From Deltaproteobacteria bacterium (GTDB lineage: Bacteria > Myxococcota_A > Polyangia > Fen-1088), in assembly GCA_033763315.1 (NCBI GenBank), contig JANRKS010000002.1, positions 256,001 through 320,000 of the forward strand: a DNA stretch of 64,000 bases, given 5' to 3'. Within the stretch, counting starts at the first letter, position 1. Every line of letters starts with the position of its first letter. The notes below the pieces were generated by a model, which ran no database searches, was not told the origin of the DNA, and worked only from the letters and a program-made list of their open reading frames with translations. The translations under genes and the position numbers were made by a program. This document shows, in pieces, positions 1 through 64,000 of this stretch.

Positions 1-2
1 CC

Positions 3-500
3 TTTTCGGTTCGAGCGGCGCTGGCCGGCGCCACCGAAGTTGTGGCTGTGGACACGGCCGCTCGGGTTCATGCGCGCGCCCGTCGCAATTACGAATTAAG
101 CGGCCTTGATCCCGCGAAAATGGAACAAGTGACGGGCGACGCACAAAAGACGCTCGAAAAGTTCGCGGACCGCGGCCGCCGCTTTGATCTTGTCGTGTGC
201 GATCCGCCAACCTTCTCACACGGCAACGCGCCGTCTGAAAGCTTCTCTGTCACGCGTGACATGGTGCAGGTGATTGCCGCGTCCCTGCGGGTGCTGGATC
301 CCGGTGGCATTCTCGCGTTGTGCACGAACTCGGTAAAGATGACGCCCGCAGATCTGGATCGCGCGCTCGCCGAGGCCGGCGCCGTGGCCAACACCACGGT
401 TCGCATCATTGAGCGGGTGGGGTTGCCCCCCGATCACATGGTGGCGCCGGGCTTTCCGGAAGGGAATTACCTTAAATTCTTGATGGCGCTCCGGCTCTGA
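3..500 (+). CDS. Class I SAM-dependent methyltransferase, RlmI/RlmK-like (5' end outside window)
   Basis: Frame open from window start (FSVRAALAGATEVVAVD); FDLVVCDPPTF motif and C-terminal DH..PGFPEGNYLK typical of the RlmI family. Confidence 0.8.
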   Translation, partial: FSVRAALAGATEVVAVDTAARVHARARRNYELSGLDPAKMEQVTGDAQKTLEKFADRGRRFDLVVCDPPTFSHGNAPSESFSVTRDMVQVIAASLRVLDPGGILALCTNSVKMTPADLDRALAEAGAVANTTVRIIERVGLPPDHMVAPGFPEGNYLKFLMALRL

Positions 501-545
501 GCCGCGACCGCGGACTGAAGGCGGGCGCATCGGCGAGCGCCAAAC

Positions 546-584
546 AAAAAAGCCAGACCGCCGTGAAGCGGTTCTGGCTTTTTT
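546..584. terminator. Bidirectional intrinsic terminator
   Basis: A-run, agccaga-ccgc...gcgg-ttctggct stem, T-run, between convergent genes. Confidence 0.85.
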
Positions 585-603
585 CTTGCGCCAAGCGGCG
601 GGT

Positions 604-858
604 TTAGCTGCGCGGTGGCTTCATGCCCCGGCGCTTCACCTCTTCCAGGAACTGGAACACGGTTGAATCGACGGACTCATTGAACGCCACCCAGCCCTTG
701 GCGACTTCGCGCAAAGCCGTGACGGCCGGCTTGTTGTCGCAATCGACCAGCGAGGATGCGCCGCTTGCCAGTTGGCGGGCGCGCTCGGCGGCAAGGATGA
801 CCAAAGCAAAGCGGTTGGGAACCTTCTCCAAGCAGTCTTCTACGGTAACGCGAGCCAA
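604..858 (-). CDS. rpoZ: RNA polymerase omega subunit
   Basis: [30 protein letters not shown]...[12 protein letters not shown]; TTG start at 858 chosen from the conserved N-terminus. Confidence 0.95.
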
Positions 859-928
859 GGCATCCTCCAGCAACGAGCGGCAAAAACGAAAACCATGCGG
901 ATTCGAAAGCGATCACGCAGGTCAACGC

Positions 929-956
929 ACTCTAAGGAACCACACGGGAATGTCAA
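929..956 (-). promoter_or_regulatory. Sigma70-like promoter for rpoZ
   Basis: TTGACA-N16-TAGAGT on minus strand upstream of rpoZ. Confidence 0.5.
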
Positions 957-1110
957 GGTGGCCGCAAGATTCTGCCGCCCAACGTCAATGCGGCGTTGCA
1001 AACGCGTCCCCGCGACCTTACGCTGACAGGTGGCGGCTCCATAACCGCCACTCTTAATAACATTTCTTGGCCGTTCTCTCGGGAGGAGCGCGGCTCAGGA
1101 GTAGAACAAA

Positions 1111-1791
1111 ATGGCCATTACAGTTAATTGGAGCGATCTAGAGATCGCGTTCGAGCGCAATTCCCCTGACCAGGAGAGTTTCCTCGATCTAGAAACCGGT
1201 GATTTGCTTTCCATCACGGAAGGCGAACCTGATGCGGCGGCCCGACGGGCCAAGGTGGCGGGGAACGCTGAGCGATTCATGCGGGTCGACCCAGCCTCGT
1301 CGCGGGAACAATACCGCTGGATGGAGCGCTTCGTGGGCTCGGTGGCTGACGAGCCTTTGCGCGATCGCCTATTGGTAGCGATCGATGGCAAGGGCGCGTT
1401 CCGCCGGTTCAAAGACGTTCTGCTGGCGTTCCCAGCCGAACGCGAACGCTGGTTTTCTTACCGCTCGGACCTGCTGCATTTTCATATGCAGACATGGGTC
1501 GAGCACATGAAGATCACCACCGCCAATCCACCGCCTTGGGGGGCGGTTGAGGCGCCAGCCGAGCCAACCACCGTGCAAAAAACGGCTTCGTCGGGCGAAG
1601 CCCCCGGGGAAATATTGCGCCGCCAAGCGCGCGATCTGCTCGACGAGATCCCAGCCGCCGAATTGCCGTCGGCCTTGGCCTTCCTCGAATTTCTGCGCGA
1701 CCGCGGCGCCACGTTGCTGTTGGCCGGGGGCCGAGCGCCTGACGCCAACGATCAGCTCAACGCAAAGCCCGGCGCGATGGCGATGCCTTAG
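1111..1791 (+). CDS. UPF0158 family protein
   Basis: FLDLETG, YRWMERFV, LLVAIDGKGAFRRFKDVL, ERERWFSYR motifs; AGGAG RBS. Confidence 0.85.
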   Translation: MAITVNWSDLEIAFERNSPDQESFLDLETGDLLSITEGEPDAAARRAKVAGNAERFMRVDPASSREQYRWMERFVGSVADEPLRDRLLVAIDGKGAFRRFKDVLLAFPAERERWFSYRSDLLHFHMQTWVEHMKITTANPPPWGAVEAPAEPTTVQKTASSGEAPGEILRRQARDLLDEIPAAELPSALAFLEFLRDRGATLLLAGGRAPDANDQLNAKPGAMAMP

Positions 1792-2687
1792 GGCTGCACT
1801 TTGCGGCGGTGAGCTGCCAGGTCTATGGGTGCCTCCTGCACCGGATCGTCCGTCTCGGGCGGCACCCAAATCCATCCGTCAGAGGCCGGCAGATCGGAGA
1901 GATCGTCGGGGCGCTGCCAGCCATCCCGTGCCCATAGGAATGCGGTTAGGGCGCACACCACGGCATCGAAACTGTGGTCGCTCTGCACGCACTCTTCGCG
2001 CCACACACCCGGCGCAAAGCTCAAGTCATCTGCAAGTGCCGCCAGGATCGCGACGCGCGTTTCGCGCTCACGGATGTGCCGCTTGTACGGCTTGGGCAAC
2101 TTGAGCAGCGCAACCGTCGCCTTGGGATGTACCTCGATCAGGTTTTCGCCAACCACGTGCGTCTGGGCCAAGGCGCGTGCCAGGTGGCTTGCCCGTGCAG
2201 CCAAGGGCCCGATGCCTTGCGTGGGTGTCTCATGCGCCAACAGTTGACGTCGTCGGGTTAAATACACCTCAGTGGCTCGTTGCGTGTATGGCGTAAGCAT
2301 TGGTTTTCCACGGCGGTAATCGCGATGATCGCTGGCGGCGCCTTGGCTCAAACGCCGCATCACCACCACCGATGGATCCACACACTGATCTTGGCCTGGG
2401 CACACGCGCTCTTGGCAACGCAGGCAGGCGGGCAGACTCAGCGGCGCGTCCAGCGCGACCACGCTTGGCTCGTGTGCGTAGGTCTGAATTAGGCTGACGA
2501 GGGCGTCGTCGTAAAGTGGCTTTTCGCCCAGCCGTGGCGCGAGTTTTTCTACGATGGCACCACGCCCATTGTTGCGTAGCACGGCCACCGCTGTTTTCTT
2601 GCCTTTGCCGCCGCCAAGGTCGACGCCGATGTACCGTGCAAATGTCCGCGGGCTCACTGCTGATACTTTACCACCCGTTGACACCAC
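1788..2687 (-). CDS. DUF429-like protein (RNase H-like fold, predicted nuclease)
   Basis: YIGVDLGG, VALDAPLS, IEVHP, FDAVVCALTA, GWIWVP motifs; start uncertain. Confidence 0.7.
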   Translation of the reverse strand: MVSTGGKVSAVSPRTFARYIGVDLGGGKGKKTAVAVLRNNGRGAIVEKLAPRLGEKPLYDDALVSLIQTYAHEPSVVALDAPLSLPACLRCQERVCPGQDQCVDPSVVVMRRLSQGAASDHRDYRRGKPMLTPYTQRATEVYLTRRRQLLAHETPTQGIGPLAARASHLARALAQTHVVGENLIEVHPKATVALLKLPKPYKRHIRERETRVAILAALADDLSFAPGVWREECVQSDHSFDAVVCALTAFLWARDGWQRPDDLSDLPASDGWIWVPPETDDPVQEAPIDLAAHRRKVQP

Positions 2688-2758
2688 GGCCTATTGAGTC
2701 AGGATAGGGGAAGGACACCATCGCCTGGACCGGGCTCGGCCGGGACGAAAGGAACTGC

Positions 2759-3157
2759 ATGAAAAGGTCAGTTTTTAAGTCAAAGTTGCACCGGGTGCGC
2801 GTCACCGACGCCAACCTCGCCTACGAAGGGTCAGTTACGATCGATGCGGACCTGATGACAGCCGCTGACATCCTGCCCTACGAACACGTTCACGTTTGGA
2901 ACGCCACGAACGGCAGCCGGCTTGAAACGTATGCCATTCCAGGGCCCGCGGGCTCGGGCGTGATTTGCATCAATGGCGCCGCTGCACGCTTGGCCCAACC
3001 AGGGGACGTCGCCATCATCGCGACCTTCGCAGACGTGGACGACGAGGAAGCGCGTCGATGGAAACCCACCGTGGTGCTCGTGGATCACAACAACAAAATC
3101 GTCGTGGCCGATCACACCGAACGGCCTGGCCCGCAGCAACCATTCTCGATCGCCTAA
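2759..3157 (+). CDS. panD: Aspartate 1-decarboxylase
   Basis: [18 protein letters not shown] self-cleavage site, [15 protein letters not shown]. Confidence 0.97.
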
Positions 3158-3159
3158 CA

Positions 3160-3477
3160 ATGCCTCCGAGCCGCGTCGATATGCTCAAGGGCTTCATTGC
3201 CCAAAAGCCTCACGATCCATTCCCTCGCTACGCTTTGGCGCAGGAGCTGAAGAACACCGGTGATCTGGCCGGCGCATGGCAGGAGTTCTCGGCGCTGCTC
3301 GACCTGCACAAGGATTACGTGCCTGCTTACTTTCACGGCGGCGGTGTGTTGGTTGCGCTTGGGCGCAAGGCCGAAGCCCGCACGGTGTTCGAATCAGGAA
3401 TCAGCTTGTGCGATCGAGTGGGTGACACCAAGACGCGCGCCGAATTGGCCGGCGCGCTCGCGGAAATCACGCCTTAA
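3160..3477 (+). CDS. Small TPR protein
   Basis: PHDPFPRYALAQE and DYVPAYFHGGGVL TPR-like helices; ATG 2 nt after panD stop. Confidence 0.75.
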   Translation: MPPSRVDMLKGFIAQKPHDPFPRYALAQELKNTGDLAGAWQEFSALLDLHKDYVPAYFHGGGVLVALGRKAEARTVFESGISLCDRVGDTKTRAELAGALAEITP

Positions 3478-3989
3478 AGGCCGGCGTCGGCACCGGCATC
3501 CACGGCGGTGTTCGCATCGCCCGTGCTGGCGTCGGCGCCAGGCTTGACCCCACCGTCTTCCTTTGGCACCACCGATACGGCCACAACCGCCGTTTGCGTG
3601 GTTGTGTTCGGAACGATGGCCACAGGTGAAGAGCTGCCAACGGCGATGGGCTCGCGATTCAAGTCCAGCATCTTTACGGTGAACACAAGTTTGCCCCGCG
3701 ACGCGCTCGTGGAAAAATCAACAACGCCCAAGCTGTAAGGCACCCCGTTCAAGGTGCACGGCAGCGTCTGCTGGTCGTTGTCATCGCCGGTCACGAATAA
3801 ACCGCATGATGCGATCTTGCGGCGCAAATCGTCGTCCACCGAGTTCGGATCGATGTCCACCTTCACGTTGAAATACGCAAACTCCGTGTCCTCCGTACAC
3901 CCAGGCAGGAATGCCCCGCCGGTCACACCGGCTGCCATGGCAAGTAGGCGCAGAAAGGGTGCCACCTTCATCGTCAAATTCGCTTTCAT
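3474..3989 (-). CDS. Lipoprotein with D-A/G-rich C-terminal tail
   Basis: Lipobox LPGC; beta-rich core; tail DGG..DAS..DAN..DAGADAG. Confidence 0.7.
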   Translation of the reverse strand: MKANLTMKVAPFLRLLAMAAGVTGGAFLPGCTEDTEFAYFNVKVDIDPNSVDDDLRRKIASCGLFVTGDDNDQQTLPCTLNGVPYSLGVVDFSTSASRGKLVFTVKMLDLNREPIAVGSSSPVAIVPNTTTQTAVVAVSVVPKEDGGVKPGADASTGDANTAVDAGADAGL

Positions 3990-3993
3990 TTTC

Positions 3994-4428
3994 TTAATTC
4001 CGTCCGTCGCCGAAGCAGGCGATTACGCCTGGCTGGCAAATGCGTGCCGGGGTGTCGCCCGGCTGTGCCGCCCAAACTCCCAGCGCCACGGTCGAAGCCA
4101 CGATGCCCGCTGTCAGTGCCCAAAACCACCAAGTCTTGAACACTGATTTCTCTTCGTCCTCCACCAGGGGTGCCTTCGCCTTGGTTTCCTCAGCGTCGGC
4201 CACAGGGGCAGGGGCCGCCTCGCCGCCTTGCAGACCTGCCGGGGTTTCGTTGTCCAACGGCTGCGCGGGGGCCGCCGGGGTGCCGGCGCCGCTGGCAGGA
4301 TCGTCAACGGCCAACAGCATTTGGTACGTCAAAGACGAAGTCTTGGCCTCAACGGTTCGCGAGCAAACGAGCAACGTTGCTGCCAATCCCACGGCGCTCA
4401 GAAAACCCTTGAGTCTCATACACTTCAT
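3994..4428 (-). CDS. Exported protein with C-terminal WWFW-led transmembrane anchor
   Basis: Signal peptide, Pro/Ala linker, FKTWWFWALTAGIVASTVALGVW helix. Confidence 0.65.
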   Translation of the reverse strand: MKCMRLKGFLSAVGLAATLLVCSRTVEAKTSSLTYQMLLAVDDPASGAGTPAAPAQPLDNETPAGLQGGEAAPAPVADAEETKAKAPLVEDEEKSVFKTWWFWALTAGIVASTVALGVWAAQPGDTPARICQPGVIACFGDGRN

Positions 4429-4549
4429 ATCGCCCGACTATAAGGCTGCTTGCCGCATTTGACCAGAACTCTACCGGTCACCGGGCCCTGCAGGTGCACC
4501 GCGGCGCCATGCAGCATCGCTTTTGGTTACGTACTCGACCCCAAGCATC

Positions 4550-4577
4550 TCAAGGAACGCCCGCAGCGACCCGATGA
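4550..4577 (+). promoter_or_regulatory. Sigma28 (FliA)-like promoter upstream of orphan cheW
   Basis: TCAAG-N15-CCCGATGA; same layout recurs at 7026. Confidence 0.5.
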
Positions 4578-4640
4578 AGGTGGGACGCAACGTTCGCGGA
4601 CCTGCGCCGGATCGGTTGCGCTGAACCACAAGGAGCGGGC

Positions 4641-5138
4641 ATGTCGATGATGGCTGATGGGCGAAGCAACGCCGCCGATGGCAGTGAGCAACTGTTAACG
4701 TTCATTCTCAACGGCGAGGAGTACGGGGTGGACATCTTGTGTGTGCAAGAGATTCGTGGGTGGTCGACGCCGATGCCCATCCCAAACACACCCTCCTATA
4801 TCAAGGGCGTGATCAACATCAGGGGAGATGTGGTGCCGATTTCCGACCTGCGTGAGCGGCTTGGTTTGCCTCGGCAAGAATATGGACCCACAACGGTGGT
4901 TGTGGTGTTGCGGGTGCAATCGACCAGCGGCGAACGCGTGATGGGTGTTGTGGTGGATGCCATGTCTGACGTGACGAACGTGCCCGCAAATTCCATCAAG
5001 GCTCCGCCCACCTTCGATGATTCCGGTGACACCGGACTGACGAAGGGCATTGCCACGCTTGATTCAAAGATGATCGCGATTCTGGATGTCAGGCGCATCT
5101 TTGGCACCGCCCTGGCTGGCGCAAAAGCGGCGGCGTAA
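4641..5138 (+). CDS. cheW: Chemotaxis coupling protein CheW (orphan copy)
   Basis: LLTFILNGEEYGVDILCVQEI, YIKGVINIRGDVVPI motifs. Confidence 0.95.
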   Translation: MSMMADGRSNAADGSEQLLTFILNGEEYGVDILCVQEIRGWSTPMPIPNTPSYIKGVINIRGDVVPISDLRERLGLPRQEYGPTTVVVVLRVQSTSGERVMGVVVDAMSDVTNVPANSIKAPPTFDDSGDTGLTKGIATLDSKMIAILDVRRIFGTALAGAKAAA

Positions 5139-5161
5139 CAGGTTCGCGAGATCGCGGCCTG

Positions 5162-5824
5162 CTATGCCGAAGGTTGCCTCGACGGTGGAATGGCCAAGCC
5201 GCGTTCATCGGCGCCCGGCCTTCGCATGTGTTGATACCAGCGTTGGTACGAGGGGATCGCGAAGCAAATTCCCACCGTCATCACAACCAGTGATGCGCCA
5301 TAGACTGTGTGCTCGAGCAACGCCGCGGCCACGCTTTGCTTGCCGTGGCCCCATGCAGCCACCGCAAAGGACACCGCGGCCCCGCTCCAATACTCTTGCG
5401 GAAAGCCTCCGAACCAGCGCTTGCCCAGCCACCACACCTGGCCGGGTCGAAAGCGGCGCCAGCCGAAGGCCGGGTTAAACAAAAACCAGATCAGATCCCA
5501 CACCATGATCCAGAACAAGAAGCGGGCGATCACCACCGCTTCGGCCTGCATGGTCCACGTTTGCCCGAAGCCAAAGCCCATGTGAAAGCTTGTGAACGTG
5601 AGCGGCAACATAACGGCGTGGTAGCCCGTGAGCGGTTTGCCTGACATCACGAAGCGAAACAGGCGTGCGTACCACGGTGTCACGCGGTACCAGGTGGGCA
5701 AAGCTTCGGCCCAACCGCGAGCGCCCTCGATTTCGATCTCAGCCAACGCGAACAACAAGGCATAGACGAAGAGCAAACCGTGGCGGGGTAGGGCGCTGGG
5801 CAGGGTTGCAATCAACTCGCTCAT
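5162..5824 (-). CDS. Uncharacterised integral membrane protein
   Basis: Several hydrophobic helices with polar motifs EIEIEG..GWA..LPTW, TGYH, WD..WF..NP; ATG at 5824 avoids overlap with the divergent gene. Confidence 0.7.
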   Translation of the reverse strand: MSELIATLPSALPRHGLLFVYALLFALAEIEIEGARGWAEALPTWYRVTPWYARLFRFVMSGKPLTGYHAVMLPLTFTSFHMGFGFGQTWTMQAEAVVIARFLFWIMVWDLIWFLFNPAFGWRRFRPGQVWWLGKRWFGGFPQEYWSGAAVSFAVAAWGHGKQSVAAALLEHTVYGASLVVMTVGICFAIPSYQRWYQHMRRPGADERGLAIPPSRQPSA

Positions 5825-5872
5825 CTCGCAATCATGGCGCAACTTTGGTGGCTTAGGCGTTACAATCGCCGC

Positions 5873-6955
5873 ATGCGAATCCTTTACGGAGTTGTGGGTG
5901 AAGGCATGGGGCACGCCATGCGTTCGAGGGTGATCTTGGATGAACTTGTAAAGGATCACACAGTGCAGGTCGTGGTTTCGGGCCGCGCCTACGACTATCT
6001 GCAGAAACGGGCGAGCGAGCACCTTCGGGTAAAGAAGATCTGGGGCTACACCCTGGTCTACGAAGACAACGAAGTGCAGAACTGGAAGACGGTCACGGCG
6101 AACCTCAAAGGGGCGATGAGCGGATGGCCGCAAAATGTTCGCGCCTACTACGACATCGTGAACAAGTTCGAACCCGACGTTGTGATTTCAGACTTCGAGA
6201 CGTGGAGCTATCTGTTCGCGCAGCGGCACAACTTACCGGTGATCTCGGTCGACAACATGCAGATCATCAACCGTTGCACGCATGACGAACAGATTCTGCA
6301 GGGCGTGAAGAACGACTTCGAGCTGACGCGCGCGATCGTGAAGGCGAAAGTTCCAGGCTCGCTTCACTACCACATCACAACGTTCTTCTATCCGCCTGTG
6401 CGCAAAGAGCGCACAACCCTGCATCCTCCGATCTTGCGGCCAGAGATCTTGGCCGCGACGCCGGGCGAAGGCGATCATCTTCTTGTTTATCAAACGAGCA
6501 CCAGCAACACGGGCCTGTTGGACGCGCTCAAAGCCTGCGGCAAAGAATGCAGGATCTATGGCATGCGGCGGGATCTGCAGGAGGAAGTCCGCGAAGGCAA
6601 TCTACGGTTCAAGCCGTTCAGTGAAGCGGGTTTCATTGAGGACTTGCGAACAGCGGCCGGAGTTGTGGCCAGCGCCGGTTTTACCTTGATGGGCGAAGCC
6701 GTTTACCTTCGTCGTCCGATGTTGGCCGTGCCGCTGCAAGGGCAGTTCGAGCAGGTGTTGAACGCCCGCTATCTAGAGCGCGAAGGCTATGGGCAGGAGT
6801 CCGGCCTGGTAGACGGGGCAGCCCTCGCTCGTTTCATCGAACGCCTGCCTGACTTTCGCAAGCGACTCGGCGGTTACCAGCAAGACGGCAACCGTGACCT
6901 GCTCGATGGCTTGAAGCGCAGCCTCGTTGATGCCACGAAGCCGCGCCTTGGCTAG
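5873..6955 (+). CDS. GT-B glycosyltransferase, MJ1255/VC2487-like family
   Basis: MRILYGVVGEGMGHAMRS, VISDFE, SAGFTLMGEA, QFEQVLNA motifs. Confidence 0.9.
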   Translation: MRILYGVVGEGMGHAMRSRVILDELVKDHTVQVVVSGRAYDYLQKRASEHLRVKKIWGYTLVYEDNEVQNWKTVTANLKGAMSGWPQNVRAYYDIVNKFEPDVVISDFETWSYLFAQRHNLPVISVDNMQIINRCTHDEQILQGVKNDFELTRAIVKAKVPGSLHYHITTFFYPPVRKERTTLHPPILRPEILAATPGEGDHLLVYQTSTSNTGLLDALKACGKECRIYGMRRDLQEEVREGNLRFKPFSEAGFIEDLRTAAGVVASAGFTLMGEAVYLRRPMLAVPLQGQFEQVLNARYLEREGYGQESGLVDGAALARFIERLPDFRKRLGGYQQDGNRDLLDGLKRSLVDATKPRLG

Positions 6956-7025
6956 TGGTGAGCTATTTCTGGGTGCTTAAGCCCTTCGCCGTTGCGACGA
7001 CAGGGCATTTCCACGCCCGAAACTG

Positions 7026-7053
7026 TCAAGTTTTGGTAACCCTGCGACGATGT
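7026..7053 (+). promoter_or_regulatory. Sigma28 (FliA)-like promoter for chemotaxis cluster
   Basis: TCAAG-N15-GACGATGT; weaker tandem copy TTAAG-N14-GACGACAG at 6977-7003. Confidence 0.45.
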
Positions 7054-7060
7054 TCGAGGG

Positions 7061-7396
7061 ATGGAGGATGTTGTCCAACCCACAGTGGCATTGGTCGAAG
7101 GGGCCGGCGGAGGGGCGTTGCGTTTGCTGCGGGACGTGCTCATTTCGGACGTGCGCCTCTTTTACGAGGAGCTGTCGATGGCGACGGCTCAGGCCCACGA
7201 TGTGTTCATCGATTGCTCAGACGTCGGATACCTGTGTGGTGCCGCATGGCAAGTTTTGCTGTCGCTCAAAATTGAGCTGCGAGGCCGTTCGGCAGAGTTG
7301 TTGCTGAAGAACCTTTCGCCGAACCTCCAACGAGCTTCGCAGGTGCTCGGGTTGGACGAACAATTCTGCGGGGAAGGGCACGCCGCGCTCTCTTAG
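7061..7396 (+). CDS. STAS domain protein
   Basis: IDCSDVGYLCGAAWQVLL and LQRASQVLGL STAS pattern; first gene of che cluster. Confidence 0.75.
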   Translation: MEDVVQPTVALVEGAGGGALRLLRDVLISDVRLFYEELSMATAQAHDVFIDCSDVGYLCGAAWQVLLSLKIELRGRSAELLLKNLSPNLQRASQVLGLDEQFCGEGHAALS

Positions 7397-7415
7397 GCAG
7401 CGCGTGAGAACTAAA

Positions 7416-7781
7416 ATGGCACGGACGATATTGATCGTTGATGACTCTGCATCGATGCGCGATCTGTTGCGCCACACTTTGACCCAAAGCGGATTTGATG
7501 TGATTGAAGCCGAAAATGGCTCAGAAGCTTTGGCGCGTCTGCAACGATCGCGCTGCGATCTTGTGATCACCGACCTAAATATGCCTTTGATGGATGGTCT
7601 CTCACTGATCAAAGCCGTTCGTGCTCTGGCTGCTTATAAGACCACGCCGCTCTTGCTTCTCACGACCGAAACCGCAGAGGCAAAGAAGGCGGCGGCGCGC
7701 GCTGCGGGGGCTTCTGGCTGGATCGTCAAACCGTTTGATCCAACTTCGCTCATGAAGACTGTGGGTAAAGTGCTGCCGTGA
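7416..7781 (+). CDS. cheY: Response regulator CheY
   Basis: ILIVDDS, ITDLNMPLMDG, LLTTE, GWIVKPF. Confidence 0.93.
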   Translation: MARTILIVDDSASMRDLLRHTLTQSGFDVIEAENGSEALARLQRSRCDLVITDLNMPLMDGLSLIKAVRALAAYKTTPLLLLTTETAEAKKAAARAAGASGWIVKPFDPTSLMKTVGKVLP

Positions 7782-9808
7782 GCGCGATCGACGACGAAGC
7801 GCCTTACGCGCGCTTTCTGCGCCTGTTTCTCGAGGAATGTGCTGAGTACGTTTCGGTGCTTGAAACGGGTTTGCTGGAACTCGAGCGAACGCCGGGGGAT
7901 CGGGAAACTTTGGACGCCGTCTTTCGTGCTGCACATTCGATGAAAGGTGGCGGCGCGGCTTTGGGCCTAGCTGAACTGTCTGAATTCACGCACGTCATGG
8001 AAAACGTGCTCGACGAAATGCGTGAAGGCCGCTTGTTGGCTGATGGCAAAGTTATTAGCGCCCTGTTGCAAGCGGTCGATGGGGTTAAAGCTTTGTTGGC
8101 GGCGGCTCAGGGGGGCGCGCCCGCTGATGCGGAGTTTCTCGCGGACATTGCAGCACGGCTAACGGGTGTGCGGCGGCCAACGACCGCGCCTTTGGCCGGC
8201 GTCGCGGAAGCACCCAACGCAACCGTCGATGCGGACGTGCGAACCTACATCGTTGAATTCGCCCCCGACGCTGGCCTTTTCCGCGCTGGCTTAGACAGCC
8301 TGCTTTTGCTGCGAGACCTGGCCGGCGAGGCGATCACTTATGACGTGCAGATAAACACTGACGCCGTTCCGCCGTTGTCAAAGCTCGATCCTGAGTCCTG
8401 CTACTGCTCTTGGGCGGTGAAACTAGAGACCACAGCCACGATCGAGCAGCTGGTCGATGTGTTCGCGTTCGCCGGCGGTGACACGGTGGCCCGGGTTCGG
8501 TTGGAATCTGCGACGGTCGCCGCGCCGGCCGCGATTCTGGCCCGTCCGGAGACGGTCCGGGCACCAGCTGAGCCTGCTGTCACGAAGGCGTCTTCCATTC
8601 GCGTGGCGACCCAGAAGCTGGACGGCCTGATCGACGTCGTGGGTGAGTTGATCATTGCGCAGGCCATGCTGAAAGATGTGGTGGCAAAAGCGGCGCACGA
8701 AACATCCACAGCGCTGCAGCAAGCGGTGCGCGAAATCGAACGCAGCACCCGAGATCTTCAAGAGCGGGTGATGGGTGTGCGCATGTTGCCCGTGAACACC
8801 GTATTTAGCCGCTTTCCGCGCATGGTCCGCGATTTGGCGATCGCGCTGGGCAAGGAAGTGGACTTCGTCATGGAAGGTGGCGACATCGAACTCGACAAGA
8901 CAGTCATTGATTTGATCGGCGATCCACTCACACATCTGCTTCGCAACGCGCTTGACCATGGCATCGAGGCGCCCGCGGCACGTGTGGCCGCAGGTAAGCC
9001 GGCGAAGGCAACGCTGACCTTGAAGGCGTACCATGACGGCGGCTCTGTGGTGGTGTCTGTGCAGGACGATGGCCGCGGGCTGGATCTGGACCGCATTCGT
9101 GCCAAGGCCCTCTCGCGCGGTTTGGTCGAGGAGGGGCAACCTCTGACCCAAGCCGAAATCACTGACCTAATCTTCGCGCCTGGGTTCTCGACCGCCGAAA
9201 CCGTGAGCGACGTCTCAGGCCGTGGCGTGGGTATGGATGTGGTCAAGCGCAGCGTGCAAGCGTTGAACGGATCTCTAGGCGTGGATTCGGATGCAGGGAA
9301 AGGGGCGTGCTTCTTCGTCATCCTGCCCCTGACACTGGCCATCTTGGATGGGCTTGCTGTTCACGTTGGCCAGCAGGTCTACATTCTGCCGCTGCTCTCC
9401 GTTGTGCAGTCCTTCCGCCCGAGCAGAAACGACACCCACAACGTTCTTGGGCAAGATGATCTCGTGTCGGCGTTTGGTCAGACTTTGCCGCTGGTGAGGC
9501 TTGGCCATTTGTTCGCGGTGCCAGAATACAAGGACAACCCGTGTGACGGTCTGGTGATTGTGGTGGAACACGCGGGCCACCAATTCGCTTTGTTGGTGGA
9601 TGGGGTACGTGGCCGCAGCCAAGTGGTCATGAAAAGTCTGGAGGTCAACTTCAAGCGCGTTGCAGGCACCATGGGCGCCACCATCTTGGGGGACGGTCAC
9701 GTGGCCCTAATCCTGGACGTCAAAGGGCTGAGCCGACTGGCGCGCTTGCCATCGGCGCTTCATCGCACAAATGCCGGGGCGAACCCGAGAGGAGCGGCCC
9801 TTGCGTAA
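7778..9808 (+). CDS. cheA: Chemotaxis histidine kinase CheA
   Basis: Hpt FRAAHSMKGG, HLLRNALDHGIE, DDGRG, FAPGFST, GRGVGMDVV, C-terminal CheW-like domain. Confidence 0.97.
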   Translation: MSAIDDEAPYARFLRLFLEECAEYVSVLETGLLELERTPGDRETLDAVFRAAHSMKGGGAALGLAELSEFTHVMENVLDEMREGRLLADGKVISALLQAVDGVKALLAAAQGGAPADAEFLADIAARLTGVRRPTTAPLAGVAEAPNATVDADVRTYIVEFAPDAGLFRAGLDSLLLLRDLAGEAITYDVQINTDAVPPLSKLDPESCYCSWAVKLETTATIEQLVDVFAFAGGDTVARVRLESATVAAPAAILARPETVRAPAEPAVTKASSIRVATQKLDGLIDVVGELIIAQAMLKDVVAKAAHETSTALQQAVREIERSTRDLQERVMGVRMLPVNTVFSRFPRMVRDLAIALGKEVDFVMEGGDIELDKTVIDLIGDPLTHLLRNALDHGIEAPAARVAAGKPAKATLTLKAYHDGGSVVVSVQDDGRGLDLDRIRAKALSRGLVEEGQPLTQAEITDLIFAPGFSTAETVSDVSGRGVGMDVVKRSVQALNGSLGVDSDAGKGACFFVILPLTLAILDGLAVHVGQQVYILPLLSVVQSFRPSRNDTHNVLGQDDLVSAFGQTLPLVRLGHLFAVPEYKDNPCDGLVIVVEHAGHQFALLVDGVRGRSQVVMKSLEVNFKRVAGTMGATILGDGHVALILDVKGLSRLARLPSALHRTNAGANPRGAALA

Positions 9809-10841
9809 GATTCGCGTTCTCGTGATCGACGACTCAGCCATGTTTCGCGAGATGCTCAGCGCTCTTTTGCGAACGGAGCCGCAGATTGAGGTGGTGGGAA
9901 CCGCGCCGGATCCGGTTGCGGCTTGGGCGATGATCAAGCAACTGGCGCCCGATGTTCTGACCTTGGACGTTGAAATGCCCCGCATGGATGGCCTGACCTT
10001 TCTTCAGAACCTTATGACCCATCATCCGCTTCCCGTGGTGATGGTATCTGCGCTCACAGAAAGGGGGTGCCAGGCTACGTTGCGGGCTTTGGAATTGGGT
10101 GCGATTGACGTTGTGACCAAACCGAAGGTTGACGTTCGCGCCGGCATGGCCGAAGCCGCGGTTGAACTGATCGATAAGGTTCGGATCGCTGCGCAATCAA
10201 GGGTGCTTGTGCGAAAACAGGTGGCGCCCCCACCGTCAAAGGTCGCATCAACCTGGTTAGGGCGCACCACGTATAAAATCATCGCCGTGGGCGCTTCCAC
10301 GGGCGGTACGGAAGCTTTGACGACGTTCTTAAGTGCGCTGCCAGCCGACGCGCCCGGTGTGGTGGTTGTGCAGCATATGCCCAGCCGCTTCACAAAGTCG
10401 TTTGCCGAGCGCCTTGACCGCTTGTGCCAAATTCGCGTCGCAGAAGCCGCTGACGGCGATCGCGTGTTGACAGGTCAAGCGCTCATCGCGCCGGGTGGTT
10501 TTCACATGACCGTGGGCCGTTCAGGCGCCGACTACTTGGTGCGTGTGAATCAGCAGCCACAAGTCAACGGACATCGCCCCTCTGTCGATGTGTTGTTTGA
10601 TTCGTGTGCTGAGTATGTGGGGCGCAACGCGGTGGGTGTGATCATGACGGGCATGGGCGCGGATGGAGCGCGGGGTTTACTGAAGATGCGTAAAGGCGGC
10701 GCAAAAACGTTCGCTCAGAACGAGGCGACATGTGTGGTTTACGGCATGCCGCGCGAGGCGGTGGAGCGCGGCGCGGTTGATGAGGTGCTTCCGCTTGACC
10801 AGTTGTCGGCCGCCGCACTTTCGGCCGTTGATGCGAACTAA
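9801..10841 (+). CDS. cheB: Chemotaxis methylesterase CheB
   Basis: Receiver domain plus GASTGG, VQHMP, HRPSVDVLF, MTGMGADGA. Confidence 0.97.
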   Translation: MRKIRVLVIDDSAMFREMLSALLRTEPQIEVVGTAPDPVAAWAMIKQLAPDVLTLDVEMPRMDGLTFLQNLMTHHPLPVVMVSALTERGCQATLRALELGAIDVVTKPKVDVRAGMAEAAVELIDKVRIAAQSRVLVRKQVAPPPSKVASTWLGRTTYKIIAVGASTGGTEALTTFLSALPADAPGVVVVQHMPSRFTKSFAERLDRLCQIRVAEAADGDRVLTGQALIAPGGFHMTVGRSGADYLVRVNQQPQVNGHRPSVDVLFDSCAEYVGRNAVGVIMTGMGADGARGLLKMRKGGAKTFAQNEATCVVYGMPREAVERGAVDEVLPLDQLSAAALSAVDAN

Positions 10842-10850
10842 AGGACGAAG

Positions 10851-11357
10851 ATGAACGCCACACAGACGCATTTTTCAAAGGGCCTTCAAGCGACGCGTTC
10901 GCAGCTGCTCACGTTCCGTTTGGGAACAGAGGAGTACGCGATCGACGTATTGAAGGTGCAGGAGATCAAGGGCTTCTCCCACATCACGCAATTGCCGAAT
11001 GTGCCTGACCACATCAAAGGTGTGATGAACCTGCGTGGCACCGTCATCCCCGTCATCGACCTGAGATTGAAGTTCGGCCTGCCTGCGGCACCCTACGACA
11101 GGTTCACGCTGATCGTGGTGATCAACGTGGCTGGCAAGACTGTGGGTTTTGTTGTGGATGCGGTGAATGCCGTTGTGTCGATTCCCACGAGTGAGATCTC
11201 AGCCCCACCGGATCTCGCATCAAGCCTGGGTGAGCAAATGATTTCAGCGATGGCGCACATCAAAGACCGTTTGGTGCTGCTGTTGAACATCGAAACCGTG
11301 GTTTCAGAGTTGGCGTCAGCCGTGGCCCTCCCAGAGATTGCACTGCAAGGCAGTTAA
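10851..11357 (+). CDS. cheW: Chemotaxis coupling protein CheW
   Basis: LLTFRLGTEEYAIDVLKVQEI, GVMNLRGTVIPVIDLR. Confidence 0.95.
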   Translation: MNATQTHFSKGLQATRSQLLTFRLGTEEYAIDVLKVQEIKGFSHITQLPNVPDHIKGVMNLRGTVIPVIDLRLKFGLPAAPYDRFTLIVVINVAGKTVGFVVDAVNAVVSIPTSEISAPPDLASSLGEQMISAMAHIKDRLVLLLNIETVVSELASAVALPEIALQGS

Positions 11358-11366
11358 GGAAACGTC

Positions 11367-13139
11367 ATGTTGAACAAGTTGAAGATTCGCACGAAATTAA
11401 TGCTCTTGCTCGGGGGCTTCGGCCTGGCTTTCGTCGGGCTTGGTGTTGCGGTGGTGAGGACGATCAGTGACGTGCAAGTGGGCGGCGACACATACCGCGA
11501 GATCACGCAATACAAAGACTTGGTGGCGGATATTCTTCCGCCTCCAATGTATGTCATCGAGGCCTACCTGGAGAGCCAACTGCTGGCCAAAGGCCTCGAA
11601 GGGCCGGCTTTTGACAGAAGCGTGAACAAGGTTGCCGAGCTGCATGCCTCCTACAACGACCGGCACGCCTTTTGGTCAAGCCATTTGGATGCCGGGGACC
11701 TGAAAAGCACATTCCTGCAGCAGGCGCACGAGCCAGCGATGCGCGTGTTTTCCCTAATCGAGTCCCAGCTGGTTCCGGCGTGCCGTCGGCACGACACGCC
11801 CGAGATCGCCAAGGCGCTGGCTGAGGTTTCTCAGGCATACGAGGCGCACAGGCAGGTCGTGGATCGTGTGGTGGTGATGGCCAATGCCGCCTATACACAA
11901 GTGGAAACAAGGTCCATGGCTTTTGTGTCTCAGAGGCATAACACGTTGCTGATGGCGTCGATCACCGTTCTCGTCGTTTTGATCGTGGCCGGTACATTGG
12001 TGGGCCGTTCCATCATGAGGCCCCTTGATGAGACGTTGCGCTTGATCAAAGAAGTTGCCGAGGGCGACGGCGATTTAACCAAGCGCTTGTCCGAAGAGGG
12101 CAACGATGAATTGTCGATGTTGTCAGCGTCCTTCAATGGCTTCATGGATCAGCTGCACGACATCATGTCGGATGTAAAGAATTCCGCCGCGTCGCTGTCC
12201 TCCGCGGCCCAGCGCGTGTCGTCGAGTGCTGAACAAATTTCAGGTGGCGCTCAAGAGCAGGCCTCAAGCCTCGAAGAAACGGCGGCGAGCCTCGAGCAAA
12301 TCACCTCAACCGTTAAACAAAACTCAGACAACGCGCAACAGGCCGCGCAGCTGGCCAGCAGCTCGCGAAACGTCGCCGAACAGGGCGGCGTTGTGGTTAG
12401 CCAGGCCGTCTCGGCCATGGGCGAGATCAACAGAGCTTCTAAAAAGATTGCGGAGATCATTACAACGATCGACGAGATCGCCTTCCAAACCAACGTTCTT
12501 GCCCTGAACGCAGCGGTTGAAGCGGCACGCGCAGGGGAGCAGGGGCGCGGTTTTGCCGTTGTTGCCACCGAGGTGGGCAATCTTTCACAACGATCGGCAG
12601 CTGCGGCCAAGGAGATCAAGGCGCTCATCAACGACGCCGTTCGTCTGGTGGACGATGGGGCAGGGTTGGTGAACCGCTCGGGCCAAACGCTCACAGACAT
12701 CGTGGTGTCGGTCAAACGTGTCACAGACATCGTTGGCGAAATCGCGGCTGCCTCGAAAGAACAGACCGCGGGTGTTGAGCAAGTCAACCTGGCTGTGACC
12801 CAGATGGATTCGGTCACGCAGACCAACGCCGCCGAAACTGAGGCTTTGGCCGAGACCGCCGCGGGCCTGTCAAGACGTGCCAGCGAAATGCAGATGTTGG
12901 TGAACCGCTTCAAAGTGATGGAGTCAAGCCAGGCGCCAACGGTTTCGATGGATCCACCCAAGCAGCGGGTCGATCGTTCAGCACGTCGCAGACGCGCGCC
13001 ACTCGTGAGTCACGCCAGTGCACACAGCCGTAAGCGTATGGAGGCGCCCTTCGACGACGCGGGCATATCGGCCATGGACAGGCTTATGAATGGCGGTGGC
13101 GGCGACTCTCCCACGGCTGACGGGTTCGAGGAAGTGTAG
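11367..13139 (+). CDS. Methyl-accepting chemotaxis protein (2 TM, periplasmic sensor, HAMP)
   Basis: [33 protein letters not shown] signalling hairpin. Confidence 0.97.
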
Positions 13140-13177
13140 GCCTTCTCTTGCGAGGGTCTTCGCCAGAGATTCGTCCT

Positions 13178-14623
13178 ATGCCCGAGGCATCACATCTGCC
13201 GGACGAATTCAAAACGTTAGGTGACCGGCAGTTTAACGCGCTTAGAGACATTATATACAAGACGACGGGCATTCATCTAAGTGATGCCAAGCGAAGCCTT
13301 GTGGCTTCGAGGCTGTCGCGTCGCTTGCGTGCGCTGAGACTCACGGAGTTCAGTGCCTACGTTGATCTCCTTGGCGAGATCTCGCCTGATCATTCCGAAT
13401 GGCGCGATCTCATCAATGCGATCACAACCAACAAGACCGATTTTTTTCGCGAGAGCCACCACTTCGATTTTCTAAAGGCGGAGGTTCTTCCCCAGCTGAG
13501 GCAGCGCGCGCTCAGAACGGGTGAGCGTGACATCCGCATTTGGTGTGCCGCTTCATCGACGGGTGAAGAGCCCTACACGATTGCGATCACCGTGAAGGAA
13601 GCAGGCCTGTTGTTAAGTGGCCTCAATGTGAGGATCATCGCGTCCGACATCGATACCAACGTTTTGGACCACGCGCGCGCTGGTATTTACGATGAAACGC
13701 GCATGAGCGGGATCTCCGACGCGCTACGTGCGCGCTACTTCCTTCGTGGCACCGGTCAATCGGCCGGCAAGTGGAAGGTGAAGCCCGAGCTGCAGAGCAT
13801 GATCGACTTTCGCCGCGTGAACCTCGTGGACGACAATTGGCCCATTGATTCTTGCTTCGACATCATCTTTTGTCGCAACGTCGTTATCTATTTCGATAAA
13901 CCAACGCAAAAGCGCTTGTTCGATAGGTTCGCCGATCGTTTGGTGACGGGAGGGCATCTGTTCGTCGGCCACTCCGAAAGCCTGCTGGGGTTAACCAACC
14001 GATTCGCCCCTATCAAAGGCACGGTGCACAGGTGCTTGCAGGGCAACGAGGCATCTTCGCGTAAACAATCAGCCACGGTGATGCCGAAACGACGTCGCAT
14101 CGTCGTGGGCGACGTGTTCGCCTCGCACGAACCAACGCTGGTGAGCACGGTTTTGGGATCGTGTGTTGCCGCTTGTTTGTACGATCCGCACGCGCGGCTG
14201 GGCGGCATGAACCACTTCCTTCTGCCAGCGACGCTGGATGAAGGCCCTGTGGCCACCCGCTTCGGCGTGCACGCCATGGAGCGCCTCATCAACGATCTGC
14301 TCAATCTTGGCGCCAATCGTAAGCGACTCAAGGCGAAGGTTTTCGGGGCGTGCCGTGTGCTCGCCGGAGGAGCGGGTGGTGTGCAACTGCGCAACGCGGA
14401 GTTCATCCGCAGCTTCCTGAAAAAGGAGGGCATACCGATCGAGGCTGAACGCTTAGGCACGGAACGACCTTTGGAAGTGCAGTTCCGCACCGACACTGGC
14501 CAGGCCTTCATCAAGCCGCTGGCGCCATCCACTCAGCAAAGCATCGCCTTGGCCGAGTCTCAGGCGCGCGAGCGCTTTGCCGAGATAGTGGCACCCCGCG
14601 CAGGCGAAACCACTTTGTTCTAA
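13178..14623 (+). CDS. CheR-CheD fusion protein
   Basis: CheR motifs (TTNKTDFFRE, WCAASSTGEEPYT, FCRNVVIYF, GHSE) continue without a stop into CheD motifs (TVLGSCVAACLYD, GGMNHFLLP, KAKVFG). Confidence 0.9.
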   Translation: MPEASHLPDEFKTLGDRQFNALRDIIYKTTGIHLSDAKRSLVASRLSRRLRALRLTEFSAYVDLLGEISPDHSEWRDLINAITTNKTDFFRESHHFDFLKAEVLPQLRQRALRTGERDIRIWCAASSTGEEPYTIAITVKEAGLLLSGLNVRIIASDIDTNVLDHARAGIYDETRMSGISDALRARYFLRGTGQSAGKWKVKPELQSMIDFRRVNLVDDNWPIDSCFDIIFCRNVVIYFDKPTQKRLFDRFADRLVTGGHLFVGHSESLLGLTNRFAPIKGTVHRCLQGNEASSRKQSATVMPKRRRIVVGDVFASHEPTLVSTVLGSCVAACLYDPHARLGGMNHFLLPATLDEGPVATRFGVHAMERLINDLLNLGANRKRLKAKVFGACRVLAGGAGGVQLRNAEFIRSFLKKEGIPIEAERLGTERPLEVQFRTDTGQAFIKPLAPSTQQSIALAESQARERFAEIVAPRAGETTLF

Positions 14624-14708
14624 GACCGCAGGCACCGAAGCGGTGCACTTGGGGTTTGGGCCCGGACGGCTAGAAGGGGACAGCGGCCTGCCCACGATTT
14701 CGCTCTAG

Positions 14709-14791
14709 TGCCGGAGGAGAGACTCGAACTCTCAAACCCGTGAAGGTGGTGGATTTTGAATCCACTGCGTATACCATTTCGCCACCCCGGC
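14709..14791 (-). tRNA. tRNA-Leu (CAA)
   Basis: GCCGGGG acceptor stem, GTGGA-TTCAAAA-TCCAC anticodon arm, long variable arm, GTTCGAG T-loop; CCA not encoded. Confidence 0.95.
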
Positions 14792-14856
14792 AGTGAAAAG
14801 GGATGCGAATGTAGCCTGAAATTTTGGCGACGTCGAGAGGGGAGACGTAAGAATTT

Positions 14857-15951
14857 TTAGGTGGTGGGTGGAAGCAGGGCGCTGCCTGCTGTGGGTGCGC
14901 GGCTGAGAAAGTGCAACAGCCTTTCCACGAGGCCCGCAAACGCCACTTCCAGTTCGGCGGCCGTCTCGACCGGGCGGCTCAAACTGCCGCCCGCCATGGT
15001 TCCATGGCCTCCGGCGGCGCCCTCGGTTCCGATGATTTTGCGGATGAGGCCACCCGCACGGGTGTCATCCACTTCCGTGCGCAGCGACACGTAAACCTTG
15101 CCCTTGTAGCGCCCCACGCAAACGGCAAAGCGCGCACCATCGAAGGTCAACAACAGGTCAGCGATCTCGGCCACCAGGTCTGGATAGAACAACTCGTCTA
15201 AGTTTGCGGCCACCACGTCGCCGTAGACTTGCGCCGACCTCACCGCTCGATCCAACGCCATGAAATGCTGCTTGGGCACCTTGGGATGGCACACACGGTA
15301 AAGGCGGTCGTGGTCGACGAGCGACACCAAGTGCAGGTATGCCGCCCGTTCCGCGTCGCTCGCCTCGCGACCCAGATCGCGCGTTTCGGTTTTCACCGCA
15401 TAAAACAGCGCCGTGGCCAGATTCACATCCAACGGAATCGCGCGCTCACGCAGGTACTGCAGGATGATGGTGGACGTGGCGCCCATGTCCGAGCGGATGT
15501 CGCACCAAGGGCTGCGTTCGGTGCCGCGAAACGGATGGTGATCGACGATCACATCGACGGCGCGATCAGAGGGCAAACTGTTGTTGCCCGTGCCTGGCTG
15601 GCTGTCGACGATGGCCAACGCGTCGAAGGTTTGCGGATCTAGTTCGTGCAACGGCACAAGGGGAATACGCAGCTCTTCCACCATGGCGCGGTTCTCCGCA
15701 CGGCCCACAATCCCCGCCAGAACCAGAGTGACCTTGGCGCCCAATTCTGCCTCAAGGAGTTTCGCCAAGCCCCAGGCCGCCGCCATTGAGTCGGGATCGG
15801 GGTTGTCGTGCATATACACGCCAATCGAACGGCGGCCCGCCAAAGTTGCAAGCGCTCGTGTGAGATCGAAATCGTGAGCCGCCTGTTCCTCGGACGCCAA
15901 GTGCAAGGGCACCTGGATCTCAGACGTCACGTCGTTGTCGGTGAGAGCCAT
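14857..15951 (-). CDS. DHH/DHHA1 phosphoesterase
   Basis: HDNPDPD, IVDS, VDHH, VSLR, AGGHGTMAGG motifs. Confidence 0.9.
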   Translation of the reverse strand: MALTDNDVTSEIQVPLHLASEEQAAHDFDLTRALATLAGRRSIGVYMHDNPDPDSMAAAWGLAKLLEAELGAKVTLVLAGIVGRAENRAMVEELRIPLVPLHELDPQTFDALAIVDSQPGTGNNSLPSDRAVDVIVDHHPFRGTERSPWCDIRSDMGATSTIILQYLRERAIPLDVNLATALFYAVKTETRDLGREASDAERAAYLHLVSLVDHDRLYRVCHPKVPKQHFMALDRAVRSAQVYGDVVAANLDELFYPDLVAEIADLLLTFDGARFAVCVGRYKGKVYVSLRTEVDDTRAGGLIRKIIGTEGAAGGHGTMAGGSLSRPVETAAELEVAFAGLVERLLHFLSRAPTAGSALLPPTT

Positions 15952-15958
15952 GGCGTTG

Positions 15959-16627
15959 TTAGGGGGCAGGGCGAATCGACAAGTTGTCGAAGCGCACGTC
16001 TGCATCCCAATTGTTAAAAGCGAAATATTCATGAGCCGAGCCCTCGAAGGGCGATGGGTCGGTCCACGAGAGAAATGGTTTGCCGTCGATCTGCCAGTCG
16101 ATGACGCCGCCTTTGCGCGTAACGGTGAAATGGTATTTACGTCCTGGCTCCACCTTGAGATCGCCGCGTTCGGCCTTGCGGCCCTCGTCGTGTTCGTTCT
16201 CGCGGGCAATCACTGAAAGCGAGTTTCGCCAGCCACCAAACACCAGCACGTATCCCGTGGCCATGTAGCCGCCCTTGTCGGGATCAAACGATTCTCCATC
16301 ACCGCAGATTTCAATTTTGATGTCGCCCACCGCCGTCATCGCGGTTGCATCCAGCTCCAAGATGAAATCGCGCGGCATGCGCTTGCGCAACCACAGGGGG
16401 TGGTTGAAGGCCCCCTGGGCGCGAACGGCGCCATCCACCAACGTGTATCCACCACCCGTATCAAACCAGGTGGGCCCGACTTCCGATCGGTCGAACGTTT
16501 CGGTGAAGGGCGCTGTGATCTGCGCGACCTTCGCCTTACACGCAGGCAGCGTGAACAGCATGAACAGACCGGCCAGAGCCCTGCTGTGATGCTTGGTTGC
16601 AACAGGGCGCCGCTTAGCTAAAAACAC
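15959..16627 (-). CDS. Putative lipoprotein, beta-sandwich (concanavalin-like) fold
   Basis: Lipobox LPAC; FTETFDR...VRFDNLSI pattern. Confidence 0.6.
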   Translation of the reverse strand: MFLAKRRPVATKHHSRALAGLFMLFTLPACKAKVAQITAPFTETFDRSEVGPTWFDTGGGYTLVDGAVRAQGAFNHPLWLRKRMPRDFILELDATAMTAVGDIKIEICGDGESFDPDKGGYMATGYVLVFGGWRNSLSVIARENEHDEGRKAERGDLKVEPGRKYHFTVTRKGGVIDWQIDGKPFLSWTDPSPFEGSAHEYFAFNNWDADVRFDNLSIRPAP

Positions 16628-16676
16628 CTGGGAACACTACCCCTTGGTCTGATTCTGGGCAACAACCCCCAGCCGT

Positions 16677-17624
16677 TCACGGACGGATTTCGCCGGGCGG
16701 CACCGTGGCCAGCCGCAAGTTATCGAATTGATCGAAGGCCAAGCCCCACCGGATCCCTCGGTCACTCACCAAGACTGCTGCCGCCCCGGCTTGCTCAACG
16801 ATCCCCGCCAGCAACGTCGCCCCGGCGAACACCACGTCGGCACGACGGGGATCTAACCCCGCCATTTGCTCGCGCTCCGCTTGCGTGGCCGCGCGCAGCC
16901 GCAGCCGTTGCTCATGCAAGGCCTGCCGGCTCAAGCGGAAGCCATGCACGGCCGCCGGATCGTAATCACGCAGCTCCTGCGCCATCGCTGCCAATGTCGT
17001 CACCGTGCCCGCCGTGCCGATCAACGTGGCGTGGGCCGGAAAAGGAACCGACGCGAGCGTCTGGCGTACATGCGCTTCCAAACGATGCACATCCTCTGCT
17101 TGAGGCGGATCGCTGTGGACAAACGCCTCGGTCAAGCGCACCGAACCAAGGGGCAGGCTTTGCCGGTACGTTATGTTTGCCGCGTTGGCGATGATGATCT
17201 CGGTGGAGCCCCCACCGATGTCGATCACCACCACGTCGCCTTCGGCTTCCCTGGGGAACGATCGTTGCGCCGCCAAAAACGTGAGGTGGGCTTCCCGATC
17301 ACCGCTGATCACTTCCACAGGCGTCCCCAAAATGGTGGCCGCAGGCTGCAGAAAGTCCTGCGCGTTGGGGGCGCGGCGCAGCCCTTCGGTTCCGATGGCG
17401 AACACCGGCGCTTGCAGCGTCTGCGCCTCGCGTGTGTATTCCCGAAGCACCTCAAGAGTGCGCGCCACGTTCTCTGCGCGTAACAGCCCATCGCCGCCGA
17501 TGCCTCGGCCAAGGCGCGTGATCTCCGCGCGCTCGGCCAAAGGTTTCACGATGCCTTGTTCGTTTCGTTCTGCCACCAACAACAAGGTCGTGTTGGTGCC
17601 GATGTCGATCGTGGCGACGCGCAT
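16677..17624 (-). CDS. ppx: Ppx/GppA phosphatase family protein
   Basis: ATIDIGTNT, ITRLG, ISGDREA, DIGGGSTE, GTAGTVTT, RADV, GIRWG. Confidence 0.92.
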   Translation of the reverse strand: MRVATIDIGTNTTLLLVAERNEQGIVKPLAERAEITRLGRGIGGDGLLRAENVARTLEVLREYTREAQTLQAPVFAIGTEGLRRAPNAQDFLQPAATILGTPVEVISGDREAHLTFLAAQRSFPREAEGDVVVIDIGGGSTEIIIANAANITYRQSLPLGSVRLTEAFVHSDPPQAEDVHRLEAHVRQTLASVPFPAHATLIGTAGTVTTLAAMAQELRDYDPAAVHGFRLSRQALHEQRLRLRAATQAEREQMAGLDPRRADVVFAGATLLAGIVEQAGAAAVLVSDRGIRWGLAFDQFDNLRLATVPPGEIRP

Positions 17625-17635
17625 GACCGCGATGG

Positions 17636-18985
17636 CTAGCGCAGCGACGCACGTGGGGGTGGGCCCCAAGACGGCGCGCGAGCGTTGCCACGATAGATCT
17701 GTGTTTCGCCGAGCGTCTGTGGGTTCAACGTGAACAGACCGCCGCGCGACGACGCATACACCAGCAAGCGCCCATCGGGCGACCACGCCGGATCAAAGTT
17801 GGAACCTTGGTTCTGAGTCATGCGATCAATGCGGCCGTCGCGCGTGTCGATAACAAATACGTCGAAGCGGCGCTGTTCGTCGCGCCCTGTAAACGCAATC
17901 AAGGGCTTCTTGCTGTTGGGGTTCCAGCGCGGCGTTTGGTTGTAGTTGCCGCGGAACGTGAGGCGACGCGGTTCGCCCCCATTGGCCGGCATGATGAACA
18001 ATTGCGGCGTGCCCTGGCGGTTGCTGACGAATGCGATCTGGCTGCCATCCGGTGAAACGGCGGGCGATGAATCGATGGCGGGGTTGTTGGTGAGGCGCTT
18101 CATGATTTTCCCCGTGCGCGCGTCGATCCGGTAAATTTCGGCGTTGCCTTCGAAGGTCATTGTGACGGCGATTGATGCGCCATCGGGATACCAGCTGGCA
18201 CCTGTGTTCATGCCTTGGCGATCTGAAATCCGCTGCGCGCGCCCACCCGCGGCAGGCACCACCCACAGATCCGGGTTGCGCCGCAGGTAATTGGTAAAAG
18301 CAATGCGATCGCCAGCGGGGCTGATTGACGGCAACAACGAATCTGAGCGCATCATCGTGTGAACGGCCGGTTGTGCGCCATCCATACCGATGCTCATCAG
18401 CTCCTCTTTGGGCCGGGCAAAGACGATGCGTGACCCGAACACACCCCGCTCCCCTGTGAGGGCTTCGATGATGTCGTTGGTGACCGCGTGCACCAGCGTG
18501 CGCAGATCGCTGCCTTTGTAGCTGCGGCTCAACACGGGCTTTTCACCGCGACCCGATTGATAAAGGTAACCTTCCACCAATGAGCCCGCCGGATCTTTAA
18601 CGGCGTAGAGCTTCACCACCGCTTGCGCGCCCACTTGTGACCACAGCGCTTCCGAATAACCCTTGCCTTCGGCGTGCAGCGCGGGCGGGAAGGATTGAGG
18701 GTTCAAAACTTGGAACAGTCCAACGATCTGGAAATTTCGTCGCGCGATGTTCGTGGCTTCCGTGCTTTGCGCGGCGTCGCCCGATCCGTTCGGCACCGCC
18801 AGCTTCAACAGACTGCGGTTGGGATCCGTGATCGTGATCTGCGGCAACCCTTCATCGCCACCCGCGGCGGGTGGGTTTTGCGCCAAAGCCACAGCGGAGG
18901 ATGTGGCCACAACTGCAAGGCAGCCGGCCAAGAGCCTTGCCGAGGTCGCAAGCAAGCGGCGCGTGCGTTGGGTGAATCGTTGCAT
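17636..18985 (-). CDS. tolB: Tol-Pal beta-propeller protein TolB
   Basis: Signal peptide, N-domain, PD40 repeats (SPDGSQIAFVSNR, PAWSPDG); follows tolQRA. Confidence 0.88.
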   Translation of the reverse strand: MQRFTQRTRRLLATSARLLAGCLAVVATSSAVALAQNPPAAGGDEGLPQITITDPNRSLLKLAVPNGSGDAAQSTEATNIARRNFQIVGLFQVLNPQSFPPALHAEGKGYSEALWSQVGAQAVVKLYAVKDPAGSLVEGYLYQSGRGEKPVLSRSYKGSDLRTLVHAVTNDIIEALTGERGVFGSRIVFARPKEELMSIGMDGAQPAVHTMMRSDSLLPSISPAGDRIAFTNYLRRNPDLWVVPAAGGRAQRISDRQGMNTGASWYPDGASIAVTMTFEGNAEIYRIDARTGKIMKRLTNNPAIDSSPAVSPDGSQIAFVSNRQGTPQLFIMPANGGEPRRLTFRGNYNQTPRWNPNSKKPLIAFTGRDEQRRFDVFVIDTRDGRIDRMTQNQGSNFDPAWSPDGRLLVYASSRGGLFTLNPQTLGETQIYRGNARAPSWGPPPRASLR

Positions 18986-19061
18986 GTGTTTTTGTCTTTC
19001 CAGTCTCTGGCGGCCACAGGGCGCCGCAGGTCTATGTTTTACGGTGTTCGCAAGCGTTCGC

Positions 19062-19781
19062 CTACTTCTTGAACAGAAGCGCCACGCCGCGCGCAAACGC
19101 CGCGCGTTTGTCCTCTGGCGGCGGGGGCACTTGCCCCGTGGCGGAAACGGCGGCGATGCACGAGTCATCAAAGGTGGTGTTGCCCGACGTTTTCGCGATG
19201 GCGGCGCCTGAGAGCGTTCCATCGGCACCCACCGACACGCGCACCTGCGCGCTCAGTTTTGCCACTTCTTCGTCGGAGATGATGCCCACGGGTACATGCC
19301 AATTGCGGCGCACCAGCGCCAGAATCTGGCCCGCATAAGCGTCGCCCGTAATCGCCTCGGCAGATGAACCCTCGGCTATGCCGTCCAGCTGACCCTCGTC
19401 GCTGTCCTCATCGGGCACTTGTCGCAACGTGCGCGCGCGGTTCAAAGCGTTGCGAAGTTTATCGGACACCTCCGCGTCTTCGGGTTTGGGCGCTTCCTGG
19501 GGTGCGGCTTCGGCGGCCGGATCCTCGGCGATCTTGATCTCTTCCACTTTCTTCGTGGGTTTGGGCTGTGAGATCTTGGGCAGCCAAAATTTTTCGCGTG
19601 GCTTGCCCAGCTTCACCAGTTCAGTGGCGATGAGATCGCGCGCTTCCCCGGCCGGAGGCTCTGTTACACGATGCCCAAGCCAGAACAGCAAGATGAGCGC
19701 ACCGTGTATGGCCAACGTCACCGCAATGCCACCGATGCCGGTGGAGCCGGCGGGCCGCGTCTGTACCTGTGCGTCTATCAA
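19062..19781 (-). CDS. tolA: TolA/TonB-family energy transducer
   Basis: N-terminal TM with conserved His (LAIHG), linker, C-domain with SGNTTFDDS..VPPPP. Confidence 0.75.
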   Translation of the reverse strand: MIDAQVQTRPAGSTGIGGIAVTLAIHGALILLFWLGHRVTEPPAGEARDLIATELVKLGKPREKFWLPKISQPKPTKKVEEIKIAEDPAAEAAPQEAPKPEDAEVSDKLRNALNRARTLRQVPDEDSDEGQLDGIAEGSSAEAITGDAYAGQILALVRRNWHVPVGIISDEEVAKLSAQVRVSVGADGTLSGAAIAKTSGNTTFDDSCIAAVSATGQVPPPPEDKRAAFARGVALLFKK

Positions 19782-19792
19782 AGGTCGTCTCG

Positions 19793-20203
19793 CTACTCCA
19801 AAGGATCGGTCACCATGCCCAGCTTGTCGACGCCGGCCTGTTTCACCACCGCCATCACGCGAACCACTTCCCCATAGGGCAGGTTCTTGTCGGCGTGCAA
19901 ATACAGTTCCTTGTCAGTCTTCAGCTTGGCGTTGTCTTTTAGCGTCTGTTCAATGGTGTCGTAGGGAATTTCCAGTTTGCCCAAGAACACACGCTTGTCC
20001 TTGGTGAGCGTCAAGATAAGTTTGCCCTCGTCGTCTGGAATGGTTTGCGCTTTGGCCTCCGGCAGATCCACGTCAACACCGGTTTGCAGCATCGGGGCCG
20101 TGACCATGAAGATGATCAACAGCACCAACATCACGTCCACCAACGGCGTGACGTTGATTTCCCCCAACATCCCGCCGCCACTGTCACCCGTGCTCATCGA
20201 CAC
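19793..20203 (-). CDS. tolR: TolR/ExbD protein
   Basis: EINVTPLVDVMLVLLIIFMVTAPM; ADKNLPYG. Confidence 0.92.
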   Translation of the reverse strand: MSMSTGDSGGGMLGEINVTPLVDVMLVLLIIFMVTAPMLQTGVDVDLPEAKAQTIPDDEGKLILTLTKDKRVFLGKLEIPYDTIEQTLKDNAKLKTDKELYLHADKNLPYGEVVRVMAVVKQAGVDKLGMVTDPLE

Positions 20204-20919
20204 TAGAAGAACCTCCGCCGCACGATGTTCAGGAAGTCGCTGGCAAAGGTTTCCATGTCGGCGCTCAAAACGCGGATACGTCGCGAGAAGAAGTTATAGG
20301 CCATAACCGCCGGGATGGCGGCCACAAGGCCGATGGCGGTCGCGATGAGGGCTTCCGCGATGCCCGGCGCAACGGTGGCCAGGTTGGCAGCGCCCTTGGC
20401 GCCGATGGAGCGAAACGAATTCATGATGCCCCACACGGTCCCGAACAGGCCGATGAACGGCGCCGCGCTGGCGGTGGTGGCCAAAAACGGGATCTTGCTT
20501 TCCATCTCGGTGATGGCGGTGGTGCGGGCTCGCGCCAAGGCGCGTTCAACGCTTTCGATGTCGCCCAGCGACGTTTCATTCTGGGTGAAATTTTCTTGCC
20601 CCTGCTCGGCGCGTCGTTTGCGTAACTTCGCAAGTTCAGCGTAGCCAGCCCGAAACACTTCGCTGACAGGAGACGGCCCCTGCTCCTCCGTAAGCTTCCA
20701 TACGTCGTCGAGGCGCTGTGTCTTCCAGAAAGAATCCAAGAACGTGCCTGAGCGGGAGCGGGCGCGGCCGAGGTACAAAACCTTTGACCCAATGATGTAC
20801 CAGGACATCACTGACATAGAGATGAGCAAGAACATCACGGCTTTGACGGTCAGGGAGGCCCCTTGAATCAGGCCAATGATGTCCAAACCGGCGGGCGCAT
20901 CGAGGAGGGAATGCAACAT
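20203..20919 (-). CDS. tolQ: TolQ/ExbB proton channel
   Basis: LATTASAAPFIGLFGTVWGIMNSF, VAPGIAEALIATAIGL; start uncertain (20919 or 20949). Confidence 0.93.
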   Translation of the reverse strand: MLHSLLDAPAGLDIIGLIQGASLTVKAVMFLLISMSVMSWYIIGSKVLYLGRARSRSGTFLDSFWKTQRLDDVWKLTEEQGPSPVSEVFRAGYAELAKLRKRRAEQGQENFTQNETSLGDIESVERALARARTTAITEMESKIPFLATTASAAPFIGLFGTVWGIMNSFRSIGAKGAANLATVAPGIAEALIATAIGLVAAIPAVMAYNFFSRRIRVLSADMETFASDFLNIVRRRFF

Positions 20920-20980
20920 GGTGGAGACTTTAGTCACGAGTTGACCCAATGCCTAGTGCCGCTTGTGTTCAAAGAGGGTC

Positions 20981-21466
20981 ATGGCTGCTAGTCTTGCGCC
21001 CGTGAAGGGCAAGCAAACAGGTCGCAAGGCCCTGTATTTACTGGCTGCGGGGGCGCTGCTGGGGGCCTTTGGTTGTGATCCCGTCAATGGCGCCGCCGTG
21101 GAAGTGTCGTGGGTGGTTCACACCCCCGGAGGCTTCGCCATCGACGATTGCTCATGTGCCGATCCGGCAATCGCCGAGGTTCGCTTGTTGCTCACGCCTC
21201 AGTCAGGCACTGAATCTGCCCGCAGCTACGACTTTCCGTGCAAGAAGCAGCGGGGCGTGACGCCGTTCGAGGTGCCGGTGGGGCTTTATGAGCTGCAAGT
21301 GCAGGCCCTGGACGCTCAAGGTCAACCGGCGGCGGGCGCCGTGGCGCCGCCTCCGTTTGTTAAACGCCTCGTGTGGGGGCAGCCGGCTTCGATGGACGCG
21401 CAGCTGATTGTGGCTTCTTGCGCTTCGCGTTGTGCGAATAAGAACGGGACTTGCAAAGCCCAATAG
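20981..21466 (+). CDS. Lipoprotein, one copy of a two-Cys beta domain
   Basis: Lipobox AFGC; VSW..SC..FPC..GLYELQVQALDAQG. Confidence 0.7.
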   Translation: MAASLAPVKGKQTGRKALYLLAAGALLGAFGCDPVNGAAVEVSWVVHTPGGFAIDDCSCADPAIAEVRLLLTPQSGTESARSYDFPCKKQRGVTPFEVPVGLYELQVQALDAQGQPAAGAVAPPPFVKRLVWGQPASMDAQLIVASCASRCANKNGTCKAQ

Positions 21467-21479
21467 AGGGAACAAAAAC

Positions 21480-22184
21480 ATGCACACGAAAATTATCACT
21501 CGCTTGTCGTTATTGGCCTCGGTTCTGGTCGTGCCCGCTTGCGGCGGCTCCAACGATTCGGGTTTGTTTGTGGATTGGCAGATCGAGGACGTGGGCCCGC
21601 CCATCAATGACACTGTGTCTTGCGACGAGGCGGGTGCCGCCACGGTCGTGCTTGAGGCGACCAACGCGACCCGCGGTACCCCCGCGGAAATTTTTAACGT
21701 GCCGTGCGCCAGCGGTAGCCTCACCACCACCCCGCTCGCGTCGGGCACTTACAATGTGAATCTGCGTCTCCTGCGTTCCGATAACGTGGAGGTCAGCTCC
21801 ATCGCGCTGCCACCTATTGGTGTCCGTCGCTCGGGCGTCTCTGACCTTGGCACCGTGGTGTTCGAGATCCAGTCCTTTCAGTCCCAATGGATCGTCACCA
21901 AATCAACGGCCCCGCAAGTTGCCGTCAGCTGCACTTCGGTGGGCGCCACCACCGTTGAATTTACGGCCGCCTCAGTGTCGCCTGGCGCAGCGCCCTTCGT
22001 GTTTCGCTTTCCCTGTGGGCCGGGCCTTGGCGTGACGCAGGCCATTCCTGATGACACCTACAATCTAACGTTCCGGCTGCTCGATGCAGGCGGCAACCCG
22101 CTTTCCGTGTTTGGGCCGATGGCCTTCACAACGCCTGTGGGCACGCCGGCTGTGCTTCCGCAGATTACATTCACCGTAAACTAG
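21480..22184 (+). CDS. Lipoprotein, two tandem copies of the same domain
   Basis: Lipobox VPAC; internal duplication of W..SC..G..F.(V)PC..TYN...RLL. Confidence 0.75.
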   Translation: MHTKIITRLSLLASVLVVPACGGSNDSGLFVDWQIEDVGPPINDTVSCDEAGAATVVLEATNATRGTPAEIFNVPCASGSLTTTPLASGTYNVNLRLLRSDNVEVSSIALPPIGVRRSGVSDLGTVVFEIQSFQSQWIVTKSTAPQVAVSCTSVGATTVEFTAASVSPGAAPFVFRFPCGPGLGVTQAIPDDTYNLTFRLLDAGGNPLSVFGPMAFTTPVGTPAVLPQITFTVN

Positions 22185-22199
22185 GGCTATAACCCCGGC

Positions 22200-22703
22200 G
22201 TGCTTCTCGCTCGCTCTTACGTTGGGTTGATCTTTCTCGCTGCAGTCGCTTCGGGGTGTTCACAGGACGCGTCGTATACGGTCACCTGGCGCTTCGCCAA
22301 TGAAGCGCCCGGCGCGTTTTCAGCGCGCAGCTGCGGCAGGGCTGGAATTGAGTCGTTTGAGGGCGTGGAAGCCGAAACGGTGAGCAAAGAGATCCACTCG
22401 TTTCGAGCGGTCTGCGGCGCCGGGGAATTGCGGCGTTCGTTGCCGCCCGGCACCTGGCAAGTCACTTTGCGAGGCGTGGATCCGGCAGGCCGGATGCCCG
22501 TGAACGCCGACGGCTCTGCCATCGTGCTGGGAACGTCGGGAAGTTTTGTCTTGGATCTGAACGCCCCAGAACCTGTGGTTGAGGTGGCCGTGGCCCCCGC
22601 AAGCTGCAAAGACGGCCTCGACAACGACGGCAATCTGCTGGTCGACGGCAACGATCCCGCCTGTGAGGGCAACCCCAACGGAGAAATTCGCAAGGCGCCT
22701 TAA
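22200..22703 (+). CDS. Lipoprotein, same domain plus C-terminal Ca-binding-like motif
   Basis: Lipobox ASGC; VTW..SC.RAGI..C..GTWQVTLRGVD; CKDGLDNDGNLLVDGNDPAC. Confidence 0.7.
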   Translation: MLLARSYVGLIFLAAVASGCSQDASYTVTWRFANEAPGAFSARSCGRAGIESFEGVEAETVSKEIHSFRAVCGAGELRRSLPPGTWQVTLRGVDPAGRMPVNADGSAIVLGTSGSFVLDLNAPEPVVEVAVAPASCKDGLDNDGNLLVDGNDPACEGNPNGEIRKAP

Positions 22704-22759
22704 CGAAGCCCTGATGTAGGTGACGCGTGGCTCGTCAAATACCGTGGTAGATTTTGAAT

Positions 22760-23485
22760 ATGAGCGCACCGCCAGAGCGCCAGCCGCCGCTGCCCGAATG
22801 GCTACGCCCTGTGGCCCAGCGGTTCAGTCCATTCATCAAGTGGTTGGTGATCGTGGAGACACTGGCCTACTTCATGTACGCCACAGCCCCGGCGGCCCGC
22901 GACTTCATCGTTTCGCAGTTGGCGCTGGGGCCGAACATGGCCACTGGAAAATTCTGGCAGCCCGTGTCCGCCCTGTTCGTGCACGTGGATCCGCTCACCT
23001 TTGCTATCAACATCATTGGTGTGTGGTTCTTGGCCTCGGCGATGGAAGTGGCGCTGGGGCGCGCCCGGTTTTTGTTGGTTTTCTTTGTGCCTGCGATTTT
23101 GGGGCACTTGGCCCAGGGCGTGGCTTCCGCTTTGTTGGGCAACGTGTTCGTCGCGGCCGGTTGTGGTCTTTCTGTGTTGGCGGTGATCGTGGCTTTCGGC
23201 GTTCACTACGACCGCACGCCCGCACGCATTTGGGGACGCTTGATTCTGCCCGCCCGAGGCTTTGCCGCCTTGCTGGTGTTGTTCTCTCTTAGCGTTGAGC
23301 TTGTGTCGCACCGGTGGCCCGCCATGGTGGGCACGGTGGTCAGCGTGTTGATGTCGTATGTTCTGTGCGGCGGAAAAGGCGAGCCCATCGCGCCGCCCAA
23401 GCCTGCGCGTCCCAGCCGGCCTCGCGTGCAAATGCAGGTGCTTGAGGGCGGCAAAGGCAAAACCGATCCTCGCTATTTGAACTAG
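22760..23485 (+). CDS. Rhomboid-like intramembrane protein
   Basis: GKFWQPVSALFVH, E..LG..RF, multiple TM; canonical GxSG/His catalytic residues not evident. Confidence 0.7.
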   Translation: MSAPPERQPPLPEWLRPVAQRFSPFIKWLVIVETLAYFMYATAPAARDFIVSQLALGPNMATGKFWQPVSALFVHVDPLTFAINIIGVWFLASAMEVALGRARFLLVFFVPAILGHLAQGVASALLGNVFVAAGCGLSVLAVIVAFGVHYDRTPARIWGRLILPARGFAALLVLFSLSVELVSHRWPAMVGTVVSVLMSYVLCGGKGEPIAPPKPARPSRPRVQMQVLEGGKGKTDPRYLN

Positions 23486-23559
23486 CGCAGGCGGCGCCGT
23501 GGGAGTCTTGCCGGACGCAAACGCGCCTCGGCCTTGAAAAGCCAGGCCCCAGTCGGTAG

Positions 23560-25715
<2,156 letters not shown>

Positions 25716-25757
25716 CGTCCGGTTGCGGTTTGCGGAGTTGGGACAGGCGAGGGATTT

Positions 25758-26450
25758 GTGACGATGAACTTGAAACGAAAACCAGTGTGCGGAAGTGGCG
25801 CGGTGTTGGCCGCAATCGTGTGCGTGGGCTTGGTGAGCTTGGCGCCTTCTGCGTTTGCGCAATCCGCGGCTGCGGGGCGCATACATGCGCAAAAGGCCAC
25901 CAAGTTGGCGGAGCAAGGCCGGTGCGCGAAAGCCATCCCCGAATACAGCAAGGCCTACGAGATTCTTAAAGACCCTGCGATTTTGTTTAACCGTGCTGAA
26001 TGCCAGCGCAAGCTGGAGCATAGCGAAGAAGCTTTGGCCGATTACGAGCGGTTCTTGGTGGAATTGCCGAAGGCACCGAACCGCGACACGGTTCAAACGC
26101 GGATCGATGAGCTGCGCACGAAGTTGAATATGCCAACCTCGACGGCCAAAGCTGTCGACAAGCCCACAACGTCCGCACCTATCCTTGACGACGCGGAAGA
26201 TGAAGCACCGGCGGCAAGCGCTGGCGGCGAAAAGGACTTGGCATGGACCCCTCCAGCCCCAGCCGCGGGCGGCGTTCGCCTGGGTGCAGACGAAGCGCCT
26301 GTGGAAGAAGAAGACGGCGGCGTATCGCCGTGGGTGTGGGTTGGGCTAGGCGCCGTTGTGGTCGCCGCGGGCGCTGTGGCCGCCATTTTGATCGTCGGCA
26401 AAAAAGACACTGACATTCCGGAGAGCGGTCTTGGCAACTTCAAATTTTAA
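25758..26450 (+). CDS. Exported TPR protein with C-terminal TM anchor
   Basis: Signal peptide AFA, TPR (ILFNRAECQRKL..ALADYERFL), PWVWVGLGAVVVAAGAVAAILI. Confidence 0.8.
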   Translation: MTMNLKRKPVCGSGAVLAAIVCVGLVSLAPSAFAQSAAAGRIHAQKATKLAEQGRCAKAIPEYSKAYEILKDPAILFNRAECQRKLEHSEEALADYERFLVELPKAPNRDTVQTRIDELRTKLNMPTSTAKAVDKPTTSAPILDDAEDEAPAASAGGEKDLAWTPPAPAAGGVRLGADEAPVEEEDGGVSPWVWVGLGAVVVAAGAVAAILIVGKKDTDIPESGLGNFKF

Positions 26451-27039
26451 GTGGGCGAAGTGGGCGGCCTTGGCCGCTGTGGTGTTGGGGTTTGCGCTGC
26501 TTGCCAACGCGTGCGGCGACACCGATACGGTGTTGTTCATACGTGTCACCGGCTCGACGGCGGGAACGATAAGTCAGTTCAACGTCGAGGTGGACATCGA
26601 CGATGAAACGCGCACGTTCAGGATCCCCGAGAGCAAGACGGTTATCAATTTGCCCACGAGTTTCACTTTGCAGGTAGGCCCCAGTTTCACAGGGGCCGCA
26701 AACATCCAAGTGCAGGCACTCAACGAATCCGGCCAGGTCATCGGCGAGGGCATGATCACCACGGGCACACTGGCAGCGGGTAAGCTCAACACCATCGATG
26801 TGCAGATTGCACCTGTCGTCGTTGGCTCTTCAGATGGCGGCGTACGCAAAGACGCCGCTGTGGACGGACCTGCCAATGATGGCGCCGTGGACGCGCCCGC
26901 CACGGACGCAAGTGACGGTGGCGGCACCGATGGAGCGCTTATGGACGCGGCCAAACAGCCCGACGCAACCGTCATGACACCCGACGCTGCCAACCCCGAC
27001 GTGGGCGCGGCAGACGCGGGCGACGACGCGGCCCTATAA
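26431..27039 (+). CDS. Lipoprotein with D-A/G-rich tail
   Basis: Lipobox ANAC; LPTSFTL beta core; repeated DGG/DAA/DAP/DAG tail. Confidence 0.7.
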   Translation: MATSNFKWAKWAALAAVVLGFALLANACGDTDTVLFIRVTGSTAGTISQFNVEVDIDDETRTFRIPESKTVINLPTSFTLQVGPSFTGAANIQVQALNESGQVIGEGMITTGTLAAGKLNTIDVQIAPVVVGSSDGGVRKDAAVDGPANDGAVDAPATDASDGGGTDGALMDAAKQPDATVMTPDAANPDVGAADAGDDAAL

Positions 27040-27046
27040 ACGTCCC

Positions 27047-28273
27047 TTGGAGAACGCTGTGCTTTCACCCGTGCGTTTGCCGTTAGCCGTCGCCGCCGAT
27101 CCAACGCCGCCAGGGGCTGCTGGCGCCGATGCGGCCCACGTTGTGGATGCTTCGTCACCCCAGTGGCTCGATTGGCGCTGGCAACTGCGCAACCGCCTTT
27201 CGAATCTCGACGACGTGGCAGATCTGCTGGCGCTTGAGCCCGAAGAGCGTGCGGCGCTGGAGGTGGCGCCCGAGAAGTTTCGCGTGGGCATCACGCCGTA
27301 CTACGCCTCGTTGATGGATCCGTCGCATCCGTATTGCCCCGTTCGCATGCAAGTGGTTCCTCGGTTGGGCGAACTTAAGGTTGAACCGGGCGAGTTAGAG
27401 GATCCGTTGGGCGAAGACTCACACCGACCGGTGTCGGCGATCTTTCACCGCTATCCGGATCGTTGCTTGCTGCTGGCGCTCGATCGTTGCGCCATCTATT
27501 GCCGCCACTGCAACCGTCGGCGGTTGGTGGGCCAAGAAGAGTCATCGATCACCAAAGCCGATCTCACGGCCGCTGTTGATTACATTCGTCGCACACCCGC
27601 GATCCGCGACGTGCTGATCTCGGGCGGCGATCCGCTTACGCTTTCCACCAGCAAGCTGGAAGAAATTGTTGCCGCTGTGCGCGCGGTGCCCCACGTGGAG
27701 ATCATTCGCATTGGCACGCGCGTGCCCGTTGTGTTGCCGATGCGCATTGATGAGGAGCTGTGCACGATGTTGCGCAAGTATCATCCGCTCTTCATCAACA
27801 CACACTTCAATCACCCCAAAGAGCTTACGCCGTTGGCGCGGGCCGCGTGCGAACGTTTGGCTGACGCCGGCATTCCCATGGGCAACCAAACGGTACTTTT
27901 GCGGGGAGTGAATTCATCAGCGCGCGTGTTGCGCAAGCTGTTCACTGAACTGCTGCGCGCCCGCGTGAAGCCTTATTATTTGTTTCAAGGCGATGTGGCC
28001 GAAGGCACGGGCCACCTGCGTACACGCGTGGAAACCGCTGTTGAGCTCATGGGCCAATTGCGAGGCCATATCACCGGCATGGCGATCCCGCATTTGGTGA
28101 TCGACACCCCGGGCGGCATGGGCAAAGTGCCTGTGGGGCCCGATTATGTGATCGAGCGCAGCCCTACGGCGTGGCGTTTACGCAATTACGAGGGCAAGGA
28201 AGTTTCATACCCGCAGCCCGTCGCCGAGGATCCCACCTGCGTTTACGACGACGTCTATTTCGCCGAGGGGTAA
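27047..28273 (+). CDS. kamA: KamA-family radical SAM enzyme (lysine 2,3-aminomutase-like)
   Basis: DPLGED, HRYPDR, CAIYCRHC, ISGGDPL, NQTVLLRGVN, PYYLFQ; start uncertain. Confidence 0.88.
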   Translation: MENAVLSPVRLPLAVAADPTPPGAAGADAAHVVDASSPQWLDWRWQLRNRLSNLDDVADLLALEPEERAALEVAPEKFRVGITPYYASLMDPSHPYCPVRMQVVPRLGELKVEPGELEDPLGEDSHRPVSAIFHRYPDRCLLLALDRCAIYCRHCNRRRLVGQEESSITKADLTAAVDYIRRTPAIRDVLISGGDPLTLSTSKLEEIVAAVRAVPHVEIIRIGTRVPVVLPMRIDEELCTMLRKYHPLFINTHFNHPKELTPLARAACERLADAGIPMGNQTVLLRGVNSSARVLRKLFTELLRARVKPYYLFQGDVAEGTGHLRTRVETAVELMGQLRGHITGMAIPHLVIDTPGGMGKVPVGPDYVIERSPTAWRLRNYEGKEVSYPQPVAEDPTCVYDDVYFAEG

Positions 28274-28276
28274 AGC

Positions 28277-29236
28277 ATGTTCTTTGTGGCGCCAGCGTTG
28301 TTGGTGGCCGCCGTGGTGGTGTGGCGCAAATCGTGGCCGGCCTCACCTCGCCGTCGAATGTGGGCGATCATCACAGCCGCTGCGTTTTTGCTCTGGCCGC
28401 TTTTGGCCAAGCCCTTGCCCTGGGCTTATGGGCCACTGAATGCAGGTCTGTCGCTGGCCATGGCGATCAAGGTGGTCGATGTTCAGCAAGGCCGCGTGCG
28501 GCCCGACACGTTGGCCAGCTGGTGGCGGTTTGTGGTGTGGTTCATCGTGCCGCCGGACACGCATTTCGCCAACGACGCAGCAGATCGCGCACGGATGCGA
28601 CGGGCTGGAATCCGTCGCTGGGGTCGAGGTGTTGTGAAGGCGGTGTGCCTCTTGGTGCTGCTTTGGTTCGACGCACGCCACGCGTGGCCGTGGCCCTTGC
28701 GAGCGTGGGCGGATGCGTTCGGCATCTATTTCATGGTGTCGGGACTGGCCGACTTCGTAACCGGCACAACCTCGCTGTGCGGCTTCGCTACGCAAGAGGT
28801 GTTCGCCGCGCCGTTTCTTTCACGCTCGCCCGGTGAATTTTGGGGCCAGCGTTGGAACTTGTTCGTGAACCACTTCTTCCGGCGCCACGTGTTTATGCCG
28901 CTCATCAAGCGCGGTGTGTTCCGCGCCGCCGCTGTGGTGTTCTTGCTCAGCGGCCTGGCGCATGAGTACTTCGTGCTGGTGTGCGTGCCAACGCAGGCGT
29001 TTTTGCCTGGCTACATGACCGCCTTCTTCGTGGTGCAAGGCCTGGCGGTGATGGCGGGAACGTGGTGGCGCGCGCATCACGCGCGGTTTGCGCCCGCGCC
29101 CTTCAAAGTGGCTATGCACTTCGCGTGGATGGCCTGCACCGTGTGGTTGTTCGTGCGGCCCATCGATCCTGTGATCACGGCCTTTGAATCGTTCGTGCGG
29201 TCACTCGTGTTCGGTCCGTGGCTCAAGTTTCTTTGA
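28277..29236 (+). CDS. MBOAT-family acyltransferase (wax synthase-like)
   Basis: PFLSRSPGEFWGQRWN and FLLSGLAHEY (catalytic His). Confidence 0.85.
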   Translation: MFFVAPALLVAAVVVWRKSWPASPRRRMWAIITAAAFLLWPLLAKPLPWAYGPLNAGLSLAMAIKVVDVQQGRVRPDTLASWWRFVVWFIVPPDTHFANDAADRARMRRAGIRRWGRGVVKAVCLLVLLWFDARHAWPWPLRAWADAFGIYFMVSGLADFVTGTTSLCGFATQEVFAAPFLSRSPGEFWGQRWNLFVNHFFRRHVFMPLIKRGVFRAAAVVFLLSGLAHEYFVLVCVPTQAFLPGYMTAFFVVQGLAVMAGTWWRAHHARFAPAPFKVAMHFAWMACTVWLFVRPIDPVITAFESFVRSLVFGPWLKFL

Positions 29237-30026
29237 AGGCGCTGGGGCAGTGGGGCACCAGCGGGCAATGTTCGCAATCGGGCTTGCGGGCAAAGCACAT
29301 GCGGCGGCCGTGGTAGATCAACAAGTGAGGCAGCTCGATCCACTTTTTCTGTGGCACCACTTGCATCAGATCCTGTTCGATCTTCTCGGGCGTGGTGTTG
29401 CGGGTTAACCCCAATCGCATGGATAACCGCTGCACGTGCGTGTCCACCACAACGCCCACCGCCACACCATAGGCCGTGCCCAAGACCACGTTCGCTGTCT
29501 TACGGGCCACGCCTTTGAGGCTTAACAATTCGTCCACGGTCTTCGGCACCGCGCCGCCGAAGCGTTCTTGCAGCAGCTTTGACGTGGCCAACAAAGACTT
29601 CGTCTTCTGCCTGTAAAAGCCGGTGGATTTGATGATGTCTTCGAGGACCTCGGGTGGCGCCGCGGCCATGTCCGCGGGCGTGGGGAAGGTCGCGAATAGA
29701 TGCGGGGTCACCTTATTGACCCGTTCGTCGGTGCATTGTGCCGAGAGGATCGTCGCGCACAGGAGCTCGAAAGCGTTCTTATGATGCAGCTCGCACTCAG
29801 CGTTGGGGTAAAGCTTTTCAAGCCCCTTGAGCAACGCCGTTACGCGTGGCGCTTCGGGCGGCCAGGGGCTTTTGACCGGCTTGCGGTTTGCTTTCGTGAT
29901 GGGCCCTGCTGGCTTGCGTCCGCCTCTGGCCGCCACCTTCGCAGGTGAAGGCGGTTTGCTCGACTTCAGCCGCTGGGGCGTTTGCGGAGCGGTGGGGACC
30001 AACGGCGTCTTTTTTGCGGCGGGCAT
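29223..30026 (-). CDS. nth: Endonuclease III
   Basis: ILSAQCTDERVN, GVARKTANVV HhH, VDTHV, C-x6-C-x2-C-x5-C Fe-S motif; basic N-extension. Confidence 0.95.
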   Translation of the reverse strand: MPAAKKTPLVPTAPQTPQRLKSSKPPSPAKVAARGGRKPAGPITKANRKPVKSPWPPEAPRVTALLKGLEKLYPNAECELHHKNAFELLCATILSAQCTDERVNKVTPHLFATFPTPADMAAAPPEVLEDIIKSTGFYRQKTKSLLATSKLLQERFGGAVPKTVDELLSLKGVARKTANVVLGTAYGVAVGVVVDTHVQRLSMRLGLTRNTTPEKIEQDLMQVVPQKKWIELPHLLIYHGRRMCFARKPDCEHCPLVPHCPSAFKET

Positions 30027-30105
30027 GCGGCGGGCAGGGTCTTAGCACGCGGTCGCTTCGGCGGCCGGCAGCGCGGGCGCGCGCCAGGTGATGTAAAGTA
30101 TCGGC

Positions 30106-30456
30106 GTGGACGAGACACCTGAAGAGTTGGAACGCCTGCGCGACGAGGCCGATGGCATTGACGTGAACCGGTACCGCCGCAAGCGCCGTGCGATCTATGG
30201 CCTGATCGTGGGCTCGCTGGCAGCGGCGGCGGTGTGGGGTGTGCTTGAAATGGTGGACCAGCGGCGCAACCCCTGCCAACGCGTTCATGATTACTATTGC
30301 CACCACGATCCCGCGTCGCTCAACTGCACGACATATAAGGGTATCTTAAAAGAATCCGAAGCCGACGGCAGCGTTGCCATGCGACGGAACATCAAGCATC
30401 AGTGCGAACGTAAGATCGAACGGCTCAAGAGCGACGACGGCATCAACGTGCCGTAG
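30106..30456 (+). CDS. Small single-TM protein with four-Cys C-terminal domain
   Basis: RRKRR then TM helix, then four Cys. Confidence 0.6.
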   Translation: MDETPEELERLRDEADGIDVNRYRRKRRAIYGLIVGSLAAAAVWGVLEMVDQRRNPCQRVHDYYCHHDPASLNCTTYKGILKESEADGSVAMRRNIKHQCERKIERLKSDDGINVP

Positions 30457-30460
30457 CGGC

Positions 30461-31837
30461 TCACGGAAAGATCTTGCCGGGGTTCATCAATCCCATTGGA
30501 TCGAACGCGGCCTTCAGGCGCTTTTGCAGCGCGATCAAACCGGGGCTTTGCTCCCACGGCATGTAACGTGATTTTGCGATGCCGATGCCGTGCTCGCCCG
30601 ACAGCGTGCCGCCCATCGCCAGCGTTTCGCGAAACACATCGTCAATCGCTGCGTCGATGCGGGCCCTCACCGCCGGATCGCGGCTGTCTTCATCGGAAAG
30701 AACATTGACGTGCAAGTTGCCATCACCTGCGTGGCCATAGGCCGCGATCGTGATGCCGTGCTTGCCGCCCACCGCGTAGAGGCGTTCAAGCGCCTCGGGG
30801 ATTTTCGATAGCGGCACCACCACGTCTTCCGATAGCTTGAATTTGAAGGCGGCCGTCAGGCTGCGCGAAGCCATCCGTCGCGTTTGCCAGATGCGCTCTC
30901 GGTCCTGATCGTCGCGAGCCACCAAAACATCTTCGGCCTCGAACGATTCGAACAAAGCACCCGTGCGTTCAAGTTGCGTCGCCACTGTGTCGGCGTCGCC
31001 ATCAAGCTCCACCAAAACGGCGGCGCCAGCGTTGAGCGGCAACTTATAGGGCGCCTTGTCGCGCACGTGGCTCAACGTCACCTTATCCAAAAGCTCAACG
31101 GCCCGCGGACGTGCGCCTTGTCTCAACAAAGCACTGATCGCGCGGCCGGCGACGACCGCGTTCGGCATGACGGCCAACAGCAGCCCTGTGGCCTCTGGCC
31201 TGCCGATCAACTTGACCGTGAGCTCCGTGGCCACACCGAACGTGCCCTCCGAACCAACGAACGCGCCCACCAGATCGTAGCCCGTAACGCCTTTTTGCGT
31301 GCGCCGGCCCATAAACAGCGATTCGCCATCTGGCAGAACCACGTTGAGCCCCAACGTCCAATCCCGAGTCACGCCATATTTGAATGCGCGCGGGCCGCCG
31401 GCGTTGGCCGCAACGTTGCCGCCCATGCTGCACATCGAAAGGCTAGCTGGATCAGGCGCGTAAAACAGACCTTCGGCTTCGACGGCCGTTTGCAGATCGG
31501 CGGTGATGACGCCCGGCTCAAGCACCGCTGTGAGATCGCCCGCATCAATCGACTTGATGGCGCGCATGCGTTCTGTGGAAAGGACGATGCCACCGCGGAC
31601 GGGCAGGGCGCCGCCAGTTTTCCCGGTGCCCGCACCCCGCGGTGTCACGGGGACCTTGTGTTCCGCCGCCAACCGCAAGACCAACTGCACCTCCTCGGTG
31701 CTCGTGCACAATACGGCAGCGTCAGGCGGATAGGCTCCTAAACCAGACTCGTCCTTCGCGTACGTATCGAGCGCGTCTTCATCGCGGATCACCCGATGGT
31801 CGCCCAGTTCACGCGTGAGTCGGTCGTAGATGTTCAT
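30461..31837 (-). CDS. FAD-linked oxidase, GlcD/D-lactate dehydrogenase family
   Basis: PRGAGTG, PDPAS, GSEGTFG, GHAGDGNLH, SGEHGIG, MNPGKIF. Confidence 0.92.
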   Translation of the reverse strand: MNIYDRLTRELGDHRVIRDEDALDTYAKDESGLGAYPPDAAVLCTSTEEVQLVLRLAAEHKVPVTPRGAGTGKTGGALPVRGGIVLSTERMRAIKSIDAGDLTAVLEPGVITADLQTAVEAEGLFYAPDPASLSMCSMGGNVAANAGGPRAFKYGVTRDWTLGLNVVLPDGESLFMGRRTQKGVTGYDLVGAFVGSEGTFGVATELTVKLIGRPEATGLLLAVMPNAVVAGRAISALLRQGARPRAVELLDKVTLSHVRDKAPYKLPLNAGAAVLVELDGDADTVATQLERTGALFESFEAEDVLVARDDQDRERIWQTRRMASRSLTAAFKFKLSEDVVVPLSKIPEALERLYAVGGKHGITIAAYGHAGDGNLHVNVLSDEDSRDPAVRARIDAAIDDVFRETLAMGGTLSGEHGIGIAKSRYMPWEQSPGLIALQKRLKAAFDPMGLMNPGKIFP

Positions 31838-31854
31838 GGCGTTACCCGTAACGA

Positions 31855-31890
31855 AAAACCGCCGCGCGAGCGTTAACCCGGGCGGCGGTC
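31855..31890 (-). terminator. Intrinsic terminator downstream of erpA
   Basis: accgccgc...gcggcggt stem followed by T-run on minus strand. Confidence 0.7.
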
Positions 31891-31931
31891 AATATGATGC
31901 ACCGAATGCACCAAGATCCAAGGGATCCGTT

Positions 31932-32321
31932 TTAGGCGGAGAACGAACTGCCGCAGCCGCAGGTGCTCTTCACATTCGGATTCTGGAACTTAAAGCCCGC
32001 GCCGTGGAGGCCTTCAACGTAATCGATCTCGGTGCCCATCAAATACATCAGGCTCATCTGGTCGCAGATGATCTTGACGTTGTTGGCCTCAAAGTGGTGA
32101 TCGGTGTCTTGCGCTTGATCGAAGTAAAGGTCGTAAGTGAAGCCCGAGCAGCCACCGCCCACAACTTTGACGCGCAGGAAATAGCTCTCCTCGATGCTCT
32201 CCTCAGCGCGGATTTCACGAACCTTGTCGGCCGCGCCGGCCGTCAAAGTCACGAAGACGGGTGCTTCGTCGGAAGGCGTTACAGAAGGGCTGGCAACAAC
32301 GGATTCGGCTGTGGCGGACAT
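31932..32321 (-). CDS. erpA: A-type Fe-S carrier (ErpA/IscA)
   Basis: VGGGCSGFTY, FQNPNVKSTCGCGSSF. Confidence 0.92.
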   Translation of the reverse strand: MSATAESVVASPSVTPSDEAPVFVTLTAGAADKVREIRAEESIEESYFLRVKVVGGGCSGFTYDLYFDQAQDTDHHFEANNVKIICDQMSLMYLMGTEIDYVEGLHGAGFKFQNPNVKSTCGCGSSFSA

Positions 32322-32586
32322 GATTTATCGGCTCCTCAAAGTGTGTGTTTCGTTTGGATGCGGCCGGGGCAAGACCGTCTCGTCAAAAACACCCAAACTA
32401 TACTCGATTATATCGGTTTGTCCGCGCCCACCCACGAGGGTGCGGTGCCGGGGCGGTCTAGGTGGCGCGCTGCGGCTAGGGGCGAGCGTTGCGGCTGCCG
32501 GAATCCCAAGCGGTGCAACGGCATCCTAGCCGACACGCGGGCCTCGTTGCGACCCGCGGCACCACGCGCTAGGAAGGGCGCCTCCC

Positions 32587-33765
32587 ATGGCCACGTTTTC
32601 GAGCTTACTCAAAGACATCAAAACCCAGATTCGCGAGACAGACGTTCCCTCGGTGAAGGAAGTCGTCTCCGCCAAAGCCAAAGCGCCCGCGGGCGGTCCC
32701 GTTCTCATCGACGTGCGCGAGAAGGACGAATATCTGGAAGGATACATCCCGGGCGCCAAGTGGATCCCCCGCGGCTTCCTTGAGTTGCGTGTGGAAGAGC
32801 AAGTGCCCGAGAAGAACACGGAAGTGATCCTCTACTGCGCGGGCGGCACCCGATCAGCGCTGGCCGCAAAGTCACTTGAGGCGTTGGGTTACACAAACGT
32901 GTCCTCAATGGCGGGCGGCTTCACAGCGTGGAAGCGCGCAGGCCTCGCGTTTGATCGCCCTTACGTGATGACGCAGGATCAAGCGATCCGTTATTCACGC
33001 CACACGATGCTGCCCGAAGTGGGTGAAGCGGGTCAGGTCAAGTTGCTCAAGTCAAAGGTGCTGGCCATCGGCGCTGGGGCGTTAGGCTCGCCCGTTTCGC
33101 TCTACTTGGCCGCCGCCGGCATTGGCACTTTGGGCATTGTCGACGACGACACGGTGGATGCGTCCAACCTGCAGCGACAAATCGTTCACGCCACGGACCG
33201 TTTGGGTACGCCAAAGGTGGAATCAGCGGCCAAGACGATCAAGGGTTTGAACCCAGACGTCAACGTTGTGCAGTTCAAGGCGAGGCTTTCGTCGGAGAAC
33301 GTGCTCGACATTATTAAAGACTTTGATGTCATCGTGGATGGCGTCGACAACTTTCCGACGCGTTATCTGCTCAACGACGCGGCTTTGAAGCTGAACAAGC
33401 CCGTCATTCACGCGAGCATCTACCGCTTCGAGGGCCAGGTGACGTCATTCATTCCCGGGGTCGGCCCTTGCTATCGTTGCCTCTATCCTGAACCCCCGCC
33501 CGCCGACATGGCGCCGTCATGCCAGGAGGCGGGCGTGCTCGGCGTTCTTCCTGGCGTCGTGGGTGTGCTGCAGGCCACCGAGGCCATCAAGATCATCTTG
33601 GGCCTCGGCAAGAACCTGGCGGGCCGCTTGATCATGTACGACGCGCTGAACACCAAGTTCCGTGAAATGAAGCTCCGCCGCGATCCTTCTTGCCCGACGT
33701 GCGGCGAAGGCGTTGATCGGTCGAAGATCGAGCTCATCGATTACGAACAATTCTGCGCTGTGTAA
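32587..33765 (+). CDS. moeB: Rhodanese-MoeB/ThiF fusion (sulfur-carrier adenylyltransferase)
   Basis: N-terminal rhodanese YCAGGTRS; RYSRH, GAGALGS, SNLQRQ, CYRC, CPTC. Confidence 0.9.
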   Translation: MATFSSLLKDIKTQIRETDVPSVKEVVSAKAKAPAGGPVLIDVREKDEYLEGYIPGAKWIPRGFLELRVEEQVPEKNTEVILYCAGGTRSALAAKSLEALGYTNVSSMAGGFTAWKRAGLAFDRPYVMTQDQAIRYSRHTMLPEVGEAGQVKLLKSKVLAIGAGALGSPVSLYLAAAGIGTLGIVDDDTVDASNLQRQIVHATDRLGTPKVESAAKTIKGLNPDVNVVQFKARLSSENVLDIIKDFDVIVDGVDNFPTRYLLNDAALKLNKPVIHASIYRFEGQVTSFIPGVGPCYRCLYPEPPPADMAPSCQEAGVLGVLPGVVGVLQATEAIKIILGLGKNLAGRLIMYDALNTKFREMKLRRDPSCPTCGEGVDRSKIELIDYEQFCAV

Positions 33766-33888
33766 AAGCCCTTTAACGTTTGGTTTGTGAGGCCGATGGC
33801 CGGCGAGGTTGTGTCTCCCACGAGGGGGCTCAGCCTCGTTGCATTTGTGGCCGCGGCTAATCGATTTTGTGATATTTACACCCACCCC

Positions 33889-35037
33889 ATGCCCAAGATA
33901 TTTGTTCCGAAAGAAACGCAGGCGGGCGAAACGCGCGTGGCCGCCACACCTGAAACCGTAAAGGCTTTCATCAAAGCCGGGCTTGAAGTCGTTGTGCAAG
34001 CGGATGCCGGGCGCGCCTCGCACATGCTGGATCGCTCTTACGTTGAAGCGGGTGCGCGCATCGTCGATGCGCCCTCTGCGGAGTGGGCACAAGCGGACAT
34101 GATCTTGAAGGTCAACGGTCCCACGCCCGAAGAGGCAGCGTCGATGAAGTCCGGGGCGATCTTGGTTTCGTTTATCTCGCCTCACAAAAACCTGCCACTG
34201 GTCAAAACTTTGGTGGCCGGCAAGGTCACCACACTGGCGATGGAACTCGTGCCGCGTATCACCCGCGCGCAGAAGATGGACGCTTTGTCATCGCAGGCAA
34301 GCATTGCGGGCTATAAGGCTGTGCTCATCGGCGCGAGCCGTTTGGGTAAATACTTTCCGTTGCTGATGACCGCAGCGGGCACGGTGCAACCGGCGAAGGT
34401 CGTGATCATGGGTGCGGGTGTGGCTGGCTTGCAAGCCATCGGCACGGCCAAGCGTTTGGGGGCGGTGGTGTGGGTCTCTGACGTGCGCCCCGCGGCCAAA
34501 GAGCAAGTGGAGTCGTTGGGCGGCAAATTCATCGACCTTCCCATGGAAGAAAGCGGTGAAGGCCAAGGCGGTTACGCCAAAGAGATGAGCAAGGAATTTT
34601 TGGCCAAGCAGCAAGCGATCATCGCTGAGCATGTGGCCAGCGCCGACGTGGTGATCACCACAGCTCAAATACCGGGCAAGCCCGCGCCCCGGTTGGTCAC
34701 AGCCGCCACGGTACAAAGAATGCGCCCGGGATCCGTCATCGTTGATCTCGCGGCCGAACAAGGCGGCAACTGCGAACTGACGGAAGCCGGCCAAGACGTG
34801 ATCAAGCACGATGTGTTGATCATCGGCACCACCAATTTGCCAGCCACCATGCCGCTTGATGCGAGCATGCTTTACGCGCGCAACGTGCAGGCCTTGGTGT
34901 TGCACTTGTTGAAGAAGGACGAAGCAAGCGTCTCGTTCAACATCGACAAGGAAGAAGAAGTCACGCGCGGCACGCTTTTGACTTACGCAGGTGAAGTGAT
35001 TCACGGCCCCACAAATCAAGCCCTTGCCAGCGCGTAA
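33889..35037 (+). CDS. pntA: NAD(P) transhydrogenase alpha subunit part 1 (domain I)
   Basis: ETRVAATP, RAQKMDALSSQ, GAGVAGL, GGYAKEM, VDLAAEQGGNC; no TM part. Confidence 0.92.
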   Translation: MPKIFVPKETQAGETRVAATPETVKAFIKAGLEVVVQADAGRASHMLDRSYVEAGARIVDAPSAEWAQADMILKVNGPTPEEAASMKSGAILVSFISPHKNLPLVKTLVAGKVTTLAMELVPRITRAQKMDALSSQASIAGYKAVLIGASRLGKYFPLLMTAAGTVQPAKVVIMGAGVAGLQAIGTAKRLGAVVWVSDVRPAAKEQVESLGGKFIDLPMEESGEGQGGYAKEMSKEFLAKQQAIIAEHVASADVVITTAQIPGKPAPRLVTAATVQRMRPGSVIVDLAAEQGGNCELTEAGQDVIKHDVLIIGTTNLPATMPLDASMLYARNVQALVLHLLKKDEASVSFNIDKEEEVTRGTLLTYAGEVIHGPTNQALASA

Positions 35038-35040
35038 TCG

Positions 35041-38000
35041 TTAATGAGTGGATGCGCTGGCGGCGAGCCCCGCGAACAGATCCGCAAGCTCGCCGTTGCT
35101 TAGCCCTTCGAGCAACCCAGCGGGCATCATTGACGTGTCGGCAGGCGCGCGGCTGGCGATGTCATTGGTCGACAACCGCACCAAGGCTTCCGGGCCCGTG
35201 CGCAAGATGAGGCGATCGGGGCCTTCGTATACAACCAATCCTGTGAGGGTTGATTGATCGTTCAAGGAGACTTGCAGCGCGCTGTAGGCGGGGGCCACAT
35301 CCGCGGAAGGAAACGCGATGGCGGTCAACAAATCCTCGCGCGACATGCGCGTGGTTACGCCTGAAAGCGACGGTCCCAGCGGATGGTCGCCGCCGTGGCA
35401 CGACAGGCAAGCGCGGGTCGCCAGCAGGACTTTGCCCTTCGCTGCGTCGCCGGCTTGCCAATTCACGACGCGCAGCCGATTCGCCCAGGCCGCGGGGTCG
35501 CCGCCTGCGTCTTGCACGGCGGACGCGAAGTCGGCGTCGTGTGCCGCCATCCAGGCAAACACGGGCCGGTAGGCTTCTTGAAGCGCTTGGCGTGTTTGTG
35601 CGCCATTCGCAACCGCGAAGCGTTGGCCGGTGTTCGCGGAAAGCAACGCCAGGGCCTGGTTTCGCAACGCTGGCGCCGCCGCGGCGTCAACAAGCTTGCG
35701 CAGATAGAGCGCCACCGCGCGGGATGTCTCTGGCCGCTTGTCTGGCGGCAAGGCGGCCAGCGCCGTCACACAAGCGTCGCGCACGGGTGCGGCGAAGGAA
35801 GCCAAGCCTTGCACGAACCGCGCTCGATCTTGAACGCTGGGGTGCGCCGCCAACACAAGCACGGCCGCGTCCCGCAGGTCTGGTGTGTCTGCCAGAGCGC
35901 GCACCCGCCCTTGATGTTCTTTCTGCGGCAGTTGAGCCACAAACTGCACGATGTCTTCCGACCACGGAAAAGGTCCCGTCGGCGCCATCTTCGGCAACAG
36001 CTTGCGTGCCGCGAGCGTGCGTTGTGGCGCAGGTAAGTTTTGGAACAAAGGGACCGCGGCCGGTGTGAAAGCCGCCTCCGTCTGAACGAACGTTTGCGCA
36101 AGCAAGGGATCCGAGGCAATCGACGCCGTTAGCGCCTCGCCCACACGGGCGGGCCAGTTTTGCGACAAGCGTTGCGCTTGCGGTCCCAACTTCTGCGATA
36201 GGCCAAGGTACGCACCCGCGATTGGTGCGCGCACCGATGCCGGGAGCGGCCCGTTGAGGTTGGCGATTACGAAGAGATAGTGCGCGTCGTCGGTCGCGGT
36301 GGAAGCCTCGCTGATTTGCGCGGCAAACAAAGGTGCCAGCTCGCGCGCCGGCCCGCGGGCCATGGCGGCCACGCGCGCAAGCTCGCGTTGAAACGCAGGC
36401 GAACCGGTCGTGAAGCGTTTGGCGACCAGCTGTGTGAGGCGTGCACGTTGTGTGGCCGAAACCTCACGTCGCGCGACGTACGCGCTTGCAAACTCGCTCG
36501 CCGGGGCCTCTAGCTTCCATTCGCCCATCGCAAACATCAGCAGCCGTATCGCGATGTCGTCACGCAAAGGCTCGCCCGGCATCGCCAACGCGGTGGCCGC
36601 AAGGTCGAACACGCGCTGCGCGGCGGCTTCATCATCGGCCAAGCCTCGCTCTCGGCCCGTAGGGGTGCGCCATACGGCGGCGATTTCCAACGCCAACGTT
36701 TCGGACGTGGGCGCGCTGCGATTTACAGAGGCGGCCAGCTGTTGCCACTGCGCTTGCGGCAGAAGCGACGCCAACCGCCACGCGGCCTGCCGTGCGCGCA
36801 CGTTCGAATCGATGAAGCGCGTCTTCAACGTCTGCAGGGCGCTCGCAGGCGCCTCTTGACGGCGCGCCATGGCTTCAAGCGCGGCGACACGCACGCGCGG
36901 GTCCGGGTCATCCAGCCAACGTGTCCAAATGGCGGGCGCCACCGTGCTGTGGTTCGTGCCCATGAGCCACGCCACACGCGCCCGCACTTGTGGCTCAACA
37001 TCGGTGGCCAACCGATCAACCGTGGTGGTTGGCAAGCCAGCAAACACACTTGCAGCCACTTCGATGGCGCGCACCCGGTCTGTGACCGATCGCGCGCGAT
37101 CAAGTGCAGCCCCCGCAAACGCGTCGACGCCCAGCCTTTGCGCAGCTGCATTCCAAATGGCGCGCGACCACGCACTTTGCGGTTGCGGCGCTTGCAGCAC
37201 ACCCGTCAGGTCGTCCCGGGCGTTTTGCGGCGTGGGCGCAGCGCCTGTCCAGGCGATGCGATACACACCACCGCGCGTTCCTCGGCCTCCGATGCTGACG
37301 AACAGCGATCCATCGGGCGCCACGTCCGCATCGGTGGGCGCGAAGCCATCGGTGCCCAGCGCTTCGACGATCGTTTCCAACGCGCCGGCTTTGTATGTTC
37401 CCTCTGCCGCTTGCAGCGGCAAGAAAGACAGGCGCCCAAACGTCCAATCCGCAAGGAACACGCCTTGCGTAAACCGCGCAGGAAAGGCGTTGTGCCGGTA
37501 CACAACAACGGCCGTCGGCGATCCCAAACCAAGACGAGCGACCAGTGGTGGCACGTCCGCGAACACGTCCAACCGTGCAAACGTGCGTTGCCATCCAGGC
37601 AGCAGCCACCCATGGTGGCCGGCGTAAGCGACATGATGCAACCGCGTGGGCGTGTACCAGGGCAGGCTGTAGTCGCGCTCGCCGTCCGAATCATAGACCA
37701 AGCTGTCGCCGCCCGCCGTGAAGTCAAAACGGTAAGGGTTGCGAAAACCATCAGCCACGATCCTCGGATGGCTGCCATCTTCGCCAAGCGCAACCAAAGC
37801 TCCACCGATCGCGTGACGGATCGGCGATGTGGCGTCGAAGCTGTTTAACTCGGCAACCTTCGACGAGTTAGATGCCAGGAAATAGAGTTGGCCATCTGGA
37901 CCCACCCGCGCCACGTGGCCGCCATGTTCGCCGAACTGGGCCTTCATGAGTTGTTGCGGCGCTTGCTGCAGCGGCGTGCCGGCCCCGGCAATCTTCCATA

Positions 38001-38409
38001 GGGCACCGTCGTGAAAGCTGTAAAGATCATCGCCGTCAAAGGTCAGGCCCATCGAGCCTGATTTGGTGGCCACGATGGATTGCACGCTATCCGCGCGGCC
38101 ATCGTGGTTAAGGTCGCGCAGGCGTTTGATGTAGCCAGCGCCACTGACCACCGCGTCGCCGTGGGCGTCGAACGTTAACGAGAAGATATCGTCAGCTTGT
38201 GTCGCGTCGGCGAACAGCGTGACAGCGAAACCTGGTGCCACTTTCAACCCTGGCGCCGGCGCCGGCCCCTCGGCTGGGCCTGCTTGCGCTGGTGTCACTT
38301 CTGTTTTGGCAGGCCTTTGCGCTGGCTCAACGCGTGCGCACGCTGCGAGCCATAGGCATGACAGCAAAGCACCACGCTGGAGAAAATGAATCGTTTTCAT
38401 GCGTTGCAA
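35041..38409 (-). CDS. PVC-type dehydrogenase-like beta-propeller / HEAT repeat / heme c protein
   Basis: Lipobox LAAC, APGFAVTLFA, GFRNPY, HEAT repeats, GDAAKG..CLSCH..GPSL, SMMPAGL. Confidence 0.85.
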   Translation of the reverse strand: MQRMKTIHFLQRGALLSCLWLAACARVEPAQRPAKTEVTPAQAGPAEGPAPAPGLKVAPGFAVTLFADATQADDIFSLTFDAHGDAVVSGAGYIKRLRDLNHDGRADSVQSIVATKSGSMGLTFDGDDLYSFHDGALWKIAGAGTPLQQAPQQLMKAQFGEHGGHVARVGPDGQLYFLASNSSKVAELNSFDATSPIRHAIGGALVALGEDGSHPRIVADGFRNPYRFDFTAGGDSLVYDSDGERDYSLPWYTPTRLHHVAYAGHHGWLLPGWQRTFARLDVFADVPPLVARLGLGSPTAVVVYRHNAFPARFTQGVFLADWTFGRLSFLPLQAAEGTYKAGALETIVEALGTDGFAPTDADVAPDGSLFVSIGGRGTRGGVYRIAWTGAAPTPQNARDDLTGVLQAPQPQSAWSRAIWNAAAQRLGVDAFAGAALDRARSVTDRVRAIEVAASVFAGLPTTTVDRLATDVEPQVRARVAWLMGTNHSTVAPAIWTRWLDDPDPRVRVAALEAMARRQEAPASALQTLKTRFIDSNVRARQAAWRLASLLPQAQWQQLAASVNRSAPTSETLALEIAAVWRTPTGRERGLADDEAAAQRVFDLAATALAMPGEPLRDDIAIRLLMFAMGEWKLEAPASEFASAYVARREVSATQRARLTQLVAKRFTTGSPAFQRELARVAAMARGPARELAPLFAAQISEASTATDDAHYLFVIANLNGPLPASVRAPIAGAYLGLSQKLGPQAQRLSQNWPARVGEALTASIASDPLLAQTFVQTEAAFTPAAVPLFQNLPAPQRTLAARKLLPKMAPTGPFPWSEDIVQFVAQLPQKEHQGRVRALADTPDLRDAAVLVLAAHPSVQDRARFVQGLASFAAPVRDACVTALAALPPDKRPETSRAVALYLRKLVDAAAAPALRNQALALLSANTGQRFAVANGAQTRQALQEAYRPVFAWMAAHDADFASAVQDAGGDPAAWANRLRVVNWQAGDAAKGKVLLATRACLSCHGGDHPLGPSLSGVTTRMSREDLLTAIAFPSADVAPAYSALQVSLNDQSTLTGLVVYEGPDRLILRTGPEALVRLSTNDIASRAPADTSMMPAGLLEGLSNGELADLFAGLAASASTH

Positions 38410-38490
38410 ACGGTTACATTTACGCCGTCAACGACACAAAATCACTTGCAAACGCACGTGCGCTTGGTCACCGCCGGCCCTACCTCAACG

Positions 38491-40095
38491 TTAGAGGGGG
38501 CGGGTGGATTCCTGGCGCCAATCACTCGAGCGCATGCCGATGACGTTGTAAACGTTCAGCTCTTTTTCTTTGCCTTTGACCTTGAGTGGGGGCAACCGTA
38601 CGGCGGCCACGCGGTCCATGACTTTGGCGTAGGTAAATTCCGAAACCAGCAGCTGGCCCGCCTTGGCGTTCGAGCACAAACGCGCGGCCGTATTTACGGC
38701 GTCGCCGATGGCCGTGTATTGCAGGGCGCGTGAGCTGCCGATGGCCCCCGTAACCACTTCGCCCGTGTTGATGCCGATGCCGATTTGAATCTCAGGCAGC
38801 CCTTCGGCCACGCGGATGCGGTTCCAGTCTTTGAGGACTTTAAGCATCTCAAGCGCACATTCAATCGCGCACAATTCGGCCGTGGGAATGCCCACAGGGG
38901 CCCCGAACAAAGCGATGACTTCATCGCCCACGAATTTATCCAAGGTGCCCTGGTGCGCGAAGATCACATCCACCATGATCTCGAAGTACTCGTTGAGCAT
39001 GCGCACGATCTCTTCAGGAGACGTGGTTTCGCTCATGCTCGTAAAGCCGCGGATGTCGGAGAACAGCAGCGTCACTTCGCTGCGTTGGCCGCCCTTTTCA
39101 AGCTGCAGTTTGCCCTGCACCACCTGTTCAACCAGATTGGGCGAAAGCAATCGCTGAAACTGTGCGCGGGTGCTGGCTTCTTGCTCAATCTTCTTCGCCA
39201 ACAGCGTGTTCGAGATCGCGACGGCCGCTTGGCTCGCGATGCTGCTGAAGATCTGCAGATCCTTTTCGCCGAACGCGTTTGCGGTTATCAGCGAATCGAG
39301 GTGCATGATGCCGAGCAGTTCGCCTTTGTGCAAAAGCGGCACGGTCATGGTGGAGCGGATGCCCTGAATGATGATGGAATGCGCGCCGGAAAAGCGGCTG
39401 TCCATGGAGGCATCTGAGGAAAGCACGGCGATCTTATTGGTGGTCACCTCGTTCAGGATCGAAGACGACAGCGCGATTTGTTCGGCGCGGCCATCACGTG
39501 TGCGCGCCGTGCGTGGCGTGGGCACGCCATTTTCCAGCAACAAGATCACGCCGCGATCGGCCGGCAGCAAATCAAAGGCCTTGGAGATGATCTTATCCAA
39601 CAGCACGTCGAGGTTCACTTCGAGGCCAATGGAACGCCCCACTTCATGAGCCATGCGCAATTTCTCGTAATCGCGCCGCAGAGCATCGATGTCGCTGATG
39701 CGTGCCTCCGGGAGGAACTCTTGATCCTCGCGCTGCGTTTTGATCGTTTGCCTGATCAAAGTTTCTGAAGAGTGCTCGATGGTGACTTGCTGCGCGGGGG
39801 GCGGCAGTGCGGCCTGTGCCCGGTAAACCAGCCTCACGGCGCCCATCACGATCTCGTCGCCTTCGACGAAGATGCGCTCGGTCACACGCTCGTCTTTGTA
39901 AAACGAGCCATTCAAGCTGCCTAAATCCCGAAACAGGTACCGGCCGTCAGGTTGGCGTATGACCTGGGCGTGTTCCTTCGACACGATCCGATCCAACAAT
40001 TGGATCGTGTTGTCGGGGTGGCGTCCGATCGTGGTGAACGGACCCAAATCGAAGTCTTTCTCTTCGTTGTTTGTTATGACAATGAGCTTGGGCAT
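38491..40095 (-). CDS. FHA-GAF class III adenylate/guanylate cyclase
   Basis: FHA GRHPDN..SKEHA..DLGSLNGS; GAF; FSDIRGFT, DKFVGD, GDAVNTAARL. Confidence 0.93.
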   Translation of the reverse strand: MPKLIVITNNEEKDFDLGPFTTIGRHPDNTIQLLDRIVSKEHAQVIRQPDGRYLFRDLGSLNGSFYKDERVTERIFVEGDEIVMGAVRLVYRAQAALPPPAQQVTIEHSSETLIRQTIKTQREDQEFLPEARISDIDALRRDYEKLRMAHEVGRSIGLEVNLDVLLDKIISKAFDLLPADRGVILLLENGVPTPRTARTRDGRAEQIALSSSILNEVTTNKIAVLSSDASMDSRFSGAHSIIIQGIRSTMTVPLLHKGELLGIMHLDSLITANAFGEKDLQIFSSIASQAAVAISNTLLAKKIEQEASTRAQFQRLLSPNLVEQVVQGKLQLEKGGQRSEVTLLFSDIRGFTSMSETTSPEEIVRMLNEYFEIMVDVIFAHQGTLDKFVGDEVIALFGAPVGIPTAELCAIECALEMLKVLKDWNRIRVAEGLPEIQIGIGINTGEVVTGAIGSSRALQYTAIGDAVNTAARLCSNAKAGQLLVSEFTYAKVMDRVAAVRLPPLKVKGKEKELNVYNVIGMRSSDWRQESTRPL

Positions 40096-40146
40096 CAGCC
40101 GTTTCGGCGCCAGTCTATCACGGGCTTTGCAGACGAAGGGGGACCT

Positions 40147-40578
40147 TCACCAGTCAACGCGTTTGGCGTCGGTCTCCACGTGAATGCTGTGGCGGGTGGG
40201 GTACCGCTTGTCTAGCCCCACCAGTTCAAACTGTGAGCTGTACGAGACGTCAAGGCTCACGATCTGCGGGGTCAGTTCCACCTTAACTTCGGCGTTCGGG
40301 TCGGTGACTCCCACGCGCGTCAGCGCCGTGCGGAAACTGGTTTCAAGCGCTTCCAGATCCCGGGCGCGTCGTTTGTCGTGCCGCAGGTTTAGCCGGTAAA
40401 ACTGAACCAGAAACTCCTGCATTTCACTTTTGGCATTCGATTTGAGACGGACGATCGGCCAATAGCAATACCCGGCATAACCGATGGCGCCCATCAGGGC
40501 GAACACCATGATGGACACTGGGTTAATGACGCTGGGTTTCTTGTATTTAATCTGCGCGCGAGGTTGCGGGCGCTGCAT
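40147..40578 (-). CDS. Hypothetical single-TM protein
   Basis: N-terminal TM; co-oriented with neighbours. Confidence 0.6.
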   Translation of the reverse strand: MQRPQPRAQIKYKKPSVINPVSIMVFALMGAIGYAGYCYWPIVRLKSNAKSEMQEFLVQFYRLNLRHDKRRARDLEALETSFRTALTRVGVTDPNAEVKVELTPQIVSLDVSYSSQFELVGLDKRYPTRHSIHVETDAKRVDW

Positions 40579-40582
40579 CGGT

Positions 40583-41530
40583 TTATCCTTCGGTCGTGGG
40601 GCTGGGCTTGGTCAGCACGGTGGCCAGCTGGCTACGCAGGCACACGAGCCCGATCACCATCTGCACCACAATGGCGAGCGTCCAACCCGTGATGCTTGCG
40701 GCAAACACGGCGGCCTCACCTTGCGTGCGGGTGCCGGGGGCATAGGGCAAAAATACAGCGATCATGATCGCCTGAACGGCGCCCAAGCCCTGGCCGGGAA
40801 GCGGAATGGCTGCCACGAGGAAGGAGATCGGCAGAAACAGAAGCGCCTGAAGGGGCGGCACCTTCACGCCGAAGGCATAGAGGTATAGGTAAGCGAACAC
40901 GACCAGCGACATGATGTGCGGCAGGCGCGCCGCCAACGCCTTGGCGTGGCCGGCCACCCCGGCCTCGAACAGCACGCTGAACAATTCGCGGCGGGCGATA
41001 AACGCCGGCTTGACCATTAGGAGCGCGATGTACACCGCCAGCCCGCCGTACCCGGCCCACGCCAGCACCCGCGCGGTGGCCAATGTGCCAGCGGCGCCGT
41101 CGGGTATATCTCGGCTCAGGGCCAAACCAGCGGTGGCCAAGAGCAGCAGCAGCAAGACGTTCGTGCCCATGATGAGCAGCACCGTGGCTGCCGACCTCAG
41201 CAGCGAAACGGCCTTGGTTTTGTGGAGAAAGTACGCAAACGCCCCTTGCCCCACGGCGTAGTTGACCATCGCCAGAATGTATGAGGCCCCCTTGACCGTC
41301 AGGGCCTCGCGGTAGGTGAGCGGCGCTGCAAACCAGGAAAAGGTTTTCCAGGCCGCGAACGTATCGGCCGCATAGACCACGAACACCATGCCGATGATCA
41401 CCGGCACGGTCCAGGGCGCCGCTTGTGACAAAGCTCGCCCCACTTCGGCGAGCGGGATCCTCACGAGCAAGTACACCAAGATGGCCACGGCGAAGGCCCA
41501 CGCCCCCAGGCGAACGGCGCGATTTTTCAT
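40583..41530 (-). CDS. Lysylphosphatidylglycerol synthase TM / flippase-like membrane protein
   Basis: Multi-TM; AIPLPGQGLG motif; start MKNRAVR at 41530. Confidence 0.7.
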   Translation of the reverse strand: MKNRAVRLGAWAFAVAILVYLLVRIPLAEVGRALSQAAPWTVPVIIGMVFVVYAADTFAAWKTFSWFAAPLTYREALTVKGASYILAMVNYAVGQGAFAYFLHKTKAVSLLRSAATVLLIMGTNVLLLLLLATAGLALSRDIPDGAAGTLATARVLAWAGYGGLAVYIALLMVKPAFIARRELFSVLFEAGVAGHAKALAARLPHIMSLVVFAYLYLYAFGVKVPPLQALLFLPISFLVAAIPLPGQGLGAVQAIMIAVFLPYAPGTRTQGEAAVFAASITGWTLAIVVQMVIGLVCLRSQLATVLTKPSPTTEG

Positions 41531-41660
41531 GCGCGGCCATACTCGCCGACCTTGCCGCAAACACCAAAACCCAAACGCGCCCCTGCGAAACAAAGCCCCC
41601 CGACGCCCGCTGAGAAAGTGCTGGGCGGGCGTGGGGCGGTTGAGGTACGCTGGCCTCGAA

Positions 41661-42614
41661 ATGAGCGTGTTTGGAAACAGCCCACGCGACCCTAAGCGAC
41701 CACCTTCCCCGGGCGGCGCGCGCTGGTTGTTTCCCGAGGGCTGGCTGCAGTCCGACGAGTGCAAACTGTCGGCGTATCTGCCGTTTGAATCGTTGGTGGC
41801 CAACCGCCGCGTGCTGGACGTCAATGGCGTTTCCGCCGCAAAGGATCGCCTGCGCCGGGCCAAGGCACGAACCGTGATGGGTGGGGGGGACGCCCCTTGG
41901 GATCTGCCTCCGCAGAGCGTGGACGTGGTCTTGGCCCTGGGCGAGGCCAACCCGCAAGATGACCTGCTGCTGCGAGAAGTGGCGCGCGTGTTGGCGCCCG
42001 GTGGCTTCGCTGCCCTGCGGTTTGGCGCGTCGTCGGTGAGCAGTCCCGCGTCGCTCGCGGCGGCGCTTGGCCCCGTGTTTCCTACGGTCGATCTGGTGGG
42101 TCAGATCCCCATCGTCGGCTTCACGTTTGACCGCGGGGGCAGCCCCGGTGTTGTGGTGGCGGAAGATTTCTTTCCCGTGGGCGCTGCCCCGACCCATTGG
42201 TTGGCGTTGTGCGCCTTGGGTGAGCCGCGGCCTTGGGCCGGCTTGGACACCTGGCTTGTGCCCCTGGCGCGGCCGAGCGAGGCTGCCAATGCCGGGCGCG
42301 TGGACGTTGCGGGCGCCAAAGACGAAAGTGACCTGCGCGTGGCGGAGCTGACGCGTGAGCGCGAGTATCTGCGCGAGCTCTTGATGACCGTGCAAGATGA
42401 GCGTGATCGGTTGGCGCGTCTGTCAGCAAACCTACGGCGGGACGCGGACCGCGGCTTGGCCCGGATGTCAGAGCAAGCTGCGGCGCTTGAGGTCTTGACG
42501 CTTGAACGGGATCAAGCCCTTCGGCGCGCCGCCGCGGCCGAGTCGCTGGCGCGCGAATCAGCTGCCCCCATCCATGATTTCGATGCGCCGAAAACGCGGC
42601 CCACATCTGCTTGA
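41661..42614 (+). CDS. Degenerate methyltransferase-like domain plus C-terminal coiled coil
   Basis: RRVLDV, SVDVVL, REVARVLAPGG; heptad-rich tail. Confidence 0.6.
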   Translation: MSVFGNSPRDPKRPPSPGGARWLFPEGWLQSDECKLSAYLPFESLVANRRVLDVNGVSAAKDRLRRAKARTVMGGGDAPWDLPPQSVDVVLALGEANPQDDLLLREVARVLAPGGFAALRFGASSVSSPASLAAALGPVFPTVDLVGQIPIVGFTFDRGGSPGVVVAEDFFPVGAAPTHWLALCALGEPRPWAGLDTWLVPLARPSEAANAGRVDVAGAKDESDLRVAELTREREYLRELLMTVQDERDRLARLSANLRRDADRGLARMSEQAAALEVLTLERDQALRRAAAAESLARESAAPIHDFDAPKTRPTSA

Positions 42615-42639
42615 CCAATGTCGAAGACTCCCCTATGGT
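42611..42639 (+). promoter_or_regulatory. Sigma70 promoter of tRNA-Leu
   Basis: TTGACC-N17-TATGGT ending 12 nt upstream of the tRNA. Confidence 0.7.
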
Positions 42640-42651
42640 TCCGGTCCCGTC

Positions 42652-42735
42652 GCGGTCGTGGCGGAATTGGTAGACGCGCTAGATTCAGGTTCTAGTGGTG
42701 GAAACACTGTGAGAGTTCGAGTCTCTCCGACCGCA
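42652..42735 (+). tRNA. tRNA-Leu (CAG)
   Basis: GCGGTCG acceptor stem, CTAGA-TTCAGGT-TCTAG anticodon arm, variable arm, GTTCGAG. Confidence 0.95.
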
Positions 42736-42839
42736 CAAGTGAGGCTTTGGCGCGCAAGCGCGAGCCGTCTGCCACCGCTGCTGCGTTCGCCGTTCGGTCC
42801 TGAGTTCAACGGCGGCTTTCGCCAGAAGGAATTGCGCAG

Positions 42840-44021
42840 ATGAAGCGTCTTGTCCTCGTGTTTTTGTTGGCGTTGGCTGGCAGCAAAGCCCACGCGCAAG
42901 AGGTGCCACCGCCCCCCTCTGACGTGCCCATGCCGCCATCGGACGCAACGTCATCTGCCGTTACAACCGGTGCTTGGGATCAAGATTACGACAAAGCACG
43001 TTTGCTGTTGCGTGATGGCCAATTCAACCAAGCCGCCGAAGCGCTTTCCACCTTGGCCGGCCACGCACCCGACGTTGGTCGACGGCGGTTGGCGCTGGAG
43101 CAATCGTGGCTTGCTCTTTACTGGTCAAAGCGCGGATACCAACTTGAGCTCGTGTCGCCAGAAGAACGCTCAACCGCGGCGGCGCGCTTTCGCGACAAAC
43201 GCACCACCGATGAACTCGGTTGGTTGTACACGACGTCAGTGTTTTATGGCATAGGCTCCGGCATTGCCTTGGCCATGTACACCGAGCCGGACTCTCCCGC
43301 CGGTGCCATTTTGCCCACGTTGGCGTTGTCGGGTCTGTCGGTGAGCTTGGTGTACGGCATCGATAAGAAGCCGCTTCGCTATGGGGGAGCGCAGGCCATT
43401 ACCTCGGCCTTGTTCGTGGGATTCGAAGAAGGTCTGGTTTGGGTGTTGTGGCGTGAAGCGGCCTCCTCCTATGAGACGGATCTCAGCGGCAAACAGGTTG
43501 CAGGCTATTTGTGGGGCGCCACAACGGCGGGTGCGGTGGTGGGTGGCCTCGTGGGGCAACTGTACGGCATCACGCCCGGGCGCGCGTCTTTGATCGGTTC
43601 GGGCGCGTTGTGGTCTTCTTTGGTGGTCGGCATGGGCGTGGGCGCTATGACCGATCGCTCAAGCACAGGATTGCTTTCCGCTGCCATTGCGTTGAACGTG
43701 GGTGCCCTGGGGGGGTTCGTGCTTGGTGACCGCGTTCAACCCAGCATTGGCCGCGTGCGCTTCTTGGATTTGGGGGTCATCTCGGGAGGCCTGGTTGTGG
43801 GCGGCTTGGCGTTCGCCTTGGCCGGCGACAACGCCGATGGGCGGGGGCTGCTGGGCGCAACGGCGGCGGGCATGGTGGCCGGCTTCACCACAGCATGGGT
43901 CATGACCCGCAACATGGCGCCCGATGATCCGCAGCGCGCGCCAGCTGTGGCGTTGGTGCCGACGTTGATGCCAGCGCACAACGGTACCGGCACTTTGCTG
44001 GGCGTGGGCGGCGTGTTTTAG
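42840..44021 (+). CDS. Exported Gly-rich multi-helix membrane protein
   Basis: Signal peptide AHA, TPR-like helix, Gly-rich hydrophobic helices, ends LLGVGGVF. Confidence 0.7.
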   Translation: MKRLVLVFLLALAGSKAHAQEVPPPPSDVPMPPSDATSSAVTTGAWDQDYDKARLLLRDGQFNQAAEALSTLAGHAPDVGRRRLALEQSWLALYWSKRGYQLELVSPEERSTAAARFRDKRTTDELGWLYTTSVFYGIGSGIALAMYTEPDSPAGAILPTLALSGLSVSLVYGIDKKPLRYGGAQAITSALFVGFEEGLVWVLWREAASSYETDLSGKQVAGYLWGATTAGAVVGGLVGQLYGITPGRASLIGSGALWSSLVVGMGVGAMTDRSSTGLLSAAIALNVGALGGFVLGDRVQPSIGRVRFLDLGVISGGLVVGGLAFALAGDNADGRGLLGATAAGMVAGFTTAWVMTRNMAPDDPQRAPAVALVPTLMPAHNGTGTLLGVGGVF

Positions 44022-44118
44022 CCTGCCATGTAGCGCTGCGGTTAAATGTTTCCGCATGGCCGCGGAAACGCACGCGCGGGCCTTGTCAAAGCGGCTTTGC
44101 TGCGACAGGCATTGGCTG

Positions 44119-46797
44119 ATGCCCAACAAAGATGGCGATGCTGTAGCGGAGCTTGGCACCGAAGCGGCTCCGGCGCCTTTGCGCAATGAAGTGAATACGC
44201 TGGCTCGCGCCCTGGGGCAGCAGATCCGGCGTCTGTCGGGTGCCGAAGCGTTTGCCTTGGCCGACGAAATACGCACGTGCGTCAAGGACATCCGCAAAGC
44301 GGCAGGCAGCGGAGACGCATCCCAAGCCGATGCTTTGCACCAACGCATCGCCGCGCTTTCCACCGAACGCGCCGAAGGGTTGGTGTCGGCGTTCTCGCTG
44401 TATTTTCACCTTGTCAACGTGGCTGAAGAGCGCCAGCGCGCGCGGGTGAACCACGAACGCGAGGCCAACAGCTCTGCTGATCATCCACGCCGCGAATCTT
44501 TGATGGCCATGGTGGGCACGTTGAAGCGCGATGGCTTTAGTTATCAAGAAGTGGTGGATCTGTTGTCGCGGGTGCAGTTGCACCTGACGTTCACAGCGCA
44601 CCCCACAGAAACCCGGCGCCGCACCGTTCGCCAACACATCGAACAGATCGAGCAGGCCCTGGAACGCAAGAATGACGAAGAAATCACGGCGCGCGTGGGC
44701 TTGCTGTGGGCCACGCGTGAGTTGAGACAAACGCGGCCCACGGTGGAGGATGAAGTGCGCGGCAGCCTGCATTACTTGCCGCAGGTTCTGTGGCACACGC
44801 TGCCGCGGATTGTGGACGGGCTTGAGGGCGCGGTGCTGGCGCACTATGGGCAACGCCCCACCTTGCCACCGCCGGTGGTGTTTCGCAGCTGGATTGGCGG
44901 TGACCGCGACGGCAACCCGAACGTTGTGGCCCCTGTGACCGCGTGGGCCCAGACCTATGCGCGCGAGCAGGCTCTGGATGGTTACCGCAAAGAACTGGAC
45001 GTGCTTTTGCGCGACCTGTCTGTCTCCGCCGATCGCGTGGCGATTCCGCCAGCCTTGCAGGCAAAGTTGACTGACGCTTTGGCGCGTTTGCCCGCCGAAG
45101 CGATCGTTAACGACGAACCGTTGCGCAGTTTGTGCCGGCTCATGCAACGCCGGCTTGGTGCGGGCGCGGACGCCTACGAAGACAAGCAACAACTATTCGA
45201 AGACGTGGCGTTGTTGAGCGAATCCCTGCAGGCCTTGGATCTCGGCGAAGCCACGCGATGCTTGGTGAGGCCGTTCGAGGTGCGTGCGCAAAGCTTTGGT
45301 TTGGATCTCGTCACACTTGATCTGCGTGAAGAATCACGCGCTCACACCGAAGCGGTGGCTGAGCTTTTCACGGCGGCCGGGGTCAACACTGCCTATGGAA
45401 CGTTGGATCCAGCGGCGCGAGAGGCGTTGTTGACCAATGAGTTGGCGAGCCGCCGCCCGTTGGCTCCCGTGGGCTGGAAGCCGACCACACGTGCGTTGCA
45501 AGTGGCGGTGGAAAGCTTGCGTGCGTGGAAAGCGCGCGGCGCCTACGTGGTGAGCATGACCCGATCCGCGGCTGACATGTTGGAGGTTCTGCTGCTGGCG
45601 CGCGAAGTGGGCTTATTTACGCCGGGCGAAGCTTTGCCGTTTGATGTGGTGCCGCTGTTTGAAACGCTGGCCGATTTGCAGAACGCGCCCACCACTGTGA
45701 GCCGGCTATTGTCCCAACCTGTGTTCGCCGCCCATGTCAAAGGCCGGGGCGGCTTGGAAGTCATGATTGGGTATTCCGATTCAAACAAAGACGCGGGCTT
45801 TTTGGCCGCCAACTGGGCGCTGTACCGTGCGCAAGAGGAGATCGCGGCGGAGGCCAAACGATTCGGTGTGACCGTATGGTTCTTCCACGGGCGCGGCACA
45901 TCCACGGCGCGGGGCGGTGGCAGCGCCGGTCGTGCGCTGGCCAGCTTGCCACCTGGCACAGTGGGCTACCGCATGCGGCTTACCGAGCAGGGCGAAGCCT
46001 TGGCGGATCGTTACAGCCACCCCGAGTTCGCGCACCGTCACCTTGAACAGCTGCTGTTCCATTTGAGTTTGGCGGCGGCGCGCGATGTGCGCGGGGAACA
46101 TCAAGATGTGCCCCAGGCGTGGCGGCAAGCCGTTGACGAAGCGGCCGCCACGTCCACCGCTGCGTACCGAGCGCTGCTTGCGGTGCCAGGCTTCTTTGAG
46201 TTTTACGAGCAGTTCACGCCGATTCGTGAAATCGGCGCGTTGAAGATCGCTAGCCGCCCGGTTTACCGTTCAGGCCGCGTGCGAGAGCTGCGCGATCTAC
46301 GTGCGATTCCGTGGGTGATGTCGTGGACGCAGGTGAGGTTGCCTGTGCCGTCCTTCTTTGGTGTGGCCGAGGGGTTGCGCAAACTGCCGGTGCAGCTGCG
46401 GCGGCAAATGTTGGCGCAGTGGCCGTTTTTCGCGAGCACTTTAGATAGTGCCGCCACTGCGTTGGGCAAGGCCGATCCGCTTGTGGCCAAAGAGTACTTG
46501 AGCCTTGTGGAGCCCGGTCTGGCTGAAACGTTCTATCCGCTCTTGAAGCGCGCGTTCGACGACGCACGCGATCTATTGGAAGAGACTTTCGAAGGACCGC
46601 TGTTGGCCAAACACCCAACGTTGGCGCGGCAGATTGACTTGCGAAATCCTTACGTGGATCCCATTGGTCGCATCCAGGTGGAATTGCTGCGTCGTTTGCG
46701 TGCCTGCACTCCCGACGATGCCGCGCGGCCTGGGCTTGAACGAGCGTTGATGGGGTCGTTGGTGGGCGTGGCCGCGGGGCTCCGCAACGCTGGCTAA
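44119..46797 (+). CDS. ppc: Phosphoenolpyruvate carboxylase
   Basis: FTAHPTE, SWIGGDRDGNP, VMIGYSDSNKDAG, FHGRG, LRAIPW, GLRNAG. Confidence 0.97.
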   Translation: MPNKDGDAVAELGTEAAPAPLRNEVNTLARALGQQIRRLSGAEAFALADEIRTCVKDIRKAAGSGDASQADALHQRIAALSTERAEGLVSAFSLYFHLVNVAEERQRARVNHEREANSSADHPRRESLMAMVGTLKRDGFSYQEVVDLLSRVQLHLTFTAHPTETRRRTVRQHIEQIEQALERKNDEEITARVGLLWATRELRQTRPTVEDEVRGSLHYLPQVLWHTLPRIVDGLEGAVLAHYGQRPTLPPPVVFRSWIGGDRDGNPNVVAPVTAWAQTYAREQALDGYRKELDVLLRDLSVSADRVAIPPALQAKLTDALARLPAEAIVNDEPLRSLCRLMQRRLGAGADAYEDKQQLFEDVALLSESLQALDLGEATRCLVRPFEVRAQSFGLDLVTLDLREESRAHTEAVAELFTAAGVNTAYGTLDPAAREALLTNELASRRPLAPVGWKPTTRALQVAVESLRAWKARGAYVVSMTRSAADMLEVLLLAREVGLFTPGEALPFDVVPLFETLADLQNAPTTVSRLLSQPVFAAHVKGRGGLEVMIGYSDSNKDAGFLAANWALYRAQEEIAAEAKRFGVTVWFFHGRGTSTARGGGSAGRALASLPPGTVGYRMRLTEQGEALADRYSHPEFAHRHLEQLLFHLSLAAARDVRGEHQDVPQAWRQAVDEAAATSTAAYRALLAVPGFFEFYEQFTPIREIGALKIASRPVYRSGRVRELRDLRAIPWVMSWTQVRLPVPSFFGVAEGLRKLPVQLRRQMLAQWPFFASTLDSAATALGKADPLVAKEYLSLVEPGLAETFYPLLKRAFDDARDLLEETFEGPLLAKHPTLARQIDLRNPYVDPIGRIQVELLRRLRACTPDDAARPGLERALMGSLVGVAAGLRNAG

Positions 46798-46805
46798 GCT
46801 TCGAA

Positions 46806-46841
46806 AAGCAAAACGGCCCGGGCGTTCGCCGAGGCCGTTTC
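46806..46841. terminator. Bidirectional terminator between ppc and RRM gene
   Basis: aaacggcc...ggccgttt stem with flanking A/T runs. Confidence 0.75.
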
Positions 46842-46861
46842 ACGTCTAACGGGCTTGCTGG

Positions 46862-47263
46862 CTACCAGCGACCGCCGCCACCACCGCCGCCGCGGTAGTC
46901 ACGGTCACCGCCGCCGCCTCCGCCGCCGCGATCGCGGTCACGACCGCCGCCACCGCCACCACCGCGAGGACCACGGCCGCCGCCGCCGCCACCACCACCA
47001 CCACCACCACCGGCGCCGCGCTCAAGAGCCTCGCTTACGCGAAGGCTGCGACCGCGCAAGTCGCGGCCGTTAAGGGTAGAAATTGCATTGGCGCAGTCAC
47101 TTTCAGAACCCATTTCCACGAAAGCGAACCCGCGGGGGTTGTTGGTGTATCGGTCGAGGGGGACCGCCACTGAGCGAACATCGCCACACTCCGCGAACAC
47201 CTCGCGCAGTTCGTCCTCGCCAACATCAAACGACAGATTTCCAACAAACAGCTTGTTTCCCAT
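46862..47263 (-). CDS. RRM RNA-binding protein with Gly/Arg-rich tail
   Basis: RNP2 LFVGNL, RNP1 RGFAFVEM, GGG/RDR tail. Confidence 0.95.
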   Translation of the reverse strand: MGNKLFVGNLSFDVGEDELREVFAECGDVRSVAVPLDRYTNNPRGFAFVEMGSESDCANAISTLNGRDLRGRSLRVSEALERGAGGGGGGGGGGGGRGPRGGGGGGGRDRDRGGGGGGGDRDYRGGGGGGGRW

Positions 47264-47269
47264 AATACT

Positions 47270-47468
47270 CGTCCTCGTCTCTTATGCCCTGCGGGCTTTG
47301 CCTTTTGGCGCCTTGATCACACACCGGCGAATCCAGTGTCAGCGAACCAGAACGTCCGCCCTCACACCACAATCGCGTCCTCGGAACACCAAGGCGAAAA
47401 AGCAACAAGAGGACGGGAAGAACCGTACGCTGAGAGGGGATACTAGCGGCTTCGATCGCCCTCGTCCA
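47270..47468 (-). promoter_or_regulatory. Promoter and structured 5' leader of RRM gene
   Basis: TGGACG-N17-TAGTAT (47468-47440); long nested complementary segments covering the RBS. Confidence 0.55.
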
Positions 47469-47561
47469 CGAATCGCCCTTGAGGCAAAATGCTGCGTCGT
47501 GTTGCGAAGCCGCGCAGGGCATTTTGTGGCCTTGCGGTCGCCCGCCTTATAATCGCAGCGC

Positions 47562-48809
47562 ATGCCGTTGCGCCTGACGTTGGGGGTTGTATTGATGGTC
47601 GTCGCCCCTCGCGCGGCCATCGCTCAAACGATGCGCGACGCCGTGAAGGAGCACGTCAAAGACAACCTGCAAGCGCCGCCCAACCCACCGGCCCCCGATC
47701 CGGTTCCGCCCAAGAAGAAGGCCGTCAAACCGAGTGGGCCTGTGACTGGGGCCAAAGCGGGCAACCCAGACGCGACGTGGTCGTTCTCAAGCGACGAGGC
47801 CACAAGCCCGCGCATCGTGAGTGCTGTGCCGAAGCGTCCTTTAAGTCCGTGGTTGCAACTCGACCTCAAGGTGGATGGCGCCTACCGCGGCTGGCTTCCG
47901 CAGCAATACAAAAGCGCTGACGTGAAAGTGGGCGGCTATTACACGTGGAGCGTGGAGTTGCGAGGCAAGCTGTTCAAATATGTGAACCTGCACCGCGGTT
48001 ACTACGAATCCAATTCACTTGCGGCGCCGCGCACGAATGAAGCGGCGGTCGCGGCGCAGGTGGGGCAACATTTGCCGAAGGCAGCGTGGCTTTTGGCCAC
48101 CGTGGGCGTGCCCATCTCGAAAGCCTGGGAGCCCACCGTTCGTTATGAATCACGTGCGTTCAACACCAGCGCAACGCCGAGAATTCCTGTGTGCATCGTG
48201 GATAGGGGTGCTTCTGGCGATTTACAGGATTGTCCCAAGACGATGAACAAGTTGAACATCGTTTCAGGCTTCGAGACGTTTACGATGGGCGTGCGTTACA
48301 ACCACGCCAAGGCCGGCGGCCCTGTGATCCAGGATCACGCGAGCAAAATTCCTCCGGTGTTCTTTGGGCTCGGTTTGATGTCGTACACGAAGCCGTATCA
48401 GGTGACGATCAACGGCAACACGTTGCAGGACTACCTCTTCGATGGGCGGTTTCGCGGCGCGGGCCTGGCCTTGGGCACGAACCTAGGCGGCGGGGTGCGA
48501 CAGCTGTTCGTCGATGCGGATCTGCAGGTGGGCCTTGGGCAAGTGTCACTTACCAACAGCTTGACCCTCAACGAACTGACGCCGGGCGACTGGTTGATTG
48601 GCTACGCGCAAGGCAACGTGACGTGCGGCTATCGGTTTGTGTTGTTTGAAGGGCCGCCAACCATCTTTTTCACACCCGTGGCCAGCGGCGGTGGCGCGAG
48701 CTTTCACTTCGTCAAGACCAAACAGAATGCCGACGAGCCGCAACGGACGCCGAATCTGAACTGGGATTTTCTGTGGTCTGTGCGGGCCGCGATCGAGGTG
48801 GCGATCTAG
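47562..48809 (+). CDS. Exported protein, possible outer-membrane beta-barrel
   Basis: Signal peptide AIA, Pro linker, many amphipathic strands, terminal strand WSVRAAIEVAI. Confidence 0.6.
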   Translation: MPLRLTLGVVLMVVAPRAAIAQTMRDAVKEHVKDNLQAPPNPPAPDPVPPKKKAVKPSGPVTGAKAGNPDATWSFSSDEATSPRIVSAVPKRPLSPWLQLDLKVDGAYRGWLPQQYKSADVKVGGYYTWSVELRGKLFKYVNLHRGYYESNSLAAPRTNEAAVAAQVGQHLPKAAWLLATVGVPISKAWEPTVRYESRAFNTSATPRIPVCIVDRGASGDLQDCPKTMNKLNIVSGFETFTMGVRYNHAKAGGPVIQDHASKIPPVFFGLGLMSYTKPYQVTINGNTLQDYLFDGRFRGAGLALGTNLGGGVRQLFVDADLQVGLGQVSLTNSLTLNELTPGDWLIGYAQGNVTCGYRFVLFEGPPTIFFTPVASGGGASFHFVKTKQNADEPQRTPNLNWDFLWSVRAAIEVAI

Positions 48810-50428
48810 TTGGTGTGCTTGTTGAGGTAGGTCACGAGGGCGTCCCTGATGGCGGCCCGTTGCGCGTTTGGCGACGACGTTGGGTAATACTCCGTGATGT
48901 AGAACGAAACTGTGGCTTCTGCCGCGTCGGCACTGCAGCCACCAACTTCGACGTATCCGTAAAAATCCATTTGTTCGGGTCCCTCCGTCCAAAACGGCAA
49001 AGGAGGATCCGGAAGCCTCTTCATGACATCCGTCCAAAAGCGCAGCAATTCGAGGTGAGGCGCGGGCGCGATCATTCTTAGGTTTCCTTTGTCATCCTCG
49101 AACCGAACCGTTGGATGCTGAGGCACAAAGCGTCCGCGTAGATGGATGCGACGGCCAAACAAAGCGAACGGGTTCGTCAGCAGAGCACCGATATCGACGT
49201 CCTCCGTCGGTTCACCAAGTAGCGCTGCCAAGGGGCGCTCGCGCCATGGCAGCGGGGTGGCGGGGCGCAGGGGCACTTCCTCGAGCACAACGCCGCTTTC
49301 GTTGATGTGAACGAGGCCGGCGGCGCCGGCGGCCACCCACCAGCCTTTGTTGCCGTCGCTTGTGGCGTCCACCGCTTTGATGCCATCGAGCACAAACACC
49401 GCGCTCCCCGACCGCGTTCCCAGCAGCAGACCTTTGCGTTCGATGTATCCGCAAAGCCAACGCCCAGCGCCGTCTTCGCGAATAAACCCAACGCCTCGGC
49501 CCCACTCTTCGTTTGGCAACGTGACGGGCTCTGTTCCGATGTAGAGCTTTTGCGGCGACGCAAACAGCGGCGAGGGCTGAGAAGACGACGACACCGTGCG
49601 CACGTCGACCGCGGCGGCTGCAGGGGCGGCTTCCCAGCGGCTGCCACCGACGGTGACGTTGAGGCGGGCGGGACCAGTGGTGGCGGTGGTGGCCCAGAGG
49701 TTACCCGCGCTGTCTTTGCCCAAAGCCTTGAGGTTCTCGGGTGGCATCGAAGGAAGGCTCCACGGCGCGTCGTCCAAGCGATCGATCATGGCACCCACAA
49801 GGTGCGCCGCGCCTCCCGACACAGCGGCCAACCACACGCCACCATTTGGATCCTCCACCAGCGGCTGTCGGGCACGCTCGCCCGCGTGAACAAGCGGCGC
49901 CGCACCGAAGACGCTGAGGTTGGTGTTGGTGTCGTAAGCGTAAAGATAACCTCGGCGTGAGGTGATCCACTTCGTTCCATCGCTGCCCAAAAGCAGTGCA
50001 TGAACGCCGCTGTCTGGCACGCGTGCGTTGTAGGCATCGAAGTAAGTCCAAGCGTTGCCTTGGCGACGGAACAGGCCATGACAAGTGGTGCCAGCCCACA
50101 ACGTGCCGTTGGGTTCAAGCGCCACCGCCGTGGCCTCCGTGCCCATCAACGCAACGGCGGATGCCCCCGCTGTGAGCGCGCTCGAAAGGCTGACAGGACC
50201 AGGGGTTACAGGTGGCGCTGCCTCGGACGGACACAGATTCGCGCAGATGTTGAGCGCCGTACAGCAAGAGAAACCTTTGGCGCAAGGGCAGGGTTTGCCC
50301 TTGAGCGGCAGTGGCTCTAAGCAGCCGCCCACGCATAGGAGCGCCAGCAGGCAAACAATCCCACCCAACAACAGGGGGCCTCGCGTCGCCGCTTTACCAG
50401 CGACCAGACAATGCGAACGCAACGCCAT
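48806..50428 (-). CDS. Lipoprotein with Cys-rich N-module and regulator-type beta-propeller
   Basis: Lipobox VGGC; KPCPCAKGFSCC..C...C; repeats EPNGTLWAGT, GSDGTKWIT, EDPNGGVWLA, KDSAGNLWAT; start uncertain. Confidence 0.75.
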   Translation of the reverse strand: MALRSHCLVAGKAATRGPLLLGGIVCLLALLCVGGCLEPLPLKGKPCPCAKGFSCCTALNICANLCPSEAAPPVTPGPVSLSSALTAGASAVALMGTEATAVALEPNGTLWAGTTCHGLFRRQGNAWTYFDAYNARVPDSGVHALLLGSDGTKWITSRRGYLYAYDTNTNLSVFGAAPLVHAGERARQPLVEDPNGGVWLAAVSGGAAHLVGAMIDRLDDAPWSLPSMPPENLKALGKDSAGNLWATTATTGPARLNVTVGGSRWEAAPAAAAVDVRTVSSSSQPSPLFASPQKLYIGTEPVTLPNEEWGRGVGFIREDGAGRWLCGYIERKGLLLGTRSGSAVFVLDGIKAVDATSDGNKGWWVAAGAAGLVHINESGVVLEEVPLRPATPLPWRERPLAALLGEPTEDVDIGALLTNPFALFGRRIHLRGRFVPQHPTVRFEDDKGNLRMIAPAPHLELLRFWTDVMKRLPDPPLPFWTEGPEQMDFYGYVEVGGCSADAAEATVSFYITEYYPTSSPNAQRAAIRDALVTYLNKHTN

Positions 50429-51926
50429 CCATATGAGCATTGTCGGCAGCGCGCGGCAGTGCAAGTAGCATCCACCCTGTGGTGGCCGCACCGGCCGCTA
50501 AACCAAGCCCGATCGCCGCCGCCCATTGCAGCGTGTGGGCGCGATCGTTGAGTTTGTCGGCTCTGGCTTGATCGGTGCGAGCGTCGGCTTCATGCAACGT
50601 CACATACGCAGCTCCGAACGACAGCACGCTCGCCGCGGTCAGCGCGCCCGCCGTCCAAAATGCGGCCTTCGCAAGCGGTGGTGTTGGTTGTCTTGGAGCG
50701 GGGGGAAGGGGCTCGGCAACCGCCTGGTCACGCAGGTCAATGGCCGCGAGCTTCTGTGCACTAAATGGCAGCGCGAACAAGCTGCGGAATGCATGGTCAG
50801 CGGCGCCGCGGGCACTTGTGCGGCGCTGTTGCGGTGAAAACGCCGCCAGATTCACGACTCCATCGACGCGGCTCAACTGCACCTCTGTATCGCTGTCGTC
50901 ATCGAATACGTACAGCGTTGATGCGTTTTGCGGCCACACCAAATGCACTGCCTGGCCTTGGGCGTTGTGAAAATCAAGCACGCGAATGCCGTTGCGATCC
51001 TCAATCGCGTGGTGGGCCGACGTTGCCGTGCCCGAGACGAAGATCTGGTTGTGCAGCGCTGATCGTAGGTCTGCAAGCGTCCGCGTGTGCTCCGGTGGCA
51101 AGGCGTGAACGCGCGGGCGATAAAGTTCGTTCGCGATCGGTTCGGCCGCCAAAGCCACGAACCGCTGCAACTCCTCGTAGGTGACCAGCCCATCCAGATC
51201 CACGTCAGCGGCGCCCGCCAGGCCCGAGCGCACCAAGTGGCTGAACACGCCTGCGGCAAAGCCTTCGTATTCGAACGTTTGGGTCATGCTGCTGGTGGCA
51301 AACATCAAGCCCACGCGGCGATCCAAGGCACGCCGGGCCACCTCGCGCGCGAACGGCGACAGCGCACGCCGTTGACCTCCTGGCCCGCGCGCCTCGGTCA
51401 AGAACTGTGAATTGCAGGCATCAACGATGACGTGAAACGTATCTGCGTTCACCTTGTCAACCAGCGAAGCAAACAAGCGGCTGGCGTCCAGGCGCGCGTC
51501 CGCCAAGGTCAAAAATCCCTCCTGCGTTTGCTCGTCGCGCGCGCCGTGGCCCGCATAGATGAAATACACAACCGTTGCTTCGGAAGCCGCGCGATCGTCT
51601 GCCACGCGTTGTTTTAGCCACGTGGTGGCGGCATCGAATTCTTTCCACGTAGGTGGCTTGAGAGCATGAGCCTCCTCGAATAGCCGTTGCGTGTTTGCGT
51701 CCGGATCGGACAACGTCAACGTTTGCGCGCCCAAGGTGCGGAGCAGGGCTGTGTATTTTAAAGCGTCATCATCTGCGAACCGCAGCGGCGCAAGCCCCGC
51801 CTCGTTCGGCTGATTCACGCCGATGATCAACGCGTATGTTTTTGTGGCCGCCGGCGCGGCGAGCGCCGTGGGCTGCCAAAGGCACGCCACAAGCGGCATA
51901 AGCCACAACCAATTATTGCGTGGCAT
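50394..51926 (-). CDS. Exported caspase-family (C14) peptidase
   Basis: Signal peptide ALA, YALIIGVN..LRFADDDA, YAGHG and DACNS dyad, DVDLDGLVTYEE EF-hand-like loop, C-terminal hydrophobic helices. Confidence 0.88.
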   Translation of the reverse strand: MPRNNWLWLMPLVACLWQPTALAAPAATKTYALIIGVNQPNEAGLAPLRFADDDALKYTALLRTLGAQTLTLSDPDANTQRLFEEAHALKPPTWKEFDAATTWLKQRVADDRAASEATVVYFIYAGHGARDEQTQEGFLTLADARLDASRLFASLVDKVNADTFHVIVDACNSQFLTEARGPGGQRRALSPFAREVARRALDRRVGLMFATSSMTQTFEYEGFAAGVFSHLVRSGLAGAADVDLDGLVTYEELQRFVALAAEPIANELYRPRVHALPPEHTRTLADLRSALHNQIFVSGTATSAHHAIEDRNGIRVLDFHNAQGQAVHLVWPQNASTLYVFDDDSDTEVQLSRVDGVVNLAAFSPQQRRTSARGAADHAFRSLFALPFSAQKLAAIDLRDQAVAEPLPPAPRQPTPPLAKAAFWTAGALTAASVLSFGAAYVTLHEADARTDQARADKLNDRAHTLQWAAAIGLGLAAGAATTGWMLLALPRAADNAHMDGVAFALSGRW

Positions 51927-52701
51927 CGTCCGCCTCCCCCGCCACCGTCAGAGGGTGCGTTGCAATCTGCGCGGCACGATCCAATGTGCGCAAAGTGTGA
52001 TCGCCGCGCTGCCAAGCGGATTCGGCCTCGCGAACGTTGAGCTTCGACTTCAAGAACACAGCCACAACTTTGGCCGGCCCCGGCGCAAACGCGTGTGCCA
52101 CCGCATCGTCCATGGCGTACGTACGCTGCGGCCGGATGGCCTTCCCCGTGGGCGTTTGGCGCGCGTCGTTCCACGCAGGCTCGTACCAAAACATCTGTCC
52201 CTTGGCGTCGATAGCGAACACCATGACAAACGCAAACCCAGCGGGCGCCCGATAAGAAAGCGTCAGTTCACTCGCCTTTGTGATCACCGCTTTGGGCGCC
52301 AGCGGTTGCCGTTGATCGTTGGAGCCCACTTCATAAACGGCCAGGGCGCCGTTGTCGGTGTTGCCACGTTCACTCCAACCATCGGGCGGAGCCTGCGTTC
52401 GCTGTGATGGCGTCAACCAGAATACGCATGCCGCGGCCGCCAACGCGACTGCGCTTGCCGCCCACGCCCACGGGCGCACAACGCGTGGGGGCTTCTGTAA
52501 ATCAAGCGCCACGCGAAGCCGCTCTTTTGCGGTTGGTGCGTGCGGGGTCAATCTTGAAACGACCAGCGCGCGTTCGTAATAAGCGCTGCACGCCAAGCAG
52601 TCAGTTAGGTGCGCACGCATGCGTTGCTCCTCGGCTGCCGTCGTGCTCAAGGCAAAGTGTGCATCGATGAGTTTGGTGGCGTGGCCTTGGCTGTTGGTCA
52701 T
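51913..52701 (-). CDS. Zinc-binding (ZAS) transmembrane anti-sigma factor with periplasmic domain
   Basis: HLTDCLAC (HxxxCxxC), TM WAWAASAVALAAAACVFW, C-terminal beta domain VMVFAIDAKGQMFWYEP. Confidence 0.8.
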   Translation of the reverse strand: MTNSQGHATKLIDAHFALSTTAAEEQRMRAHLTDCLACSAYYERALVVSRLTPHAPTAKERLRVALDLQKPPRVVRPWAWAASAVALAAAACVFWLTPSQRTQAPPDGWSERGNTDNGALAVYEVGSNDQRQPLAPKAVITKASELTLSYRAPAGFAFVMVFAIDAKGQMFWYEPAWNDARQTPTGKAIRPQRTYAMDDAVAHAFAPGPAKVVAVFLKSKLNVREAESAWQRGDHTLRTLDRAAQIATHPLTVAGEADDATQ

Positions 52702-53252
52702 GATGTTCGGCTTTCTTTCAGCATCCGACGCAGGAGGCGACGCAATTGTAGCTCTTGGTAAGCCAAAGTTGTGCGGTGCATGTTCAGGGTGGCGGCGGCA
52801 TCCCGCTGCGACAGTTGCCTTACGAAGCGCGCTTCAAAGACCTTGGCCCACTTCGCCGGGATGGCCGCGTTGATCTTTTCAAGGAAGTGGCGCGCGTCGA
52901 GCTGCGACGACAGGCGATCTTGGGCTTGCCCCTCATCATTGGGCATCGTCGATTGCGTTTCCTCCAACAGGGGCCGTTCACGCGCCACAACGCGGCGGTG
53001 GTGATCAATCGCGCGGTTACGTGCCACCACGCGAAGCCACGCGCCCAAAGAGCCACCCATAAAACTGCGCCGCAACTCGCCGCTTTCCAGCAAGGCCAGG
53101 AACACTTCGTGAACCACGGTGTCGCGATCCGCACCCTGCAACACGGTGCCTACCGCCTGCCACACATCCTCAAAGTGCCGTTCGTAGCAATCGGCCATCG
53201 CGCGCCTGTCCCCGTTATGGAACAGCGTCAGATCATCGGGATTGTGGCTCAT
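52698..53252 (-). CDS. ECF sigma factor
   Basis: GDRRAMADCYERH, VVHEVFL, AWLRVVARNRAIDHHRR, region 4 LSQRDAAATLNM; start 53252 or 53309. Confidence 0.88.
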   Translation of the reverse strand: MSHNPDDLTLFHNGDRRAMADCYERHFEDVWQAVGTVLQGADRDTVVHEVFLALLESGELRRSFMGGSLGAWLRVVARNRAIDHHRRVVARERPLLEETQSTMPNDEGQAQDRLSSQLDARHFLEKINAAIPAKWAKVFEARFVRQLSQRDAAATLNMHRTTLAYQELQLRRLLRRMLKESRTS

Positions 53253-53320
53253 GGCGTGGTGCAGGCGCGTGCCAAGCGAGGCGTGCCACGGGTTGTTAGC
53301 GGTCCACATACAAAGACCCG

Positions 53321-53355
53321 AACGAACGAGCGCCCGCGCTTGGACGAATGTTTTT
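53321..53355 (-). promoter_or_regulatory. Putative ECF-dependent promoter of the sigma operon
   Basis: AAAAAcaTTCGTCCAAG-N12-TTCGTT on minus strand. Confidence 0.65.
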
Positions 53356-53395
53356 TTTCATTTTGACCTTCACCCAAGGCGCGCGCTCTGCCCAG

Positions 53396-53430
53396 AAAAA
53401 TCTTCGTCCAAGACCGCGGGCCTCTTCGTT
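53396..53430 (+). promoter_or_regulatory. Putative ECF-dependent promoter of the LamG lipoprotein gene
   Basis: AAAAAtcTTCGTCCAAG-N12-TTCGTT on plus strand, same boxes and spacing. Confidence 0.65.
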
Positions 53431-53487
53431 TCAGTTCCAACACCACCTTGCGACGTGGTGCGCTTAAACCCGTGACTTGGAGCAACG

Positions 53488-54432
53488 ATGAAAAAGCAGA
53501 CTCTCTTGGTGAGCTTAGCGATCGCGACGAGCCTGTGGGCGGGACTCGGCTGTTCCCCCAACGGCGGCGATGATGAGCCCGTCGTCAACGGCGGTGGAAA
53601 AGCGGGCAAAGGCGGCGGCGGCATGGGTGGTGGTGCTGGCGGCAAAGGTGGTGGTGCTGGCGGCACTTCAACGTCACCGGGGGGCAGCGGCGGGGTGATA
53701 AGCGATGGCGGCGCCAGTGGTCAAGGCGGTCCTGTGGGCGGCGCCGTGGGCGACGGGCTGATTGGCTATTGGCGCTTCAACGAAGGCTCAGGCACCGGCG
53801 TCAAAGACGCCTCAGGCAAAGGCAACAATGGAACTATCTTGGCTGGTTCCATTCAGGATTCGCCCTTGGCCGCCAACCCCAAATGGATCAAGGGACGCTC
53901 CGGCCAAGGTTTGGAACTCAACGGCAAGGACGAATGGGTGAAAGTGCCCGCTTCAGAATCGATCAACGAGACGTCGACGAACGGCGGATCCGTCACGATG
54001 GCCGCGTGGGTTCAAGTCAAGAGCATCGATGCCACGGGTGAAGACTACAACTTCATCATCAGTCGCCACGAAGTTGGCACGGCCTACGAGTTGTTCGGCT
54101 TGGGCTTGGTTGCTGGAAAGGTGAGCACCAGCATTCACTTCTTCCCAGCCACGGGTGCCCAAACGGTGCCGGTGGACGGCACGTGGCATCACATTGCCGG
54201 CACCTACGATGGTATCACGCAGGTTTCATACTTAGACGGCCTGCCACAAGGCTCTTATGACAGCGGCTGGCCCGTCGCCGCCGACAACACGCCGCTCATC
54301 ATCGGCGGAAACCAAAACACAGATACCGTGAAAGAATTTTGGGATGGCGCGCTCGATGAGGTTCGCCTTTACAACCGACCGCTGACGGCGCAAGAAATCG
54401 CCGCCTTGGCCGCCGAGCCGCCTGCGCCTTAA
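53488..54432 (+). CDS. LamG/concanavalin-like domain lipoprotein with Gly-rich linker
   Basis: Lipobox GLGC; LIGYWRFNEGSG, WHHIAGTYDG, GALDEVRLYNRPLT. Confidence 0.88.
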   Translation: MKKQTLLVSLAIATSLWAGLGCSPNGGDDEPVVNGGGKAGKGGGGMGGGAGGKGGGAGGTSTSPGGSGGVISDGGASGQGGPVGGAVGDGLIGYWRFNEGSGTGVKDASGKGNNGTILAGSIQDSPLAANPKWIKGRSGQGLELNGKDEWVKVPASESINETSTNGGSVTMAAWVQVKSIDATGEDYNFIISRHEVGTAYELFGLGLVAGKVSTSIHFFPATGAQTVPVDGTWHHIAGTYDGITQVSYLDGLPQGSYDSGWPVAADNTPLIIGGNQNTDTVKEFWDGALDEVRLYNRPLTAQEIAALAAEPPAP

Positions 54433-54440
54433 AACAAGAC

Positions 54441-55724
54441 CTATTTCGCTGGCTTCACAGCGAGCACAGGCGTGAGCAGCACTTCGATCCGCCGGTTCTT
54501 CGCAAGGTTCTTGCTTCGCGGTTTGTACTGCGAATAAGCCGCTGCGGAGATCCGGTTGGGATCGACGCCCACTTCTTCTACAAGGTAACGAACCACATTG
54601 ACGGCGCGTGCAGCCGACAATTCCCAGTTCGTCTCGAAGCCACCTTTTTTCTTCAATGGTCGGTCGTCGGTGTGGCCACCGATCACGATTTGCCGATCGG
54701 TCGTTTCTTTGAGCAGCTTGCCCACGCGCGCCAGGACGCGAAAGCCAGACAACGAAAGCTCGGCCTTGCCGCTCGGGAACATCACGTCATCGACGAGGCT
54801 CACCGAAACGCTTTTCCCAGCCGCTTCGATTTCACCTTCTTTGCTCGAGAGCAGTCCCTTGAGGGCACCGATCAACTTTTGGTCTTCGCCCGACGCTGTG
54901 TCCTTGGCGGCCACTTCGTCTTTCATCGTGGCCAACGCACGCTCTGCCTCAATACGAGCCTTTTCGGCTGCCTCGGCGCGCGTTTGTGCCTCCACCAGGC
55001 CTTGCGCTTGTTTGGCCTGAGCCGCCACAAGCTTTTCGCGATCGTCTAGGCCAAGCACAACTGCGGCCGCGAGAGCCGCGAAGCCAAGCAGCGCCATAAG
55101 CCAGCCCATACGTCCGCGCCGACGAATCGCGCGCAGGTGCGCCGACGGAATGGTTTCGGTGGCGTAGGGATCGTCGCCCGCCCGTTGAGACTTGGCCGCC
55201 GTGCGCCCGAGCAGACTGTCAGGGTTCGGTGCGCGTGCCGGCCAATCGTTGCCTTGGCCTGGCTGTTGCCCCGTGTTCTGCGCCGGGTACGCGGACACCG
55301 GCGGTGGCGCGCCGTAGGGACCCGTGTTCGGATAACCCGAGGCGGCTGGCGCTTGACTGTAGCCTTGCGCGTAACCTTGAGGTTGGCCGTATCCCTGGTT
55401 ATAAGCGGTTGCCACGGGCGGTGGCGTCGGTGGGTAAGCCGCGGCTTCGTTGTGCACCGGCAATGGCTCGGGGCTCGAAGGGGTGAGGTTGATTTCATCC
55501 CAAGGTGCCATGGCCGCAGGACCAAGTGATGAACTTGAGGGCGTTGCAGGCATCGCACGCGGCGGCGTGTATCCCGGCGCGGCCGGCGGGGTCCAACTCG
55601 GTCGCGAGGGGCTCGCTTTCACACGCCCTGCCGGCGGCGGAGGAGGTGGCGTGGGACGAGGAGGTGGCAACCCTGGCCCAGCTGACCGGGTCGAAGGGGC
55701 CTTTGGGAAGCCGGGGCCAGACAT
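54441..55724 (-). CDS. OmpA/MotB-like peptidoglycan-binding membrane protein with long Pro-rich N-terminus
   Basis: GHTDDRP, NWELSAARA, NRRIEV; single TM plus coiled coil. Confidence 0.85.
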   Translation of the reverse strand: MSGPGFPKAPSTRSAGPGLPPPRPTPPPPPPAGRVKASPSRPSWTPPAAPGYTPPRAMPATPSSSSLGPAAMAPWDEINLTPSSPEPLPVHNEAAAYPPTPPPVATAYNQGYGQPQGYAQGYSQAPAASGYPNTGPYGAPPPVSAYPAQNTGQQPGQGNDWPARAPNPDSLLGRTAAKSQRAGDDPYATETIPSAHLRAIRRRGRMGWLMALLGFAALAAAVVLGLDDREKLVAAQAKQAQGLVEAQTRAEAAEKARIEAERALATMKDEVAAKDTASGEDQKLIGALKGLLSSKEGEIEAAGKSVSVSLVDDVMFPSGKAELSLSGFRVLARVGKLLKETTDRQIVIGGHTDDRPLKKKGGFETNWELSAARAVNVVRYLVEEVGVDPNRISAAAYSQYKPRSKNLAKNRRIEVLLTPVLAVKPAK

Positions 55725-55820
55725 GGCCCACAAGATACCACACGGAGTGCGCCAAGACAGGTCCAAATGGCCTGGGCCTCGCCGCCTTGTGTACCCGCCG
55801 CAGCGCGATTGCGCCGCCCG

Positions 55821-57545
55821 TTATTCGTCCTTCGGCGCCACCTTCGACCACGAATCCTTGAGTGTAATCGTGCGGTTGAACACCAGCTTGTCAGGACGAG
55901 AGTCTTGGCTATCGACGCAGTAATAGCCAAGGCGTTCGAATTGAAAACGAGTCCCGTTGGCGGCCGTGGCCAAGCTGGGCTCGACGCGTGCTTCTTGCAG
56001 CACTTCAAGTGATTTTGGATTGAGATGTTTACGGAAGTCACCGCCCAACGCCTCGTCGAGCGGGTTCTCAACCGTGAACAACCGATCGTAGTTGCGAATC
56101 TGGGCGGGCAAAGAACCCGTGGCCGAAACCCAGTGCAGGGTGCCTCGGATTTTTCGACCGTCGGACGGCGAGCCGCCGCGTGAGTTGGGATCCCAGGTGC
56201 AGCGCAACTCAACCACTTCGCCCTGATCGTTCTTGATCACACGCTCGCACTTGATGATGCATGCGTACCGCAAACGCACCTCAGCCCCCGGGGCCAATCG
56301 GAACCACTTTTTGGGTGGCACTTCCGCGAAATCATCGCGTTCAATGAACACCTCGCGGGTGAGCGTGAGTGGACGGCTGCCGGCGCTTGGATCTTCCGGG
56401 TTATAGGCGCCATCGAAAGTTTCTGTGTGGCCCTCGGGCAAGTTCTCGATCACCACCTTCAACGGCTTCAAAACCGCAAAGACGCGTGGGGATGTGGCGT
56501 TCAGATCTTCGCGCAAGGCGTACTCAAGCAGCGAGATGTCAACGATGCCATCGCGCTTAGACACGCCAATCCGATCACAGAACTTGCGCAACGCTGTGGG
56601 CGTGAAACCTCGCCTGCGGAGGCCCGCGAGCGTGGGCATTCGCGGATCGTCCCAACCATCCACGATGCCTTCTTTCACCATCTGCTGCAGGCGGCGTTTG
56701 CTCAAGACGGTGTACGTGAGGTTGAGCTTGGCGAATTCAATTTGGCGGGGCCGCCGCTCGGGCGCCACGTCGGCCAGTTGCTCCAGGTACCACTCGTAAA
56801 GCGGCCTATGATCCTCGAATTCCAGCGTGCAAATGCTGTGTGTGATGCCTTCGATGGCATCGGATTGCCCGTGCGCCCAGTCGTAAACCGGATAGATGCA
56901 CCACGCATCGCCCGTGCGGTGGTGGTGTGCGTGCTTGATCCGATACATCAACGGGTCACGCATGTTGATGTTGGGATGGGCCATGTCGATCTTGGCGCGC
57001 AGCACGTGAGCGCCATCAGGAAATTCGCCCGCCCGCATCCGCGCGAAGAGATCGAGGTTCTCCTCGACCGAGCGGTTGCGGTTGGGGCTTTCGTCGCCCG
57101 GCTTGTAGAAATTGCCGCGCGTCTCGCGAATTTGTTCGATTGTTTGGCTATCGACGTAAGCCTTGCCGTCTTTGATCATCTGGACGGCCCACGCGTACAG
57201 GCGCTCAAAGTAATCGGAGGCGAAGAATAAATTCGTGCCCCAGTCAAAACCCATCCATTTAACGTCGTTCTGGATCGAGTTCACGTACTCCACGTCTTCG
57301 GTGCTGGGGTTCGTGTCGTCGAAGCGCAGGTGACACTTGCCGTTGGCGCTTTTCTGCGACAGCGGGAAGTTCAAGCAAATCGATTTGGCGTGACCGATGT
57401 GAAGGTAGCCGTTCGGTTCAGGCGGGAAACGCGTGACCACGCGCCCCTGGGTGCGTCCGGTGCGCAGATCTTCATCAACGATGTCTGCAATGAAGTTGCT
57501 GGGGTTGGCGTCGTTGTTTGAATCGGTGGCGGTGGGTGACGTCAT
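55821..57545 (-). CDS. glnS: Glutamine--tRNA ligase
   Basis: RFPPEPNGYLHIGHAK, LSKRR, WDDPRMPT, FQFERLGYY. Confidence 0.98.
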   Translation of the reverse strand: MTSPTATDSNNDANPSNFIADIVDEDLRTGRTQGRVVTRFPPEPNGYLHIGHAKSICLNFPLSQKSANGKCHLRFDDTNPSTEDVEYVNSIQNDVKWMGFDWGTNLFFASDYFERLYAWAVQMIKDGKAYVDSQTIEQIRETRGNFYKPGDESPNRNRSVEENLDLFARMRAGEFPDGAHVLRAKIDMAHPNINMRDPLMYRIKHAHHHRTGDAWCIYPVYDWAHGQSDAIEGITHSICTLEFEDHRPLYEWYLEQLADVAPERRPRQIEFAKLNLTYTVLSKRRLQQMVKEGIVDGWDDPRMPTLAGLRRRGFTPTALRKFCDRIGVSKRDGIVDISLLEYALREDLNATSPRVFAVLKPLKVVIENLPEGHTETFDGAYNPEDPSAGSRPLTLTREVFIERDDFAEVPPKKWFRLAPGAEVRLRYACIIKCERVIKNDQGEVVELRCTWDPNSRGGSPSDGRKIRGTLHWVSATGSLPAQIRNYDRLFTVENPLDEALGGDFRKHLNPKSLEVLQEARVEPSLATAANGTRFQFERLGYYCVDSQDSRPDKLVFNRTITLKDSWSKVAPKDE

Positions 57546-57685
57546 AGCGAGGCTCTTTCCCTTACCATACCGCGCCTTGGCATGGCTCATACAGTTCCTG
57601 AATACGAAGTCGTTCACCACCCAGATGACGCAGCGTTTACCGGCTGAAGATACGAACCAACCCTGCTATGGTTCGCGTCTTTTCC

Positions 57686-58741
57686 ATGCGCCCAACGAAT
57701 AACCTTCACGTCAAAGACTACAAACTGCTGGCGTCTCCCGCGCAGATCGTGGCCGAGATCCCCATGAGTGATGCCGCCTCCGAGACGGTGGCCACCACGC
57801 GCGAAGAAGTGCGCCGCCTCATCCACGGCGAAGATCAGCGCCTGCTGGTGGTCGTGGGCCCCTGCAGCATTCACGACCTTGGCATGGCCGAGGAATACGC
57901 CGCCTTCGTGGCGTCGGCTCGCAAAGAATATGCGTCGTCTTTGCTGATCTTGATGCGGGTCTATTTTGAGAAGCCCCGAACGACCGTGGGGTGGAAGGGG
58001 CTCATCAACGATCCGCACCTTGATGGCACCTATGATGTGGAGACGGGTTTGCGCCTCGGCCGGCGTCTGCTGGTGTCGCTCGCTGAGCGTGGCATCCCCG
58101 CCGCGTCTGAGGTCCTGGATCCGATCTCGCCGCAATACTTGGCCGAAGCGATTGCGTGGGCGGCGATCGGCGCGCGCACGGTTGAAAGCCAAACCCACCG
58201 TGAGATGGCCTCGGGCCTGTCGATGCCGATCGGCCTTAAGAACGGCACCGATGGATCACTGCAGACCGCTGTCAACGCCATGAAGTCGGCAGCGCAACCG
58301 CACCATTTTCTGGGCGTCGACTCGCATGGCCGCGTGGCCATCGTTGAAACCTCGGGCAACAAGGACACCCACTTGGTGTTGCGTGGTGGTCTGGCAGGGC
58401 CCAATTACGACGAAACGAACGTCATCAGCGCCGCAGCGGAATTAAAGAAGGGCGGCTTGCCTTCGCGGATCATGATCGATTGCAGCCACGACAACAGCCT
58501 CAAGGACTATAGCCGCCAACCCACGGTGCTCAGCGACATCGCCGCGCAGGTGAAACGTCACAACCACATCCTGGGCGTGATGATTGAATCCAACCTCGTG
58601 GCCGGCAAGCAAGCGTTTCCGCCCGCCCCAGGCGTGGCCTTGCGCCACGGTCAAAGCATCACCGACGGCTGCGTGGACTTGGACACAACGCGCACCATGC
58701 TTGACCAGCTGGCCAGCGCGCACGCAAAACGTTCCGCCTAA
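57686..58741 (+). CDS. DAHP synthase, class I alpha (AroF/G/H type)
   Basis: GPCSIHD, RVYFEKPRTTVGWKG, IGART.ESQ.HRE, DCSH, SITDGC. Confidence 0.95.
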   Translation: MRPTNNLHVKDYKLLASPAQIVAEIPMSDAASETVATTREEVRRLIHGEDQRLLVVVGPCSIHDLGMAEEYAAFVASARKEYASSLLILMRVYFEKPRTTVGWKGLINDPHLDGTYDVETGLRLGRRLLVSLAERGIPAASEVLDPISPQYLAEAIAWAAIGARTVESQTHREMASGLSMPIGLKNGTDGSLQTAVNAMKSAAQPHHFLGVDSHGRVAIVETSGNKDTHLVLRGGLAGPNYDETNVISAAAELKKGGLPSRIMIDCSHDNSLKDYSRQPTVLSDIAAQVKRHNHILGVMIESNLVAGKQAFPPAPGVALRHGQSITDGCVDLDTTRTMLDQLASAHAKRSA

Positions 58742-59499
58742 ACCCGCAGGCCAGACCAGCCGCCCGTGCGCAGTTGTGCCTCGGCGTGGCTGCGTTCGTC
58801 GGGCGTATCCACTTCCAACCAGCCGTGACCGCTGATGTCGCGGCAGTGCGGCGGGGTGCTTGTGCGTGCCAAACGAGCCAGCACACGCTCGACGTGAATG
58901 TCGAGGCCATCTTGCGCCATCGCCGCGTCCACTTCAGCCAGGTAGCGGGCGCGCGCCCCGCCGGGAACGCGGGTCATGCCCACGTAGCCGCAGTCGAAGG
59001 TGGTGAGCGTCTTCGCGATCTCGGCGATGCGGCCGCGGTCATCGCGCAGCACCTTCATGTCATCGTTGCCCAAAGACCGATCGGTGTCGATGAAGCCAGT
59101 GACGTCATCAACGGCGGCGGTCACCACACGGGCGATGGCAGGCCGATAGATGTGGTCGACGTTCAGCAGCACAAAATCATCCGTGAGGTGGGGCCGCGCC
59201 GCCTGGAAGGAGAGGATGTTGCCGCGACGAAATTCCGTGTTGCGCACAAGTTCGATGGGCAAACCGGCAGCTGAGCCTTCAGACAATGCGCCGAGCGTGC
59301 TTTGCACTTGGTCGAACTCGAAGCCGCCCACGACGATGATCTTGCGGGGCGAGAGCAAGCGCGCGAACGCCAACCCGTAAGCCAACAGGGGACTGCCGTT
59401 CACAGCGATCAAAGCCTTCGGCAGGCTGCGCGTGAGATCTCCCAAGCGGCTGCCGAGGCCGGCCGCCATCAACACCACGTCAAGTGCGGCCACGCTCAC
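58738..59499 (-). CDS. NTP transferase (phosphocholine/sugar-phosphate cytidylyltransferase-like)
   Basis: LMAAGLGSRLG..LPKAL, NVD, DDMKV, WLEVDTPDE. Confidence 0.8.
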   Translation of the reverse strand: MSVAALDVVLMAAGLGSRLGDLTRSLPKALIAVNGSPLLAYGLAFARLLSPRKIIVVGGFEFDQVQSTLGALSEGSAAGLPIELVRNTEFRRGNILSFQAARPHLTDDFVLLNVDHIYRPAIARVVTAAVDDVTGFIDTDRSLGNDDMKVLRDDRGRIAEIAKTLTTFDCGYVGMTRVPGGARARYLAEVDAAMAQDGLDIHVERVLARLARTSTPPHCRDISGHGWLEVDTPDERSHAEAQLRTGGWSGLRV

Positions 59500-60224
59500 A
59501 TGCCTGCGGCGGAGGCCACGTTCCAGAACAAGCTGGGGATGTCGCCAAAACGATCCACCACAGGATGCTTCGGAAACTTCAACATGAAGCGCTCGCGCGA
59601 GAAGGTGCCGGCCACGCCGATGAAGCGCAGGTTTTCAACTTCGGCGATGTCGCCATCGTGAAGCGAATCGCCCACGAACATCAAATCCTCGCGAGCCACA
59701 CCAAAGTGTTTCATCGCCAGTTCCACGTGCGCCTTGCCTTTGGCCAAGCCATTGCCGTAGCCCAAGGCCAAGTCAAATGGGAACGGGTTGTGCTTGATGA
59801 AGGTGTTAACGTTTTCGGTGCCGTTGTTTGACGAAACCACCACGCGAACACCGCGTGAGCGCATTTCTTCCAGGGCCAAGCGCGTGTCGGCGGACAGCTT
59901 GGCGGTGCTGCAGCGGGCGGGCTTGGCAGCCTCGAACCGATCGGACGCCGCTTGGTTGCGGGCGTCGCCTGGGCAAATCACGTCCAGCTGGCGGATGAAG
60001 GGAAGGCCACATGTGGCGAGGTACATGTCCCGGGCCAGGCCACGGTCCATCCCGTACATCTCTTCAAGCACCTCGGTGGCCAAGTCGGCCAAAACCGGCA
60101 TCGTGTCGATGAGCGTTCCATCCAGGTCGCAAAGGATGACCTTGGGAGCCGCAAGGCGAGGCGAAACCGCGCGGGACACCCGGCGAGGCGTGGAGCTGAA
60201 AGCGGCAGGAACCTGGATGTCCAT
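59496..60224 (-). CDS. HAD-family phosphatase
   Basis: CDLDGTLIDT, VVSSN, KGK, FVGDSLHD; ATGA overlap with NTP transferase. Confidence 0.85.
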   Translation of the reverse strand: MDIQVPAAFSSTPRRVSRAVSPRLAAPKVILCDLDGTLIDTMPVLADLATEVLEEMYGMDRGLARDMYLATCGLPFIRQLDVICPGDARNQAASDRFEAAKPARCSTAKLSADTRLALEEMRSRGVRVVVSSNNGTENVNTFIKHNPFPFDLALGYGNGLAKGKAHVELAMKHFGVAREDLMFVGDSLHDGDIAEVENLRFIGVAGTFSRERFMLKFPKHPVVDRFGDIPSLFWNVASAAGM

Positions 60225-60335
60225 GTTGGGGTAGCCCTAAAGCAAGGCCCGATCCATATGCCCCAGGTAGAGATAAGTGTCTAAAAAGACATCAATTTGC
60301 CACAATCACACGTGGCAGAAAGGCTTACAGGTGGT

Positions 60336-60362
60336 GAACTTTCACCATCTCAAGTGTTCAAA
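60336..60362 (+). promoter_or_regulatory. RpoE-like ECF promoter
   Basis: GAACTT-N16-TCAAA upstream of the 60386 gene. Confidence 0.45.
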
Positions 60363-60385
60363 ACCAAACGCCGATGTGCCCGGGC

Positions 60386-60700
60386 ATGGACGAACAGGTG
60401 CGGCAGCAGGCGAAAGCAAAGCTTGGTGGGTTGATTGCCAAGGTGCTTGAAGACGGCGTGATTGACGCCGGTGAACGCGAATCCCTTCAAGGTTTTTTTC
60501 GGGACGCGCTCTTAACGGTCAGTGATGTGAAGGCCGTCTATTTGGACTCCGTTGGAGCCCTCCAGGCCGAAGTTTTGGCCGACGGCGTGGTCACGGCCGA
60601 GGAAGCCCGGCGCTGCAAGTTGGTGGTGGAACAGTTGCGCATCCCCCTGCGCATGTTGCCGCCCGAGATGGTTGCCATCGTCACGGGTCAAAAACCGTAG
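60386..60700 (+). CDS. Small TerB-like helical protein
   Basis: Two repeats LEDGVIDAGER and LADGVVTAEEA. Confidence 0.6.
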   Translation: MDEQVRQQAKAKLGGLIAKVLEDGVIDAGERESLQGFFRDALLTVSDVKAVYLDSVGALQAEVLADGVVTAEEARRCKLVVEQLRIPLRMLPPEMVAIVTGQKP

Positions 60701-60712
60701 CGGCAGGCGGCC

Positions 60713-61405
60713 TCAGTGTGGCCGGGCCGGGCCTTGGGGCGTGGGCCCATTTCGGGCGTCATAGCCCTTCGGGTCCCAGGTGCGCGCGACGAGCTCGGAG
60801 TGCATGAGCAGGATCTGGCCGGACACCAGGCAGAACGCCGTGCAGACAATGAACACCTGAACGCGAGCCAAGGTGGGGTACCGGCTTTTCAAGAACGAGC
60901 GCAGCGGCGCCTTCCAAAGCGCCAACAGCATCACGGGCAGAAAGTACAACGTCTCAACCAAAGAGACTTGAATCCCGCGCCAAGACAAAAACGCGATGCC
61001 CGACGGCGCCACAGGGATGGGCCGCAACGGCATGACGATGCGTTCGTCGAACAGCGGCCACAACAAGTGGATGCCTCGGCTGTCCGTGGTGGAGGCGTCG
61101 AGCAGCCCATGGCTGGCCACGGTGAGGAAGGTCAGCACGGTCACGCGGATGGGGTTGCGGCCTTTGCGGAATAGGAAGTAAGCCACCGCCGAAACCAGCG
61201 CCGCGAATAACCACGTGTGGGAGATCCCGCGGTGACCGCAGAGCCCCTTGTCGTGAACGCCGAAGGCCAACGGTACGATATCCAGATCCGGCAGCAGAGA
61301 CAGACCTGCATAGGCCGACATCGTGGCCATCAGATCTTTACCGTTGCGGGCGCCGTGCAGTCTGCCCGCCAGCATTCCAACGGCAACGTGCCCGATGCTG
61401 GCCAT
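60713..61405 (-). CDS. Membrane-bound metal-dependent hydrolase (YdjM-like)
   Basis: SIGH, LPDLD, HRGISHT, SHGLLDA, LLWP. Confidence 0.85.
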   Translation of the reverse strand: MASIGHVAVGMLAGRLHGARNGKDLMATMSAYAGLSLLPDLDIVPLAFGVHDKGLCGHRGISHTWLFAALVSAVAYFLFRKGRNPIRVTVLTFLTVASHGLLDASTTDSRGIHLLWPLFDERIVMPLRPIPVAPSGIAFLSWRGIQVSLVETLYFLPVMLLALWKAPLRSFLKSRYPTLARVQVFIVCTAFCLVSGQILLMHSELVARTWDPKGYDARNGPTPQGPARPH

Positions 61406-61529
61406 ATATTAAAGCTAGCAAGGTTACCTTCAGTTCACCTGTTGAAAATTCACCACGCGAGCGCCAGCCCTATGACGGTGGTTCATTTCGCGGCTCGTCG
61501 AAACTCTGCTACGCTCGGCGGCTTCGCGC

Positions 61530-64000
61530 GTGCCACCTTCGCTGCAAATACATCCCGTTGCCAAGCGCTACGCCGCTTGGGTCAGTCGCCACCCCTTTGC
61601 GATCCTTGGTGTGGCCTTTTTGGCTTTCGTTTTGGGCGTCGTGCTGGTGTCACGACTTGAACTGAAAACGGCCTTTCACGAGCTGTTGCCCAGCAAAGAT
61701 CCGGGCGTCATGGCTCTGTTGCGATCGCAGAAGCGCACGGGCGATCTCAGCCTTCTCGCGATCGGCATTCGCTCGCCGGACAAAGACGCCAACCTTAAGT
61801 ACGCCGAAGCGTTAACGTCCAAGTTGCGCAAGCTGCCCATTGATATCTCGGAGCTAGCGACCTACAACGTCTTAGATCTGAAGGCGTTCTTTGAAGCCAA
61901 CCAATGGCTGTATTTGAAGACCGACGATCTCGAAGAGATTCGCGATCGCTTGCGCAAAGAGATCACGAAGAAAAAGAACCCGCTGCTCATTGATTTGAGC
62001 GATCCCGAAGAAGACGCGGCCGAGGAGAAGGCGTTAAAGGCGCGCATTGAAAGCGAGCGCGGCTCGTTGTCGGATCGCTTTCCTGGCGGTTACTTCATGA
62101 GCGAAGATGGCAAATACGTCTGGGTCGTGGCTTTGCCTCCAGGCGGTATGTTCGTGGAGCGCGCGGGGGAGGCGTTGCTGGCCGAGACCAAGGGCATCAT
62201 CGCGGCGATGGACCCCAAGGGGTTTCACCCGCAAATGACGGTCGAGCCTGGTGGCCCCATCGTCACGGCCATCGCCAGCCGTCGCGCCGTGGAGCGCGAC
62301 ATCGTGTGGGTCACCGTTACCTGTTTGGTGGTGGTGGCGATTTCCATCGGTGTTTACTTCCGCAGCCTGCGGAGCGCGCCTCTCATCGGCGTGCCGGCGG
62401 TGCTTGGCACTGTGTTGGCCTTTGGCGTGGCTGAATTGGCGTTCGGGTATCTGAACGCGTCCACGGCATTTTTGGGCTCGATCATATTGGGCAATGGCAT
62501 CAATTACGGGATCATCTTGCTGTCCCGCTACGAAGAAGAACGAGCACACGGTCATTCGCACATCGACGCCTTGGCGGCCAGTTTGGCCGGTGTCTTGAAG
62601 GGAACCTTGACCGCGGCCGTGTGCGCCTCGGCGGCGTACCTTAGCCTCGTGCTCACCAGCTTCCGCGGGTTCTCGCAGTTTGGTGTGATGGGTGCATCGG
62701 GGGTTCTGTTTTGTTGGTCGTGCACATTCTTGGTTCTGCCGGCGTTGTTGGTGTTGGTGGACCGCTGGTCGCCACGCACGCTTTCACACCGTGCGCCTTG
62801 GTCGATGCAACCCGTGGGGCGTGCGTTGAGCCGATGGGCGACGCCGTTGTTGGTGATTTCGGTGGTGGTAACGGTGATTGGTGCCTGGGGCGCCACACAC
62901 TTCTTGAATGCGCCCTTCGAATACAACTTCCGCAAGTTGGCGGCGAACATCGATCAAACGCAGAACCAAAAAGAGTTCTCTAGCAGCCTCGATAAGTTGT
63001 TTGGTCGGTGGCCCCAGCCCACCATCGTGCTCGCGGATGAGCTGAACGAGGTTGAGCCGATTCGCAAATCGCTGTGGGCACAAGATAAGGCCCGCCACGC
63101 TGACAAACCCCTCATCGGACAAGTCGTCACGATCTACGACATGTTGCCCGGTACACCCGAGGTTCAGGCTGAAAAGCTTGAGCTCATCAATCACATTCGC
63201 CGGCTCGCGCACGATCCCGCGCTTGAGGTGCTGACTGACGAAGAGCGCAAGAAGCTGGGTGTGGTGGATCCACCCGAGGGGCTGAAAGTTTTGGAGCCCA
63301 CGGATTTGCCACCTTTGGCCCAACGCCCCTTCCGAGAGGCCGATGGAACCGTCGGCAAAGTTGTGCTGTTTTATCCCGTCGAAAAAGGCTTCTCGGTATG
63401 GAACGGCCGCGATCTACTGGAGATGGCCGCCATCACGCAGCAGATCCACGTCAAACTAGCGGATGGCAGCACCAAGGTCATTGAAACGGCTGGCCACGCG
63501 GTTGTGTTTGGCGCGATGATTCGATCGATCCTGAAAGACGGCCCCATCGCCACCGGCGTTTCGCTGTTGGCGGTGATTGTGCTGGCCTTGTTGATCATGC
63601 GCCCCTGGTGGGCCGCGGGCGCTTCCGTGCTGTCGCTGCTTTTGGGGGTGTTGTGGATGTTGGGCGCGGCAGGGTGGGGGGGCGTGGCGATCACGTTCTT
63701 GAACTTCATTGCGCTGCCGATCACGTTTGGCATTGGCGCCGAATATGCGTTGAACGTGATGGCGCGCTACCGCGATGATCACGACGTGATCGCCGCTGTT
63801 GTTTCAACTGGCGGCGCCGTAACGTTGTGTTCGTGGACCACGATCGTGGGCTATGGCTCACTGTTGGCCGCGCGCAACGAAGCTTTGCGCGGGTTTGGTG
63901 CCATGGCCATTCTTGGTGAAGTGGCTTGTTTGTTGGCCGCAATCGTCGCGTTGCCGTCGCTGTTCGTGGTGTTGTCGCGTCGGCGCAAGACGCCCGCCGC
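61530..64000 (+). CDS. MMPL/RND-family transporter (runs off window end; absent from ORF track)
   Basis: Frame from GTG 61530 read at several points: ELKTAFHELLP, IILGNGINYGIILLSRYEE, FRGFSQFG, LPITFGIGAEY, TTIVGYGSL. Confidence 0.88.
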   Translation, partial: MPPSLQIHPVAKRYAAWVSRHPFAILGVAFLAFVLGVVLVSRLELKTAFHELLPSKDPGVMALLRSQKRTGDLSLLAIGIRSPDKDANLKYAEALTSKLRKLPIDISELATYNVLDLKAFFEANQWLYLKTDDLEEIRDRLRKEITKKKNPLLIDLSDPEEDAAEEKALKARIESERGSLSDRFPGGYFMSEDGKYVWVVALPPGGMFVERAGEALLAETKGIIAAMDPKGFHPQMTVEPGGPIVTAIASRRAVERDIVWVTVTCLVVVAISIGVYFRSLRSAPLIGVPAVLGTVLAFGVAELAFGYLNASTAFLGSIILGNGINYGIILLSRYEEERAHGHSHIDALAASLAGVLKGTLTAAVCASAAYLSLVLTSFRGFSQFGVMGASGVLFCWSCTFLVLPALLVLVDRWSPRTLSHRAPWSMQPVGRALSRWATPLLVISVVVTVIGAWGATHFLNAPFEYNFRKLAANIDQTQNQKEFSSSLDKLFGRWPQPTIVLADELNEVEPIRKSLWAQDKARHADKPLIGQVVTIYDMLPGTPEVQAEKLELINHIRRLAHDPALEVLTDEERKKLGVVDPPEGLKVLEPTDLPPLAQRPFREADGTVGKVVLFYPVEKGFSVWNGRDLLEMAAITQQIHVKLADGSTKVIETAGHAVVFGAMIRSILKDGPIATGVSLLAVIVLALLIMRPWWAAGASVLSLLLGVLWMLGAAGWGGVAITFLNFIALPITFGIGAEYALNVMARYRDDHDVIAAVVSTGGAVTLCSWTTIVGYGSLLAARNEALRGFGAMAILGEVACLLAAIVALPSLFVVLSRRRKTPA

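Follow-up and report, generated by a model that had tools for sequence, protein, structure and literature searches.

A conserved sigma factor, anti-sigma factor, exported caspase and lipoprotein module in Myxococcota, possibly gated by its own protease

The window analyzed here, a stretch of 64,000 nucleotides, carries a real, conserved and uncharacterised variant of protease-gated sigma signalling in which, judging from sequence, a caspase probably cuts an anti-sigma inhibitor to switch genes on. In the fuller reading that we prefer, to which we give a little less than an even chance, the locus is one instance of an envelope signalling module of four parts that is widespread in Myxococcota, and the caspase, as the preliminary description already proposed, is its dedicated site-1 protease. 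The parts would be the ECF sigma factor; its zinc anti-sigma, which crosses the membrane once and has a periplasmic Ig-like domain (weakly DUF4384-like); the exported C14 peptidase; and the lipoprotein. As the preliminary description had it, five genes, four of them with overlapping ends, are present as open reading frames at 48806..54432; the sigma, anti-sigma, C14 peptidase and lipoprotein genes all lie on the minus strand, and the LamG gene lies on the plus strand. The genes and the features associated with them are as follows.

48806..50428, minus strand: lipoprotein (fourth gene), 540 aa from ATG 50428, with lipobox VGGC36, Cys module and Reg_prop-type beta-propeller
50231..50323, minus strand: conserved N-terminal Cys module, from lipid Cys36 to Cys66 (67 sequences compared)
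50394..51926, minus strand: exported membrane-anchored C14 (metacaspase/orthocaspase-like) peptidase, 510 aa (PF00656, AF2, Foldseek)
51171..51206, minus strand: EF-hand-like Ca-binding loop D241-V-D-L-D-G-L-V-T-Y-E-E252, within the caspase domain (profile match)
51913..52701, minus strand: single-pass zinc anti-sigma, 262 aa (HxxxCxxC, zf-HC2 in orthologues, AF2 model)
52363..52380, minus strand: juxtamembrane motif G108-W-S-E-R112-G113, family consensus G-F-x-A-R-G, with predicted site-1 cleavage after Arg112
52698..53309, minus strand: ECF (group IV) sigma factor, ORF of 203 aa (Sigma70_r2, Sigma70_ECF and TIGR02937 above cut-offs)
53321..53348, minus strand: ECF-type promoter of the sigma operon, matching exactly the conserved bipartite motif found before orthologous sigma genes
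53403..53430, plus strand: second ECF-type promoter copy, facing the LamG gene (exact TTCGTCCA-N16-CGTT, PWM 33.7 bits)
53488..54432, plus strand: LamG probable lipoprotein, with Gly-rich linker and Laminin_G_3 (concanavalin-like) domain 146-305 (family profile)

The overlaps measure 4 nt between sigma and anti-sigma (52698-52701), 14 nt between anti-sigma and caspase (51913-51926), and 35 or 47 nt between caspase and fourth ORF, the last by choice of start (this ORF is open over 48806-50491 and probably begins at ATG 50428 or ATG 50440). By family profiles, the flanking genes are housekeeping genes (PEP carboxylase, GlnRS, DAHP synthase), and the ten genes scanned between 44 and 59 kb include no cas genes.

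Conservation was surveyed with the C14 peptidase as anchor, taking the best 80 of its 246 genomic relatives, all Myxococcota loci, 72 of which extend 1.5 kb or more beyond the caspase on its upstream side and could be used to test gene order. The order ECF sigma, zinc anti-sigma, caspase on the same strand recurs in 71 of these 72 loci, which argues that the arrangement is more than chance and bears out the gene neighborhood on which the preliminary description was built. Sigma and anti-sigma are directly adjacent in 68 of the 72, and the 4-nt overlap between the stop of the one and the start of the other is present in nearly all related loci. The Cys-lipoprotein gene lies adjacent downstream of the caspase in 59/74 loci and is found anywhere in 69/80. 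These loci span Myxococcus, Archangium, Hyalangium, Labilithrix, Vitiosangium, Pyxidicoccus, and many MAGs, with caspase identity of only 35-50%.

The sigma protein matches Sigma70_r2 (E 1.3e-5) and TIGR02937 (E 1.8e-13), and its orthologues, 38-53% identical, were found in 74/80 loci. Translation perhaps starts at Met20 (ATG 53252); only 11 nt lie between the -10 element and the first ATG of the ORF. The promoter consists of a -35 element TTCGTCCA (53341-53348), a 16-nt spacer, and a -10 element CGTT (53321-53324), and scores 37.1 bits, where 20 shuffles reached at most 14.3; an A-rich tract precedes the -35 element. Exact copies of TTCGTCCA-N16-CGTT number three in the window, versus 0.01 expected. 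Across related loci, TCGTCC is present in 52/73 sigma-upstream regions versus none of the control coding segments, at a fixed spacing from CGTT. Sites of at least 20 bits stand upstream of sigma in 50 loci, upstream of the Cys-lipoprotein gene in 19, and in 17 before other genes, most of which code for lipoproteins or secreted proteins. The bipartite promoter is thus conserved before both the sigma operon and neighboring lipoprotein genes, here the LamG gene (Laminin_G_3, E 1.4e-23). Because exact copies of this promoter precede both the LamG gene and the sigma operon, LamG is likely an output, as had been proposed, and a site is also present before its orthologues in loci L001 and L002 (21.4 and 21.9 bits). 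However, these are the only two of the 80 loci with a LamG gene, which makes it a lineage-specific output and not part of the core.

The anti-sigma has the parts initially ascribed to it: a zinc motif (H31xxxC35xxC38), one membrane helix, and an extracytoplasmic domain. HxxxCxxC is present in 72/75 orthologous ORFs, and zf-HC2 reaches an E of only 0.033 for the window protein, yet matches 52/61 orthologues. The AF2 model (mean pLDDT 81) places helices at 2-65, a further one at 78-95, and a beta-sandwich at 120-253, consistent with a cytoplasmic helical bundle carrying the zinc motif, a membrane helix at ~78-95, a disordered linker at 97-116 (pLDDT <50), and a periplasmic Ig-like domain. Foldseek against the PDB returned only generic Ig-like sandwiches for this protein, and the DUF4384 match of its domain is weak (6/61 at E <=1, best 0.014). 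The anti-sigma family of this module amounts to 1554 clusters. Within the linker the sequence is variable apart from G-F-x-A-R-G, of which, among 61 orthologues, the Arg is kept in 61, the following Gly in 58, the Ala at -1 in 41, and the Phe at -3 in 43; the Arg-Gly pair lies a median of 12 residues beyond the membrane helix. From this conservation and the model we infer that the anti-sigma would be cleaved after Arg112, although the invariant Arg-Gly could be structural or serve another protease.

The caspase ORF matches Peptidase_C14 (PF00656) with an E of 1.4e-10. Its AF2 model (pLDDT 82, pTM 0.74) finds its best Foldseek matches in MALT1 caspase-Ig3, Yca1, AtMC9, and TbMCA2 (E 1.5e-7 to 9e-7), and the protein is laid out as a leader (~1-23) that is hydrophobic and ends ALA/AP, a caspase domain (28-276), an Ig-like domain (283-360), hydrophobic helices (417-489), and a Trp-ended tail. 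The catalytic dyad (G126-H127-G128 and D169-A170-C171), N-terminal leader, and EF-hand-like loop of the preliminary description were all found, whereas its single C-terminal anchor is, in the model, a pair of hydrophobic helices (417-444 and 453-489) with a disordered tail behind them. H127 and C171 are intact in 81/81 caspase sequences, which argues that selection maintains an active protease. Equally invariant (81/81 each) are D52-54, where helix alpha1 begins, D169, which precedes C171 by two residues, and E219; Arg-specific relatives have their acidic S1 residues in these same three regions (Asp95 and Asp211 in TbMCA2; Asp365, Asp462, and Glu500 in MALT1; PMC4357240). Sequence and model thus suggest that the enzyme is probably Arg-specific. 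In the EF-hand-like loop, D241, Y250, and E252 are present in 81/81 and G246 in 80/81, and the family profile over positions 238-267 matches solved EF-hand proteins (EhCaBP, E 2.9e-6); the caspase is possibly Ca2+-dependent.

Since the caspase has an N-terminal leader and the anti-sigma a large domain beyond its membrane helix, the two would meet in the same compartment, and an invariant Arg-Gly in a disordered linker together with the acidic residues of the caspase yields a concrete prediction for site-1 cleavage. In the mechanism that we propose, the caspase, as dedicated site-1 protease, would cut after the invariant Arg112 in the juxtamembrane linker, leaving a stub of ~12-16 residues for an RseP-type site-2 protease, and the sigma, once free, would drive transcription of the operon that encodes it and of the lipoprotein genes next to it. 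The lipoprotein would be linked to the module core through its conserved Cys module, and the variable ectodomain, here a Reg_prop ligand-binding propeller, would give each copy its input or output specificity.

The lipoprotein of the window has a Reg_prop-type beta-propeller at ~89-383 (E 9.8e-7, above the family cut-off), followed by a C-terminal region without known family; its ESM Atlas neighbors all bear Reg_prop, at scores of <=0.79 and TM 0.43-0.48, which makes them a lead only. Across loci the fourth gene is conserved only at its N terminus, where a constant Cys module (lipid-Cys, 10 residues, CPC..CC..C..C; here C36-10 aa-C47PC49..C55C56..C62..C66), present in 69/80 loci and covered by no Pfam or NCBIfam model, precedes swappable ectodomains. 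In 54/67 sequences, exactly 10 residues separate the lipid Cys from CPC. The preliminary description cast the propeller lipoprotein as sensor or activator, but the propeller is not conserved, and the gene's own sigma-type promoter in 19 loci, which fits an output at least as well as a sensor, suggests that the lipoprotein is at least partly an output.

It is conceivable, though rather unlikely, that caspase and lipoprotein are both outputs and not the switch, with the sigma/anti-sigma pair answering another cue, such as a ligand bound by the beta-sandwich or cleavage by a housekeeping site-1 protease (DegS- or Prc-type), and with the caspase maturing, shedding, or degrading the Cys-module lipoprotein and other induced lipoproteins. 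The sigma-type promoters on lipoprotein genes and on other adjacent secreted-protein genes (the 17 loci above) are as expected on this account, as is L025, a locus where caspase and Cys-lipoprotein are kept but the 5.9 kb upstream contain neither sigma nor anti-sigma, and from which we conclude that the caspase has or can have another job. Further, the residue two before CPC, at a fixed distance from the lipid anchor, is basic (R/K/H) in 52/67 sequences. However, it is followed by Pro in 44/67, and Pro directly after a basic residue is unfavorable for cleavage. The caspase is also tied more tightly to sigma/anti-sigma (71/72) than to the Cys-lipoprotein (59/74 adjacent, 69/80 anywhere), and the invariant Arg-Gly of the anti-sigma linker is left unexplained.

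The same R/K-Pro would suit a non-cleavable P1-P1' pair, and so fits a further and quite improbable reading, in which the caspase serves as a latent effector in envelope damage or conflict, inhibited by the anti-sigma periplasmic domain and/or the Cys module as pseudo-substrate. Envelope breach or Ca2+ entry would then trigger broad proteolysis, with sigma release as a secondary alarm. The conserved EF-hand-like loop is consistent with this, and prokaryotic caspases act in conflict systems and may have dedicated inhibitors, such as Haliangium PCi; DUF4384-type domains, which the anti-sigma domain weakly resembles, are reportedly often fused to proteases (bioRxiv 10.1101/2022.08.17.504292). Against it, PADLOC finds nothing beyond a generic caspase model (E 9e-8), with no match to the sigma, the anti-sigma, or the lipoproteins, the flanks are housekeeping, and no caspase fusion of the anti-sigma domain is detectable by sequence, which is weak evidence. 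That the genes are mere neighbors without common function is effectively refuted by the order in 71/72 loci, the overlapping reading frames, and the shared promoter, all kept despite caspase identities of 35-50%.

By analogy, DdvA, Csx29/Csx30, and the Haliangium PCaspase may be taken as precedents for caspase-fold proteases in sigma control. The logic of our preferred reading is that of classical regulated intramembrane proteolysis (RseA/DegS/RseP, RsiW/PrsW/RasP), in which an extracytoplasmic site-1 cut near the membrane is followed by a site-2 metalloprotease, sigma release, and autoregulation, except that the site-1 enzyme would be an operon-encoded clan CD cysteine peptidase and not a serine protease or metalloprotease encoded elsewhere. 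In type III-E Craspase, Cas7-11/Csx29 (TPR-CHAT) reportedly cleaves Csx30 and releases an ECF-like sigma. The analogy drawn with it in the preliminary description survives as a concept, a caspase-fold protease cutting a sigma sequesterer, but Craspase is cytoplasmic, RNA-guided, CRISPR-encoded, and of the CHAT type, whereas the window module has an exported C14 enzyme. The cut in Csx30 falls in a flexible linker, and some Csx30 C-terminal domains are DUF4384 (bioRxiv 10.1101/2022.08.17.504292), which the anti-sigma ectodomain here weakly resembles. In the myxobacterium Haliangium ochraceum, a C14 caspase is likewise encoded next to a sigma (PCc-sigma) and an inhibitor (PCi); this PCaspase is cytoplasmic, is activated by a cOA-sensing SAVED-CHAT protease, and cuts the sigma itself and many other proteins (bioRxiv 10.1101/2023.06.23.546230). 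As described there, the system is without the transmembrane anti-sigma and lipoprotein of the window module.

The association itself has almost certainly been seen before: four of five metacaspases of M. xanthus DK1622 lie in operons with sigma-70-family factors, a pattern also reported for Anaeromyxobacter, Haliangium, Sorangium, Ralstonia, and Fibrobacter (Asplund-Samuelsson et al. 2012, PMC3501461). The account of these operons is one of co-occurrence, without mechanism, cleavage site, lipoprotein partner, or promoter, and the word "anti-sigma" is absent from that paper. By description only, the window sigma fits ECF216 subgroup 2, which is restricted to Myxococcales, with a zinc-finger anti-sigma of one membrane helix at +1 and EF-hand domains conserved in its genetic context (Casas-Pastor et al. 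2021, PMC7826278). The EF-hand loop of the caspase would explain the latter; the supplementary text on ECF216 makes no mention of a C14 peptidase, the words "caspase" and "C14" do not occur in the portion of the supplement covered here, and the subgroup text gives promoter motifs as not conserved, in contrast to the conserved TTCGTCCA-N16-CGTT here. A similar design is found in DdvS/DdvA of M. xanthus, which controls a CBASS/CRISPR island: again an ECF sigma from a myxobacterium is kept in check by a zinc anti-sigma (CHCC/HxxxCxxC-type) with a single membrane pass, and a periplasmic caspase-fold protease has been proposed to cut first, before RseP (PMC11506125). There, the protease is a ~900-residue TPR-CHAT fused to the anti-sigma that would act in trans within a dimer, whereas the module described here has a separate C14 protease, a beta-sandwich ectodomain of ~135 residues, and lipoprotein genes as its neighboring targets.

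Within positions 48806-54432, four minus-strand open reading frames (ORFs) share one orientation and a fifth diverges from them on the plus strand, with each gene of the module present once in the window:

52698-53309, minus strand: ECF sigma factor, 203 aa (Sigma70_r2, Sigma70_ECF and TIGR02937 above their cut-offs)
51913-52701, minus strand: anti-sigma, 262 aa (HxxxCxxC motif)
50394-51926, minus strand: C14 peptidase, the caspase, 510 aa (PF00656, E 1.4e-10)
48806-50428, minus strand: lipoprotein ORF4, about 540 aa (Reg_prop, E 9.8e-7)
53488-54432, plus strand: Laminin_G_3 (LamG) protein, 314 aa (E 1.4e-23)

The ORF coordinates bear out the overlapping ends first read from the sequence: sigma and anti-sigma share 4 nt, and the anti-sigma gene runs 14 nt into the caspase gene. 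ORF4 probably starts at an ATG at 50428 or 50440, and so overlaps the end of the caspase gene by 35 or 47 nt. The genes flanking the module are ordinary, housekeeping ones, and the neighbors encode PEP carboxylase, a 415-aa secreted protein without a family, an OmpA/MotB-like protein, GlnRS, and DAHP synthase. PADLOC returned a generic caspase model only (E 9e-8) and no match for the other five proteins; a known anti-phage defense system was set aside because the component set fits no PADLOC system model.

The protein collection holds at least 315 relatives of the caspase of about 510 aa, the named ones being Myxococcota, and a genome scan with a 32-sequence caspase alignment yielded 246 genomic relatives. 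The neighborhood census was anchored on the caspase, in one direction, and covered the best 80 of these 246, which include Myxococcus xanthus (orthologous locus L011), Archangium, Hyalangium, Pyxidicoccus, Vitiosangium, Labilithrix, and many MAGs. Genes were placed by anchors (tblastn with the window proteins, plus the motif), tblastn locating sigma in 74 and anti-sigma in 78 of the 80 loci. The order sigma/anti-sigma/C14 recurs across Myxococcota, as the preliminary description would have it: of the 72 loci whose sequence extends 1.5 kb or more upstream of the caspase, 71 carry both genes on the same strand, and in 68 the anti-sigma is directly adjacent to the caspase. The lipoprotein gene sits between the two in L048 and L080, and in L061 the anti-sigma match is shortened. 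Locus L025 has neither sigma nor anti-sigma despite ample upstream sequence, and its upstream genes lie on the other strand; it keeps the caspase (~5935-7431) and a Cys-module lipoprotein with RCC1 repeats (7428-8582), so this protein pair can exist without the sigma pair. Since the genes for LamG and the 415-aa protein occur together with the module only in L001 and L002, the two closest of the 80 loci, we place them outside the conserved core. The 415-aa protein (47562-48809, plus strand) starts with a leader and matches nothing in Pfam, NCBIfam, or PADLOC; its gene is convergent with the lipoprotein gene, the stop codons overlapping, and it is found at 55% identity in the same relative place in those two loci alone.

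The sigma protein scores above its family cut-offs for Sigma70_r2 (25.4 bits, cut-off 24), Sigma70_ECF (21.4, cut-off 21.1), and TIGR02937 (50.4, cut-off 42.9), with matches spanning residues 27-197 of 203. From its small size and its content of sigma-2 and sigma-4 regions only, it is predicted to be an ECF (group IV) sigma-70 factor, and it shows the further ECF trait of a putative cognate zinc anti-sigma, encoded with a 4-nt overlap, together with a bipartite promoter of the autoregulated type. The group ECF216s2 is described as restricted to Myxococcales, with a one-helix zinc-finger anti-sigma and EF-hands in its genetic context (PMC7826278, supplement part 21); these descriptive traits match those of the window sigma, which we liken to the group by description only.

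In the anti-sigma, residues H31, C35, and C38 form an HxxxCxxC motif that recurs in 72 of 75 orthologous ORFs, the exceptions being L042, a truncated ORF in L053, and the contig-cut L058. Of 61 orthologues, 52 match zf-HC2 (best E 1.2e-6); taken by itself, the window protein stays below the cut-off at E 0.033. The motif's place in an N-terminal helical domain marks the protein as a ZAS-type anti-sigma and putative zinc binder. An AF2 model built from the 61 orthologues (mean pLDDT 81) has a helical anti-sigma domain at 2-65 (pLDDT 87-97), one membrane helix at 78-95, a linker at 97-116 that is disordered (pLDDT under 50), and a confidently modeled beta-sandwich at 120-253, some 135 residues long. 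A single strongly conserved feature stands out in the otherwise variable linker, the consensus G-F-x-A-R-G, a median of 12 residues past the membrane helix, with Arg in 61/61 sequences and Gly in 58/61.

The ectodomain is less easily assigned. Foldseek of the model against the PDB gave generic Ig-like sandwiches and no specific solved relative, the one match at E <=1e-3 being a mitoribosomal protein with an rmsd of 22 Å. Its link to DUF4384 (PF14326) is weak: the window protein matches at E 0.13 and six of 61 orthologues at E <=1 (best 0.014), all under the 27-bit cut-off, so membership was rejected and we call the sandwich DUF4384-like. As a lead only, DUF4384 appears in four of eight ESM Atlas structural neighbors (TM 0.63-0.75), one of them a Fibrobacterota cluster that also carries zf-HC2. 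An ectodomain-only profile run against 1.84 billion representatives returned 1554 proteins at E <=1e-3, the best 150 all of anti-sigma size (108-319 aa), and as a weak negative we saw no fused, longer forms among 1655 candidates. When the anti-sigma and caspase families were compared by hhalign, asking whether their beta-sandwiches are related, no similarity was detected (probability 0.4%).

In the caspase model (pLDDT 82, pTM 0.74) the caspase domain spans 28-276 and is followed by an Ig-like domain at 283-360, a pair of long hydrophobic helices at 417-444 and 453-489, and a tail that is disordered; the model's best Foldseek matches are MALT1 caspase-Ig3, yeast Yca1, Arabidopsis AtMC9, and T. 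brucei TbMCA2 (E 1.5e-7 to 9e-7). Residues H127, C171, D52-54, D169, E219, D241, Y250, and E252 are each present in all 81 sequences (window plus 80 loci), as is G126-H127-G128, and with its caspase-hemoglobinase fold, His-Cys dyad, and Gly beside the His the protein belongs to family C14 (clan CD), in the metacaspase/orthocaspase/paracaspase branch. The EF-hand-like loop that had been proposed is borne out by a caspase profile searched against PDB sequences, whose sole match is this loop, to Entamoeba Ca-binding proteins (E 2.9e-6). The last residue is aromatic in 70 of the 77 caspase-family sequences that are complete (F 65, W 4, Y 1), and before it comes a two-helix hairpin rich in Gly and Ala (in the window, helices 50460-50678, tail 50394-50459); the C-terminus could be either an inner-membrane hairpin or an outer-membrane anchor of the glycine-zipper type with a beta-signal-like end.

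Some of the invariant acids may bear on specificity. D52-54 lie where alpha1 begins, D169 precedes the Cys by two residues, and E219 is in the loop that follows. In Arg-specific relatives, three regions (in alpha1, L4, and L5) are reported to supply the acids of the S1 pocket, Asp95/Asp211 in TbMCA2 and Asp365/Asp462/Glu500 in MALT1 (PMC4357240; PMC6426788), and the caspase acids appear to fall at the same three regions, as judged by their position in the sequence and the model. The enzyme should prefer Arg or Lys at P1. The disordered loop after Cys171 contains R180-G181 and R186-R187 (R186 in 79/81 and R187 in 75/81), residues that would suit autoprocessing. Ala-Arg-Gly occurs both in this loop (residues 180-187, 51366-51389; E-A-R180-G181, then R186-R187) and in the anti-sigma consensus (residues 108-113, 52363-52380), which may reflect common recognition or coincidence.

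The fourth gene proved to be conserved at its N-terminal end only. In ORF4 a lipobox (...LLCVGG-C36) is followed by a brief run rich in Cys and by a propeller of the Reg_prop type at ~89-383, for which Atlas scores are of lead quality only; by its signal peptide and lipobox Cys it is a predicted bacterial lipoprotein. Full-length likeness to this propeller protein is confined to L001 and L002, so the propeller, cast as the sensor or activator in the preliminary description, is not a general component; what is kept, in 69 of the 80 loci, is an N-terminal Cys module running from the lipid Cys36 to Cys66. In 54 of 67 homologues the lipobox Cys stands at a fixed position after small residues, and the module reads lipobox Cys, 10 residues (54/67), then C-P-C-x3-G-[WY]-x-C-C-x5-6-C-x5-8-C. 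The position two before CPC is R/K/H in 52/67, followed by Pro in 44/67, and none of the 67 sequences has Lys directly after the lipid Cys. Among 74 loci with at least 400 nt available, 59 have the Cys-module gene immediately 3' of the caspase; it lies upstream on the same strand in seven loci and on the opposite strand in one.

Beyond the module these proteins vary widely, complete ORFs ranging from ~140 to ~1270 aa. A Pfam scan of the ectodomains in 51 of the 67 sequences (window plus 50 loci, E <=1e-3) gave matches in 18 and none in 33, the families being Reg_prop, FG-GAP with fn3 (M. xanthus, 1268 aa), Big_6/Big_13, VWA, RCC1, NHL/TEN_NHL/DUF6923, Kelch, and TrAA12. Neither Pfam nor NCBIfam has a model for the Cys module itself, and lipoproteins that combine it with swappable ectodomains would constitute a family so far undescribed. 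Their role could be any of sensor, regulator, substrate, or plain output. In L050, two tandem Cys-module genes (7277-9478 and 9577-11832), both with NHL-type repeats, follow a single caspase gene, each preceded by an exact promoter motif (7226 for the first, 9529 for the second).

A shared promoter links these genes. The hexamer TCGTCC is present in 52 of 73 sigma-upstream regions versus 0 control coding segments, and alignment on it gives TTCGTCCA, a 16-nt spacer, and CGTT, with an A-rich tract just upstream; over 48 sites, CGTT keeps its C, its G, and its last T at 94-98% each. TTCGTCCA-N16-CGTT has the typical layout of predicted ECF -35/-10 elements. The strict pattern lies upstream of sigma in 39 loci, and sites of at least 20 bits in 50, the latter count being circular because the matrix (PWM) was trained on those sites. 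The window contains three exact instances of the pattern where 0.01 would be expected. Two of them, pointing away from each other, share the 178-nt divergent intergenic region and are scored here with a PWM built from other loci (maximum over 20 shuffles, 14.3 bits):

53321-53348, minus strand: sigma-operon promoter, exact motif, 37.1 bits
53403-53430, plus strand: LamG promoter, exact motif, 33.7 bits

A third exact core (60367-60394, minus strand) lies ~140 nt upstream of a HAD hydrolase gene (59496-60224), which is followed by an NTP-transferase gene (58738-59499); at 13.2 bits it is within the shuffle range and lacks the A-rich tract, so we did not count it as a target, and it may belong weakly to the regulon or have arisen by chance. 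The PWM scan found no promoter of its own for the window propeller lipoprotein, which is presumably co-translated with the operon. Scans of 48.5-54.7 kb gave 0 sigma-70-type promoters and five terminator-like sites versus 7.2 expected. One -35/-10 core is common to orthologues and paralogues in the sigma-upstream regions of the 80 loci, and how paralogous copies with the same core avoid cross-activation is puzzling, four sigma-metacaspase operons being described in one M. xanthus genome (PMC3501461).

Outside the sigma genes, sites of at least 20 bits precede the gene of the Cys-module lipoprotein in 19 loci (that of M. xanthus lies at the stop of the caspase gene) and other genes in 17, mostly for lipoprotein or secreted products and including the LamG orthologues of L001 and L002. 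Because sites of the same promoter type precede them, the lipoproteins, here LamG, are likely direct targets of sigma, and it is reasonable to regard LamG as an output, as was first suggested. LamG is itself a predicted lipoprotein (lipobox ...WAGLG-C22). Between the lipobox and Laminin_G_3, at residues ~25-95 (53560-53770), it has a long Gly-rich low-complexity linker (GGGKAGKGGGGMGGGAGGKGGGAGG...), and the L001/L002 orthologues have comparable Gly/Thr-rich linkers.

The preliminary observation is therefore confirmed and its interpretation partly supported: there is a conserved sigma/anti-sigma/C14 unit whose enzyme is kept catalytically intact, with lipoprotein genes under the same type of promoter, and the conserved promoter predicts that the unit is autoregulated. 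The caspase and the anti-sigma ectodomain both appear to be extracytoplasmic. We favor, with a little less than even confidence, the original idea that the caspase is the site-1 protease for the anti-sigma, because the two would share a compartment, the enzyme has Arg-type acids, and the anti-sigma linker has a conserved Arg-Gly. The caspase would cut after Arg112 at this Arg-Gly and leave a short anti-sigma stub of the kind that site-2 proteases accept, as RseP-type enzymes do. Co-folding of caspase 25-400 with the anti-sigma ectodomain 97-262, run without controls, reached a best score of 0.24 versus a mark of 0.32 and counts neither way.

The main rival, which we consider rather unlikely, gives the caspase the task of processing the induced lipoproteins and places it outside the switch; the lipoprotein genes' own sigma-type promoters speak for it, as does L025, where caspase and lipoprotein occur without the sigma pair. 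A larger scheme built on site-1 cleavage, in which the module is a protease-gated receptor family of interchangeable parts, strikes us as less probable still. Here the Cys-module lipoprotein would regulate the caspase from its tether, for example, with an Arg/Lys-Pro pseudo-substrate that resists cleavage and sits at a set distance from the membrane, and its swappable ectodomain (propeller, FG-GAP/fn3, Ig-like, VWA, NHL, RCC1, or others) would bind an extracellular ligand specific to each copy. Once the ligand is captured or the lipoprotein lost, an Arg-specific, Ca2+-tuned periplasmic caspase would be free to cut the anti-sigma at the invariant Arg-Gly, sigma would re-make the lipoprotein and reset the switch, and myxobacteria would possess arrays of these receptors with which to sense prey, kin, or matrix. 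That the caspase is instead a latent protease, triggered by damage or conflict and kept in check by its partners, is very improbable given a generic caspase model alone in PADLOC and a housekeeping neighborhood.

To our knowledge, a myxobacterium has roughly 40 or more ECF sigmas, most without a known signal or activation route. If site-1 cleavage by the caspase is correct, a dedicated, operon-encoded protease of the caspase family would be a new protease class in regulated anti-sigma proteolysis, and prokaryotic C14 peptidases would gain a defined, non-lethal role in periplasmic signaling. We know of such a role only as proposed for the fused CHAT domain of the anti-sigma DdvA and as shown in cytoplasmic CRISPR-linked systems. 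The hypothesis is now directly testable through the predicted scissile bond after Arg112, the TTCGTCCA-N16-CGTT promoter, the catalytic Cys, and the tractable M. xanthus locus.

The association of sigma factors with metacaspases is already in print as bare co-occurrence. Asplund-Samuelsson et al. (2012) placed four of the five M. xanthus metacaspases in operons with genes of the sigma-70 family, saw the pattern also in Anaeromyxobacter, Haliangium, Sorangium, Ralstonia, and Fibrobacter, and proposed no mechanism for it (PMC3501461). Searches of openly available full text returned this operon note and the analogues named below, and no paper on the module's mechanism, anti-sigma, cleavage motif, Cys-module lipoprotein, or promoter. 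The new detail lies in the putative zinc anti-sigma with its invariant Arg-Gly linker, the predicted Arg-type EF-hand caspase with a two-helix anchor, the predicted Cys-module lipoproteins with swappable ectodomains, and the shared candidate promoter. Among known systems, ECF54 reportedly has CHAT, subtilase, and carboxypeptidase neighbors (PMC8999054). The nearest mechanistic precedents are DdvA, a periplasmic TPR-CHAT fused to an anti-sigma with proposed autoproteolysis (PMC11506125), the Craspase Csx29/Csx30 (bioRxiv 10.1101/2022.08.17.504292), and Haliangium PCaspase/PCc-sigma/PCi (bioRxiv 10.1101/2023.06.23.546230). The window anti-sigma is not of the DdvA type, its ectodomain being a beta-sandwich of ~135 residues without homology to the caspase (hhalign, 0.4%), and the module is distinct from a type III-E Craspase, as the ten genes scanned contain no cas or CHAT families and the window protease has an export leader.
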